DNA from: Caecitellus pseudoparvulus
Lineage: Eukaryota > Protista > Bigyra: Bicosoecida
DNA: 64,000 nucleotides
Direction of reading: 5' to 3'
NCBI GenBank assembly: GCA_965644315.1
Contig: CBFFRQ010000032.1
Location: forward strand, 434,001 to 498,000
Part shown: one piece after another, positions 1 through 64,000 of the stretch
How positions within the stretch are numbered: the first letter of the stretch is position 1
Layout: each line of letters begins with the position of its first letter
Program-made: the position numbers and the translations under genes
The notes under the pieces: model-generated
Seen by the model: only the letters and a program-made list of their open reading frames with translations
Told to the model about the DNA's origin: nothing
Databases searched by the model: none

Positions 1-2
1 GG

Positions 3-1499
3 CGCCTGATGGAGAAGAACAAGACGCTGTCCAAGGACGAGCTCATGACCATGGTGCGCTTTGGCGCTGACGAGATCTTCCGGTCCAAAGACGCCACCCT
101 GACCGACGAGGACATCGACGCCATCCTGGCTCGAGGAGAGGAGAAGACGAAAGGCCTCAGCGACAAGATCCAGCGCGACATGTCCCACAACCTGGCGAAC
201 TTCTCCCTCTCTTCAGATTGGCAGAGCAGCTTCACCAGCGTGGCGGAGGAGGGGGCAGGCGGCAGCGCCGGCGCGGCAGCTGCGGCAGCCACCACCTTCA
301 TCCCCCTCCCACAGCGCGAGCGCAAGAAGAACTACGATATCGATGCCGCCTACCAGGCCATCATGGGCGTGTCTTCCACGGGGCGCCGCAAAGGCACGCC
401 GCACCGGCTCTCCAAGGCGCCCAGCATGTCAGACCACCAGTTCTTCAACTCCAAGCGCATCCACGAGATCTACGACAAGGAAGACGCCATCTTGCGCACA
501 CGAAAGGACGCCAACAAGCGCCTGGCCGAGCTGCGTGTGGAGCACAACAAGCGCCGGCGCCGGTGGGTGAAGGCGCGCATCACGGAGATGCAGGCGGAGG
601 CGGCAGGTGGAGGCGGCGCCACGCCGGCTGCCTCGCCCACGGGCTCAGAGGGCTCAGAGGATGGGGAAGTAGAGGTGCCAGGGCGCGCCGAGCTGCGGGG
701 ACAAGCTGAGGCTGAGTTCGATGAGCGGTTTCCACCAGAGGAAGTGCAGAAGGTGGAGGCGGCTCTGGAGGACATGCCCACCGGCCTGGAGCCGGAGGAG
801 GAGGAGGAGCGCGACGCCCTTCTTGCAGAAGGTTTCAAGGAGTGGTCCAAGAAGGACTTCCGGTCCTACATCTCTGCTCTGGAGCGGTATGGTCGCAGCG
901 AGGAGGCGGAAGGCATGGTGTTAGCTGAGGTGGCAGAGGTGACGGAGAAGCCCCTGGAAGACGTTAAAAAGTACCACGAAGTGTTCATGGAGCGGTACAA
1001 GGAAATCGACGGGTACCAGCGGTACCTGGATCGCATCGAGAAGGGCGAGGAGAAGCTTAGCAAGCGCCAGCGCATCGAGGCAGAGGTGGCTGAGAAAGTG
1101 GCTCGCCACACAAACCCGTACACGAGCTTGACCCTGGACTACAGCAACGCCAACTGGCGGGGCGTAGCGGCAGGCTTCACCCCTGAAGAAGACAGGTTCC
1201 TGGTGTGCATGATGCACGAGCTGGGGTATGGGGAGTGGGACGCACTCCGCGTGCAGGTGCGCCAGGCGTACCAGTTCCGCTTTGACTGGTTCATCAAGTC
1301 CAGGACGCCTGACGAGCTGGCCCGGCGGTGCGAGACCCTCATCCGCCTCATCGAGCGGGAGAACGCGGACGTGCGTGGGGAGGCCCCTGGCGCCACGCCT
1401 CGCCCCGGCAAGACGCGTGCCAAGCGAGCACCCTCTCCACCCCCTGACGCCTCAGCTGCAGCAGCGCCCTCGGCTGCCAAGCGCCCCCGCACAGACTAG
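3..1499 (+). CDS. ISWI: ISWI/SNF2H-family chromatin-remodelling ATPase, C-terminal part (post-helicase linker, HAND-SANT-SLIDE); 5' end lies outside the window
   Basis: The frame is open from the window edge. ISWI motifs: 'ELMTMVRFGADEIF..DEDIDAILARGEEKT', 'RERKKNY', 'DHQFFN', SANT 'LLAEGFKEWSKKDFRSYISALERYGR', SLIDE 'FTPEEDRFLVCMMHELGYGEWDALRVQVRQAYQFRFDWFIKSRTPDELARRCETLIRLIERE'. Confidence 0.95.
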   Translation, partial: RLMEKNKTLSKDELMTMVRFGADEIFRSKDATLTDEDIDAILARGEEKTKGLSDKIQRDMSHNLANFSLSSDWQSSFTSVAEEGAGGSAGAAAAAATTFIPLPQRERKKNYDIDAAYQAIMGVSSTGRRKGTPHRLSKAPSMSDHQFFNSKRIHEIYDKEDAILRTRKDANKRLAELRVEHNKRRRRWVKARITEMQAEAAGGGGATPAASPTGSEGSEDGEVEVPGRAELRGQAEAEFDERFPPEEVQKVEAALEDMPTGLEPEEEEERDALLAEGFKEWSKKDFRSYISALERYGRSEEAEGMVLAEVAEVTEKPLEDVKKYHEVFMERYKEIDGYQRYLDRIEKGEEKLSKRQRIEAEVAEKVARHTNPYTSLTLDYSNANWRGVAAGFTPEEDRFLVCMMHELGYGEWDALRVQVRQAYQFRFDWFIKSRTPDELARRCETLIRLIERENADVRGEAPGATPRPGKTRAKRAPSPPPDASAAAAPSAAKRPRTD

Positions 1500-1657
1500 G
1501 CATGCGGCGGGCCCGCTCAATTCAAAACTGCGACGCTGCCTCCCCATGCGCACTGCTTGCGACTCCCCCTCAGCGGCAGCTCCCCCCGCTGCCTGCACCA
1601 GGCAACTCACCTGCCGAAGCGGCCGCCTGCTGCGCTCACCATTCACCCCTGACAGCC

Positions 1658-3209
1658 ATGGCCGACGCCCAAGGGGACCAGGGTCCTCCACTGGACCCTG
1701 AGAGGGTGCTGGAGCAGATCTTGAGCACAGATACAGGGTGTGTGCTGGCGCAGGGCATTGAGAGCGCCGGCGCAGGCTCACTCCGCTGCCTTCCTGCCAC
1801 CACACGCAGAGACATGCAAGCTGTGGCACGCCTGGCGGATGCCCTCCGGTACCATGAAAAGGGCTTCCGCAAGCGCCCAGAAGCCGCGTCCCAGATCGCC
1901 CAACACGTGGAGCTGCCCAAGGACACGGCTGCAGCCGCGTTTCTCCTGTATGTGCCCGCCCGTCCACCACGCCAAAACGTGCCAGCATGCATGGCGGCTC
2001 GCCCTCCTTGCTGCAGGAGCATCGCAGCAGATGCACCCCGGACCGTGATGAAGGAGTGGAACAAGATGGCCAGCAGGCTGCTGACCCAACACCGCCCAGC
2101 GCACGTGCAATTCGTCAAGGCAGAGTGTGCGTGTCGGAGTGGCGCTGTCAAGACAAGCTTGCGACAGCACAACCCCGCCCTCTCCCCCCCTCGCAGTCTC
2201 CGCAGTGGTTCGTCGCTTCGCCGACAACCACATGAACCCGAAGCCTAGCGTGGCAGCCCTGGGCCCCCTGCAGTCCGCCATGGAGTCCCTCTCCGGCGGG
2301 GAGCCAGCGCTGCTCACCCCTGCACATGCGGCGTACCTGCGCGCAGCCCTGGCCACGGGGCACGTGCAGAAGGCCCACACAGTGGCAAAGGTGCCCGTGT
2401 TCCAGGTGCAGTCCCGCCAGGACGGCATGCACTACACTGACGCGCTGCTGTACTTCTACTACGCCGGCTCAGCGCTGTGTGCGTACCAGGACTGGCGGGC
2501 AGCGGTGCAGGCCTTCACCTGTGCGTTGGCGTTCCCCGCCACCGCCCTCTCCAGCATCGTCGTGGCCGCATACAAGAAATTCGTGTGTGCTTCCCTGCTG
2601 CACTCCGGCTCCGTGTCGCCCTTGCCGCGTCACACGAGCTCCACCGTGTCCAAGACGGTTTCCAAGCACGCGCAAGCCTACACTACGCTGGCCAAGGCCT
2701 TCCAGTCCCTGAACGACGTGGCTGTGGGAACTGTCATTGCAGAGAACACGGCCGCCTTCCAGGGTGACTCCAACCTGGGCCTGGTCATGCAAGTCCTGGC
2801 CTCGCTGAAGCAGCGTCGTGTGTTGAAGCTCACCAACACCTTCCTCACGCTGTCCCTAGCGGACATCGCGGAGAAGGCCGAGCTGGAGTCCCCTGCTGCG
2901 GCAGAAGCGGAGCTGCTGTCCATGATTCAAGACGGCAAGCTGCGAGCAACGATCGACCAGCGAGTGGGCATGGTCACGTTTGGCGGGGAAGGGCAGGCAT
3001 ACGCGACGCCAGCGGAAGTGAGCAGACTTACCCAGCGCATTGCCACGGCAACGGATGTTGCCAGGCACTTCTCTTCCCTCTCCAAGACCGTGGAGGTGTC
3101 GGACGAGTACTTGGAGCGGAAGATCACCAGCCAGAGCGCCGACGCCGGGCAGGGGGGTGTTGGGGGCGGGGCAGGCGCTGACGCAGACGTGCAGGGCATG
3201 ACTGGCTGA
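1658..3209 (+). CDS. COPS3: COP9 signalosome subunit 3 (PCI domain), 4 exons: 1658-1737, 1810-1947, 2017-2126, 2197-3209 (~446 aa)
   Basis: Motifs 'LTPAHAAYLRAAL', 'LLYFYYAG', 'PATALSSIVVAAYKKFVCASL', 'DSNLGLVMQV...KLTNTFLTLSLADIA...LLSMIQDGKLRATIDQ..GMVTF'. GT-AG introns of 72, 69 and 70 nt join the exons in one frame. Confidence 0.88.
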
Positions 3210-3318
3210 ATGTAAATTCCCACTCGTGCAGACTTCCAGGTAGACTTCCGTGTGGCCCAGCTGCATCAGCTGGGGCTGCACCTTGACTGGCACACTCAGC
3301 TAGCGCGGCCGGTCAACC

Positions 3319-3804
3319 ATGGCCCTCGTACGTTCGACTTGGGCTGCCGTATGCGCCGTGCAATGCAGCAGCGAACGTGTCTGACCACCTCAACCGCAGG
3401 ACTGGAAGCAGCAGTTGCTGGCTGAGCGGGCCATGATGGTGCTGTGCGGCATCGTCTCAGTGCGTTGCGCCGGCGTTTCGTGCAGACCAGCCCCGCCATA
3501 GGCCCCTCCTGCTCGCCACTCCCAGGTCATCTCATGGGTAATCGGGTTCCTTTACGATGATATCGTGCTGGGGATGACATACTGGCTCATCGGCTTCGCC
3601 ATTGTAGGGCTGGTGAGTGCGAGGCCTCGAGCGTGGCCCAGGGTGCCAGGTGGCGCACACAACCACGTTCGCCGTTCGCAGGCCACTGTGCCTGACTGGA
3701 GTGTATTCGTGAGCAGCTCCATCAAGTGGAGGAGCAGCATACCCAAGGAAGATGTGGACTTCTACACCAAGCCTGCAGCAGATGCCGGCACCTCCAGCTC
3801 TTGA
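3319..3804 (+). CDS. SPCS1: Signal peptidase complex subunit 1 (SPC12), 4 exons: 3319-3327, 3400-3459, 3526-3612, 3682-3804 (92 aa)
   Basis: Spliced product MALDWKQQLLAERAMMVLCGIVSVISWVIGFLYDDIVLGMTYWLIGFAIVGLATVPDWSVFVSSSIKW... matches the SPC12 pattern (D..Q.LAE, two TM helices, VPDW......W). Introns of 72, 66 and 69 nt have canonical ends. The full protein is not in the ORF track. Confidence 0.85.
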
Positions 3805-3822
3805 ATGCACCCCTTGTCGCGC

Positions 3823-6800
3823 TCAGCTCTCGTCGCCGCTGTCTCCCTCATCGCTGTCCTCGGCGCCAGCGCCATCCTCCTCCTCTTCCCCCCAAGCCCC
3901 GTAGTCGTCACTGTCGTCGCCGCCCAGGCTCAGGATGGCCTGTGGGGCAGCCGAGCGCCCCCCGCCTCCACCCCCCCGCCCCGCAGCCTTGCGCTCCTCC
4001 CGCAAGGCGATGACGCGTGCGTGCTCCCGCTGCACGAGGGCCTCGTCCTCTGGGCGCAGCCACATGTCTGTTGCCACAGGGTCCACGGGTGCCTCCAGGC
4101 CCTCTGCCTTGGCCACAGCCGCCTCTGCCTCCAGCTTGCCTGTGTCCACCACCTGCACCGCCAGCAGGTCCCCGTCCTTGATGTTGAAGGGGGCCTTCAG
4201 CAGGGATCCCTTGACAGGCTTGAGCTTGCCGCGGCGCCCGCGACGGCCGCCTCCACCACCCCTCTGCACGGCGCCCTGAGACTTGGCGGTGATGCGGCGC
4301 CACAGGACGCCCGGCCCGTCGTCCGACACGCGTCCACGGGCTGAGGGAAACCACTTTGCCACGGCCACGTCAGAGGCCACCATTTGGCCTTGACCTGGTG
4401 CAGCGGCCACCAACTCCCGGCCAGTGGCATGCGCTGCCAGGGGCGCCAGTGCCTCTTGCAGGTGCGTCAGGCGGGGCGCATCCGTGACGGACCACTTGAA
4501 ACAAGTGGGGGGCCAGAAGGGTGTGTTCAGGGGGGTGGTGGGGGACGCGTGCCGCCGGTGCTGCACCCACAACAGCACGTCGCGGTCGGTCAGGGACTCG
4601 GCCTCCGGCAGCACCTCCACCACGTACGCTCCGCCTGTCTTCACGCCACAGCGCATGAGCACCTTCAAGTTGGGCTTCAACACCTTGCCTGGCCACTTCA
4701 CAGCCGTCACCTCCCGCAGGCGCAGGCGGTCCGGCGTGATGCCCTGCTCAGCCAGACTTGGCACGGTGCCTGGCTGCGGCAAGCCAGCGGGGCCCTCCTT
4801 CGCGCCGCCTGTGCTGCCTGCGCGCTGCAGCGGGGGGCTGCCCGCCTCCCCCGCTTCCCCAGCTGCCGTCGCCGCAGCAGCCCGCGCCTTCAGGCCCTTG
4901 GGGTCAAAGGCCCAGCCGTCGCCTTCTCCCCGCCCCACCGCCTCTGCCACTGCCCGCGCGTGGGCAACGTCCTTCATGTTCAGGATGGCCTGCTTCAGGT
5001 CCCGCACCTGCTGCTCCCGGCTGCAGGTGACGTCACTGACGGGCCACAAGCACGCGGAGCGGGCCCTGACGCTCCACTCCCAGGCATCCAGCGGCACCTC
5101 GCCCTCGGGGGGGACGTGCTGCACGTCACCATCCGTGGCTGACGGGATGATGGAGGGGGGCACCTTGCTGGCCACGATGGCGGCATGCTCTGGCGTCCAC
5201 ACGAACAGCTTCAGCGTCAGCTGACCAGGCTTGGGCACGGCGCCCTCCTCCAGCAGCACCAGCTGCCCCGTGTAGATACTGTGCTTGTTCAGGGACATGC
5301 CCTCCTGCTGCACGATGGCTTGGCGCTCGTCCGCAAAGTTGGTCTTGCGCAGGCGGCGCTCCGGCATGGCAGCCTCCGCCTCGGCAGGCGTCATGCCCTC
5401 CGCGAGCAGGATGCTGCGCTTCAGCTGCGTGGCTGATGCTGTGCGGGAGATGACAAGCTCCTTGCTGATGCTCTGCACGCCGCCCTCACCATCCTTCGTG
5501 TGGGCGTTGCCTGTCACGATGGCATACCGCAGGGCGATCTCAGCAGAGCCCAGCGGCTTGCCCTCCTCCAGGATCAAGTGCCCACCCTCGAACACTCCCA
5601 CTGCGTGCAGCTGGTCGGTTTCGTCGTCCACCAGGCTTGCAGGTGTGGAGCCGTAAGTGCTGCGCATGCGGCACAGCCCTGCCACGCGATCCAGGGTTGT
5701 GACTGTGCGCCGAGTGCGTACAGGGCTCACCGCACCTGGTGCGGGAATGCCACCGGGCCCGCCCTTGGGCGCGGCAGACCCCCCCTTCACATCCTCCTCT
5801 CCGGGGAAGGGCAGGGAGTCTGCCCACCCCAGCAGACGCAGCACCTTGCGCTTCAGCATTGCAATGGTGGTGGAGCGCTCCACGGTAAGAGGCAGGATAA
5901 AATCCTCCCCCGCAGCGGCCGCAGCCTGGCCGGGGACGATGTGCTCCGTCGACAACATGCTGGAGCCGGCAGCAGCAGCAGCTTGCGCTGCTTCGACGTC
6001 AGGGCGCAGGACGCCAGGCGCCACTGTGACGGTGATGTGCAGGGTGGAGGAGCGCTTCTTGGCCTCGCTGGAGGCCAGCGGCATGAAGCGCTTCTTGCCC
6101 TTCGCGTCGGTGAGCGGCTCCAGCGCCAGCTCTGCCTCGTCACTCATGCCCAGCTGGCCCAGCGTCTGGCTCAAGATGCCACTGCCGCCCTTGCTGGTGG
6201 CAGCCAGCATCTCGGCCGCGCTCAGCTTGTCCAAGTGGGCGGCGCGCACGTTGCCCGTGCTGGATGTCGTGATGCGGAACAGGCCGAGGTTGGTCTCGGG
6301 CTCAGCCACCGGCGCACCGGCGCGCTCGAAAGCAGCCATCAGCGTGCGCTTCATGCCCTGCAGCGTGGTGTTCTTGGGCACCACCATGGTCAGGCTGTTC
6401 TTGAGCACCTTTGTCTCAGCTGCACCGCCGCCCTCCCCCGGCACCACCGCCTCCCGTAGGAAGTGCGCCACCACCTCAAGGGGCTCTGCATCAGCGCCAG
6501 TGGCCACCGCGCCGCCGTCCACTGTCTCGCCATCCCACAACAACAGCACGCCCTTATGCACAACTGTGCCTTCGAAGTCAGTGAGCGGACGCTCCCATGG
6601 GTTCAGCAAGGCACTCGAGTCCGCCTTCTCCTCAACGGTCGGCGTGGCGTCGCCATCCCCCTTGCTCAGCACGGCGTCGTACAAATGCATGCCCCCAGCC
6701 ACCCGCTGGACACTGTGCAGGGCAAGGGGGGACGCATCACTGCTGGGGTCTGCTCGGGTTCCCTCGGGCCACAGAGCTGGCGGCACCTTTGCTTGCAGCT

Positions 6801-9513
6801 CCTGCACGAATCGGCGCACAGTCCACCGCGTGTCCACCGTGACGGCAATGCCAGCGCCTCGCCAGGCGGCGTCCTCTGCCTCAGCCAGCGCAGCTGCGTC
6901 TGTCCCTCCTGCGGCATCGCCTTCGCTCGGAGCTGGCGTGTCGGCCAGGGCCGCTGCGATGGCAGCTGCGTCCTCGGCAGACACGTCATCCCCGACACCC
7001 TCTGGGCGCTCAGCCGCGGGTTGGGTCGCAACAACTGCGTCGCCAGAGCCATGCTCCTCCCGCAAGGCCTCGGCAGCCTCCACATTGAAGCGCAGGCGGC
7101 AGCCAGCTTTGTCCTGGGAGTACAGACTGGCAGGGTGCACATTCACGGTGATTGTGTGCCGTGCAGTCTCATATGCAGTGCGGTGCGCCTCGGCCGCAGC
7201 ATTGCTCTCAGCGACCTCCTCTGCCCACGGCGAAGGCGTGGCCTGCACAAAGGCAGCGCCCTCCAGCGGGTTGATCAGCCCCACGCCATCCTGTTCGCCG
7301 TCAGCCGCGGGCGCAGCTGCAGCGGCGGCGGAGGGTCGAGGTTCTGTGGGTGCGGCGGTCCCCTGCTTTGCCGCTGGCGGCAGCGCAGTCTTCAGGCGCT
7401 GGCCCATCTCCCGAGACCGGTACATGAGGATGTACCCTGACTCCCTCCCCTGGAACTGACTCTCCAGCGTGGCGGCAGTGATGGGGCTGACGCTGGAGTC
7501 GTTGAAGTCAAACCAACGCCCCCACAGGTCTGCCAGCTTCTCCTGGTGCGCACGTGCGGCAGCACGGCGAGCGCTCTCGTCTTCCTCAGCGGGGCTGGCC
7601 GTGTCCCCTGCCCCAGCAGCAGGCTGGCGAGGACCACCAACGGTGGTCCACCCATCCTCTGACACAGACGGGGGAGGCGCATCCTTGCCCGCATCCTGCT
7701 GTGGAATGAGCGTGACGGAGTCGCCCTCCACCTTGAAGTCTGACGGGTGCTGCCGCATGAATGCCTTGAGGGTGCCCCACTGCTTCTTGTACGTCTTGTT
7801 CCAAGACCGCCCCACGCTGCGGGAGATCTCAGCGCCAAGGTCTGAGAAGGACACCGTGTACCGTCCGTCGGCACCCTGTGGCTGGGCTGCTAAGATGCTC
7901 CGCAGGACGGTCAGGGGCGAGGTGGGGTCAGACAGCGCCTTTGCACGTGCATCCGCGGCATCCCTGGCCTTCTGCACCTCCTTTGGCGGCGCCAGGGCTG
8001 ACTCTGGCACTGACCAAGTGCCTTCCCCTGCCATGTCCCGGATGTACGCAGTGTAGTGCCCTGCCGAGGCGGTGCCGGCGTGGATGACCACCGAAAACAG
8101 GTCGTACAGGGCGGAGGAGTCCCCAGCAGGCTGCTCGGCGGCCAGGCTGCGCGCAGCCACTTCAGGCGACGTCAGGTCGTCCGACAGCCACACACTGCCC
8201 GCACGTGCAGCGGCCAGCGCTGCGGGAACGGACATGGGGGTCGGATCGGGGTCAGGCGCGTCTGCAGGCAGTGGGTTGCCCTGCGCGTCTGCCTTGAGGC
8301 CTTGCGCCCGCACGACGTCGGCCTGCACAGCAGCGGACACCACCCCGCCCTGCAGGAAGGGGGCCATGTCCAGCGCCAGCGGGAAGGCGCACCTGTCCTC
8401 CACCTTCATGGGCTCAAATGTGGTCATGTTCATGCCAGTGCGGTTCAGCATGATCACCAGCACGGGCGGCAGCTCCGTCAACACCTGGCCTCGCAGGGCG
8501 GGGCAGCGTTCCCCGTTGGGCGCCTCCAGCCCGTCAAAGAACTGGGGCGTGATGGTGGCGGCCAGGGCGGAGACGAGGTCTTCGTTGCCGGCCACGGGCA
8601 CGGTGATGTCGTACGCGCGCTCCACGGTGGAGTCCTGCACGCCCAGCTGGGGGGCCAGGAAGGTCTTGCGGTACCCCGTGCTGAAGGTGTACAGGCGTGG
8701 GATGATGTCGCGCCCGGCGCTGCGGCTAAGCTGCTTCTCGATCTTGTCGTACAGCAGGCGGTTCAGCTCCTGCACGTCGTGCTGCACGCCTGCCTCGGCC
8801 GAGAACCACCCGAAACCGTACCGCGTCAGGGCCTCCGTGCTGATGCTGCGCCGGTTCAAGCCTTGCAGGCGCACGAACAAGCGCTGCAGCTCCAGCGCCG
8901 CCACCAGGGGCTTGGGCTTCCTGGAGCCATCGCTGCCCCCGGCGCTGCCCTCGTCAGTTTGCTTCGCCTCCAACTCGTCGCAGTACTCCTTCAGCTGGGA
9001 CGTGTGGGGGGAAGGGGGTGTGCCGGCGGGGTGCGGCAACGAGGCAGGTGCCCAGCACGCACTCGAGACAGCCCCAGGCGCTTGGGGTTGACCTGGTACA
9101 GCGCGCCCCGCAGCTCAGGTGTCATGTACATGGACTGCAGGAGGGAATTCAGGTAGCATGTCGCGCCCCTGCGAGCAGGAGGCCGAGAGAACGCGCGGTG
9201 TCGGGTGAAAGGAGCATGCCGTCGCGCCAGGAACGCGCACGGCTGCCCTGCTGCGCTGCCTGCTGCGGCGAGGCGGTGAAGCACGCACTGGTTATCAAGC
9301 CCCACGAAGCCTGCTTTGCCGCGGGGGTCTTTTGGCACGTCCATGCCCTGTGAAGGGAGCGATCACAGGCGGCAGTGTCCGTGTGCCGAGCGCCAACACG
9401 CCGAAGGCGAGGGCACCCACACTCTCCGTGGCTGCGTTGCCGCCCACGCCCGACGGGCCATCGGCAAAGTCATCCTCATCGTCCGCAAAGAGGGTCGCAA
9501 ATGGGTTTGCCAT
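3823..9513 (-). CDS. USP40: Ubiquitin-specific protease (peptidase C19), USP40-like; exons 9513-9421, 9347-9289, 9168-9063, 8994-3823 (~1,809 aa)
   Basis: The Cys box 'GLDNQ/GATCYLNSLLQ' is formed across an intron. Also 'FGW...QHDVQELNRLL', His box 'VVIHAGTASAGHYTAYIRD' and 'WFDFNDS'. The insert 'GRSWNKTYKKQWGTLKAFMRQH' between the His box and the Asp resembles animal USP40. Ubl-like repeats lie C-terminally. Confidence 0.88.
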
Positions 9514-9927
9514 GCTGCCTCTCCACGACGGCTGGCTGAGTCCACAGAGGCTGCTGCACCACGCCGTGCAAGTTCCGCAGCCTGCTCGGCAAAGCGAGGT
9601 GAAGGTGAACCTGCAGCAGCGGCTGCTGAGGGGTTCTGCAGAAGTTTGTCGGAATACTATGTGGTGTGTGTGTTTTTTCGGCCCAGGTCGTCCCGTCACG
9701 ACTCAGTCGGGAGATGTCACGGCTTTGCCTCGGGCGATGTGGGCTGTCGCCAGCGAAGCGACATGCCCCATGGCACTGCACCTCATGCCATTACAATTTC
9801 ATAAACACGCAAAACACGAGCGCGCAAACTTGCTGCCATGTCCTCCGCGTTGCAGTGCTGAGTAAGGGAGCACCCAGCTCCCAGACAGGCTCAACAACCC
9901 TACCGTGCGGTATTTGTACCCAGCAAC

Positions 9928-10986
9928 ATGTCCTCTGCCAGAGGTGCGGTGCTGGCCATTCTAGGCAGCTCCTTTGACGAGCCGGCAATCTGCGGCATTT
10001 CCCTGCAACCAAGAAATGTGGGCACCCCTTTTGGCCCTGCTCGCATGCATGCCCTGCCCCGCCCAGTGCGTGCGAGCGTGCAGCGTGCAAAATTCCCTGT
10101 GCAAGACAGCCACAGCCGCTGATACCCACCGCAGGACTGCCTGCCCGATGCAGCTCCAGATGCACTCCTCCTGCACCGACACGGTGTGCCTCACAAGTAC
10201 ATGCCTCAGAGTGTGCCGTGGCGAGCCCACGCTGCGGCTGCTGCGCAAGCCGGCGTGACCCGCGCCCTCGTCACGAGCAGCGCGTCGCTGTCAGACCCGG
10301 CCGCACCCTTGCACACGCCGACGCTCGTGACAGACATCCTGTGGCCTGACAATCGCCTACCCGACGGCAGTGCGTGCAGCATGTTCACTGGGCCATGGGC
10401 TTCCCATCCACAGCGAGGGCACTTGCTGTCCAGCCCCAGCCTGCTCAGTAGCGTCGTTGCATCCAGTGTGCTCGCTGCAGCTACGATGGCAGGCGTGCAC
10501 ATCGCCAACGCGCAGCGCGGAGACGGGCCAGGGCGCCCTCATTCCCTGTCCCCCTGCGTCTTTGCATACGTGCCCGGGCCCCGCACGAAGACGCCGGCAG
10601 AGAATGCCTGGCTAGGCTCCCTGCACCCCCGCCCCCACGCCAACAGCATGACCCTCGCGCCAGAAGTCGTGCTCCTGGGCGAGCTGGGCATTCCCACTGC
10701 CGCAGTGGTTGTGGGACACAAGCACGTGCGGTGTGGCGGGGGGACCAGCAGGGGCCTGGCGGGAAAGGCCCTGCCGCCCCCCTCCGCGGACGCCAGCCCC
10801 CCCCACGTATTCACCTTCGCCCGGCGCGAAGAGGAGGGGACCAGCGCCGCCATGTCCTCGACCCTGCACGACTCCCGTGCGGGGCTGGAGAAGCTCGTCC
10901 TGACCTGGCTCCTGCAAGAGGCAGGGTGGGTGCCGCCGGGTGAGCAGGACGCAGCGGGGTGGTACTCGGCCCAGCTGGCTCGGTGA
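9928..10986 (+). CDS. Divergent purine-nucleoside/5'-methylthioadenosine phosphorylase family protein (PNP_UDP_1 fold); exons 9928-10065, 10135-10986 (~329 aa)
   Basis: Motif order matches the MTAP/PNP family: 'LAILGSS', 'VGTPFG', 'LHRHGVPHKYMPQSVPWRAH', 'VTSSASL', 'YVPGPRTKTPAEN', 'NSMTLAPEVVLLGELGIP'. A 69-nt GTGCGT...CCGCAG intron joins two ORF-track fragments in frame. Confidence 0.78.
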
Positions 10987-11015
10987 GGGGCGGGCGGGGC
11001 GGCATGTCAGTGCAT

Positions 11016-14000
11016 TCAGCTGTGGTGGGCGGTGAGCCACTGGCACAGCTGGTCCTTGGAGGCGTCCAGGAAAGCCACGTGTGCGTTGATGGCTTCCAGG
11101 GCCTCCTCCACTTCGATTTCCGCCGCCGGCACGGGGAAGGCGTCGAAGCGCTCTTGCACGGCAGTGGCCATGGGGGCGGTCACGAAGTGCGACGCGACGC
11201 CGTTGACGAGGTTGGAGATGGCGAAGCCGCCCTGCCCGTAGCGGTCCATGAAGGTCTGGAAGTTGTCCTTGAAGAACTGCCACGCCAGCTGCCGCCCGCC
11301 AGGGTTGCCTGCCACAGCCGTGACGATGCTGACACTGTCCTGCGCACGCACGTCGTCGCTGAGGGCGAAGTCCAGGGTGGCCTGCAGCAGGCCGGAGTCC
11401 TGGGCATCTGCCATGGCGTAGGAGGCCTGCTTGCGCAGGGTGGCGTCGTTGGGGTTCGCAATGTACAGCGCCTTCATGGCATCCCACGCTTCACGCCCAG
11501 GCTTGTTGGCCACAGCGGCCGAGAAGGCCACTGCCCGCGTGTCTGCGGTGAGGACACTCGTGTTGCCAGCCATGTACGCGTCGTAGCGGGCCAGGGCCTC
11601 TGAGACAGCTGACGGCACGCCGTGGTCCACAGCGGCCTGCAGCACGAGGGTGCGGAGGAGGGTGCGGATGGGCGCCTCAGGCCCAGATCCAGGGGCCACC
11701 TCCCACCCCACGGCAGCGGTGATGGCCGTCAGCGTATCCGCGGCATAGTTGTGCGCTGCCTGCAGGCACTGGCCGTCGGCGCCAGTCGGCCCACCAGGCT
11801 CGTCCCCGTGCAGGAGGGAGGTGAGGGAGGCGAAGAGGGAGACGCCCGGGCGCCAGGCGGTCCAGGAGTCCTCGAAGCGCCAGGCGGCGGCGAAGCGCAG
11901 GAGGAGGGTCGCGTTCACCCCTGCGTCCGTCCCCATGGCGCCGGGCGTGCCGGACATGACAATGGCAGTGAGGTCGTTCAGGAGGTTGCTGCGGTCGTTC
12001 GCGTTGAGTTGGGTCGCGGCGCCAGGGTTGCTGGTCAGGTACTGGAGCTGGGCCTCCCACACACCAGAGGGGTAGTTCACTCGGTAGTACCCAGCAGCGT
12101 CGGCGTTGGCCTTCAGCCACTTGCCGCCCGCCAGGGGGATGTCGCTGTCCAGAGTGCGCCCTGCGAATGCCGCACGCTGCACGTCGGCTGCTCCCTGCAC
12201 GGTGTACGTGAAGGGCACCCACCACGTCGTGTCCAGGGTGCCTTCCTCCTCTGCCTCAGAGCGGCTGTATGCGCCGCGCAGGAAGCGCTGCTGAGTGGCT
12301 TGCAGGCCCGTGCCAGTTTCGTTCCACGCCAGGGATACCACGGGGTATCCAACCTGGTTCACCCACCCCTGCATGTTCGCCTGGAGATCGTCGTCCCCTG
12401 CTGCCTCTCCCAGTGCCGCCCACAAGTCGTCAGGGGAGGCGTTGCCAAAGGCATGCTCATCCAGGTAGTTCGCGATGCCGTTGTTGAAGGTGTCGTCGCC
12501 CAGGTAGGACGCGACCATGCTGATGACGCTGGCCCCCTTGGAGTACGAAATGCCATCGAACATCTCCTCGATCTGGGCGGGCGTCGTGACCTCCGACCGT
12601 GTGAGGGCGTGGGATGCGGCGTTGGCGTCCACTGCCAGGGCTGTCTGCGGGTCCGTCGGCACAAATTGGTTCAGCATCTGGAACGACGGGTTGAAGTGGT
12701 CCGCCCCGCGGTACTCTGTGAAAGTGGCAAAGCCCTCATTGAGCCAGAGGCTGGACCACCAGTCCATGGTGACGAGGTCCCCGAACCATTGGTGGGCCAG
12801 CTCGTGCGCCACCACCACGGCGATGCGCTGCAGCTGGGACTGCGCGGAAGTGCTGACGTTCCCCAGCATGGCGCTCTCACGGTACGTGATGAGGCCCCAG
12901 TTCTCCATGGCCCCAGCGGCAAAGTCGGGGATGGCCAGCATGTCTTGCTTGGGCAGGGGGAAGGGCACTTGGAAGCGCTCTTCGTAATACGGCAGGATGT
13001 CCGCCAGCGCCGCCAGGGAGTAGCCGAGTTGGTCTTGGAAGCCTTCGCGGGACCAGGCGCCCAGCTCCACTGGACCGCGGTCGGCCGTCGCAGGCAGTGT
13101 TGTGGACTTGTGGATGAGGCGCCCGGCGGCCAGTGCCACGAGGTAGCTGGACATGCGCACAGAGGACTGGAAGTCCCAGCGGAAAGTGCCGTCGGAGGCG
13201 TTCTGGGGGGGGGACGCCAGGGGCATGTTGGCGAGGGCTGTGAAGCCTGCCGGCACGCCCGTGATGGAGATGCTGAAGTTGGCCTTGAACGCAGGCTCGT
13301 CGAAGCAAGGGAAGGCACGGCGAGCGTAGGTGGCCTCAAACTGAGTCACGATCATGGGCACAGTCTCGTTGTCCTGCTCGTATGTGGACAGGTACAGCCC
13401 GGCGTTGTTGCGTCCCAGGGCGCCAGAGTAGTGAATGAGCAAGGTCACGGAGGCGCCCTTGCGTGCTGAGTGCGGCAGCTTCACGATGAACTGGTCATGC
13501 TCAGACACCATTGTCACGGGCAGGTCCTTGTCGCTGAAGTCCTCACCCTGCCACGCGTAGCGCACGCTGTCAATCTGCAGCTCGTGCTGGTTCAGAACGA
13601 TGCACTCTGCAGTGTCTGTGGCAGTCAGCTGCACAGTCACAGCGCCATTAAAGTTGAAGGGTTCCTGGAATTGAGGAGCCACGCCCCAGTGGTAGGACTC
13701 GGGGCGCCACACTGTCGGCAGCCGGTAGCTGTTCCACTTGCACAGGGGGTCCTTGTTCGCCTTCCCGTGCTTGGTGCCGAACACGATGCCGGCAGCGATG
13801 CCGCCGCCCACCTGCAGGAGTGGCGGGGAGCGGGGTGGGGGGTGTTGTGGGGATTGCTTGCCCTGCGCCAGTGCGGCGTTCAGCTCGTGTCACATGGATG
13901 CCACACGCACCACCATGATGCCACCGATGAGCATGGCGACCTTCCATGGCGTCCAGAAGCCCTTGGCAGCAACACCGCCACCGCCTGAAGTCGCCACGTA

Positions 14001-14221
14001 ACCCTCGCCAGCAGTTGCACCGTACTGCTGGGAGGCTGGCACGCCTTGGCTGCTGCTTGGGCCTTCCAGAGGTTCACTGTACACACAGCACCGGAGCAGC
14101 GACGAGTGAACGTGAGCCACAAGTACGCGTCATGTGGCTGTGAAAGCACGTACGTGTCCAGGCGTTCCCTGCCTTCGGAGCCGCCGTCCACGAGGGACGT
14201 GCGTTCTTGTCGCCCGGACAT
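11016..14221 (-). CDS. M1-family zinc aminopeptidase N, type II membrane-anchored; exons 14221-14154, 14076-13911, 13811-11016 (~1,009 aa)
   Basis: 'TQFEATYARRAFPCFDEP', 'AGAMENWGLITYRE', 'HELAHQWFG...LWLNEGFA', 'FDGISYSKG', ERAP1-like C-terminal domain. The N-terminal TM 'VAMLIGGIMV/VGGGIAAGIVFG' is assembled across an intron. Confidence 0.95.
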
Positions 14222-14446
14222 GGTGCGGACTTTGGGGCACCCCGGGGCACACTGCGGCACGCGCCGGGCCAAGAGACCAAGGTACTGGGGGCGTAGCAGA
14301 CCACTGAGGTGCCTGCTGGAGTGCGAAGGTTGTGTATTGCGGACTGAGGGCAAGTTGCGCGCGCCCTGGCATGCTACCGCTACAGCCTGGCCTGCAGCTT
14401 GCCATCGAGCTCACTGTGGCGGTGGTTCTGAAGCACTGAGGGCGCC

Positions 14447-15181
14447 TCACCTGCCCACGTCGGGCACGCAGGTTGCAGCAACGGGGGCGGCAGTCGAGCT
14501 GCCTGGCTCTGCCAAGGGTTCCACTGCTGCAGCAGGCGTTGCGTGGCTGCCCGAAAGTGCCTTGACGATGGCCGTGTGATCCTGAGCCGCGGCATGCTGC
14601 ACGGCGGTGAGGCCATTGCCAGCATCCGGCACTTCTGGACAAGCCCCCACACCTAGGAGCGCCTCCACAATGGCCGTGTGGCCTTTGAGAGCTGCACGAG
14701 AGAGGGCAGTCCACCCCATGTCTGCCTGCGCGTTCACGGTGGCGCCGGCCTCCACCAGCGTCTCCACGAGGGACAGCTGCCCAGCGCTGCTGGCGTACAT
14801 GATGGGAGTCCAGCCGTCCTGATCGAGGGCAGCGGGCACGTGAGTGTAGGCGCGGCTGAGCAGTGCAAGGCGCATGGGAGTGCCTCGCACCTTGTCCGCC
14901 GCATCTACGTCAGCTTTGTGTGCGATGAGCAGATCCAGCATGGGCTTGGGCCCCGTGCCAGCGCAGGCAATGTGCAACGCTGTCATGCCATGCTCGTTGC
15001 TGTGATTCACGTCTGCCAGTCGCAAGGATGTGGCGCCCAGCGCATGCCATGTCGCCGTGCAAAGTGGCGTGTTGGGCGAGCAAAATCCGCACGCACCTGC
15101 TCCACCTCGAATGGCGGCCTCAGCATCAGGCACCTCCTGCACCATGGCTGCCATGAGCAAATCTCCGTTCCAGTCCTCCAT
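14447..15181 (-). CDS. Small ankyrin-repeat protein (~4 repeats); probable introns 15096-15013 and 14890-14819; 3' end uncertain
   Basis: Repeats 'GMTALHIAC', 'GWTPIMYAS', 'GWTALSRAA', 'GLTAVQHAA', with 'GADVN'-type linkers restored by removing two in-frame GT-AG introns (84 and 72 nt). The stop lies in CAG|GTGAG, a possible further donor. Confidence 0.85.
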   Translation of the reverse strand: MEDWNGDLLMAAMVQEVPDAEAAIRGGAGACGFCSPNTPLCTATWHALGATSLRLADVNHSNEHGMTALHIACAGTGPKPMLDLLIAHKADVDAADKVRGTPMRLALLSRAYTHVPAALDQDGWTPIMYASSAGQLSLVETLVEAGATVNAQADMGWTALSRAALKGHTAIVEALLGVGACPEVPDAGNGLTAVQHAAAQDHTAIVKALSGSHATPAAAVEPLAEPGSSTAAPVAATCVPDVGR

Positions 15182-15285
15182 GGCGCTTCACTGAATGCGC
15201 ACGCCACAATCAGTGTCGGGTCATGCACGCATGCTGAATCAAGTGGATTGTGAACCGAGCCTCGCTTCGCTCCAGCTCGCAGGTT

Positions 15286-17811
15286 CTATTGTTTCGAGGC
15301 AGGGCGGCGCTTCTTGCCCTTGGACTTGCGGCGGCGACGACGCTTCTTGGTCTTCTTCGACTGTGGTCCCTCCTCAGGCCCCGCACCTGTGGCGTCCGGG
15401 CCCAGCATGCGCCAGTTCACGACGCTCCGCTCCGGCACGAAGAAGTACGATGCAGCGGGGGACAGCGACTTGCGAGCCGCTGTGGAGGTGAAGACGCCAA
15501 CGGCGATGTCGTGGGGCAGGGCATCGGCAGGGTCCACGACAGAGCGGAACATGCGCGGCGTGCGGGTGTTCCACTTGCGCAGCTGAGCGGAGAGTGCAGC
15601 CGCTTCACCGGGCGCATCCACCGCGACGCCGCCCTCCACGCCCAGCTCTGTCACCTGGGGTGCGACAGCAAACAGCATCTCCGCCAGGGCGTCGTCCCGC
15701 AACCAGGCATAGCTGCCACCGTCTCCGCCGCGTGGGGCCGTCGTGTTGGCTCCGGCCGGCAACTGGGCCCATGGGTCGCAGGCCTTGGCCACAGCTGCCT
15801 GGACGAACGCCTCGCCACCAACGCCCAGCAGTGGTCGCAGGGCAGCACGCAGGGTCTTCACGCAGCCCCTGTCATCCTCGTCGTCTTCCTCAGACCGACC
15901 CGTGATGTAGGCACGCGGGGAGAGGATGCCTGCTGCGACGGCGTCCCTCCACGCCTTCTGCCGCCCACCCCGCCCGATGGCGAGGTCCGCTTCGCTGGAG
16001 AAGTGCTGCTCGTGCAGCTCCTTGGCGCCCGAGTTTGCCATGGTGTTCATCTCCGACTGCTTCAAGTATCCACGTGGCAGGGACCCCAGGAAGGCCAGCG
16101 ACTCGGCGTCCTCCCCGCTGTGCTCGTTCAGCAGCACCAGGGCGCCGGGATCGGAGGCAGCAGCGAACCACTTGAGGTCATGTGCGACGGTGGACCGCGA
16201 GTCGGACGCATCCAGGAACACCAGGTCACAAGGCGTCATGTGGGGGGGCGGGTCGTCCATACCTGTCGCGTTGACGATGTACTCAGCAAACTGCGGCAGG
16301 GATGTGCGAGTGTGCCCTGGCACGGTCGCGTGGCGCTTGTCAAACCACTCGGACAGCAGCCCTGACACGGTGCGCATGGAGTCCAGGATGCCGACGTCAA
16401 AAGACGTCACGTACACGCTGGGGTGGGACATGAGGAAGGCCAGGGCAGAGTGCCCCGCGCCCAGCCCTGTCTGGCACACGTGGAAGGTCTTGCGGCGTGG
16501 GATGGCAGCGGCGGGGGCTGCAGCGTCTTGCGGCAGCACCAGCACACCATCCACCACCGCGTGCATGAGGCGCGTGATGAAGTCCACCTTGTGCGGGAAC
16601 AAGCCAATGTGCGCCTCGCCCCCCGCCGACCGCATGGCCGCCAGCCACGTATCCAGCTTGCGCCCCATGTACGCCCACTGCCGCACGGCGGGGGACCAGC
16701 CGATGCCGAAGGCAGCGTCCACGCCGCCGACGCCTTGCAGCGCGTCCCGGCGCCGCCTGTGGGTCTCGCGGCGCATGGCAGCGCTGCAGATCTTCTTCCC
16801 CAGGCGCTCGTTCAGGGTGCTGGTGCGGGAGCCGTCCGCCGCTGGAGCCTGCATGCGGCACAGCTGATGCGCGACGTCTTCGCTGGTGATGCCGCCGTTG
16901 AACTTCACCTCCGCAGCCGCCTCGCCGGCCAGGAAGCCAGGCCCGGGCGTCTCTTCCTTGGGCGGCTGCCCCGCCGCGATGCGCTCCTCCTTGTCGGCGT
17001 CCATGACAGCCGTGGCGCCGGGCACGGTGCGGTTGTACAAGTACGGTGCCAGGTGCACGGCACAGTCAGTGAGGGGCGTGACGGGGACATCTTCCATGAC
17101 TGGCACGCCCTTGGGGGGGTCAGGCCGCTTGCCCTCTGGCCAGCGGTCCTTGCTGCCCAGCGTGGGCAGGTCTGCCGGGAACAGCCGTGCCATGTGCAGG
17201 CACGTGTCTGTGCAGGTGAAGTTGTACCCGGGCTGGGAGTGCTCGTCATCCAGCGGCACGGCGGTGCCTGCTTCCGACTGCGCCACCTTCGCCGCCACCA
17301 CAGGCTTGCACATGTCTGCCAGGCGCTTGCACACCGCCTCTGCCTCTGTGAAGGATTCCATTACCATGCTGCGGATGATGTCGCCCTCCTGACGCTTGCT
17401 GCCGCCTGTCACGGCCAGGCCGTGGAGGTACGCCGCATGGGTCAGCAGCTGCTTGCGGAAGAGGAAGGGGCAGCCCTGTGTGTAGCCAAATGTGTACGCG
17501 TTGTCTGGGTGGGCCATGCTGCGGTACAGGGAGGCGTTGCGCAGGCTGTCCCGAGCAGCGATGGGCGGCGGCAGGTGGGGTGGCCCACCGCTCTCCTCCC
17601 CAGCCACGAAGCGCGAGGCAGGCTCGGACCCTGCAAGGTGTTCCAACTTGCCCGCTTTCAGAGCGCCGTCGGCACCCATGGACACCTCCAAGCGCGCGGC
17701 GGGCTCCCCCTGCGCCCTAGGCGTGTTGGTCGAAGGATCGTCGCTTGCGATGCAGCTTCGCGGCAGCAACAGCACGCCGGCCAACAGTGCCGGCAGCAGC
17801 GCGGTTCGCAT
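15286..17811 (-). CDS. Secreted/lumenal protein with a class I SAM-methyltransferase-like domain (Methyltransf_24-like) and a polybasic C-terminus (~841 aa)
   Basis: ATG at 17811 starts a signal peptide (MRTALLPALLAGVLLLPRSCIA). Motif I-like 'VCQTGLGAGHSALAFL', then 'VTSFD', 'GHTRTSLP', 'CDLVFLDAS', 'GALVLLNE'. The ORF-track extension to 18651 is antisense to the PiT gene. Confidence 0.65.
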   Translation of the reverse strand: MRTALLPALLAGVLLLPRSCIASDDPSTNTPRAQGEPAARLEVSMGADGALKAGKLEHLAGSEPASRFVAGEESGGPPHLPPPIAARDSLRNASLYRSMAHPDNAYTFGYTQGCPFLFRKQLLTHAAYLHGLAVTGGSKRQEGDIIRSMVMESFTEAEAVCKRLADMCKPVVAAKVAQSEAGTAVPLDDEHSQPGYNFTCTDTCLHMARLFPADLPTLGSKDRWPEGKRPDPPKGVPVMEDVPVTPLTDCAVHLAPYLYNRTVPGATAVMDADKEERIAAGQPPKEETPGPGFLAGEAAAEVKFNGGITSEDVAHQLCRMQAPAADGSRTSTLNERLGKKICSAAMRRETHRRRRDALQGVGGVDAAFGIGWSPAVRQWAYMGRKLDTWLAAMRSAGGEAHIGLFPHKVDFITRLMHAVVDGVLVLPQDAAAPAAAIPRRKTFHVCQTGLGAGHSALAFLMSHPSVYVTSFDVGILDSMRTVSGLLSEWFDKRHATVPGHTRTSLPQFAEYIVNATGMDDPPPHMTPCDLVFLDASDSRSTVAHDLKWFAAASDPGALVLLNEHSGEDAESLAFLGSLPRGYLKQSEMNTMANSGAKELHEQHFSSEADLAIGRGGRQKAWRDAVAAGILSPRAYITGRSEEDDEDDRGCVKTLRAALRPLLGVGGEAFVQAAVAKACDPWAQLPAGANTTAPRGGDGGSYAWLRDDALAEMLFAVAPQVTELGVEGGVAVDAPGEAAALSAQLRKWNTRTPRMFRSVVDPADALPHDIAVGVFTSTAARKSLSPAASYFFVPERSVVNWRMLGPDATGAGPEEGPQSKKTKKRRRRRKSKGKKRRPASKQ

Positions 17812-17823
17812 GGTGGCAGGCGT

Positions 17824-17831
17824 GAAATGAG
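17824..17831 (-). promoter_or_regulatory. Putative initiator element (CTCATTTC) just upstream of the methyltransferase-like ATG
   Basis: Matches the YCATTYY-type Inr known from oomycetes. Similar CATTC/CATTY words sit upstream of the CSN3, ankyrin, PiT and cadherin starts. No TSS data. Confidence 0.3.
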
Positions 17832-18238
17832 TTGCAAAGGGGTGGCTTCCGGGACAGGGGCAGTCTCCCAGGGGTCCAAACGAGCCCAGAGACGGAGCGG
17901 CGCCGACCTGCCGTGCACGGAAGGCTGCTGGCAGCCAGGCGCGAAAGCCACGTGTACCGAGCAGGAGCGGGGCCGTCTCTGGGGCAGGGCAGGGGGGGAG
18001 GTCCGCGTTGCTGCCCTGAGGAGCCCTGACCAATTCCACGTGGCAATTCACCGAGACCGGCAGTTTTACTCGCCCCACCCCGACTGCCTGACAGTCGGCT
18101 GGCTGGCAGCAGTACCTGCCAGCGCTGCCCAATTTCCGCACTCCGTTCCCGGGCCGGTGCTCGGCCATTCCCTGCGCGGGGCAGTCTCCCAGCCGTGCAG
18201 CTGGAAGCGGAGTTAGTGTGAGAGCATTGGGTCTTGCC

Positions 18239-19711
18239 ATGGCCAGCGTGTTGGCTGCCCAAGCAGGTGGTGCTGAGGTCGGCAGCGCCGACGGCGCTAG
18301 CATCCTGCCCATCACCCTCACAGCCATGGGTGTGGCGTTTGCAATGGCAGTGGCCATCGGTGCCCAGGACGTCTCCAATGCCCTGGGCACCAGCGTCGGC
18401 AGCAAGGCCATCAGCGTCAAGCAAGCCGTCGTCATCGGCGCTGTGTGCGAGTTCCTGGGCAGCCTGGCGGGTGGCTCGGTGGCACACACCATCAGCCACG
18501 GCATCCTCCTGGACCACGGCATGTCTGTGGAGACTTTCCGGGGCGTCATGGCCAGCACCATGGCCGGCGCAGTGGTCTGGCTCTTCGTCGCGACGTGGCT
18601 GTCCCTGCCCGTGTCCACGACACACAGCCTCATCGGCAGCTTGGTGGGCATAGCCGTCTTCTGGCACGGCCTGGACTACGTGCGCTGGCCCACCATTGGC
18701 AAGACGGTGCTGTCCTGGGTCATCTCCCCTGCCATGGGCTGCCTCGTCGCCTGGGCGCTGTTCTTCTCCATCCGCTCCCTCGTGCTCAAGGCGGCAGACC
18801 CCGCCGCCGCAGTCAAGCGGTGGATGCCCTGGTACCAGGGTGGGACAGCAGGCCTGCTCGTGACATTCCTGTTCTTGCTCGGGCCTGAAGCCTACCGGGT
18901 GCAGCCCCTCGTCGCTGTCTTGGCTGGGCTCGTTGTCACGCTGCTGGGTGCAGGCGTTGCATCCCAGCTCAAGTCTGGCGCTGCTTCCATGTCACCTGGC
19001 GCCACCTCCCCCGTCTCCTCGCCCCTGCCTGGCCCTGACGCGGAGGAGGCTGCCCCACTGGTGACCAAGGGCGTGGGTCCGTCTGGCAGTGCGAACAGCG
19101 TCGCAGAGCGCGCCTTCCTGCCCCTCATGGTGGTCACGGCCTGCGTCGTGTCCTTCGCCCACGGCAGCAACGACATCTCCAACGCCGTGGGGCCCATGCT
19201 GGCCATCCTGCTCAGCGACCCGGCAGCAACAGCAGCCATCGGGTACGACCCTGACACCGACACAGGCGTGCCAGTGGCCGTGCTAGCGCTGGGCGGAGTC
19301 GGCATCGTGGTGGGGCTGGCGGTGTGGGGGCACAAGGTCATGGCGACAGTGGGCGAGAACATCACCAAGCTTACATTCAGCAGGGGCTACGCAGCCCAGG
19401 TGGGCACGGCCCTCACCGTCCTCATCGCGTCGGTGTCTGGCATCTCCGTGTCCACGACACACTGCCTCATCGGCGCCATCACAGGCGTCGCGCTCGCCGA
19501 CGGCGGCGGACTGCAGAGCATCAACCAGGCCACGCTGAAAAAGATCGCAGCTTCCTGGCTCATCACCATCCCTGCCGCCGCTTTCGCTGCCTGCCTCTGC
19601 CACTCCCTCCTCGTCTTCATCCTGGGAGACGCCGGTGCCCTGGCCGGGGACAGCCCCGCCGCCCCGCTGGCGCCAGCAGGCGGTGGCATCCAGCTGGACA
19701 CAACCATGTGA
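18239..19711 (+). CDS. PiT/PHO4-family inorganic phosphate transporter (~490 aa), no introns detected
   Basis: Inverted-repeat signatures 'IGAQDVSNALGTSVGS' and 'AHGSNDISNAVGP'; 'LPVSTTHSLIG' and 'ISVSTTHCLIG'; 'SWVISP'; 'VMATVGENITKL'. Confidence 0.95.
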   Translation: MASVLAAQAGGAEVGSADGASILPITLTAMGVAFAMAVAIGAQDVSNALGTSVGSKAISVKQAVVIGAVCEFLGSLAGGSVAHTISHGILLDHGMSVETFRGVMASTMAGAVVWLFVATWLSLPVSTTHSLIGSLVGIAVFWHGLDYVRWPTIGKTVLSWVISPAMGCLVAWALFFSIRSLVLKAADPAAAVKRWMPWYQGGTAGLLVTFLFLLGPEAYRVQPLVAVLAGLVVTLLGAGVASQLKSGAASMSPGATSPVSSPLPGPDAEEAAPLVTKGVGPSGSANSVAERAFLPLMVVTACVVSFAHGSNDISNAVGPMLAILLSDPAATAAIGYDPDTDTGVPVAVLALGGVGIVVGLAVWGHKVMATVGENITKLTFSRGYAAQVGTALTVLIASVSGISVSTTHCLIGAITGVALADGGGLQSINQATLKKIAASWLITIPAAAFAACLCHSLLVFILGDAGALAGDSPAAPLAPAGGGIQLDTTM

Positions 19712-19755
19712 AGTGCCGCCGCCGTGCGCGCCGTCAGCAATGCAGTGCTCGCCCA

Positions 19756-22620
19756 TCACTCATCTGGCTCCTCGAGCGCCGGCTCCGGCGCGCCCCCTGC
19801 GCTGCTCTGCAAGCTTGCAGCAATGGCAGCGGCGAGCTCTGGGTCGCCCTCGTCCGCCTGCTCCGCCGGCCCGTCGTCGCCGCCCAGCACGGCGGCGGCA
19901 ACTGCCGCTGTCTCTGCAGCCACAGCAGCAGCCGCGGCCTGCTCTCCCTGTGGCTGCGGCTGCCCGTCCGCACCCACTGGCATGGCCGGCGTGCCCGGCA
20001 CCCGGTACCCAGGCAGCAAGCTCTGCAGGAACAGCATGAAGGGGTTTTGGTCCATGTCCAGGGGGGCCAGCAGGCCGTCGCCCAGCAGGGGAGGCCCGCC
20101 TCCACCCCCGGCCGCAGCAGCCTGCGCCTGGATGTCGGCCAGCAGCTCTGCATCTTCATCCAGCCCGCCGCCACCCACGCCTTGGGCGCCAGCCAGGACG
20201 TCTGCAGCCATGGTCTGTTCGTCTTCTGAGAAGTCCGAGACAAGCGCCGCGCCATAGTGCTTCCAGACCGCCGCTGTGGAGGCAGCGTCAAAGAGGCAGT
20301 GAGGAGACAGACCGAACTCCTCTTCGGGAGACAGGACGTCCACGCCAGACACGGCGCAAAGGATGGCATGTCGCATGGCGCGGCCCTGCTGCACGACGGC
20401 GGCGGCCTGCCTCTGCCCGCCGGGAAACACGGTGCGGAAGAGGGTGGAGTCCAGGATGAAGCCGGGCGGGGGATCTGACCCCCCCTCCGGATCGCTCTCA
20501 CCTCCTGCCGCCACCAAGGCCAGGGCGTGGAACAGCAGCAGCGCCAGGCCTGCATCCTTCCACAGCACTGTATCACGCGCCACCATGACGTCAATGAGCT
20601 TGGTGTAGGCCGCCACAGCCTCAGGCGCCGCACCAGCCGCCTCTGCGTCCTCCTCCACACTCTCAGCCATGAGCGGGTGGCCCAACACAGCCGCCCACAC
20701 CGCAGCTTCGGGTGGAGTCCACCCAGCCACAGCAGCAGCAGGGCAGCCCGCAATGCCCAGCGCCACGCCACCCTTGCCGTCTGGCGGGGCTGCCACCTTG
20801 CCCCCCAGCTGGGCAGTCCCGACACTGGACTCGGTCAGGCCAATGCTGCCGGCCAGAGCCATGGCTGCGTGGGGGAAGAGTGCGACGGCGTTCACGGCTG
20901 CTGCCAGTGCGTTCGGGCAGCCGGTGGTGGGCGCCGCCGATGATCCAGTGCCTCGGCTGCAAGCAAGCCACAGCGCCGTGTCATTCCCTGCATCTGGCAA
21001 CAGCACACCCAGTGCGGGGGGGGTGACAAAGGGCACTGTGTCGGGGTGGGACTTGGCCCAGCTGGCCAGCGTGCTGGGCGTGCTGTGGCCGGCGGCGCTG
21101 GACACGGCGCCAGCCAACTGCTGGAAGGTTGCCACAGCGCGCTGGAAGGCGATGCTAGGTAGCAGCCACACAGACGCCTGCTGGGGAGCAAACCCCAGCG
21201 CCCCCACACAAGTCGAGCAGACGTCCCCCGGCACGTCAGCGCCCGCCGCCACAGGTGGCTGGCTCAGCCGACGAAGCCAAGCATTGCGCTGAGCCCGGCA
21301 AGCATAGTGCCCGATGCCCAGCAGCATGCGCTGGGGGTCGGCGGTGGGGTCCAGCTGCAGGACGAGGCGTGCCAGTTGCAGCGCTGTACGAGGAGCGCCG
21401 CCCTTGGCTGTGGCGTGGGCGTGGCGAAAGAGGGCGGTGAAAATGGAGCGGTTGGTGGCGTGGGCCCAGGGCAGGCGCACGCGACCCTCGCCCCAAGCAG
21501 CGAAGTGGGGGTGCCATGCGTGCTCCAGGGTGTACAGGGCGCGTCGCAGGAGCCGACTCGCCTCGTCGCCCTGCCGCGTCGCACGGTGGATCTCCGACAC
21601 CTGCAGGTTGCAGTCCACGTGCAGGGGGGCCACCTGCAGCATGCCCACGACAGCGTTGGGGTCATATGTCGCCACTCGCGCCGTGTACTCTGCCTGCATC
21701 GCTGCATAGGCGTCGCCATGCTCGTACTGAAAGCTCCGGCGTGTGACGCTGGCCCCGGGCTCAGGCACAGCCCAGGCGAGCAGGGGGCGGCCACCCTCAG
21801 GCGACAGCAGCACAGGCACGTCTGCGATGCCGCTAGCACGCTGGGGGAGCGTGGCATGCTGCACTGTGCCCTGGCGCATGCTGAGCCCCCCTGCCGTGCG
21901 ATGGCGAGGGGTGGGCCACTCTGCCTCGGGTGTGACCAGGTGGTATCGCTTGGTTGAGCGGGGGGCAGCGGCAGCTGCTCGCTTGGCCGCCCGAGCTGCG
22001 GCCTTGGCACGCCGACGTGCGCGCTTGCCCTGCTGCGGGGGTGCTGCACCCCCCCCCTCCTCCTCGCCCCCCTCCTCCTCCGCGTCCCCCCCAGCGATGA
22101 CCTGGGCCCCGAACAGAGCCTTGAACTCGCTCACTGGTCGCAGGGCGCTCTCGTCCACCTCTAGCACAGCATCCCAACGAGTGTCAGCATCCAGGTCCAT
22201 GGCGGAGCCGAGCAGGCCGGCCAGCAACGCTTCCTCTGCCGCCGCTTGAGCTGCGGCGGCGGCAGCCTTGCTGGCCTTGCCCTTGCCGCGCCGGGAGCCT
22301 TTGCTCTTTGCCGGGGCAGGCGCGCCGCCCGCGGGGGGCAGCGGGATCTGGGTAGCTGTCGAAGGTGTCCCTTCGTCATCGCTGCTTTCATCGCTTGAGT
22401 CAGACATGAGCTGTGCGGGGGAGGTGGCAACAGACACGTCAGGAGCGGCCTCGGCAGCCAACGCCAGCGTCGCGAAACGCACTGCAAACACCGTCGCTGT
22501 GGGGCGCGCTTCCTCCTCTTCGCTGGAGGACGACGCCTGCACATCTGCATCTTCGCCCTCGACTGGCGGGAGGGGCGCGGCCGGCTCACCGCGCATGCGG
22601 CGAAGGTGTCGGCTCGACAT
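19756..22620 (-). CDS. TCF25: TCF25/Rqc1 ribosome quality-control protein; probable in-frame intron 22482-22411 (~930 aa)
   Basis: N-terminal 'MSSRHLRR' plus acidic tract. Core 'DPNAVVGMLQVAPLHVDCNLQVSEI...LLRRALYTLE..WHPHF...RLPW....NRSIFTALFRH....K.G.PRTALQLARLVLQLDP..DP'. C-terminal 'FLQSLLPG' and a UIM-like 'ELAAAIAASL'. Confidence 0.85.
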   Translation of the reverse strand: MSSRHLRRMRGEPAAPLPPVEGEDADVQASSSSEEEEARPTATVFAVRFATLALAAEAAPDVSVATSPAQLMSDSSDESSDDEGTPSTATQIPLPPAGGAPAPAKSKGSRRGKGKASKAAAAAAQAAAEEALLAGLLGSAMDLDADTRWDAVLEVDESALRPVSEFKALFGAQVIAGGDAEEEGGEEEGGGAAPPQQGKRARRRAKAAARAAKRAAAAAPRSTKRYHLVTPEAEWPTPRHRTAGGLSMRQGTVQHATLPQRASGIADVPVLLSPEGGRPLLAWAVPEPGASVTRRSFQYEHGDAYAAMQAEYTARVATYDPNAVVGMLQVAPLHVDCNLQVSEIHRATRQGDEASRLLRRALYTLEHAWHPHFAAWGEGRVRLPWAHATNRSIFTALFRHAHATAKGGAPRTALQLARLVLQLDPTADPQRMLLGIGHYACRAQRNAWLRRLSQPPVAAGADVPGDVCSTCVGALGFAPQQASVWLLPSIAFQRAVATFQQLAGAVSSAAGHSTPSTLASWAKSHPDTVPFVTPPALGVLLPDAGNDTALWLACSRGTGSSAAPTTGCPNALAAAVNAVALFPHAAMALAGSIGLTESSVGTAQLGGKVAAPPDGKGGVALGIAGCPAAAVAGWTPPEAAVWAAVLGHPLMAESVEEDAEAAGAAPEAVAAYTKLIDVMVARDTVLWKDAGLALLLFHALALVAAGGESDPEGGSDPPPGFILDSTLFRTVFPGGQRQAAAVVQQGRAMRHAILCAVSGVDVLSPEEEFGLSPHCLFDAASTAAVWKHYGAALVSDFSEDEQTMAADVLAGAQGVGGGGLDEDAELLADIQAQAAAAGGGGGPPLLGDGLLAPLDMDQNPFMLFLQSLLPGYRVPGTPAMPVGADGQPQPQGEQAAAAAVAAETAAVAAAVLGGDDGPAEQADEGDPELAAAIAASLQSSAGGAPEPALEEPDE

Positions 22621-22927
22621 GCTGCTGCTTCACCACGCCTGTGCGGCTTGCAAGAGACTGCGCGGGGCGGACGGGGGGACAGGCCGCATGTGCACGTGCT
22701 GCTCAACAGTATTTCCATACATGGCAATTCTGTCCGACCTTCCCGCGCAGGCGGGGCTTCCTGGAGGGGCCCACGTGGAGGCGTCGGAAGGGGGGGGTTC
22801 ACTGCGGAATTTGCTGCTTCAGGCTCGCTCGCAGGTTCTCACTTTCCAACGCCCTGAGCTTCTTTGATACCCCGAGTTCATTGACCCACCTCTCGGTGTT
22901 CACTCGAACTTCTCCCCTGTACCAGTC

Positions 22928-23524
22928 ATGTACTCCCGTGCAGTGTCCAAGTCCGCCAACGTGGCGCGCGCCGTGGCCTCCCGCGGCTTTGCCACTGGCA
23001 AGGACGTCAAGTTCGGTGCTGAGGTGCGTCGGCAGCGTGCCGCAGCCCGCCACCGCTGAGCGGCCCAGCCACGTCCCTGCAACTCCCCTCACAGGCCCGT
23101 GCCCTCATGCTGTCCGGTGTGGACAAGCTGGCCGACGCCGTGCAGGTGCGTGTCAGCAGCAGCGGAACATGAGAGTGTCGTGGGATGACGTATTACCTCC
23201 CCTCGGAATGTCTCGCTGCACAGGTCACCCTGGGCCCCAAGGGCCGCAACGCCCTGCTGGACCAGCCTTTCGGGGCGCCCAAGATCACCAAGGTGTGTAC
23301 GGCTGCTGTGCTGCGCGCGGTGGCCGTGCAGCGCGCCAACTGGCGTGTTGGGCGGCGGCGCTGCGTCAGAGTTCTGCGCATGGAAGCTCGGCACCAGCAC
23401 ACGCCGCTGACGCCGCCCCGCGCAGGATGGTGTGACTGTGGCCAAGCACATCGAGTTCAAGGACCGCATGCAGAACATGGGTGCCCAGCTGGTGCGCCAG
23501 GTGGCCTCCAAGACCAACGACATT

Positions 23525-23561
<37 letters not shown>

Positions 23562-24937
23562 GCGCCATCTACAGCGAGGGCGTCAAGGCCGTGGCGGCGG
23601 GGCTGAACCCCATGGACCTGCGCCGCGGCATGCAGGTGGCAGTGGAGAAGGTGGTGGACTTCCTGGCCCAGCGCGCGACCAAGATCACCTCAACCGCTGA
23701 GATCGCCCAGGTGGCCACCATCTCGGCCAACAACGACAAGGAGATCGGCGACCTCATCGCCACCGCCATGGACAAGGTGGGCAAGGAGGGCGTCATCACC
23801 GTGCAGGACGGCCGCACGCTGGAGGACGAGCTGGAGACGGTGGACGGCATGCGCTTCGACCGCGGGTACATCTCCCCCTACTTCGCCACCGACCCCAAGA
23901 CGCAGAAGGCGGAGTTCGAGGACGCGTACGTCCTGCTGGTGGAGAAGAAGGTGTCCTCCCTGCAGAGCATCCTGCACATCCTGGAGGCCGTCCTGCGTGA
24001 GCAGAAGCCCCTGGTCATCGTCGCTGAGGACGTGGAGTCGGAGGCCCTCGCCAGCCTGGTGGTGAACCGCCTGCGCGCCAGCATGAAGGTGGCTGCCGTC
24101 AAGGCGCCTGGCTTCGGCGACAACCGCAAGTCCAACCTGCAGGACATCGCCGTCCTCACTGGCGGTGTCGTCGTCAGCGAGGAGGTGGGCATGAAGCTGG
24201 AGACGACCACCCTGGAGCACTTGGGCCGCGCAAAGAAGGTGTCCATCTCCAAGGATGACACCCTCATCCTGGACGGCGCAGGCGAGGCCGCCTCCATCGA
24301 AGAGCGCTGCACCCTCATCAAGGAGCAGGCTGAGGCCACCGCCTCCGAGTACGAGAAGGAGAAGCTGCAGGAGCGCCTGGCGCGCCTGGCAGGCGGTGTC
24401 GCTGTGATCAAGGTGGGCGGCGCCTCCGAGGTGGAGGTGGGCGAGAAGAAGGACCGCGTTGTGGACGCCCTGAACGCCACCCGTGCTGCTGTGGAGGAGG
24501 GCATCGTGCCTGGTGGCGGCACTGCTCTGCTGTACGCTTCCAAGACCCTGGATGAGCTGAAGGACTCTGCCGCCAACCAGGACATCCGGGTGGGCATCGA
24601 GATCATCCAGCGCGCCATCCGCCGCCCCGCGCAGACCATCGCCTCCAACGCGGGTGTCCCCGGCGAGGTGGTTGTGGGCAAGCTCCTGGAGAGCGAGGAC
24701 TTCCAGTTCGGCTACAACGCTTTCAGCGATGAGTACATGAACCTGGTGGACGCGGGTGTGATTGACCCCGCCAAGGTCGTGCGCACGGCCCTGCTGGATG
24801 CCTCCTCTGTCGCTGGCCTTATGACCACCACCGAGGCTGCCGTGTACGACTTGCCCGAGGAGAAGGGCGCTGCGCCTGACATGGGTGGCATGGGTGGCAT
24901 GGGCGGCATGGGCGGCATGGGCGGCGGCATGTTCTAG
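22928..24937 (+). CDS. HSP60: Mitochondrial chaperonin Hsp60/Cpn60; exons 22928-23023, 23095-23145, 23224-23292, 23426-24937 (575 aa)
   Basis: Presequence [22 protein letters not shown]; 'KDVKFG', 'VTLGPKGRN', 'PKITK/DGVTVAK', '[12 protein letters not shown]', '[13 protein letters not shown]'; GGM tail. Confidence 0.98.
24881..24931 (+). repeat. 9-bp coding tandem repeat (ATGGGYGGC) encoding the Hsp60 GGM tail
   Basis: atgggtggc atgggtggc atgggcggc atgggcggc atgggcggc ggcatg. Confidence 0.9.
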
Positions 24938-25207
24938 GCCTGCCTCGCACCCCACAGTTCAATGTACACCTGCCTGCGAAACCCCACGAGCCACTACATT
25001 GCGTTGAAAGTGCATCGCTGCAGTGTCAAACGGTGAGCTTACAGCTTGAGGGGCGCTCGTTTGAGGCACACTTCACCGCGGGGACCACAACAGCCAGCCC
25101 AGGCACCAGGATCACTTGTCCTGTGCCACGAGCAATCCAAGCACACACAGCTGCTGACCTCCGAGGGGGCTCGATAGCGCCGCTGTGAACACCCGCAAGC
25201 CAGCACC

Positions 25208-26327
25208 ATGATGAGTGGAGGAGGCAGTGATGGCGGGTTCTACGCTCCCCGCAACCGGGGCATTTGGGATGTCATTGACCGCCACAGGTTCTCCATCATC
25301 GTGTGGACTACTGCCATCATCCTCATTCTGTTTGTGTGGCATTTCATTAGCGACAAGGACTTCTCCTTCTTGATGGTGCGCTGGTGCAGTGCAGCTGTCC
25401 TGCGCACGCCAAGCCAGTCACTACTCCTGCGCGGCACCTCTCTCCTGGTCCACAGACACTGGGCAGCGTCTTGCGCATGGTAGCCTTTGTCATCTTAGTA
25501 GTGCATGTGCACTCCCAACGCAGTGCCGCAGGTGTGTACACGTGGCCCGGGCAGCGGGAGTGGCGCTGCTGCCGTTGCGCCCTCGCCACGCACGCCACCG
25601 TGCCTTGTGCAGGGTTGTCGCTGAAGACACTGCAGGCGTATGCTTGCGTCTTTGCATTCCGACTGTGCTCCATCTTGTTCTACGAGGGCTACCTCCCCTT
25701 TGACAAGTAAGCGGCCTTGCCAGGAGTACGCGCCTGCGCCACGCACACACTGCCTCTGTGCCCTGCAGGAGTGGTGATTGGTTCTACCAAGTTGTGGAGA
25801 TCATGGGCCTGCTCCTGGTGTTGTACCTGATCTTCGCCATTTCAACCACCTTCAACCGCAGCTACAGCGACGCGGTGGACTGCTTCGGGCGCCTGCCGCC
25901 CAACGTCCCCAGCAAGTTCGGCGTCGTGTGGATCCTGGCCCCTGCCCTCCTCCTCGCCCTCATCCTGCACCCCAACCTGAACGCTAACTTCCTCACCGAC
26001 TCGGCGTGGACCTTTGCGCTGTACGTGGAGGCGGTGGCCATCCTGCCGCAGCTGTACCTCTTCCAAACGCGCAAGGGAGGCATTGACGGCATGCTGGCAA
26101 ACTACGTCTTCGCCCTGGGAGCTGCCCGCATCATGCACCTGATTTTCTGGGTCTCCTCCTTCCAGGAGCTCAACGATAAGCAGTCCTCCCACTTCACGGG
26201 GCAGTACCCGGGGTACCTGGTCGTCCTCTCACAGGTCGTACACATCCTCCTCATGGGCAACTTCTTCCTGCTGTACATCGAGTCAGCTCGTCAGGGCAAG
26301 CCCATGTACCTTCCTGTCAATGTCTGA
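25208..26327 (+). CDS. ER lumen protein-retaining receptor family, ERD2-related protein; exons 25208-25375, 25456-25531, 25613-25706, 25769-26327 (298 aa)
   Basis: 'AGLSLKTLQAY', 'EGYLPFDK/SGDWFYQ', 'LHPNLN', 'WTFALYVEAVAILPQL', 'YVFALG'. The extra N-terminal TM is typical of ERD2-related proteins rather than canonical ERD2/KDELR. Confidence 0.9.
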
Positions 26328-26557
26328 GTGGGCGTGTGAGGGCGGCAAACCCTTTGCTGAGCTGCGGGGAGTGGATGGCTCCGAGCTGGAACCCCACATG
26401 CACCACCCTCAGGCAATTCACACGTTCACATCGGCGCCCCCCGACACATTTCACGTATGTAGATCCCATGCGTGGGCGCTTGCTTTCTGTCCCGTGTTCC
26501 TTGGCGGGCCCCCATCGTCCAGCTGGCTCCTCCTCGTCTCACGTACCCGGCACCAGC

Positions 26558-28052
26558 ATGGACGCCTGGCAAGCGTATGCTGAGCATGTGCGTCACAACC
26601 CCCAGAGTCTTGGGCGAGTACTTGAGCTGCTCAGGTCTGCGTCGTTCCTTGCCCCAGTGCGTTCCGCGTGGAAGAAGCCTCGCCGGGCCCCTGTGAGCAC
26701 TCCAATTCCGCACCTCCTCGCAGCCTGGCATGGGAGCGTATGGCGAGCTGCTGACTGAGCTGGTGTCCTCCTCGACGTCCCTGCTTGGAGAAGTGAATCA
26801 GCACATCCTGGCATGCCCTGAAGAGGCTGCCCCTCGGTACCCGCTGCGTGTGGGGGGAAGTCGACCTGGCGTGGACGGACAAGCTGTGCTGAGCACCTGC
26901 CGATGGGCGCTGACAGTGCTGGGGCACTTGGATGCCTCATTGGAACTGGCTGCTGCAGCCATGGGAGGCGAACAGACACGCCTTAATGTCATCACTTCCA
27001 TTGAAGTCCTGCGAGCAGTGCTGAAAGTTGCCGTGCTCCTCACGTCTGGCTCGCGCCACCTCATCCGCGGCGGCCAAGCACACCTGGACCTGCGGGCTCA
27101 GGGCGTGGCTGCTTCCAGGGCCCGGGCCGCCACAGCATATGCCCGCCGCCATGTTGCACCTCAGGGCCCCGAGAGTCCCGAGCCTGCCCAGCCCACGCCA
27201 TCCACCTCCCAGGCCCTCACCTCTGAAGTGCTGCCTGCCCTGCAGCCCGCCCCAGCCTCACAGCCACAGCAACCTGCAGACCCACAGCCCCCTACGTTTG
27301 ACGCCACTCCTGCCCAGGAAGTCGTGCCGCCTGTGTGGGTCGCGGGGCCCCGCTCTGGCCTGCGCCTGCCCGTGTCAGCCGCCACTCGTGCAGCGGCTGC
27401 CGGCGCTGCTGCGTCTGGCTCGTTCGCCAATCTTGCAGAGACGCCCCAAGTGGCCGCCTTACGCATGCTCGGGGAGCTCCTGCACATTGCACGCCCTCTC
27501 GTGCACACCCTCAGCATGCGCGCGTGGGGGTCACGTGCGTGGGCGCCGCTGCTCCTCAGCGCAGGCCTGGACCTGGCCTCCTGGCAGGCCTCTGAAGCTG
27601 CAGCCGTGCAAGGCGGGGCCGGGCCGGCGTGGTGTGATGGCCCGCCATCCCTCCTGGATGCCCTGCTGGGGCGGGGCCACCTTGCAGACATGTCTGTAAA
27701 GACTGAGTCTGGAGGCGACCCCGCCCCCACTGGCTTCGCAGGCGTGGTGGCCAACGTCGCCCTGCGCATGCTGTGCTGGGCTTCGATGGGGGCACTGGCG
27801 CCTCTTGGGGGGCAGGAGAGCGGCAGATGCTTGGCGCCTGAAGAGGAGCAAGAGCTGGCAAGTCGGCGCCGCGCGTGGGCGCTTTACCTCCTGCGCTCGC
27901 CGCTGTTCCGCCAGGTCACCCAGTCCGCCGCCCAGCGGGTTGCAGATGCTGCAGGGTATGTGCCCCTCCTGGGCTGGGTGGCGCAGTTTGCCGTCGGCAT
28001 GCTTGCCTACTACAACCGGGTGCACTTTTACAACTCAGGCAGCGCCAACTAG
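26558..28052 (+). CDS. PEX16: Peroxisomal membrane biogenesis factor PEX16; exons 26558-26656, 26724-28052 (~475 aa)
   Basis: 'YAEHVRHN', 'SIEVLRAVLK', 'LGELLHIARPLVH....WGSRAWAPLLLS..LD', 'EEEQELASRRRAWALYLLRSPLF', 'VPLLG', terminal 'HFYNSGS'. Confidence 0.88.
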
Positions 28053-29026
28053 CCCCACCCGGCGCAGTTCCTCAAGCGGAAACCTTGCCCCGGATACAAG
28101 GAGCGCGATGGGAAGACACGTGCGCTCTGGGCGTGTCTTTGATGATGAAATCGTCCGGGTTGGATCCGCACTTTGCACCCTTTGCCACGCATACACACTC
28201 GCTACGTCGCCCTCGACTGCTTGTTTTGCCCAGCACGCAGCGTAAGCTGCAGCGGAGCTTAAAATCGGACAGAAACCACAGCCAGCGCCTCGTAGGTGAC
28301 GATTCTTCCGGAAAGGCAAGCAGCTGGCTCTTGCTCAGGCCACGCTCCTTGGTCAGGGGCAGGGGAAAGCCGCACCATGCCAGGGCGGAAATGCGTCCGC
28401 TGGAAACGCCACCCGTGCAATGCGGCCTCCACTCAAAATTCAGCCTTGGCACACTCTACCCCTCGATACCTCTCGGTTGGGGGAGCACGGAGCCTCCTGG
28501 GGTTTCGCAGGCGTGAACAAATACGCTGCCCACTCTTGCTTTGCTCCCGTTGCCGCACCGCGACCCGCCACTTGCCCTCCACTGCTGCTGCTCTCGCGGC
28601 CCTTCCAGCCAAGTTTCGCGATTCGTGGAGGCGCACAGCGAAGTTTCTTCTGGTTTACACTGCATATCAGCCACATTCACCGTGAGTGAAGCGACAGCGG
28701 ACGCGTTTTCGACGCTTGGCTTTGCCAGGGGTGTGCGGGGTTACAAGGCGCGCAGAGCGCATTGCCCGACCGCCCGCCGCCCTGTGGGGCGATACTGCCC
28801 ATGTGTAGCAAGTATTGTCAAGCTCCTTTGCTAAGCTGCATGTGGCGCACTCATGGTCCCCTGGCCGCGGCATGGGCAGCAGGCGCTGTGTATGCGCTCT
28901 GCTGAAACGCCACGCCATCCCAGCGCATTGCCTGTGCGCTCTTCGCGCCACTCGGCGTTGCGTGGGGACATTCTCTTTGTAGGCATTCATACATTCTTGA
29001 CTGCTGCTCCCATGCACAGTGTTTTC

Positions 29027-32000
29027 ATGGTGCGCGCCGGTCCTCTGGCGCTGGCCGTGCTGGCTGGCCTGCTCGGCGCTTGCCAACTCGCTGGCGCGGC
29101 TGTCGTGGACACCATCTGCACGGCTGGCACTGCCACCGCAACTCATTGTACGAAGGAGACCACGAGTGGGGATGAATATAAGTCCCTGTGTCTGGAGCAC
29201 ACCATCAGCGTCAACGAGAACGACGCCTCGTGGGCCACCAGCCTTGCCGACAACTTCATCAAGGACTTGTTCCAAGGCTATGATGGTAGCTCAGGCACTT
29301 ACTTGGGAGGCTACACCAGGACATGGCACAATAACAGTGAGTCCACTTCGGAAACTCTGTCCAACAGCTTGAACCTTCTGTGACTCTGCGCCCTCGCTTC
29401 TCCCTGCTGCAGATGACGACTACGGGCTGAAGACCGACTACGGTCACATTGCCAACGACCCCGACCCATCTCTGCAATGGGACGACGATGGTGGTGTGCT
29501 TGGTGTCACCTTCTCAGCTGCACGGGGCAACAAGTACGTCATCACCTCCAACATGCCGCTCAACTACGAGACTGCAAAAGACATGGGAGGGGGTGTCCGT
29601 TCGCTGTACATGCTTATCCGGGCCTGTCGAGACAAAGACCTGAACTCCGACGCATCTGTTGCTTCAGATGCAACGTGCAATCCGAACTCTGGAGACTTAG
29701 ACACAGACTATCGTCTGCCTGAAGACGATGACGATGACACGAATGGGAGCTCAAATCCCGAGCGCCGATCGGTTTGCTTGCGCATTGACGTTCAAGATCT
29801 GGACGACCCTCCTGTGGACGACACGACAGACTCCACAACCTTCGGTGTGGATGAAACCCAAGCAACTGGAGTTCCTTTCGGGCCCAACTTGCTTGTCTCA
29901 GATGAAGATGGTGACACCTTGACTTGGACCATCACAAGCACAGGCGGAGCGCCGGTGGCGCTGCAGAACTCAACTGGCACTTCAAACCGACTGCAGCTCA
30001 CTGCGCCCCTGGATGCAGAGCCCACTGTTGATACGTTTGCTATCACAATTGACGTGACTGATGGCACAGTCACCATCACTCTGAGCCTGTCCATGACGGA
30101 AGTGGATGTGAACGAGGTCCCCGTGCACACGAGCGGGGCCCTGGCCGTGACTGTGCCCGAGACACAAGCAACGGGCAACATCGGCGCCGCTCTCACCGTG
30201 ACCGACGAGGACCTGCCCGCTGACACCCTGACGTGGAGCGTGCTGGCGCCACACCACACGCTGTTTGGCTTCACAGCCGGCACGACGACTAGCGGCGGGT
30301 CCAAGACGCTGCAGCTGCTGTCTGCGCTGGACTACGAGTCGGCGACGTCGCACACGATCACGGTGCGTGTGAATGACGGGGCTGCGAACCTGGACCTGTC
30401 GTACACGGTGACGGTGACGGATGTGAACGAGGTCCCCGTGCACACGAGCGGGGCCCTGGCCGTGACTGTGCCCGAGACACAGGCAACGGGCAACATCGGC
30501 GCCGCTCTCACCGTGACCGACGAGGACCTGCCCGCTGACACCCTGACTTGGAGCGTGCTGGCGCCACACCACACGCTGTTTGGCTTCACTGCCGGCACGA
30601 CGACTAGCGGCGGGTCCAAGACGCTGCAGCTGCTGTCTGCGCTGAACTACGAGTCGGCGACGTCGCACAGTATCACGGTGCGGGTGAGTGACGGGGCTGC
30701 GAACCTGGACCTGTCGTACACGGTGACGGTGACGGATGTGAACGAGGTCCCCGTGCACACGAGCGGGGCCCTGGCCGTGACTGTGCCGGAGACACAAGCA
30801 ACGGGCAGTATCGGCGCCGCTCTCACCGTGACCGACGAGGACCTGCCCGCTGACACCCTGACGTGGAGCGTGCTGGCGCCACACAATTCGCTGTTTGGCT
30901 TCACAGCCGGCACGACGACCAGCGGTGGGTCCAAGACGCTGCAGCTGCTGTCGGCGCTGAACTACGAGTCGGCGACGTCGCACAGTATCACGGTGCGGGT
31001 GAATGACGGGGCCGCGAACCTGGACCTGTCGTACACGGTGACGGTGACGGATGTGAATGACCTGCCAGAGATGACGACAGGGTCCTCCACGTCTGTCAAC
31101 GAGAATGTGTCAGGCGACATTGCCTTTGATATCACTTTCACCGACGAGGACATTGGCCCAGACACGCTCACATGGAGTATTAACTCGATCACGCCAGCGT
31201 CGGGCTTGTTTTCGCTGACACCATCCGGTACCACGTCTGGAGGAGGCACCAAGCGCCTCACTCTTTCGTCGGGCGCAAACCATGAGGCGGCGAGCTCCTA
31301 CGCAGTGACAGTGCGTGTCAGCGATGGGACTGGCTTTACCGATGAGGTGATCACAGTGACCATCAACGATGTGGACGAGCAGCCGTACAACCTTGCTCCA
31401 GCAGCGCTGAGCATACCTGAAGGCACGACAGGCACGCTCGCAACATACACAGCTGCTGACGAGGATGCATCGACAACGTTGACCTGGTCCATCACTGGCG
31501 GGAACCCGGCCTCTTTCTTCTCCATAACATCAGGTGGTGTGCTCACGTCCAACCCGATTGATTTCGAGAGTCCGCCAACGTCGTACAGTCTACAGGTGCA
31601 GGTGACGGATGGTGACACGACGCCAGTGTCCATTACCACGAGCATCACGATCACGGATGTGAATGAGGCGCCTGTGTTGACAACACCCGGTCCCTTCACT
31701 GTGGGGGAGTTGTACGCAACAGCGACTTGCTTCCCCGCCCTGCTGGAGGCTGACGACCCCGATACAGCTGACACGAATATCGACTTTTCTTTGGTCAGCC
31801 AGACGCCGTCATCCCCAGCCATCTTCAGCGTGATGACAACTGGAGGCCACGATGGCTGCATCCAGGTATCGTCCACCATGGATCACGAGACGGTGGCGTC
31901 ATTCACGCTGGCGGTCAGGATGTGCGATAACGAGGGGATGCCCACCACAGTGTGCCATGATCAGAACGTGGTGATCAACGTTTCCGACGAGCCTGAAGCG

Positions 32001-35000
32001 CCTTCCTCGCCGACCCCAGTAGGCCCTGTCAGTGTCTCGGAAGGTGCTCCCCACGGCACGCTCATCGCTACGCTGGACGCCTTTGATCCTGAAGGAGCCG
32101 ACCTGACATGGGCGTTTACAGGTGGGCAGGAGAACATGACCCTCACAAACTCACTTGGATCAACCGCGACCCTCACGGTGAACGGGTTCCTGGACCACGA
32201 GTCCGCTTCTTCCATCGTGGTCAGCTTCACGGTGTCAGACAACGAGGGCTTCAACGTGCCGCATTCCTTCACCATCAACATTCTGGACGTTGACGAGGCG
32301 CCAGTTCCACACCCACAGGCCCTGGACATTGACGAGAACTTGCCGCCTGGGTCCACCGTCGGCACCTTGTCTGCATACGAGCCCGAAGGTCAGCCAGTCA
32401 CGTGGTCAATTCCAGGCTCCGGTGCTCCTGACCAGGCATCGTTTACAGTCACGTCAGGTGGCGTGTTACAAACGGTTGGCTCGTTCAATTTCGAGTCGAA
32501 GAGCACGTACACTGTGCGGGTGGATGCGGAGGACTCAACTGCCCACGTTGGTTTCCGCATCTACACTGTCACGGTGAACGATGTGCCAGAAGACCCGACT
32601 GTGGCAGACAGGTCCGACAGTGTTGACGAGAACAGTCCCGTGAGCACGACAGTCACGACGATGGTCTTCTCCGACCCAGAAGATGGCACGACAGGCATGA
32701 CGTTTTCCATCACTGCGGGCGACCCGACGGGGTGGTTCGCCATTTCAAACGCAGGCGTGATCACCGTCGCCAGGGCCCCGTTGAACTTCGAGGAGGACCC
32801 ATCTTTTGTGTTGACAGTGGAGCTGGAAGACTCGACAAGCCGCACCGACACTGCAACAGTCACCATCACTGTAAACGACATCAATGAGAACCCTATCGTC
32901 GCAAGTGGGCAGACACGCACGATCGACGAGGCTGTGTACGATGGAGAGCTTGTGGGTGCTCCGCTGGTGGCTTGGGACTGGGACAATGATACCATTTCGT
33001 GGAGCATTGAGTCAGGGGACCCGAATGGTGTCTTCAGCATCCACCCGAGCACTGGACAGCTGGAGATCAGCGACAACTCCACGGTGGATTACGAGACCAC
33101 AACCTCATACTCACTGACTATCCGTGCCACAGACAACGGTGCACCGATTCTGACTGGAGATGCAGTCGTCGTCGTGTCTGTGTCTGACGTCAACGACATT
33201 CCCGTTGTTTCTGCGCATACATACACACTTCCGGAGAACTCCCCCGATGGGACTGTCATCACCACAGGCGGTGTTGGGCTTGAAAGTCTTCCGACTTACA
33301 CAAGTGATGAGGACACAAACGCCTTGTTTGACGGACCGTGGACCTTCGACAAACTGTCCGGGGACCCGCGTTTTGAGGTGCTCTCAGATGGCAACATTCG
33401 AGTTGCTGCCGGGTACGGTGGGGAGGGGCTTCTCAACTTTGAGGTGCAGTCTTCCTACTCCATCACGGTGCGGGCGAGAGACCAAGGAGGCGAGTACTCT
33501 GCGGGCACGTTGATCACCATCAACTTGACAAATGAGCCCGAGGCGCCGTACGTGGAGGACTTGGCTGTCACCATCAACGAGAACGTAGCGCTGGCTGCTG
33601 CAGCAGCCCCCACCATGGTGTTTTCCGACCAAGACACGGCAGACACGCACACATGCGCGTTAGAGGCACCCCGTGATGACCAAGACCCGTTGGACCCTGG
33701 CAACTTCCTGTTTGATGTCACTGCCACGCCACCGTGTACCATTCGCCGGGCCTCTGCCTACAAGATCGACTACGAGCATACGATGGGGTCATACTTCGTG
33801 ACTCTGCGTGTCACTGACTCTGGGAGCCTGAGCAACACTTCCACGATTGATATAAGCGTCATTGACCAACGCGAGCCACCTCGCTGGGTCTCAGATGATG
33901 GTCAGTGGGACCCTCGCTTTCCGGATGCTGCTTATGTTGACACTGCCACGGTGGCCGAGGTGGCCCCTGCAGGCACCACGGTGTTCCAACTCTTTGCCTT
34001 CGATGAAGACGCTGGGCAAAACGCCACCATCTCGTATTCCATTCAGTCTGTCAGCAATGGAGGAGCAACCTACTTCACTGTGGATTCCGGTACAGGAGTC
34101 ATCTCCACCACGCCTGTGGGCCACTTTGCTCTGGATGCAGAAGCGGGCATCGTGTACTCGATTACTGTGCGAGCGACAGACTCCCAAACTGATTTCACTG
34201 ATGGCACTATTCAGGTCAGTGTCGGAGACTCCCCTGAAGCGCCTGTGTTCATCAACAGCACGCGGTTTGTGTACGAGAATGCTGCGGTTGGCTTTGAGTT
34301 GCAAAGTTTGCCTCTGACAGCAGGCTTGAACGATGGCCATGCTCTGGAGTCCACAGACTCTGACACTGGGTCGTCAGCCACCTTCTTCATCATCGACGGG
34401 AACACCGAGGGAGTGCTGGGTGTGTCCCCACCAGGACCGTCGCAGTACTTGATTGTACAGGACCCAGGGGCGACACCAGTGGACTTTGAGCGCACATCCT
34501 TCTACAACCTCACCATGCGAGTGACGGACGGCACGGGCTTGCATGGGTACGGCACGATGGACATCGTCGTTGTGGACGTGGACGATCCGCCTGTCATCAC
34601 ATCCCCGAGCGCTGCATCTGTGGAAGAGTTGCTGCCGTCTGGCACGCCACTTTATCAAGCTACTTTCACCGACGACGACGGAGATGATTGTGCTTGGTCA
34701 ATCACAGCTGGCGCGGACCCTAACGGACCTGCGGACTTCATCGTCACGCCAGGTGGCGAACTCCGCACCAACAAAGTGCTGGACTACGAAGTTGACCCGA
34801 AGGAGTACAACATCACACTTCAGTGCATCAACGACAACGCTGGGTCCAAGCCGACTCCGTGGGGTGTTGGTAGCGCGTCATTGACAGTGCGTGTCGCCAT
34901 CATCGACAAGAACGATGCACCCATCATGAATGATGTGACTTTCAGCGTCGATGAGAATTCCCCGCCTGGAACTGTACTCGGTACGGCTGCAGCGTCTGAC

Positions 35001-38000
35001 CAGGATTTGGCCCTGGGCGGGCAGACCCTTACTTGGAGCATCATTGGAGCCAGCAGCGAGCAAGCACTGTTTGCTGTTGAAATTGCTCCCATGACGGGAC
35101 AGATCACCCTCAGCAGCAACGTGTCTGCAGTGCAGAACCATGAAGCCTCCCTGGACTTTGAAGACACGCCTGTCTTCACGATCACAGTTCGCGTGGTCGA
35201 TGATGGTTCCAACGATGTGCCTCTGGATGACACCTGTGTCGTGACAGTGTCGTTGAATGACTTGAACGAGGCACCGATCGTGGACTTCACCACGATGTAC
35301 ATTTCTGAGAATGCCCCACCAGGGTCTCAGGCCAGCTTCAACCGAAGCGGCTGGGAGTGGTGGGGGCAGGAGGCATCCGCCCTGCGCTCGCCCTTCTTTC
35401 TGATTGATGTACTGGGCTTGAACGATGTGAATGACCAGATCGCGCTGCAGACAGCTCATGATGCGCTCATACCCTCAGGGGATGGTTTTGTCGTCCAGGA
35501 TGGAGATCTTGGCGCCTCCCAGTCATTCACCACAGAGCTGTACTTGCTGAGTGGAACAGGCTTCCAGCACGCGGCCGACACAGCCTACGTGACCAGCGGG
35601 GGCACCAGCACAGCCCGCATCACCTCCATGACGGACGCAAGTTATCCAGCCCCCGCGGGGCAATGCTGCTCTGCCTCACCTCGCCTGAGCCGAGGCGACT
35701 TTCTGCCAGGAACCAACTCCACCCTTGGGCGCGGTCTGTACACCTTTGACGCCATTCCACGAGCAGTCTTTGCGTTCGACTCTGTCGCTCGAGTCATCAC
35801 TCTGGTGAATGGCACGCTGAACGCGGAGGCGACTCCACAGCTGCAGTTTCTTGTCAAGGTGCAGGATGACGGCACTGGTGGCATCGGCGCAGCAGAGACT
35901 GCGTACTTCCTCCTCAACGTGGAGGTGGTCGATGTAAACGAGCCCTCAACTCAGCGGCTGTCCGCGCCCGCGACCATCAGCATGAACGAAAATGCGTTGA
36001 TCGGCGATGTGATTGCCGATACCTTCTTGACTCCGCAAGACGGGGATAACCAGACCCTGTTCGTGAAGGTGGAAGACAGCAGCGCAAACTACTTCAATAT
36101 GAGCCCCATCTTCTCTCACCGTGACGTGAACGGCACGCGCTTGCCTTCCGTGTTCGAGGTCATCCAGCCATTTCTCCCTTCTGGCCTGCGAGTGCTCAAA
36201 GTCCAGATAGTCGACCTCGACGATCCGCGCAAGAGCTCTCGAGTCCTGGACATTGTCCTCACTGTGGCAGATGTCAACGATCGACCCACTCTGCCTGCCA
36301 TTACGGGATTGAAAGTGCCTGAAAACAGCCCTGTCGGCACGATCATCGCGACAATCGAGGCTGTGGACCAGGATGACTACCAGATGCTGACGTACAGCGT
36401 CCAAGGCAACTTGCAAGCATACTTTACCATGGTACACGTGTCAGAAAACCTTCTGACGAGGTATCCCGATCCAGGACCGAACGACACCTTTCGTGCAGTT
36501 CCTGCGGAGGTGCGCTCTCGATACGCCCCCAACCCTTACTTTGGAAACATCACCCGCAAGGCTCACTTGGTGGTGGCCCAAGACAGCATTGATTTCGAGT
36601 CCATGCAGCACGATGCTGTGAATGGTGAGTTCAGGATTTTCATTCGGGTGCAGGACGAGCACTATGTTTCCGAAGCTGGTGTTTTCTCGGAACCGACTGA
36701 CGAGTCGCCGCCTGCCTTGACTCATGAGCTTCCGTTCATCGTCGAAGTCGAAAACGTTCCTGACGACCCCGTCATTGAGAGCGTGACCACCATTTCTCCT
36801 TTCGGGTTGACCACAGCTGGTGGTGAGGAAATCACGCTCCGTGGGCGAAACTTGGGCTCCACCTTCAACCCCCACCCGCTCGTGACGCGGCGCCTGGAGG
36901 CCCGCTTTCAGTCAGCGTTCACGTCAGAAACTTTCCCAGGCGTGAACTGCCGCGTGACACAGATGTATGTGGAGGTGAAGTGCTCGACTTCTCCCGGGTT
37001 TGGCCCGGACTACTCGTGGCAGCTCGCGTACGGAGGTTACACCCCCACCGACAGCCAGCTTCAGCAACTGTCCAACTGGTCAAACGATACAGTGACGTAC
37101 GCTTCCCCCAACCTGGTGGAGTTTCTGGGCCCGGGGTCACAAGACGCGAGTACTGCTGGCAACCAGCTGGTGCGCATTCGCGGCTCGCAGTTCGGCACTG
37201 TCGCTGCGAACCGCATCGATTCAGTGACGTACGGCCCTACTGGATCAGAGTACAATGCGACAGGATGTCGTGTCGTCGTGGACCATTCAGCCATCGAGTG
37301 CAACACTTCAGAGGCTGTGGGAGCCGGCCTGCGGTGGGTAGTTGTCATCGCGGGGCTGTCCTCCCAGACCCCGACCACCTCGTACGCTGTGCCTACCATC
37401 ACAAACACTTGGGTGAACCGGTCAGACACCGGCACTGCAGGCACAGCGCGCACGTCAGGGGGTGTAGACTTCCTGATCATCGAGGGGAACAACTTTGGGT
37501 CGGTGTCCGAGTTCCCGCAGCAAGTGGAGCTAGTGCAGTATGGCCTCCCAGAGTACCACGACAGCACACCTAACCCGGACACTCCCAAGGATCAAGATTG
37601 CGCGGCTGCTGCTCCAATCGTGTCCCCTGGAACTCGCCTGAATCCCTCCTTGGACATGGTTTTGACAGCCACAAAGTGCCGTGTGATAGTGAGCCACACC
37701 ACCATCCAGTGCACTGTGGCGCCTGGCATGGGTGCTGGACTTCACGTCCAGGTCACCATCCGAGGGCAAGTGTCGCCTTTGTCCCCCACATCGATTTCCT
37801 ACGCGTTGCCCCGCGTCGACACGGTGCGCAGGCTTGGCACTGTGTCTCCACTTGGTCGTACTGATGGCACCTCTGTCATGGTGCTCGATGGCGAGAACTT
37901 TGGACGTACCAACGCACTGTTCAGAGTGTTCTTCGGCAGCATACTGTACTCCGCTGCCGGGGCCTTGCTCGGATCCCCTGCAGAGCGATCGTTCAACATT

Positions 38001-41000
38001 GAAACTGGCTCTCACACCTCCAGGCAGTTCACCGCCCCCAAGGGCCATGGGTCAAACATCAGCATTGTCGCTGAGACGCAGTGCCAGCGGTCCATCCCGG
38101 TCACGTCTTTCTCGTACCTGCCCCCAGTGATCACTGGCATGGATCACATCGACGGTGGCCTGGCCAATCCCCCCATCCGCATTGAGGTGTTTGGCGAAAA
38201 TTTCGGCGCCTGCTGCTATGTCCAACGCCTGGCAGTTGAGCGCATGGCTGGCCCCGGTACGCCTCCCCTGTCCGCCGCAGAGGTGGAATCCATGCAGTGC
38301 CAGTGCATTCCAGGGCAGCGTGAGGTGGTCACAGTGTACCAAGCAGGCACACTGATCCCCTACGATTGTGAGATCCTGGATTTGACCGAGAACCGCATTG
38401 AGTGCAACTTGGAGTACTCCCAAACTGTCAACCCTGACAACAGCACTTCGACGAACACTGTGCTGAACGGGCATGTTGAACTTGACGTGGGCGGGCAGAA
38501 GTCTGACAGGTTTGCCTCAGCTGCGACGTACCAATACGGAGACTTGCTGGACAAGCCTGACATCACTGCAGTGGTGCCAAACACCGCCCCCACGGATGGA
38601 GGGGTGACGATTTCCCTGCGTGGCTTCAACTTTGGCACTCGCCGGGAGAACATCTACCTTCTCTACTGGTTTCCCAACAGCACAGCGACACGGCCGTACA
38701 GGGTCAGCATCCCCCCCACACGCATCACTCTGTGGTCCGATCAGATGGTGAACTTCACCATTCCAGCTGGACAAGGCCGCCCTGTGATTGAAATGGCGTT
38801 CTCTGGAACGACAACGTTTGCGCAGTGGGACCAATTCGAGTACCAGCGCCCGACCATCGACGTTGTCCTCAACGCAGAAGGCCACACAGATGGCTTCCTG
38901 CACGCAAACGCCGCCATGAACCCGAACCGGGGCCCAGGTGACGTCCCCATCGCTGCCCCCTTGCTTATTCTGCGTGGCAGCAACTTCGGCGTGCGCACAC
39001 AGCTTGCCGCTGGATTCGTGGCAGCGCCTGGCATCGCGTTGACCCCCGACGCATCCAGCAAGCTGGAGGGTGGCCTCATCGCGCAGCTTGCCCCGACTTC
39101 CAACGGCATTCCTGCTCTGCTCCCGACGGAGCGCTTGGAGAACTTCGTGCTGGTGGGTGGCAAGCAATGTGCCATCGAATCCTGGCAGTTCGACGAAATC
39201 CGCTGCAGGGCACCTGCGGGTGTCGGCGTGGGCCACGACATTGTCATCCACCTGTTTGTGCGGCGCTTCCAAGCACTGCAGCAAGACATGTGGGTGAAGG
39301 TCACTGCCCCTATACAGTACAGCTACTACCCGCCCTCCATTTCCGCCGTGAGACTGGTGCAAGACGTCACGGGCAGGCAGCTTCAAGGCGCAGCGGATCG
39401 CCACGGGCCCACAACTGGTGGCGCATTGGTGGAGGTTCAGGGCTCATCTTTTGGTGCAAGCGGGCTATTGTCATCCAGCTCCCGCCTTGAGATTTCCGTC
39501 AGCTCTGCGGCCGTCACTGACATCCCCGTGCATACGCACAGCATTGTGCGGTTCCGGTCCCCCGCAGGGCAAGGCACGAACTTGCCACTGTTGCTGCGCG
39601 TGGCAGGGCAATCAGTGACGGTTCCTTTCTTCAACTACGACGCCCCTGCCGTGCTTGCCATTGTGGAAGAACGCTCCGTATCCAACCTGCAGCCCACGAA
39701 TGTGAATGCTTCCTCCACCGCCCAGGGGCAGCTGCGCTTCAACGCGAAAGGCTCTACACTGATCGTAACTGGGGCAAACTTTGGTAACGATCAGGTCCAG
39801 CCAGTCGTGCGCATCGGTGATGCAGAGTGTAAGTACAGCTCCCACACACAGACTCGCATTCAGTGCGATATGCCTTCGACAACCGTGGGCCCGAAGTCCC
39901 TCTTAATTGAGGCAGCCAACCAACGGCTCTCGCTGCCCCAATCGACCTCCCGCATCTTCGGCGAGTGCAGGCGGGGGTTCTTTGGTGTGCTCCACGGCGT
40001 GGATGAGTGCTACGAGTGCCCCAAGTGCTTGGAAGCGGCCTGTGAAGACCTTGACACTGTCACCACCCCGGCGTCAACGTGCAACGGCGGCACTGACCCT
40101 CCCGTTGCTGCCAGCGGATTCTGGCTCTTGAAGCGGTCGGAGCTGGGGGCTGATAACGCCCTCTTGGCCCTGTCTTCAGAGTATGCGCAAGCAAAAGCCA
40201 AGGAAGCGCTGGACAACATTGCGGCCGCCAACAACGCAACCGATGACGGCACATCTCGGTCAGAGTTCATCTTCACTCGGTGTGTCCCTGCGGAGGGCTG
40301 TGTCGGAAACAACACCTGTGCAGTCGGGTACCTGGGACCTGCCTGCTCCATTTGCCAGGCCGGCACGCACCAGCGCGACCTTATCACTGGCGGCTGCACT
40401 CCGTGCCCAGAAGCCCCGGAGCTGTACATGTTGGGCATGCTTGTGGCGGCCATTGTGCTTGGGGCCGTGCTGTTCAAGCTGTACAAGAAGGGCCCATCTG
40501 TCGCGGCTCTTGGCATCGCTGTGGACTACTTCCAGGTTCTCTCCGTGTTCAGCACCCTGTCGCTAGACTGGCCTGAGTCCATCGTGATGGTCTTCCGCAT
40601 TGCCTCTGCATCGGCTGCCTCCGTGGAAGTGACTTCACCCGAGTGCTCCGTGTCCATGACGTACAACCAGAAGTGGTATGGGCAGATGGCAGTTCCCTTA
40701 GTGGCCATTGTGGTCCTGGGCATCATGCACTGCTTTATCGTGTTCAAGAAGTGGCTCAAGTTCCGTGGGCGGGTCGTGGACAACGCAAACTACACCAAGC
40801 ACCTGCCAGCCATGATTGGCTTCCTGTTCATGTTGCTCTCCTTCCTGTACATTTCCCTGTGCGGCAAAGCCTTCGAGGTGCTGCGGTGCAAAGACGTTGG
40901 CGGGCGCCCGGTTCTGCAAGTGGACACTGAGGTGCCTTGTGAAGGCTACGACTACGAGCGCATGAGGTGGTGGGCCCGGCTAGCCATCGGCGGGTACGGC

Positions 41001-44000
41001 GCTGGCATTCCTCTCCTTTTTGGCCTGATCGTCTTTAAGTCCTCCCAGAAGATGAAGGTGGACCAGGCCCTGCGCATCCGCAACCTCGCCGGCAGTCGCG
41101 ACACCAACCCGTACTACGACATGCAGAAGCGGTTCAAGCGCCTGTATTTTAAGTTCAAGCCTGAGCGGTACTACTGGCTGCTGGTAATTCTGGCGCGTAA
41201 GTTCCTCATCGTGCTGGTGTCATCTCTTCTATTCGAAAAGCCAATGCTTGCGTCGACGTCCACCGTGATCGTGCTCTTTGCTGCCTACTCCCTTCAGCTG
41301 CTGTACATGCCCTACCGGCAACACACCCAGCAGTCCAAAGACGAAGCCGCTGCGTCCGGGGCACTGGGAGACGAGATACCTCAGCACGTCTTGGACAAAC
41401 TGAAGGAGGAAATGGCTGCAGCTGCAGGTGGAAAGAAGGCTGCAGAGGCGAAGGAGGAGGACGGCAAGGGCGCCAGCTCGACGAAAGTTGCCGTGCCAGC
41501 TGCACCTGCGGGGGCTGCGTCTGCGAGCCACTCAGTGGTGAACCCCCTCATGCGCAAGCCCAACCCGAAGGCGCTGGTTGATGTGCACCGGCGTGGCGTG
41601 GAGCTGGATGGCATGTTGGAGGATCGCCACCTGCTCATGGCTAATGACCCCACCTTCGTCATGGCGGCACAGCCTTCCTCGGCCAACCGTAGCGGCTCAC
41701 AGCGCACCCGGTCCTCCACCGTGGCACGGCTATTCTCCTCCGGGCCTGCTGCTGGCACCATGTCCGGCAGTGCCAAAAAGCTCACTCGGGCGCGGAAAAT
41801 GTCCACCCGCACCCTGGCCATGCACCGGCGGGACAGCGAGGCGCCTGATTCTGTGCCTGCGTCGTCCCAGGCTCAGGGTCGCCAGGGTGGCATGTGTTCG
41901 TGCTGCTCACGTAGAGGGAAGGGTGCCGACAGCAAGCGGCAGGCCTCGAAGAAGGGCGCGTGCTGTGGACTGCTGCCTGCCAAAGGCACTGCAGTGGATG
42001 GCCTGCAGCTTCGAGAGGAGGCCCGAAAGGGTGGCAAGACGAAGGTCAAGGTGAAGTACCTGTACGACTACAACTTGCTAGAGACAACGGTGTTGGGCTG
42101 CAGCATCTTCGTGCTGCTGTCGGGAGTCATGTTCAAGAGCGCCAGGGCCACCAAAGAAGTGCCCGCTGGCAGCCCAGACTCTGTTGCCTTGGAGATCGCT
42201 GTCATGGTCGTCGTGATTGGGTCCACCGTCATCTGCGTCACGACTGTGTTCGCTGAGTTGGTGCTGGGCTTCAAGTACTTCATTTGGGCGGGGGAAGTGC
42301 GGCGGCAGCGGGAGAAAGAAGCCAAGCGTCGCGCCATCCTGGAGGGTCGCAAGGTGCAGCTGACTCGCGAGCAGAAAGCCCTGCTCATGTGGTCGAAGGT
42401 GGTGCATGGCTGCCCCAAGAGTGTGCGCCGGGCCTGCTCATGCTGCTGCAATGTGCCTGCGCCCACCATCATCACTGGCGCTGCGTACAAAGCCACCATT
42501 CTTAAAGTTGCCAAGGGCAAGACCAAGGAGACGGCAGCCATTCGCAGCGGCAAGCGCAAGAGCACGAAGGGGGGGCGGCGCAAGAAGTCCATCCTGTCCA
42601 GGGGCCGGAGCATGCGCCTGAGCCGCAAGTCCATGGCTGCCGGCATTGACTCGGACGAAACCGACAGCGAAAGCGACGGCGAGCGGCAGAAGCGCGAGGA
42701 GGCAGAGAAGTTGGCGGCCAACGCCAAGGACATTCTGTCTGCTGCTAAGCCCAGCGGACGTAGAGTTGCTGGGCTGGGCGTGGTGGAGAACGCAACCCCG
42801 CGTGAATTCTCCCACCTGAAGTCGCAGACCAGTACCAGCATTCATGACAGCAACGTGCGCCGCGAGGCTATCCTGGCCCGACTCAGGGCCGCCACCAAGG
42901 CGAAAGGGCAGCTACCGGCAGGTGTGACAGCGCCCACTGCCGCGGCGTCTTCTGCTGTTGGCGCGGCGTCAAGCAAAGCGGGTAAGCTCATGGCTGACTC
43001 TGGCGAGCGGGAGCTGACGGAGGAGTCCACAGATGCCCAGCGCTCGTACCTTGCTGCCCAGCGCGCTGCAGCTCAAGAGGCCGCCCTGGCCACGCAGCTT
43101 GGCCTTGAGGCAGGCCTGGTGACCCGTGCTGTCAATTCGGCGGCTGCCGCAGGCATCCTCCGCACAGACGGCGATGATTTCATGATGACCGCCGCGAAGA
43201 AGAAGAAGGCAATCGGCATTGCACGGTACGCCCTGTCCATCCACTTGGGCAAGATCACCAAGCTGGCCGACAAGCACATCAAGACTGGGCAGCAGCTGCG
43301 CATGACCCTGAAGACTGGCTTCCAGAGCGAGAAGCTGCAGTTCGAGTACCACCCTCTGTTGGACATTCGCATGCGCGAGGTGAAGCTGCTCATCTTCAAC
43401 CCCGCAGAAGACACGGTGCACTGCACCCTGTACGCAGACTTCAAAGATGGTAGTGGGTCCTTGGGCCAGCACGAATTGGTGCTGGGCCACCTGCACTTCC
43501 GAACGGACGAGCTGCCAGAGCCGAAGGAAAACCGCCGCGAGGAGCGCAGCTTCACCCTTCGCCAGTATGACGGGAAGGTCAGCGGCAGCCTGACACTGCT
43601 GATGCGTCTGCAGCACCGTGGCTCGGCAGTGGATGACTGGGTTGAGCTGGGCATGGGCACCCGCTCGTCGGCCATGCCCCAGCCCGAGCATCAGCGTCGG
43701 GGGCTGTTCCAAGGCCCTCCCAAGTCTGGCTTGGTCACGTTGCAAGGCGAAGCCATCCCCGCTGCCGGCGACGCCTTCGCAGCACACAACCCGCTGTCCT
43801 CCAGCATTCTCGCCACAGCCGCGTCAGACTCAGACAGCAAAGCCCGCCCCAGGCAGTCCAGCTCCGACAGTGATGGGCCTGCGCGTCGAGCTGCTGCCTC
43901 TGCACGGGGTGGAGCAGACTCCAAGTCTGGACCCAGCTCTGATGCCAGCAAGTTGGCAGCCCTCAGCACAGGTGCCATGGCCAACACCCGCCGAGGCAAG

Positions 44001-44216
44001 AGCGCGACGGCTGTGCAACATGCCGTGCCTTCACACAGTGCAGCGCGAGGTGCACAGCGCTCCGTATCAGGGGTTCCCTCTGGGGCTGCCATGGCGGAGG
44101 AGTTCGGCGTGCGAAGCCCCCTTGCCCCCAGCACTGGCGGCAGTGCCGACCGCAGTCGGGGCAGGGCCGGGGGCGCCGCTGCTCCTGGGAGCAGCTCCGG
44201 CTCAGCAGCTCAGTAG
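29027..44216 (+). CDS. Giant cadherin-IPT/TIG-9TM receptor (nonagonal cadherin-like) with cytoplasmic C2-like domain; exons 29027-29336, 29413-44216 (~5,037 aa; alternative ATG 29012)
   Basis: Signal peptide MVRAGPLALAVLAGLLGACQLAGA. A 76-nt GTGAGT...CTGCAG intron joins exon 1 to the 4,906-aa ORF in frame. ~21 EC repeats (xE, DxD, LDYE/DFE, DxNE-P linkers) to ~36770; ~9 IPT repeats (G..I.I.GxNFG) ~36770-39960; Cys-rich stalk ~39960-40410; nine hydrophobic segments ~40420-42290. Confidence 0.9.
30105..31049 (+). repeat. Three near-identical 315-bp tandem units (starting 30105, 30420, 30735), each one 105-aa cadherin repeat
   Basis: Each unit begins GATGTGAACGAGGTCCCCGTGCACACGAGC; spacing is exactly 315; units differ only by scattered substitutions. 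Confidence 0.97.
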
Positions 44217-44412
44217 CCGTGCTGTGCTCTGGGTATCCAGCAAGCGGCAGGCTGCAATTCTGTTGTTTTGTGGCCTTGTCGCGAGTGCACACTAGCTTTG
44301 TCCTTCTCTCCGTGTTTTTGTTTCTTCGAGAGATGGAATGCATTTCACTTTCAATCCTGTACTTGCCACGCTCTCTCCTTGGCCAAGAGCGAGCCACATC
44401 GGGTGCGACCGC

Positions 44413-47400
44413 TCAGATGATGCCCAGGAAGCGCTCCAGTTCCTTCCTCAAACGCAGCCAAATGTGCCGCGGCAAGCAAAGGGGATGTGAATGAGCCTGC
44501 AGCACAGCCTCCCTTTGCGCGGCAAGCAGCAACTGCGACATGGAGCGCTGCAAGGCGTTCAACAGATCTTCTGAGTTGTAGTCAAAGCGGCAGCCGCTAG
44601 CAGGCCGGGATGAAGTGGGCAAAACGGCGGGCTCGGGTAAAGGTGGCACAACTAGCGCTGCTGTGAGGGAGGTGCCCCCCTGTGTGATGGGAGTCCGGTG
44701 CCATGGTTGAGGGATGGCTGCAAACAGTCTGCGGAATTGATCAAACGACCGATGAACTATGTAGTGCAGGTGGTGGCACAGGGTGTTCCCCCTTCCATCC
44801 AACACTGGGATGTGTTGAACTCGAAGGCAGTACGCACCGACGGCAGGACCTGGCTCCTGCGCCGTGGCCCCGCTCGCTGTGCCTGGCACCAGGAGAGAGG
44901 ACAGGTGCGACGTGGACGCGTAGTGAGCCGCTGCGGCTGAGGCTGACGGATTCCACGCCAGAACTGAAACATGCTGCACGAAGAGCACCAGCGCTCGTCG
45001 CCGCCGAGCCAGAGCCGCCTGCTCCTGCAGACGCCCCAGAGTTGAAAAAGGCCCATGCTGGTTCGCTTCCAAAGCATCCTTCATCGCTCGGACGGCAGCA
45101 TGCTCAAGATGCAGCAGTGCCTTGCGATCTGGTTGGCTGTGCAGAGCATTCTGCACAGCAGTGAGTGCAATGGCTGCCCGGGACACCGGGCCAAGCAGGA
45201 GTGCCCAGCCCCGCTTGGAAGACTGCACAGTCACACTCAAGACATGCGCGTCCAATTGCACCTGTAGATGTGCTTCAGGTCCTGCCACACTCACACCTTC
45301 CTCTCCTTGCTGAATGGCCCCCGTGTCGCTCATTGGCGCCTCCTTCACCGCACACAGTTCACCTGTTCCGAGCGCGCCCTGAGATGATTCCTTTGTGGGG
45401 AATAAAGAGCAAGACCAATGCACAGCGTTGCTCGTCGTGTGCAAAATGCGGATCTTCTTGTCTGTCAGGAGCATGACAAACGGCGCAGTGTCTGGCTGTG
45501 GACGGCGTGGCATTGCTGGGCGCTCCTGTGGCCCCCCCGAGGCAGCTAGCGAACCATCAGAGACAAGAACCTCGCGCCCGTCCAGGGACATAAACCTTGC
45601 AGTGTGGCCATTGCATAGCGCTGGCTGAGCGGGCCCAACGAGCAGCCGTGCAGCGCCAGCGCCCGCTTTGGCTTCCGCTGCGCCAGGTGTTTGTACTGGA
45701 AAGGCAAGGCCGCCAAAGGCAGGGGAAACCAACATGCGGGGGGCTCTGCTATGCTGAAGTTGCACTCCTGCATGCTCCCCTACCCTCATCTGATCGGAAT
45801 CTGACGCACGTAAGGCCTGCGCCTCACTTCCACTGCCGTCGTCGCTGGGCAAAGCTTGTCCGTCAGCAACATCGACTTCCCCGTCCGCCGCACTCTCCTT
45901 CGGCGCGCGGTCGGAGCCTCCTTCGTGGTGATGCGCAGCATGCATGGACAGTGCTGGGAAGTCTGAAGTCCACTGCTGGTTCAGCCTGCGGTAGGCGGAC
46001 TCGTGCGCGCCGGGCGTGCCTTCGTCAAACAGCTGCATAGCATAAATCGGCGCGTGGAAACGATACACCTCCCCCACAGCCTTGCCTGATGCAGACAGCA
46101 AGTACAACCTGGCCATGCCCTCCGCTTCCCGGCGAGAGTAGGGAGAGATGAGGGCCCGACCACCACCTCCAGGGCCGCCCCCCAGAGAGCGAGGCAGGCG
46201 CTGCCGTACTCGTAAGTTCAGCTTTTCCTCCCCTGTGATGAGAGAGGAGCCTGCGCTAACTGTGGAAGAGGTACTGCTCAGCAACAGCAAGGCCGAGTCC
46301 AGCGCCCCAGCGGTGGGCTTCAGGACAAAGCCCACCAGCCCCTTGCCGAGGCCAACTGCAGCGCCCATAGCCCCATCTTCCTGAGCTCCATAGTACGGTG
46401 CAGTGACCAGGCCCGAGGTGCCCTGCCACAATCCCCAGAGCAACGATTTCCCCCCTTCTAAAACACCCAAGCCAATATGAGCTGGCCCCCTGCCACCTGC
46501 TGCCGCATTGGCTGCTCTTGTTGCCGCGCCGGCAGTGTCAAAGTCGATGGAGCGCACGGCCCGGGCCAAAGAGTGGACAATTTTCCCACCAGAATCAACG
46601 ACCCCAACCGTAGTGTTGGACACGAGGCTAACTGCCTTTGACCCCAGCGCCACGGCACTTGACCCTGCATCCTGGCCTGACATCAGCCCCTGCGCCGGCT
46701 CGTACAGCACTGAGACGACGTCGGCAGAGATGTTCTGCACCAAGCCGACTGGGTTCCCAAGGAAAGACACCGACCCCACGACCTTGTAGAAGCCCCTCAC
46801 GATGCTGCTGATGTAGAAGGACGAAATACGCGCAGTCAGCATGGACGTGTCTTCAAACACGTGTGGCGCATGCAGCGAGCCAACCTCGATGGGGGCATGG
46901 TCCACATTCAGGATGAGCGTGCCCAAGCCGAGGATGATATTCTTGAGGAAGCCAAAGACAGGAATGTCAGGAATGAGCTTGTTCAAGAAGTCCACATCGT
47001 CCCCAAGCGACAGGGTGATTTCGATCAAAACCGGGTGCAGAGTCAAGGAGCGGATGTACAGCTTGCTGGCGCTGCTGAAACCTCGCAGCACCGCGCCTGG
47101 CTGGCTCAGCTGGGATAGCCGCGCATCGGAGAAAAGCTTTGACCTGACACTTGGCAAGCGCTGCACCGCTGAATAAGACCTGTCCAGTGCGCTTAAGACA
47201 TTCAAGTCGTCGCCCTCTGCCTGCGGAGGTGCAAGTTCAAGCGGCGCCCCCGCCTGCTCAGAAGCGGCCTCTCCGGTTGAAAGCGCACCGCTTACGTCTG
47301 GGCTCTGAGCTGGACTGGGGGCGCCGCTTGCACCTTGGGAGTGCAAGTCAAAAGACGACCATGTCCTCTGCAGACGACGAGCAGTGTCCTCCTTCGCCCC

Positions 47401-50400
47401 TGCTGCCGAGTCTGGTCCAAAGCGGAGGTGGGCAACGAGCTCAAGCACTGCCCCAAGCAGCTGGTCGTCCACTTCAATGCCCAGCCGGACCAGCCGCACA
47501 GCCAGGTGCTCCACATAAGTAACCTTAGGGTGAGACTTCAGATTCAAGGAGACCGCCAAGAGGGGGTCGGCCGCAGCTGCAGCGGCTGCCTCTGCTGCTC
47601 CTGCGTCGTACGGGTCTCCGCCTTGAAGTGCCGCGGCCACCCCATCTGGCGCAGCGGGACCCGTCATGGAGGTGTCCACTAGCGCCACATCCCGGCGGTG
47701 GCAAGTGCGCATCTGCTGTAGTGTAAACCGCTCGTCTGGTGTGGGTGATGCGATGCCTGCTGGCGCATCCACCCGCCCGACGATGATGCGGTGAGCCGCG
47801 CCTTGCAGTTGATTATCGACCTGCAAGTGGCCGAGACTCACGTCGAAAGCAGTGTCCCCAGCATGGCTCATGCTCGCAGCGGTCTTTACTCCCGTCAGTG
47901 ACATGAGTAACACTTCGCGGGGACGGTGGTCCACGATCGACACGACGATGCCCTCGATACTTATCTCGGCCACCATTGACGGCACTGCCGCCTTCGCAGC
48001 GAAAAGAGGGACCCACTCCTGCACCACACGAACTTGGGGTGCGTCAAACTCCTCGTCGTCTCGCAGGTCTCTACTTGGAAAGGCCACAGTGGCAGAGGGG
48101 GGTGACAGAGTATGCCAGCGATCTGTGCCCTGCCCACCTGGCGCAAGCGGGATGAATGCACGGTGTGCAATTGACGTGTCATGGCGGGATACTTGCCCTG
48201 CTGGCACCTGCTGCGACTCAGACAGAACTCCGCGCTGTCCGAGAATGTATGACATCGGCGCGCTCTGGACCTGCAGCTGCCGCCCGACTGTGGACGAGCC
48301 ATCCAGCCCAGGGGCCCCGACACAGCACAGCTCTGGCTGTGTCCCAGTCAGTGGTACAGCTCCGTCGGGGATGTCTTGTAGTGAGGTGTGCTTTGCAGGA
48401 GTGGCAGCTTGCCCTGCGGCCTCCCCTGTTGCCGCCGAGAGCAAGTCGCGCGCAAAAATCTCGAGCGAGATGTGGGGCCCAGTTGGAATCTGGACCCCTT
48501 CCGCGGAGGCAGTCAGCAAGGCAGGGGGTGCTTTGCGACCAGCTCGCCTCGCGTCGTCCCAAACACTGGATGGTGCCCCGTGTTCTACCAGCTGCAGCCC
48601 AGAAAGTGCGTCGAATGCGTGCGAGCCAGGTGAGAACTGGTAGTGAGGGCCAGGTGACGTGCTGAACCGCTCCAGCGCTTCAGTGGCACGGCGGCCCTGA
48701 GGGTGATACTGGGGAACGTGCAGCGCAAGGTCATCAACCCCCCCACCAGCGCCTCCTGCACGCATGCTGAGGACGCTTGCTATTGCTCCAGCAAGCTCGG
48801 GGCCAGGCATGGACGCGGAGCGTGCCCCAGCATCGCAGACAAGAGGAGGGGGTGGAACCATGTTCCCGAACTGACACATGGAGCCCCAGTACGTTGACAG
48901 CTCGCCGCCATCTCCTGGAGGCAGCAGAGGAGTGCCGTCGTCAGCTGGAATAGCGCTTGCAGGGATGAACCTCAAGACAACAGGATCATCTGGAGAAGCA
49001 CCGGCGACAGCCGCCTGAAGCAGTGCAGCGGCTTCCTTGAACGGTACTCCTGCCAAGCACTGCTCTCCAATGTGTGTCACCAGGCTTCCCACCGTGATGG
49101 CCTCGCCTACCCGTTGGCAGGTTGGCTGCACTGCCGCAGCCAAGACTTCAGCAGCAACAGAGCTGACCTCCAGCGAGAACGATTGCAGCCCCAGCTCTTG
49201 CATGGGTGCCAGTTGGGGGACCGACGCCACACTGCTGCCTGACGAGAGTCTCGCATACGTATCCGAGTCCACGAGTGCTGCACCCTGCATAGAGACACCC
49301 GGTCGCCCTGAGCCAGCTGCGGCGGAAAGCGTTTGGCCCTGGGCAACCCCGATCACCCCATCCGACGCCCCGACGCCCGAAAAAGGATTCATGCGCTGTG
49401 CAGCTTGCGAGCGGGTTTTTCGGGCTGCCGCGCGAGCTAATTCCTGCAGCCTGCCCTCTGGCTGCCCACGTAGCGCTTCTGCTGACGCTGGTACAGATGC
49501 CAACCCTCCCCCCTCGTCACTGTTCAAGCTAAGTGAGCCAACATGGAGGTGTGATGTAGATGACCCTTGAACAGCGTTCCAGCGTGCTGCTTGGGCGCGT
49601 ACCAACTCGGCCACCTCTGCCTCACGCAGGCGGGAAGTGAATGCTGGACTTGCCTGTGCTCTACGGAAGCCAAGACCCAGTGGCGCACCCACCACCTCCA
49701 CACGAGCAGTGGTATCCGCGATGGGTGTCCGGCGAAGGGTGTGTCCAACTCGAAGGGCAGAGTACAAGCGGCCAGCCTGGCAATTGGAAATGAGCCTGTC
49801 AAGCTCCTGGTCGGGTAGAGACCGCAGAGCGAGCGTGAATGTGCCAAGAGATTCACCTTCGCTTGAGCCACCCGCACCGGTGGGCGCCCGCATGGCCTTG
49901 TAGTGCCTATCCCCGGGTGGCGCTTCCTGGGTTTCGGTGGCAAGATGCTCTTTCGAGCCCTCAGCCTGTCTTCGCGCTTTCTCGCTTTGAGCCAACGCGA
50001 CCAAGCGCCTCGTGACTCCTGTCAACCCACGTCCTTCGACAACCCGGACCTGCAGCTGCTGCCCCACGACCCGCCAGCGAAGGCTGCGGTCAGCTGGCGC
50101 GGCAGGCGTGCCCTGATCTTGCAACAGAGCAGCCTTGGGGAGCACGAGAGGTAGGTGGTTGGAGGCGGGTGGAAGCGCGGCCCTTGCAGCGGCGTCCACT
50201 GCTCCGGGGATCCTGCGCAGCATTCGCCTGGCACCTGAGGCTGTCTGAGCCACCGGAGCTGCTGCGAGCAAGTTACCTCGTTCCAAAGCTGCTGCTGGTG
50301 CTGAATCAGCCTGTGCTCCAGTCAAGTCACGCTCCACTGCGCGTCCTGCCTCTGGAAGTGGGTGCGACTCGGCTGCAGCGCCGCCTGGGAGAGCGTCCGC

Positions 50401-53400
50401 AAGTCCCACAGGGACGCCACCTGAGGAGTCAAACGAGACACTGTCGGAGCGGCCACTGTCAGAGCGTGTGACTGATTGTGCGTCAGATCCATCATCGTGG
50501 CGCCCAGCATGCGACGGACCAGTGGAAGTGGGTGGAGCTCTCACTTGTGACACTGCCTTCTCTGCGGCCTCCTCCATGCTGACGCCCGTTTGCAGCTCAA
50601 AAATGCGCTGCTCCAGCTTCGAAACAAGTAGCTTGCTCTCTGCAAGGGCAGCCTCCATGACTTCCCGCGCCTCTGCAATCGCCTGGCCCCGGAGATCTGT
50701 GGTGCGCAAGATGCGCAGGCGGACTGAGCCAGCAGGCCTCATGCTCGCACCTTCGGCATAAGAGAGCGGAAACCAGCGGTCCACTACAACATCTCGTCGA
50801 AGGCCAGTCAAGGGTACAACGACTTCAGCCATGAGGTCGTCAGAAGATGCCCTGTCCCAGTCCCAAACTTTCAGGTGCAGTTCAGTTCGATCTTGCAGGC
50901 GCAGTTTGTCGCGCAGGCTGAAGACGTACTGCTCCCCCCACAAAGGATCCAGCGTTGCTGTGCAGTGGCGGGTGGTGAAGGGAGAATCCACGACACCTGT
51001 GAGGGTGAAGGCGGCGTACGGGTCACTGGAGCCGCCCCCACTCCCCAAGCTGCTTGTGGGGTCGGCAACAGGCAGGCCACTCGCTGATACCACTTGCAGC
51101 CAGAGAGTCTCAGGCCCAGTGGGAACCTCGGCATCAACATGTGCCCTGTGTGGGTGCAGGTTCAAGTCTTGCAACTCCCAGTATGGCACGTGGGCGTCTT
51201 CATCCACTTCCACTGGGCGTCCGGAAGGCAAGTGCACAGGGTAGAAATCGTGTAGATTGTACCACGGATTGTGCGTCAGCACCCGCACTCGCTCCTCGTA
51301 CACTCGCTGCTCCTGATCTGCAGCCGCAACTTGTGCCTGCCAGGCCTCAGGCGTGGATGGCAGCTCGCGGGGACTGACCAGTGATGACCCTGTCGACGAA
51401 GCGTCGTGAGGCACCTGCTCTGGGCCTCGCGTGGGGCTCTGCACCACACTGTGCGCTGTGAAGCGCGCTGTTGCTGAGGTGATGACCGCTTCTTCGTGCT
51501 TCCTGGAAATCGCCATGAGGTGCTTGCCCAAAGCAACGCCAAGTGCCACGTGCACTTCGGCCTCAGCTAGGCGGGCACGCAAGTACTGCAAGGCGTCACT
51601 CTCATCACTTGGGACATCTGACACACGCACAACTTTCATAGCACCCGTGGCCTCGTCTGCGACGACATCGACGAACACCTTCCGAGTGCCTGCGACGCCA
51701 CCAGCTGGCAGGTGTAAGCGGGAAATCGCTGCTGCACGCCACGTGAACTCGTTCCCTTCCTGCGATGGCCGGCTGTGCAGGGGTTTCCTGGACTGACGTG
51801 CACCCAAATTCAACGATCCAAGCAGAGCCGACGACACGCCAGCAGCTGCCATGCCCATGGAGCCAAACACGCCCCCAGAGTCTGTCCCCCCGCGTGGAGC
51901 TGCAGGCTGTCCGTGTGTGGCACGCAGAGTTGACAGAAGGTCTGAAGCGCTGCGCTTGCCCGGCCTCCAATGTGGGTCAGAGCTTTTCCCAACCCACACT
52001 TGCCGCTGACTTCCAATGTCATCACACTGCAGCGAGACTGTACCGTCTGGGCCGAGCTCTCCCCAGCCGTCATGCCCCCCTTCCTCAGCTTCAGTGTCAT
52101 CGTGGCGCAGCACCACGAGGGGGACTTCTCGATGGCCACGATCGTGCTTCAAGCTAGGTCGCACCATCCACCCATCCCCGTGCAAGCCATGCTGCGCGTC
52201 GGGATCTTCCGCATTCTCTGCCCCGCTCGCCAGGTGTATCGCAACATCATGCAAGGAAGCTCGGGTCGCATGGGACGAAAGGGCGTCCTCCACGCGGCAG
52301 TTCACAAAGTTGTTTAGTGTTGAGCCACCCAAAGCAGACTGTACGAGGAATTCAGCCGCCAGGGACCAAGCGCCAAGTGCTGCTGCTCTCCCCACGTCTC
52401 CCCGAGCCCGGTAGCAAATGCCAGCCACACCAACAGGCTTCAGTGCAATGTGCACTTCAGGTTTTCCCCCGCCCTGTGACGGCGGCTCCGCCTCTCCACC
52501 AGTCGGCCCAGCAATGGCTGCAGCGTCTAGCGCAAATGGGAGGCTTGACGTTCCAGGGATGGCTGCGCCACCTCCGCAGGGCACAGTCTCACTGGCAGCA
52601 GGGCCCACCCCCCTCTGTCGAATGGAGACACTGTCCAGGCTGCAAGCGTTGTCAATGCGGTACGAGGAAAAGCGGGAACCCGGGCTCAGTCGGAGGGGCT
52701 GCGGCAAAATGGCCACTTCAACGGTGGGGGAGGAGTCCACCACCTTCACACCCAGCCATGCGACCTGCTCAGGGGATACACCGCGACAACACCGCAGGGC
52801 GACGGCTGCATGCCCTGGCGGCACAAGGCTGCACAGAGCAGGGTGTTGGGCCGCCGAGGCGCTCTCGGAGATGTCGTCAGCAAGCCACATACGGCGGCGT
52901 CTCTGGGCAGTGACAAGCGAAGCAGCCAGGCCTGCTTGCTGCAGGATTTGAGCTGGAGTGCGGGTCGAAACTGCTGCCCAGGCAGCTGTTGGCACCTTCG
53001 TCCCCACTGCCTGCATGGGACAAGGCTGTTCGCTGGCAGCGACGGCGAGCGTAGACGGCACGCTGGCGCTCCCCCACTCATCACCTGCCTCTCCTGTTTG
53101 GGCCTGCATGTACTGCTGCCAAGCTTCGTTGTGTTGGAGCGCATGCAAGGCGGCTTCAGCTTGTGACGAAACGATGCCTCTTGCCGGCGCATGTGGTCCA
53201 TCCAGTCGGCGGCGCAACTTGAGGGTGAGATCGGATGGCCGAACCTGGAAGTCCATGGACCATGTCCAGGCCTGGGATGCGAACCAACGCGAGCCAAACA
53301 CTGCCGCCAGGGCACAAATGGCAGACCTCGGTACGGCAGGGTTCAGCAAGGCCAGAGTGCCAAGGCCTGGAAAGGTCACCTGGCCACCAGCCTGTTGGTC

Positions 53401-56400
53401 CTGCCAAGGGTGCCGGCACAGAGCCAATGGGCCTGCACAAGGGGCTGCCGGCTGGAGGGGTGCCATGTTGTGGCCCGGGGCGAAGACGTGGGGGTCAAGC
53501 GCGTTCGAAGCGAGTGGCAGGAGCTCCATGCCAAAGCCACGCAGCGTCCAGGACAGGCCGCCATCAGGAGAATCCACGCAGTTCGACAGCATTGACTTAT
53601 CCATAGTGGAGGCCACAGAGCTCCAGGAAGCGGCTAGCTCCTCCATATCAACATTCATGCCACTGCCTGCAGCTGACAGCATCCGCGAGGCTTGTCCCAC
53701 GAGACCACGAAGCGCTGGGGACAGAGCTCTGGCTTGCAGGATGACTGCTGAAGAGTGTGCGGTGAAGAGAGGGCCTGACATGGCTGGCTCACCCAGCAGC
53801 TGAAGTCGCAGCGTGTGGGGGTGCTTGCTGGGGTAGCCACTGATGGACGAGAATGACAGCGGCATCCAGGCTGGTGAGGGGTGGCTGTCAACCGCCAGAG
53901 CAACTGTGGAAGAGGCCCTGCTTGGTGGTTGGCTCTCCTGCATCGCTGCTGATGTCGAAGCATCTTCTGCTGAGGCAGAGATGCCTGGCACAGATTGCGG
54001 AACCAAGGTTGCATGCCAGGTGCTGCTGGCACCATCGCAAGAAGGGTCTTGCAAGCGCCTTGCCATTGCAGGGCTGCTCTCCATGAGGGATGCCACCGCT
54101 CGACTGCGGGTTGTTGCAAGGGGCGGGAGTACATGCTGAAGCGTGGAAGGCGTGTCTACCTGGTGCGCAAAGCCCTGACGCACGAGCACCGTGCTCCCGC
54201 TGCGATTCACAAGCACAGCACGATGTGCGAGGAAGACCATGTTCGCTCTGAAGAACTTGCCGGGAGCTGGGACCACACGGGCACCAATCTCTGACTCGAA
54301 GCCTAACTTCGAGGCAAGAGTTCGGGAGAACCTGTCAAATTGAGCCGGTGGGGCGGGCACGGTGGCAACGAGAGGACGGCCGTCTGGCACGGTGACAGTG
54401 AGTGCCCGCGCACCGGCCAGAAGCTGCTGACCGGGGCCCTGCCGATCTGGCCAGGGGGTGGTATGCAGCTGCAGGGCATCAGGAATTACTGGATGCAGTG
54501 AGCGCACAAGTGCTGGGAGTGCACGGGTAGCAGTCGCGACAGCGGCGGCGAACTGCACATCATGTGGCAACGGCGGCCCACCCTGGCTTTCAAGGGAGGC
54601 CCCGTGAGAGACAGTGACAACGCAATCCATGGCCTTTGAAATATCGAAGCCGCTAGAGCGCTGGCTGGACCCCATGGCCATCAGCCTCAAGGGGACCTCT
54701 GCTGTCGGTCGACTTGACACTGGTGCTGACAGCAACTCAAGCACAACTCCAGGGACTTCATGAGACGCGGGCTCGGACAATGAGTGCAAGTCTAACGGCT
54801 GCTGTGCTAACCACGTGGCTGCCTCATGGGGCTGTAGTGGGGGGTGTTGGACTGTGTCGTCATCTGAGCATGACGCTGGAGACTGGGGCAGATCTGGAGA
54901 TGACAGGGCTGCCACTTGCTTGGAAAAACGAAAAAGGGTGGCGAAATCGATGCTTGCGCCTTCAAGATTCGTCTTCTCAAGCAGTCCAAGCCATTCATGG
55001 CCATCCAGTGCGTGTTGCGGCTCCTTGCTAGCATCACACTCAGCCCCAGCGAGGGCTGATGCGTACGAGGTGGGGTCCAGGGCAGCGCGTGCAAGGCTCG
55101 CACCGTGGGACAAGTCAAGCCCGACCAGCAAGTGCGCAGCACGCCGCAGGGCTGATGTGGCGGAAGATGATGACGCCCCGTGATGAATCGTGCCGCGGAG
55201 TCCTTGGCCATCGATGCCGCGCTCATCAAGAAAGGTACTGACATCCCGGGGCTGAGCCGGCGCCCCTGTGTCCGGCGTGACAACTTGCACAAGCTCGGAC
55301 CCTTGTGATTCAGTGGAACTAGACTGAATGTCGCCTGCTTCATCACTCGCAGCGCTGCGAAAGGTTCCGAAAGCTCTCGTGCTGGCGATGTACTGCGCCA
55401 TCAACGTTGCTGCACCCACCGCGCCAGATCGCCCTACTGAGAGGCTCAAAGGCAGAGCTGCACGGTTTACGACCCAGAATGGTGCGAACAATTTCACGTG
55501 AACTGAGTCCCCCTGCATGATGCGCAAGGCGCTGAGTGCTCTCTTTGCGCTGGCCTTGTGGGCAGCGGAGGAGGCACCAGACGCAGCAAGCACCAGCCCT
55601 GCGGCTTCCCCTCCAAACTTTAGCTCCACTCCCAGGTGCAATGGGGCCGCATCAGCAGAGGACAAAGAGCTGATGTAGAATCGGTCGTGTTCGCCACCTT
55701 GTGGAGCGGCGGATAGGATTGCCTTTCCAGCAGGTGAGCTTTGAAACTCTTCTGCCACCTTGACCGCGCCAGCCTCTACCGCTTCAGCGTGCTTGAAGTA
55801 CACTGGAGGAATCTCCAGGTGGGTGCAGCTCGCTGCTCCACCTTGAACCCGATGGGCTTGTCCTGGCTTGACCAAGCTCCAAGGAAGGCCGTTCACGGAA
55901 ATGGAGCCCAACAGGCGCACACTGAGAGCGACATCACCCAGCGCGAGCACCGAACCAAGGCTGGCATCCAAGTCTGACAAGTAGCACGGCTCCAAAGCCT
56001 GAGCAGCGCCACTTTCCACCTGCAGTGGCGTGCGTGTGTCTGCTGCGGAGTGCCACACTGAAAGGCTGCCCCCTTGTGGAAGATCCCAGAGGTGACTTCG
56101 CAAAGCAGCGTGAATCCTGGCACTCGCAAGCTCGCTGCCATACCCGACGCCAGCCATGTCTGGCACAGAGCCGGACATCTCCTCCGGCACCCCTTTACAG
56201 GGTGCAAAGAGTATATCTTGGACATCTCCTGAGAACAGGCACTCGTTTGCAAGCTCAGGTGTGGGCTGGCCCAGGTCGAGGGCCGCTCCCCAGGGTGGCT
56301 CTTCGCGAAGGTCCACAGACCTGGACGCCGCCGACCCAGCCACCGCCATCCCTCTAACAACTTGTGTTGTGCCACGCTGAGCTAATGCATCGGCAAGGAC

Positions 56401-59400
56401 CGCAGCGGGGTGGTTGCGAGGGTCATCTGACACACGCAGAGCTGCTTCTTGCTGCAGCACTGCCACTCGAACTGGAAGAGGCACGTTGCTCTCAACTCGC
56501 ACACACGGCAAAAGGGAAATGTGAGTCGTGTACACGTCACGCTCGCTACTACTGCAAGCTGAAGTTCTTGAGCTTCCCGCCTCAGACGCGCCGTGCCCGT
56601 GCTGCTGGGCGGACGGGTGCCAGCTGCTGCCTGGCACTGGCCATTCTCGCCGCATGAACGCTGAGCAATGGAATGTCGGCCGCTGAAAGTACTCAGTCTC
56701 TGCGACAGCTGGACTTTCTGCACCCCTCCCGGTAGAGCTAGTATTGCTCTTGAAAACCGCCCCGGGACAGGCGATCCGAAGTGTCCTACCTGTGTTCTTG
56801 AACGGGTCTTTGCGCGAGAGGCACGCCGAGAGGTCCCTTGCAGCTGCTGCTCGGCAAGCGATGACTTGCTGGCGCCGGGACTTCTCTGTCCCCCCACAGC
56901 TACAGGACTTTGGCTGCCCAGCTTCGGTGCTGCCTACATCCCCCTCCATGGTCGCATTGCGCTGCATGCCCACTGCAAAGGAAACGTACTCTTCCACGGC
57001 CTCCCAAGACACGCCCGAAGCGACAGCTTGAGCTCTGACCAAGTCAATGGGCGCAGAAAGAGTAAAAGGGGTCAACAACGGAAGGGGGGCGTCACAAGGG
57101 ATGCTGTGAAGCGGTATAGCCGAGCTGTCATCTTCCTCAGTGGCTTGCATGCCACTCTCAGAGGCGAAGCTGCTTGCTCGTGAGACGGATCCGTACCGTT
57201 CTCGTCGAAGATCTCCGAGTTGAGCCTGCAACCATGCAGGGCAAGAGTCAAAGGAGAAGGGTGCAAAACGCACTTGGCCGTCAGCTGCTGCAGCCAGTGG
57301 GGCAAACATTGACTGACCTGGAGTCAGCACACTGCGCTCGATGATGCGCCCGCGGATGTGATGCAGCGTCTGAGAGCCAGAGCCTGAAGATGCGCCTCCC
57401 TCCACAGTGTGCAGCGTGCCGCGCGTTTCAAATTGCAGCAGCATGGGCACCGCAGTCATGTTCTCAAAGTGCACTGTGGAGCGCACGTGGAGGGTCTTCA
57501 CACCTTCTAGAAAGGAGACATTGGCCACCACACCTTGCCCAGGCAAGATGGCATGATCGATTCCCTGGGGACCTCCTGCTGCCGACTCAGCATGAGGCGC
57601 TTGACCTGCGATGTCCTCGTCAAACTTTCGCTCCGCTACGCTGCGTGACCCATCCCGACTCAAACCACCGCCAGCTCCTGAAAGAGGCCTGGCGCGCTGG
57701 GACACGACAGGGTACGCAAAAGGGTTCCGCAAAGGCAAGTAGTGCACGCCCACAATATCAACCGGCAGGTGCAGCTTAGTCAAATCCAAAGCTTCATCCA
57801 AGATGTCAAGCCACAGGTGGGGCCGCACCGCGTCCGTCATCGCCATGCCAGTTTGACCGTGTGAAGACGCTGCCGAACGCACAAGTGTGCGCCGAGACGA
57901 ATGGGGAGCAACTTGGAATCCACTTTCTTCATCCCCTGCAAACTTGTCGTCATGAGGTGGTGGCAGGGCTGGAAGGCTGGGGGGTGCAGCTTCGTGGGGG
58001 GGTCCTGGCGAAGCATCGCCCGCAGCCGCCCCCCCTGCATCAACAATCCGGCCCCAAAGTTTGCGGGGTGTTGACGCAGTGGAAGGTGTGGGCCGGCGAG
58101 AGGGCTGCGTCAGTGCTGGACTCGCGTGCCCTTCCTCCACTCCTCCAAGCTGCCAAGAGTGTTGGGCTTGTGGGCCTCGAGCCAGGCTGCCAATCACGCC
58201 CAGAACAATGCCTCTCAAGCTGCTTCGATGCTCTTCATGAGGACGAAGAATGAGCTTCGATACCACTTGTGATGCGGCAGCATGTCCAATGGCCAGCATG
58301 CCTTGCCTCATGACCAGTCCCGACACCACAGCAGAGCGAAGTGTCTGGTGCGACATCGCTCCCGACAAGGCGACGCTGGGCGCAGTCCACTTGGAGCTGA
58401 ACTGTGCTGCGATGGCGGCCGCGTGAGAGGCAGAGCCTAGTGTGGCGATGCTCTGCACCTTCCTGAACGCCGGTGCGATTGCATGAGCGTGAGCACCTGA
58501 AGCAACTTTATGAAGCAAAGTGAACGGTAGAAGAGCTCGCCACCACAGAGCGAACTCGGAGAAAGAAGCAAATGATAAGCTTAACTCCGTACTCTGTGTG
58601 ATGGAGGTGGCAAGACCCAAAGCTTGCTCGTCACTGCAGTCTGGGCCACACCCCATCAAGCCTCGATGCTGCAGCAAGAACTCCTGAGCGCGCAGCATGT
58701 CTGCCACTGACCGCAACTTGGTACGCCGCACCTCCAGTGAAAAGGGACCAGGGCTGCGCAGCAGAGGGTCCATGCAATCTGCTGTGACAAAGACCTCCTC
58801 GCGGTCCAGGCTAAGAATGCGCGGAGCCAGCTTCCTCGCCCAGAACGGGACGTCGCCGCGTGGGAGCTGGGCTGGCTTGGGCTGGGGCCTGGGCTGCTTT
58901 GTACCGAACACGACAAATTTGCTACCAAAGAGCGCAGCATGCTGCTTACGCCACTTGTCTTTGCGCCAGCTGTACTTGAACAGCGCCCCTGCAATGGAGA
59001 CCCCCCTCCACTCGTCGCCATACAAAGTGCGCGGCAGGTGAGGGACAGCCGGTGGCAGGGCAGCACTGAGTACATCCCCACGCACACTGTTTGCGTGCAA
59101 GTGCGCTCCATTCCACGAAGGTACCCCCATGACTTCCAATGCGGCGCCCTCTGAGCTCACGATCCCCAGCACTGCGGCCTCATCCACATCGGGAGCCGGG
59201 GCACTGGCCCGGTGTACACTTCCAGCGGCAAAGGCAGGAAAGGGGGCACACCGAGGGAGAGTGTAGTCAACTTGCTGCCCGAATCCTGCCTTCCAGCCAA
59301 GCTGGCTCAAACTGCGCCCATCCGAATGCTCCGCAGATGGTACGTGCCCAGCGTCACCAACGCGCTCCAGCGCCGAAGCGACATCCCGTCGCTCTGCCAG

Positions 59401-62400
59401 CGCGACCTCATGCGCCTCTCGCACCTGGTATCCTATACCTGAGGCTGTGAAGTCCCACACTGCACCGAGAGTCGACGCGCGCCTGGATGCAGCAGGAGTG
59501 TCAGAACTGCTGGTGGAAGAAGCCCTTGACGGAGCTTCGCTGACATGTGAGTTCAGGCTTGACGCCCCTTTGAAACGCCTGAGGAGGTCATCATGGCCTG
59601 CTGCAGACGGCCGGGCAGACATGTCCTGTGTAGGCACCTGTGCCTTTGAGCTGGCCCCGAAAGCGGCCGTGACCTGGACGGCCCTTCGCAGACGCCGCAG
59701 AGCACCGTGGGCCTTTTCGGAGGAAGACCCAGGCCGCCCTCGCAGCCCTGGAAGCAGCAAGCTCACAAAGTCATCACTATTCGCCATGATGGCTCGCGCA
59801 GTGCTGGGGTGCAGGTGTGCCGTCGCTGCCTGCAAGGCACCCTGCACAGCGGGGTCACGAGCGACCCTTGGCACCACCTGGGCGACAGCAGCTCCCCCCA
59901 AGTCCCTCACTTGCCCAGCCAGAAAGCTGCTTCCGCGGTGCAAAAGGCCACCATCTTCAGAGACATGTGTGTACATGACCGACACTTCGGTATCGTTTCG
60001 CACGTACAAGTAGCCGCCTGCTTGCTGAAGGGAGAGGGGCAGCTTTGCAGGTGGAATCCTATCCCAAGGAATTGCGGTGGCAGATGAGCTCATGGCTATG
60101 GTACGTTGGCGCGGCGGGGCCGAAGCGAGGTGTGGGAGCGGCTTTGGTGTCTGTGAGTCTGCCGGCACCCAGGCGATGGGCGCACCACTCGCATCAAGCA
60201 GAACTTGGGGGACTTGCCCTTCCTTGCGGTCCAGCGCGCCCAGAGACTCGAACACATTGTTGATGAGCGCTGTCGAAATGTTAATGTTAAGTGGCTTGGC
60301 TGCATAGACACGAACGTGGCTATCGGCTGGGATGTCCTTCGGGAGCACGCCAGAGTAACTGGTCAGCCACCAGCCATCCCCTGGGGCAGCTCCAGTGCCC
60401 CATGGTGCAGAAGAGCCCTTCAGTTTGGGGCCCATGGAAGCCTTCCGCTGAAGGTGTTGCTGCCGCAGCGCTTCCATCCGCTTGCGCTCCTCGTCGGCAG
60501 GAGTAGTAAAGCGGCCAGGCATGCAAGCGGCACCAGATTCCCGTGTGATGGAAGATCCCCCTGATGTTGCCGTGGCCCCATACGCTTCGTCGTCACTGTC
60601 AGCGTCTGCACCGAGCAATGTTTCGTCCTCCACAGTGGTCGGGTCGAGGAGGGTTTCCAGGTCTCGCATCCACTGCGCTTGGTGACTCCCGGACAAGGCC
60701 CGCAGCGAACCCTGGTCAACAGGCTCGCGGGGCGGCTGAGACGCGAGCGCCCGCTTCGATGGTGTGTCCAAAATAGCATCTTCCAGCGCAAACAGCGCGC
60801 TGCCACAGACAAGGCGCAAGGGTGGGCGCTGCCGACTCCGCCCAGGCCATGCAGGTGCGAGAGGCAGCTGCGCTGACTTGAGGACCCGTTCGTCTGCCTT
60901 CGCGCCCAACATGACGGTGTTTGCCGTGATGCCCGCGTGTGGGTGGCCTCGTGCAAGGCGAGCTGCCGCTGCAGTGGCTGCTCGCTGGCTCACAGCAGGG
61001 GTGAGGGTCAGAGGCTGGGGTGCAGCATACTCAATGTGCAGCTTCCAAGGCTCCAGCAACGGCTCCCAAACTGCTGACTCGGGATTGTAAAAGTCCGCTG
61101 TGACCTTCAATCCAGCTTCCGCCAGCATGCGCTGCCTAAAATGGAAGCCTAGTGCTGATGCACGCAGCTTGCTGACCTCCAGTTGTAATAGAGGCATGTC
61201 TCGGCCGGCGAGGTCGTTCACCACAGTCACGCTAACGCTCGGAAGCAGGACAGCTGCCACCAGCGACAGCTGCTGTGAATCTGACACTGCGCTATCTATG
61301 TCTTTGCCCGCAGCAGTGGTCTGTGCCGTGTCATTTGCATACTTCCACGACGCTCCTGCAGTCCCGTCGACCTCCCGGCCGATGTGAGCCGTGTGCCAAC
61401 CAGTGATTCCCCAGGAAAGCCGGTGAGGAGGGGCCTGGACGTTCGTGCCGGACAGGGTTCCAGGTGTGCCGCTGACATTCTGCTCCAGGCAAAGCCACTG
61501 CGCAAGCACATCTGATGAGAGAGTACGCAGAGTGAGGACAGCCCGAGTGGAAGGGTGCCTGTACTTGCGCCTCAAGACATGCAGCCGACGGTGGGTAGCA
61601 ATGGAGCCTGGAACAAGGGCAGCATCAGGTTTCTCGCCTTGCACCTGCACCGCCAGCTCGCGTCCGAACATGCTCTCCTGGTCAACAAACAAATACACGC
61701 TCCCGCCCGTCGCACGGCGCTGCAGAGCAGCTTCCTCTGCCGAATGTGGGCGTCCGCCTGCCGCAAGGGTGTCTGGGCGGGGATGCCCACGGTATGCACC
61801 GGGGACGCACATGTGAATGGGGCTGTACGCTTCTTTCCTCGGTTCGTCGGTCCTCGCTTCTTGGACTGGCCCAAACCTTGCCTCACGCCCAAGCACAAGG
61901 ATATCGTCAGCAGGGTCGCCGCTCAAGCCCATGCTGGCAATGGCGGCATTTACGAGGTTCAGATCCTGGAATCCTAGACGCAATCGCAGGGCATGCAGTG
62001 AGCTCACGCGGACCTCAGTGCGGGACGCAAGTGATGCACCCCCAGACAGTGCGTGAGCGTACTGTGCTTTGTACAGGGCTGAGAGTGAGAATGGCTTCAT
62101 GTAGTCTGAGGTATCCACCGCCCCGATGGACAAGTGGGCTGGGCGCCCAGTCTCTGACATGTACCAAGCCAGTACACCTTCTCCGGACACGCCAGCTGAC
62201 ACGAGCTTGGGCCCGAATGCGCCAGAGCTGGGCCCGACTCGGATGGAAGCAGTTGGGCTGTGGCTGGGCGAGGTTTGCTTGCTGGTCAGCCCTGGGACAG
62301 CTCTGTGAATCTTGCGCAAGGCGCGGGCATACAAGTGCTGGGCAGCCGGTGACGTCATGCTTGCACGCATGCCTCGCAGGCCCGACAGCTCTGCCACCAA

Positions 62401-63999
62401 ACCCATCTCTCCATTCGCCGGCATGTCTATCCAAGCATTGATGTCGACTGTCAGGGCCAGCGCGTCCGCCAGGGGATTCTTGAGGTCCCCTGGCAGGAAC
62501 ACCGCTGGCCGTGCTATGGACGCTTTGATCGTCATGTCACAATCCCCCGCGACAGCTTGCTGCAGCGGACGAGGGAGGCCTGGCAAGCTTGATGGCGGGC
62601 GGCCAAGCAGAGAACTCTCCAGAACGTGGTGCAGCGTGTTGTCAAGTGCAGTGTTCTGGTTGTCGTGCAAACGAGCTGCTGCGTGTTCAGCGACTGCGAC
62701 TTGAGCCCTGAGCCATGCCGTGCCCTCTGGGAGCAGGGTGGACAGAGGGCCTGCAGAGCAAGCATCTGCAACACCATGTCCATCTTGGGCTCGGGCTGCA
62801 CGCAGAATGGAAGCAACGGCCCCTGCTTCTGCGCCTGAAACGTCTCCATTCTCGCCTTTCACGAAAATGTGGGCAGCTGAGCCAAGCGGCTGCGGGCTGG
62901 GCCTCCCGCCTGTGTAGTAGGTGCCAGGAACGTCGAGCCAGGAGAGAATCTCCCACAGCACCGGGGACAGCACAATCGCGGCGTCAGAGACGGAAGTTTC
63001 CATGGTCATTACGTTGGCATATGGCTCAGAGCCGGGCTTTGCTGCCCCGGGGGTGTCGGGCACGTAGCCCCACCGGTTCACGTCGGGCATGCAAGGGCGA
63101 CCGCTCTCGTCCACGTGAGGGCCCATGTACAGTGCAAATTCAAGTGGGGCTGGAGACATGGACCTTCCCAACAACGTTTGCCAGTAAGCCGAAACCTTCT
63201 CAGCTGCCGAACGGGCGGAATCGTCGCCTGTGGCCGCCCCCTGAGTCTGGGCAGTCGCCGATGATTCGCTCCGCATAAACAGCAGTCGTGCCAGGTGTGG
63301 GTGAACATGACTGTCTGAAAAGTCCCGACGATCGTCAGCAGCGATTTCCCGTACCTTCACGACGACTGTCATGTCCCATGCACACCCGAAAGTCACACCA
63401 ACACGCAAGTCGGAGAGGGTGAAGGTGGCAATAGTAGCCGCGCGGGGTGAGCTGGCCATATCTCGTTTGGTGGGAATCGGGCCGAGGTCCACGTTCCACA
63501 AATGCTGCGAGGGCTCTTCACTTGTGACCAGCGCGGTGGCTGAGCAGGTGGAGAGCGTGCCATGCTCTGGATGCGCTGGCGTAGGGCAGCAGAGCCTGGC
63601 TGCAGCGGCAGCTCCACAGCCAGCCGTTACCTCGTCAAGCACCTCACCCGGGTCAAAGCCCACATCTCCATCCAGCATGGTCGCCCGCACCTTCTCCAGA
63701 CGCACCGTGATGAGCATGCTCAAGTGCCCCACAGGGCCCCAAGCAGGGTAGGGACTAGGCACCACGGGTGGCGGGCCCTGCGTCCCCACGGGCAGGAAGG
63801 GCGCAGGGATGGGCGTCGCCACTTCTGAGATGTTCAAGCTCGCAATGTTCAAGCACAGCATGTAGTGCATCTGGGACAGGGACAGGCAAAGCGGGGACAG
63901 CACGATGTTCACCTCCATGGGAGGACCCGAGAGTGGATCTGTAGCCCTGCTGCCCGGTAAGCCTTGCGTTGGCAAGGCAAAGCCGGCAAGGAGAGGCGG
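44413..63999 (-). CDS. VPS13: VPS13-family bridge-like lipid-transfer protein, C-terminal >6,500 aa; 5' end lies beyond the window
   Basis: The frame is open to the window edge. 'VTVVND....MPLL...ADFYNPESAVWEPLLEPW'; VAB/SHR-BD-like 'FAPFWVVNRAALPL' and 'YRIDN'; APT1-like 'IVVSIVDHRPREVLLMSL...LQVDNQL'; ATG2_C-like 'KLYIRSLTLHPV...GSVSFLGNPVGLV...GLVGFVLKPTAGALD'; 'RQRLPR'. Confidence 0.92.
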   Translation of the reverse strand, partial: PPLLAGFALPTQGLPGSRATDPLSGPPMEVNIVLSPLCLSLSQMHYMLCLNIASLNISEVATPIPAPFLPVGTQGPPPVVPSPYPAWGPVGHLSMLITVRLEKVRATMLDGDVGFDPGEVLDEVTAGCGAAAAARLCCPTPAHPEHGTLSTCSATALVTSEEPSQHLWNVDLGPIPTKRDMASSPRAATIATFTLSDLRVGVTFGCAWDMTVVVKVREIAADDRRDFSDSHVHPHLARLLFMRSESSATAQTQGAATGDDSARSAAEKVSAYWQTLLGRSMSPAPLEFALYMGPHVDESGRPCMPDVNRWGYVPDTPGAAKPGSEPYANVMTMETSVSDAAIVLSPVLWEILSWLDVPGTYYTGGRPSPQPLGSAAHIFVKGENGDVSGAEAGAVASILRAARAQDGHGVADACSAGPLSTLLPEGTAWLRAQVAVAEHAAARLHDNQNTALDNTLHHVLESSLLGRPPSSLPGLPRPLQQAVAGDCDMTIKASIARPAVFLPGDLKNPLADALALTVDINAWIDMPANGEMGLVAELSGLRGMRASMTSPAAQHLYARALRKIHRAVPGLTSKQTSPSHSPTASIRVGPSSGAFGPKLVSAGVSGEGVLAWYMSETGRPAHLSIGAVDTSDYMKPFSLSALYKAQYAHALSGGASLASRTEVRVSSLHALRLRLGFQDLNLVNAAIASMGLSGDPADDILVLGREARFGPVQEARTDEPRKEAYSPIHMCVPGAYRGHPRPDTLAAGGRPHSAEEAALQRRATGGSVYLFVDQESMFGRELAVQVQGEKPDAALVPGSIATHRRLHVLRRKYRHPSTRAVLTLRTLSSDVLAQWLCLEQNVSGTPGTLSGTNVQAPPHRLSWGITGWHTAHIGREVDGTAGASWKYANDTAQTTAAGKDIDSAVSDSQQLSLVAAVLLPSVSVTVVNDLAGRDMPLLQLEVSKLRASALGFHFRQRMLAEAGLKVTADFYNPESAVWEPLLEPWKLHIEYAAPQPLTLTPAVSQRAATAAAARLARGHPHAGITANTVMLGAKADERVLKSAQLPLAPAWPGRSRQRPPLRLVCGSALFALEDAILDTPSKRALASQPPREPVDQGSLRALSGSHQAQWMRDLETLLDPTTVEDETLLGADADSDDEAYGATATSGGSSITRESGAACMPGRFTTPADEERKRMEALRQQHLQRKASMGPKLKGSSAPWGTGAAPGDGWWLTSYSGVLPKDIPADSHVRVYAAKPLNINISTALINNVFESLGALDRKEGQVPQVLLDASGAPIAWVPADSQTPKPLPHLASAPPRQRTIAMSSSATAIPWDRIPPAKLPLSLQQAGGYLYVRNDTEVSVMYTHVSEDGGLLHRGSSFLAGQVRDLGGAAVAQVVPRVARDPAVQGALQAATAHLHPSTARAIMANSDDFVSLLLPGLRGRPGSSSEKAHGALRRLRRAVQVTAAFGASSKAQVPTQDMSARPSAAGHDDLLRRFKGASSLNSHVSEAPSRASSTSSSDTPAASRRASTLGAVWDFTASGIGYQVREAHEVALAERRDVASALERVGDAGHVPSAEHSDGRSLSQLGWKAGFGQQVDYTLPRCAPFPAFAAGSVHRASAPAPDVDEAAVLGIVSSEGAALEVMGVPSWNGAHLHANSVRGDVLSAALPPAVPHLPRTLYGDEWRGVSIAGALFKYSWRKDKWRKQHAALFGSKFVVFGTKQPRPQPKPAQLPRGDVPFWARKLAPRILSLDREEVFVTADCMDPLLRSPGPFSLEVRRTKLRSVADMLRAQEFLLQHRGLMGCGPDCSDEQALGLATSITQSTELSLSFASFSEFALWWRALLPFTLLHKVASGAHAHAIAPAFRKVQSIATLGSASHAAAIAAQFSSKWTAPSVALSGAMSHQTLRSAVVSGLVMRQGMLAIGHAAASQVVSKLILRPHEEHRSSLRGIVLGVIGSLARGPQAQHSWQLGGVEEGHASPALTQPSRRPTPSTASTPRKLWGRIVDAGGAAAGDASPGPPHEAAPPSLPALPPPHDDKFAGDEESGFQVAPHSSRRTLVRSAASSHGQTGMAMTDAVRPHLWLDILDEALDLTKLHLPVDIVGVHYLPLRNPFAYPVVSQRARPLSGAGGGLSRDGSRSVAERKFDEDIAGQAPHAESAAGGPQGIDHAILPGQGVVANVSFLEGVKTLHVRSTVHFENMTAVPMLLQFETRGTLHTVEGGASSGSGSQTLHHIRGRIIERSVLTPGQSMFAPLAAAADGQVRFAPFSFDSCPAWLQAQLGDLRRERYGSVSRASSFASESGMQATEEDDSSAIPLHSIPCDAPLPLLTPFTLSAPIDLVRAQAVASGVSWEAVEEYVSFAVGMQRNATMEGDVGSTEAGQPKSCSCGGTEKSRRQQVIACRAAAARDLSACLSRKDPFKNTGRTLRIACPGAVFKSNTSSTGRGAESPAVAETEYFQRPTFHCSAFMRREWPVPGSSWHPSAQQHGHGASEAGSSRTSACSSSERDVYTTHISLLPCVRVESNVPLPVRVAVLQQEAALRVSDDPRNHPAAVLADALAQRGTTQVVRGMAVAGSAASRSVDLREEPPWGAALDLGQPTPELANECLFSGDVQDILFAPCKGVPEEMSGSVPDMAGVGYGSELASARIHAALRSHLWDLPQGGSLSVWHSAADTRTPLQVESGAAQALEPCYLSDLDASLGSVLALGDVALSVRLLGSISVNGLPWSLVKPGQAHRVQGGAASCTHLEIPPVYFKHAEAVEAGAVKVAEEFQSSPAGKAILSAAPQGGEHDRFYISSLSSADAAPLHLGVELKFGGEAAGLVLAASGASSAAHKASAKRALSALRIMQGDSVHVKLFAPFWVVNRAALPLSLSVGRSGAVGAATLMAQYIASTRAFGTFRSAASDEAGDIQSSSTESQGSELVQVVTPDTGAPAQPRDVSTFLDERGIDGQGLRGTIHHGASSSSATSALRRAAHLLVGLDLSHGASLARAALDPTSYASALAGAECDASKEPQHALDGHEWLGLLEKTNLEGASIDFATLFRFSKQVAALSSPDLPQSPASCSDDDTVQHPPLQPHEAATWLAQQPLDLHSLSEPASHEVPGVVLELLSAPVSSRPTAEVPLRLMAMGSSQRSSGFDISKAMDCVVTVSHGASLESQGGPPLPHDVQFAAAVATATRALPALVRSLHPVIPDALQLHTTPWPDRQGPGQQLLAGARALTVTVPDGRPLVATVPAPPAQFDRFSRTLASKLGFESEIGARVVPAPGKFFRANMVFLAHRAVLVNRSGSTVLVRQGFAHQVDTPSTLQHVLPPLATTRSRAVASLMESSPAMARRLQDPSCDGASSTWHATLVPQSVPGISASAEDASTSAAMQESQPPSRASSTVALAVDSHPSPAWMPLSFSSISGYPSKHPHTLRLQLLGEPAMSGPLFTAHSSAVILQARALSPALRGLVGQASRMLSAAGSGMNVDMEELAASWSSVASTMDKSMLSNCVDSPDGGLSWTLRGFGMELLPLASNALDPHVFAPGHNMAPLQPAAPCAGPLALCRHPWQDQQAGGQVTFPGLGTLALLNPAVPRSAICALAAVFGSRWFASQAWTWSMDFQVRPSDLTLKLRRRLDGPHAPARGIVSSQAEAALHALQHNEAWQQYMQAQTGEAGDEWGSASVPSTLAVAASEQPCPMQAVGTKVPTAAWAAVSTRTPAQILQQAGLAASLVTAQRRRRMWLADDISESASAAQHPALCSLVPPGHAAVALRCCRGVSPEQVAWLGVKVVDSSPTVEVAILPQPLRLSPGSRFSSYRIDNACSLDSVSIRQRGVGPAASETVPCGGGAAIPGTSSLPFALDAAAIAGPTGGEAEPPSQGGGKPEVHIALKPVGVAGICYRARGDVGRAAALGAWSLAAEFLVQSALGGSTLNNFVNCRVEDALSSHATRASLHDVAIHLASGAENAEDPDAQHGLHGDGWMVRPSLKHDRGHREVPLVVLRHDDTEAEEGGHDGWGELGPDGTVSLQCDDIGSQRQVWVGKSSDPHWRPGKRSASDLLSTLRATHGQPAAPRGGTDSGGVFGSMGMAAAGVSSALLGSLNLGARQSRKPLHSRPSQEGNEFTWRAAAISRLHLPAGGVAGTRKVFVDVVADEATGAMKVVRVSDVPSDESDALQYLRARLAEAEVHVALGVALGKHLMAISRKHEEAVITSATARFTAHSVVQSPTRGPEQVPHDASSTGSSLVSPRELPSTPEAWQAQVAAADQEQRVYEERVRVLTHNPWYNLHDFYPVHLPSGRPVEVDEDAHVPYWELQDLNLHPHRAHVDAEVPTGPETLWLQVVSASGLPVADPTSSLGSGGGSSDPYAAFTLTGVVDSPFTTRHCTATLDPLWGEQYVFSLRDKLRLQDRTELHLKVWDWDRASSDDLMAEVVVPLTGLRRDVVVDRWFPLSYAEGASMRPAGSVRLRILRTTDLRGQAIAEAREVMEAALAESKLLVSKLEQRIFELQTGVSMEEAAEKAVSQVRAPPTSTGPSHAGRHDDGSDAQSVTRSDSGRSDSVSFDSSGGVPVGLADALPGGAAAESHPLPEAGRAVERDLTGAQADSAPAAALERGNLLAAAPVAQTASGARRMLRRIPGAVDAAARAALPPASNHLPLVLPKAALLQDQGTPAAPADRSLRWRVVGQQLQVRVVEGRGLTGVTRRLVALAQSEKARRQAEGSKEHLATETQEAPPGDRHYKAMRAPTGAGGSSEGESLGTFTLALRSLPDQELDRLISNCQAGRLYSALRVGHTLRRTPIADTTARVEVVGAPLGLGFRRAQASPAFTSRLREAEVAELVRAQAARWNAVQGSSTSHLHVGSLSLNSDEGGGLASVPASAEALRGQPEGRLQELARAAARKTRSQAAQRMNPFSGVGASDGVIGVAQGQTLSAAAGSGRPGVSMQGAALVDSDTYARLSSGSSVASVPQLAPMQELGLQSFSLEVSSVAAEVLAAAVQPTCQRVGEAITVGSLVTHIGEQCLAGVPFKEAAALLQAAVAGASPDDPVVLRFIPASAIPADDGTPLLPPGDGGELSTYWGSMCQFGNMVPPPPLVCDAGARSASMPGPELAGAIASVLSMRAGGAGGGVDDLALHVPQYHPQGRRATEALERFSTSPGPHYQFSPGSHAFDALSGLQLVEHGAPSSVWDDARRAGRKAPPALLTASAEGVQIPTGPHISLEIFARDLLSAATGEAAGQAATPAKHTSLQDIPDGAVPLTGTQPELCCVGAPGLDGSSTVGRQLQVQSAPMSYILGQRGVLSESQQVPAGQVSRHDTSIAHRAFIPLAPGGQGTDRWHTLSPPSATVAFPSRDLRDDEEFDAPQVRVVQEWVPLFAAKAAVPSMVAEISIEGIVVSIVDHRPREVLLMSLTGVKTAASMSHAGDTAFDVSLGHLQVDNQLQGAAHRIIVGRVDAPAGIASPTPDERFTLQQMRTCHRRDVALVDTSMTGPAAPDGVAAALQGGDPYDAGAAEAAAAAAADPLLAVSLNLKSHPKVTYVEHLAVRLVRLGIEVDDQLLGAVLELVAHLRFGPDSAAGAKEDTARRLQRTWSSFDLHSQGASGAPSPAQSPDVSGALSTGEAASEQAGAPLELAPPQAEGDDLNVLSALDRSYSAVQRLPSVRSKLFSDARLSQLSQPGAVLRGFSSASKLYIRSLTLHPVLIEITLSLGDDVDFLNKLIPDIPVFGFLKNIILGLGTLILNVDHAPIEVGSLHAPHVFEDTSMLTARISSFYISSIVRGFYKVVGSVSFLGNPVGLVQNISADVVSVLYEPAQGLMSGQDAGSSAVALGSKAVSLVSNTTVGVVDSGGKIVHSLARAVRSIDFDTAGAATRAANAAAGGRGPAHIGLGVLEGGKSLLWGLWQGTSGLVTAPYYGAQEDGAMGAAVGLGKGLVGFVLKPTAGALDSALLLLSSTSSTVSAGSSLITGEEKLNLRVRQRLPRSLGGGPGGGGRALISPYSRREAEGMARLYLLSASGKAVGEVYRFHAPIYAMQLFDEGTPGAHESAYRRLNQQWTSDFPALSMHAAHHHEGGSDRAPKESAADGEVDVADGQALPSDDGSGSEAQALRASDSDQMRVGEHAGVQLQHSRAPRMLVSPAFGGLAFPVQTPGAAEAKAGAGAARLLVGPAQPALCNGHTARFMSLDGREVLVSDGSLAASGGPQERPAMPRRPQPDTAPFVMLLTDKKIRILHTTSNAVHWSCSLFPTKESSQGALGTGELCAVKEAPMSDTGAIQQGEEGVSVAGPEAHLQVQLDAHVLSVTVQSSKRGWALLLGPVSRAAIALTAVQNALHSQPDRKALLHLEHAAVRAMKDALEANQHGPFSTLGRLQEQAALARRRRALVLFVQHVSVLAWNPSASAAAAHYASTSHLSSLLVPGTASGATAQEPGPAVGAYCLRVQHIPVLDGRGNTLCHHLHYIVHRSFDQFRRLFAAIPQPWHRTPITQGGTSLTAALVVPPLPEPAVLPTSSRPASGCRFDYNSEDLLNALQRSMSQLLLAAQREAVLQAHSHPLCLPRHIWLRLRKELERFLGII

Positions 64000-64000
64000 C

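Follow-up and report, generated by a model that had tools for sequence, protein, structure and literature searches.

A giant nonagonal cadherin gene with a nine-helix membrane core putatively related to the fungal Flc/Pkd2 TRP domain

Gene structure and transcription

The analysed window, a 64,000-nt stretch of DNA, contains a forward-strand receptor gene of two exons (29012-29336 and 29413-44216). It encodes a surface protein of ~5,040 residues, in line with the ~5,000-aa receptor that had been proposed from the letters alone (hereafter, the sequence-only reading). The features of the locus are as follows.

29012..29336, + strand: exon 1, with the start codon, signal peptide and beginning of the N-terminal tip (translation)
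29337..29412, + strand: intron, 76 nt, GT..AG (sequence; joint present in RNA contigs)
29413..44216, + strand: exon 2, one reading frame through to the stop (4,933 codons from 29415)
29838..35264, + strand: 18 consecutive clear cadherin (EC) repeats (Pfam; local HMM i-E 1e-15 to 1e-28 per repeat; motif alignment)
35292..36752, + strand: three degenerate EC repeats (local HMM i-E 8e-5, 0.024 and 1e-12; Pfam Cadherin E 4e-7)
36786..39959, + strand: nine IPT/TIG repeats (Pfam TIG E 7.9e-21, 3 stretches; local HMM)
39963..40412, + strand: Cys-rich stalk (aa 3517-3666; 13 Cys; last repeat DUF7630 / ephrin-receptor-like)
40416..41309, + strand: TM1-TM7 (hydropathy; AF2 helices; invariant columns; hhalign to PF06011-positive proteins)
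41310..42071, + strand: TM7-TM8 cytoplasmic loop, 254 aa (basic, low-complexity, Cys clusters; pLDDT < 50)
42072..42257, + strand: TM8 and TM9, with a conserved beta-hairpin and an invariant N..E motif upstream (hydropathy, alignment, AF2)
42258..44213, + strand: cytoplasmic tail, 652 aa, mostly disordered (hydropathy)
43221..43625, + strand: predicted C2-fold domain in the tail (conservation; AF2 model; Foldseek)

A single open frame of 4,906 aa (29496..44216) continues 5' as far as the AG acceptor at 29412, and exon 1, which is read in a different frame, is joined to it over the intron. The sequence-only reading had placed the start at 29027; this is indeed an in-frame ATG, but the second one, the first being at 29012. 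The signal peptide that it had proposed can be read directly in exon 1 as a hydrophobic h-region. Neither exon 1 nor the N-terminal tip has a Pfam match.

The joint between 29336 and 29413 was found in two marine metatranscriptome runs of separate studies, X1 and X3, whose contigs carry 94 and 51 letters, respectively, on its shorter side. It is not in run X8, the library type of which is not on record. The RNA evidence consists of assembled contigs that tile 29.1-34.8 kb and so cover the 5' 5.9 kb of the gene; no further splice joints were seen in them within 28900-34800. The gene is real and transcribed. It is extremely improbable that it is an artefact of assembly or annotation, or a decaying pseudogene whose repeat-rich frame is open by accident. 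Admittedly, a group of three near-identical EC repeats may reflect mis-assembly, the depth of X8 is raised at those repeats, and duplicate contigs seem to be present in the assembly. However, the frame runs free of stops for 14.8 kb in DNA of ~60 per cent GC, its 5' 5.9 kb is covered by the spliced joint and the tiled contigs, and conserved equivalents of each domain exist in paralogues and other organisms.

Ectodomain

Pfam Cadherin matches the protein in 10 stretches (E 2.7e-116), and Cadherin_4 is also matched. Iterated local HMMs resolve 21 EC repeats, 18 of them solid (exon-2 aa 142-1950) and three degenerate (1960-2446), in which the canonical Ca2+-binding motifs xEx, DxD, DxE and DxNDxP can be aligned. 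The EC block is contiguous over aa 142-2446, its sole break being a ~130-aa non-cadherin insertion inside the first degenerate repeat (35328-35726); the three near-identical repeats are found at about 30130-31060, and upstream of the block is a 250-aa tip, not assigned to any domain, that ends in DLDDPP. The IPT/TIG repeats follow at aa 2458-3515, eight of them significant and one degenerate by local HMM. In the stalk, DUF7630 is matched by all seven members of alignment A1 (best E 3e-5) and Ephrin_rec_like by four of the seven, and the Cys columns are invariant in the alignment. The ~21 EC repeats, ~9 IPT/TIG repeats and Cys-rich stalk of the sequence-only reading are therefore all present.

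The nine-helix membrane core

Hydropathy places nine hydrophobic segments where the sequence-only reading had put them, and the AF2 model has nine long helices (pLDDT 70-89). The nine-segment pattern is kept in six of six homologues, and the loops follow the positive-inside rule. The predicted arrangement is seven helices, a long loop and two further helices, with the N-terminus out and the C-terminus in; the length of the TM7-TM8 loop differs between homologues. No other part of the protein is as well conserved as this core. Some 75 columns are invariant over seven core sequences that are only 26-70 per cent identical, including the intramembrane D and Q of TM2 and R and K of TM6, the N and E of TM8, and Cys residues that are paired in the outer loops. 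Because so many columns, charged and polar intramembrane residues among them, are invariant at this level of identity, the core appears to be selected for more than anchoring.

Profile comparisons suggest that the core and the fungal Flc/Pkd2 TRP domain (PF06011) are divergent relatives, by a link that is transitive and runs via intermediate proteins; on this evidence the core is not an orphan. In Pfam searches, neither this protein nor any of the seven aligned cores matches PF06011, even at E <= 5. With hhalign, the A1 profile aligns to P0160 (E 2.8e-31) and to two ORFs of its own genome, L017 (probability 98.4 per cent, E 6e-15, 329 columns), which carries PF06011 at 47 bits plus DUF7630, and L016 (E 7e-6 across TM4-7). 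All three targets lie above the Pfam cut-off for PF06011, and the aligned stretches overlap the Pfam match. Additionally, a cadherin-bearing paralogue with a 6,066-aa frame (C68) has a weak direct PF06011 match in the same place, and the closest ESM Atlas clusters carry Ephrin_rec_like, DUF7630 and PF06011. A second ESM Atlas query, with the TIG-to-core stretch, returned scores of 0.80-0.83 and was uninformative. Pfam finds no TRP_N or ML ectodomain in this protein, and over the core, long loop, tail and N-terminal tip it finds nothing past weak DUF7630.

Flc proteins have PF06011 as their TRP domain, and Schizosaccharomyces pombe Pkd2 is counted among them (PMC9600462); Pkd2 has nine TM helices (bioRxiv 10.1101/2022.08.11.503631) and a stretch-activated Ca2+ permeability (PMC9727806). 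Like the protein described here, Flc1-3 of Saccharomyces cerevisiae, Flc1 of Cryptococcus neoformans and Pkd2 have a nine-helix membrane domain between an external N-terminal ectodomain and a cytoplasmic tail that is disordered. The fungal proteins, however, total 700-800 aa and have a small ML-like lipid-binding ectodomain, whereas here the ectodomain is a 3,700-aa array of adhesion repeats, and a 254-aa loop separates TM7 from TM8. Channel activity of PF06011 proteins is supported by few studies.

The core is not a GPCR. No GPCR, GAIN or 7tm Pfam family was matched by the whole protein or the cores, a Foldseek comparison of the core model with the PDB gave no match at E <= 0.1 (the best GPCR-class row has E 0.43), and VIA-align against 48,161 chains gave Z < 8 throughout (best Z 7.9). 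Flamingo/CELSR also carry cadherin repeats on a multi-pass core, but theirs is a 7TM GPCR with a GAIN domain, to which the core here shows no similarity that we could find. Because no kinship of the core to 7TM GPCRs is detectable, the convergence on Flamingo suggested by the sequence-only reading is a fair description: the two are analogous, not homologous. Hrd1, OSCA and helical repeats, which appeared as structural candidates for the fold of the core (Z 7.9 at most), were discarded as helical-bundle background.

The cytoplasmic tail

The tail has no Pfam match, and specifically none to Pfam C2, yet one domain in it is predicted to adopt a C2 fold, so the C2-like tail of the sequence-only reading stands on structural prediction and not on Pfam. 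The AF2 model of this domain (pLDDT 76) has eight strands, and its best Foldseek match is the C2A domain of E-Syt1 (E 2.7e-8, probability 1.00, TM-score of 0.76 by target). There were 113 Foldseek matches at E <= 1e-3, and all of those among the matches listed (~45) are C2 or C2-containing proteins. The C2-like domain is kept in four paralogues and in P0002/P0003. It shares the eight-stranded beta-sandwich with the C2 domains of extended synaptotagmins, ferlins and Munc13, but its sequence identity to them is 10-17 per cent and its loops are mostly basic, not acidic. In a sequence alignment, most of the loop positions that are invariant hold basic residues (R63 and R65), and one holds an acidic residue, D77. 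Ca2+ binding by this domain is doubtful because acidic loop residues are few. Glucokinase, returned for the tail domain by a PDB profile search at E > 0.04 only, was dismissed as noise.

Relationship to nonagonal cadherins and host lineage

The protein fits the nonagonal cadherin family, a kind already known, with a single EC block (mono-modular); the assignment made by the sequence-only reading holds on architecture. The family was reportedly named by Fletcher, van West and Gachon in 2016 (Gene 593:64-75). Its mono-modular members are reported to have 3-10 EC repeats. Like nonagonal cadherins, this protein combines EC repeats bearing Ca2+ motifs with a nine-pass membrane part and lacks a catenin-binding tail. 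With ~21 EC and 9 TIG repeats it is much longer than those mono-modular members and, compared with the family by description, it differs also in its C2 tail. Its one EC block also differs from the three-block form of oomycetes, named as the tri-modular subfamily (PMC7409359). Word-based protein searches found no named oomycete nonagonal cadherins; the sole named relative of the core that they returned is from Bicosoecida sp.

A stramenopile origin is weakly indicated. The neighbouring gene encodes Cpn60, for which a search gave matches without species names at 62-76 per cent identity, alongside named sequences from both stramenopiles and green algae. In a Cpn60 tree, which is small, samples only two named groups and is to be taken as a hint, the sequence falls in an environmental clade that is weakly sister (80/72) to ochrophytes, apart from green algae.

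This membrane core is encoded by at least 40 genes of the 30.6-Mb genome, ~23 of them with cadherin repeats. The frames of the cadherin-bearing paralogues range from 3,075 to 8,657 aa, their tails also differ, and the C2 tail defines a four-gene subfamily. Public data contain dozens of clusters with the EC-TIG-9TM architecture, reaching ~35 repeats and 7,780 residues, and this architecture is present in 65 of 68 long representatives. The same core stands behind unrelated ectodomains (TIG only, FG-GAP or LRR) in thousands of clusters; it belongs to a very large protist family with varied ectodomains. Two sequences considered as outside relatives, P0001 and P0007, were set aside, being 99 per cent identical to paralogues of this genome.

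The receptor is thus a large but ordinary nonagonal cadherin. The sequence-only reading had singled it out as the best candidate for an uncharacterised system; this view is not supported, since the gene is one of ~23 cadherin-bearing paralogues and the architecture is common in public data. What is modestly new is the apparent PF06011 kinship of the core, the large protist family of varied ectodomains to which the core belongs, and the four-gene C2-tailed subfamily.

A comparable design is known from the CRMPs of apicomplexans and ciliates, which have Cys-rich repeats plus nine TM helices (PMC9815656) and are proposed contact sensors in contact-triggered exocytosis (PMC9670195). They share with this protein a large modular adhesive ectodomain, a Cys-rich stalk of the EGF or ephrin-receptor-like type and nine TM helices followed by a C-terminus in the cytoplasm; in its architecture, the DUF7630 / Ephrin_rec_like stalk with nine helices after it matches the CRMP core described in PMC9815656. 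Unlike this protein, CRMPs have no cadherin or TIG repeats, and they act as heterodimers.

Proposed function

The identity and architecture of the protein are established here, and with moderate confidence we propose that this giant mono-modular nonagonal cadherin works as a contact or tension sensor whose core would give a Ca2+ or other signal. The signal peptide would send a rod of ~21 Ca2+-stiffened EC and 9 IPT/TIG repeats, of the order of 100 nm when extended, to the cell surface. A disulfide-rich stalk would couple the rod to the nine-helix core, and the C2 domain of the tail probably docks on the inner leaflet. The ectodomain would bind a partner (for example prey, a surface or another cell), and binding or pulling could travel through the stalk into the core, which would change conformation or conduct Ca2+ and so produce a local intracellular signal. 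The receptor would then be a contact or tension sensor, not mere glue. The transduction step is suggested by analogy with the stretch-activated Ca2+ permeability of Pkd2 and with the alveolate CRMP contact sensors.

It is rather unlikely that the protein is instead a passive adhesin or coat protein, in which the EC/TIG rod sticks to surfaces, prey or kin and the helices only anchor it, with no signalling. One helix would be enough for anchoring, yet here conservation is highest in the core, which has invariant charged residues within the membrane and occurs with unrelated ectodomains in thousands of clusters; a folded C2 domain is also retained in the tail. These observations have to be set against EC repeats with intact Ca2+ motifs, ~23 cadherin paralogues whose varying frame lengths and tails would suit an adhesin repertoire, and the finding by Pfam of no catalytic or G-protein-coupling domain. 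A GPCR-like adhesion receptor, acting as a functional counterpart of Flamingo/CELSR through heterotrimeric G proteins, is very improbable. Adhesive repeats on a multi-pass core do recall adhesion GPCRs, and PANTHER calls the similarly designed CRMPs GPCR-like (PMC9670195), but the helices number nine rather than seven, neither the Pfam families nor the structural comparisons given above yielded a significant GPCR match, and the profile links point to PF06011.

We know of no functional data for any nonagonal cadherin and, to our knowledge, no mechanism has been proposed for them since their naming in 2016; the link between the core and PF06011 gives a testable idea of one. The permeability of Pkd2 and the retention of the core behind many ectodomains together suggest a contact- or tension-gated signal, and the expansion to ~40 genes in a genome of 30.6 Mb suggests that receptors of this type are a main way by which this protist senses the objects it touches. 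The gain from this particular gene is small, as it is one more paralogue of the family.

Beyond the contact or tension sensor that we favour, a broader reading is possible, which we offer only tentatively: the nonagonal core may be a branch of a pan-eukaryotic nine-helix receptor/channel superfamily in which interchangeable ectodomains for adhesion are linked to Ca2+ entry or to the triggering of exocytosis, and the ~40-gene repertoire may be the prey- and surface-contact-sensing system of a predatory-looking marine protist. If so, the core would be neither a cadherin-specific nor a stramenopile-specific invention. The members of the superfamily would be fungal Flc/Pkd2, protist ephrin-receptor-like TRP proteins and perhaps alveolate CRMPs, with the gene described here as a long-reach, C2-tailed member.

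Architecture and class of the receptor

The giant multi-domain receptor described in the sequence-only reading was confirmed in all its parts. Its assignment there to the nonagonal cadherins also stands, as the protein matches the published definition (cadherin [EC] repeats plus nine membrane passes, with a single EC block). By this definition, the gene is a large new nonagonal cadherin of a kind already known, and what it adds is modest: a core linked by test to PF06011 rather than to GPCRs, a large core family with diverse ectodomains, and a four-gene subfamily with a C2 tail.

Features of the cadherin gene (plus strand; repeats from iterated HMMs, in exon-2 residue numbering)
29012-29336: exon 1
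29413-44216: exon 2
Exon-2 aa 142-1950: 18 clear EC repeats
Exon-2 aa 1960-2446: three degenerate EC repeats, the first holding an insertion of ~130 residues
Exon-2 aa 2458-3515: nine IPT/TIG (TIG) repeats, one of them degenerate

Gene structure and transcription

The open frame at 29496-44216 (4,906 aa counted from the first listed start codon) remains open upstream as far as an AG at 29412. The 5' part of the gene is in a second frame, in which an ATG at 29012 and a further ATG at 29027, the start proposed earlier and the second in-frame ATG of exon 1, precede a typical signal peptide, and which runs up to a GTGAGT splice donor (29337). With 29336 joined to 29413, 76 nt are lost, the frame is kept and the product has 5,042 residues. 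This splice joint is genuine: in two marine metatranscriptome runs, each from a different study, contigs lack precisely 29337-29412 (94 and 51 letters flank the gap on its shorter side); no such skip was found in X8, a run with no library type on record. Between 29.1 and 34.8 kb, RNA contigs cover most of the sequence and show no other joint. The RNA mapping covered the 5' 5.9 kb of the gene, and its assembled contigs speak to presence and splicing, not to transcript level or ends. Searches were run on exon 2 or its parts, and exon 1 was scanned separately.

Ectodomain

In exon 2, Pfam recognizes Cadherin (E = 2.7e-116, in 10 stretches), Cadherin_4 and TIG. Iterative HMMs, derived from this protein together with its homologs, resolved the repeats, and the earlier count of about 21 EC and about nine IPT repeats proved right. 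The aligned EC repeats retain the Ca2+-binding motifs of animal cadherins (xEx, DxD, DxE and DxNDxP). Three adjacent repeats (window ~30130-31060) differ by only a few residues, and their near-identity suggests a recent tandem triplication. The depth of X8 contigs is raised over the same interval, so the copy number of these repeats may be uncertain. The insertion in the first degenerate EC repeat (35328-35726) is without a family match. The N-terminal ~250 residues (exon 1 and exon-2 aa 1-141), which close with a DLDDPP linker, likewise matched no family. The TIG block is followed by a stalk of 150 residues with 13 Cys, which in the aligned homologs matches DUF7630 (7/7) and Ephrin_rec_like (4/7).

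Nine-helix core and cytoplasmic tail

Hydropathy places nine segments at the positions named in the sequence-only reading: seven in aa 3668-3965 and, after a basic loop of 254 residues, two in aa 4220-4281. An AlphaFold model from a seven-sequence alignment renders all nine as long helices (pLDDT 70-89) and the long loop as disordered, and the 7 + 2 pattern recurs in 6/6 homologs. Because K/R are abundant in loops taken as cytoplasmic and three conserved Cys lie in loops taken as outside, an orientation with the N-terminus out and the C-terminus in fits. About 75 columns are invariant among sequences only 26-70% identical, including D and Q within TM2, R and K within TM6, and N and E at TM8; such conservation exceeds what an anchor would require. 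Cys clusters (CSCC, ACCG, CSCCC) in the long cytoplasmic loop (41310-42071) and directly after TM9 (42258-42700) may be membrane-proximal palmitoylation sites.

The tail (652 residues) is disordered for the most part. A stretch of ~135 residues (43221-43625), kept in three paralogs and two proteins from other organisms, has no match to Pfam C2. Its predicted fold has eight strands (pLDDT 76), and Foldseek paired it with C2 domains from proteins that include extended synaptotagmins, otoferlin and Munc13 (best E = 2.7e-8, TM-score 0.76 by target; 113 matches at E <= 1e-3), which bears out, as a fold, the C2-like tail recognized earlier. Basic residues predominate among those conserved in its loops, so Ca2+ dependence of this domain is doubtful.

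Kinship of the core

Pfam assigned no family to the core, and Foldseek and exhaustive VIA-align comparisons with solved structures gave nothing above background. A GPCR identity is unlikely, as neither method returned a significant GPCR match.

Searched against 1.84 billion representative proteins, a stalk-plus-core profile matched 12,997 clusters at E <= 1e-3, 4,595 at E <= 1e-10 and 858 at E <= 1e-30 (lengths of 300-7,780 residues); the weakest matches may owe their score to nothing more than the Cys-rich stalk. Searched by shape and by features, the ESM Atlas yielded clusters from eukaryotes (among them haptophytes, green algae and ciliates) with DUF7630, Ephrin_rec_like and PF06011 "TRP." One relative found by its core (P0160; E = 1e-7) exceeds the Pfam threshold for PF06011 and aligns with the stalk-plus-core profile at an hhalign E of 2.8e-31. 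Two proteins of the subject genome also exceed that threshold: L017 (C69:1413500-1419000), which matches the core profile with a probability of 98.4% (E = 6e-15) over 329 columns that span the final Cys repeat through TM7, and L016 (C87:109500-113500), with 84% (E = 7e-6; TM4-TM7). In each alignment the register agrees with that of the respective PF06011 match. These proteins are smaller and without cadherin repeats, one having a DUF7630 stalk, and form a bridge between the cadherin-type cores and the TRP-like family of fungi. One cadherin-bearing paralog has a direct but weak PF06011 match at the corresponding position. These comparisons uphold kinship of the core with PF06011 rather than with GPCRs. 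The genome's best PF06011 match (47 bits; G000:C141:9933-11921) reads through seven TGA stops, which could reflect introns, a broken gene or something else.

In fungi, PF06011 forms the TRP-like domain of the Flc family, counted as including fission-yeast Pkd2 (PMC9600462), for which nine TM helices are predicted (bioRxiv 10.1101/2022.08.11.503631) and which, when reconstituted, shows Ca2+ permeability upon membrane stretching (PMC9727806). Alveolate CRMPs, for which a role as contact sensors in the discharge of rhoptries or mucocysts has been proposed (PMC9815656, PMC9670195), resemble the receptor in their described architecture (modular ectodomain, EGF/ephrin-like Cys repeats, nine TM). By analogy, we favor a contact or tension sensor, in which a long, Ca2+-stiffened rod would carry force to the TRP-like nine-helix core.

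The family in the genome and in public data

A six-frame search of the genome (30.6 Mb, 215 contigs) with TM1-7 gave 40 matches, 38 of them inside open frames of 2,700-8,657 aa. Pfam Cadherin lies in the same frame in 23 of the 24 best; weaker matches are without cadherin repeats, and two of these exceed the PF06011 threshold. The paralog pairs G000:C20:28946/C68:862312 and C65:4266/C32:810006, with identical or nearly identical scores and frames of similar length, probably represent haplotigs or contig duplicates that inflate the gene count, so that the number of distinct cadherin-type genes can fairly be put at about 20.

Outside the genome, 161 proteins were fetched by core similarity (the 150 nearest representatives plus word-search hits). 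TIG occurs in 132/161 and EC together with TIG in 74/161; among those of at least 3,000 aa, 65/68 carry EC, with a maximum of 35 repeats. Judged by these counts, proteins of EC-TIG-stalk-9TM architecture are frequent in environmental data; the gene studied here lies near the upper end of their range, not past it. P0001 and P0007, first counted as homologs, come from an ENA metagenome assembly and, being 99% identical to paralogs of the subject genome, stand for the same species. The presence of the same species in a public metagenome assembly is indicated by scaffold_92 of ENA ERZ23499096 (L011), whose DNA is 99.3% identical to the G000:C69 paralog locus, and by P0007/P0153, 99.4-99.6% identical to the C37 paralog. 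Just one relative of the core carries an organism name, a TIG-9TM protein from Bicosoecida sp. CB-2014 (34% identity).

Neighboring genes

Upstream of the cadherin gene lie ordinary eukaryotic housekeeping genes, and downstream a convergent neighbor lies only 196 nt from the cadherin stop codon.

Neighbors of the cadherin gene
1-28052: ISWI-type SLIDE/HAND, COP9 subunit 3, USP-type deubiquitinase, M1 aminopeptidase, TCF25, mitochondrial Cpn60 and Pex16
15289-18651, minus strand: ORF of 1,121 aa with no Pfam match
44413-63975, minus strand: open frame of > 6,500 aa, probably running past the window end

Its Pfam C2 domain (E = 1e-15) and its match to the VPS13 middle region make the convergent neighbor look like a giant VPS13-like lipid-transfer protein. 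For the window as a whole, a stramenopile origin is plausible. In a small tree, its Cpn60 falls within a well-supported clade of environmental sequences; that clade stands apart from green algae and has, with weak support, diatom, brown-alga and synurophyte sequences as its sister group.
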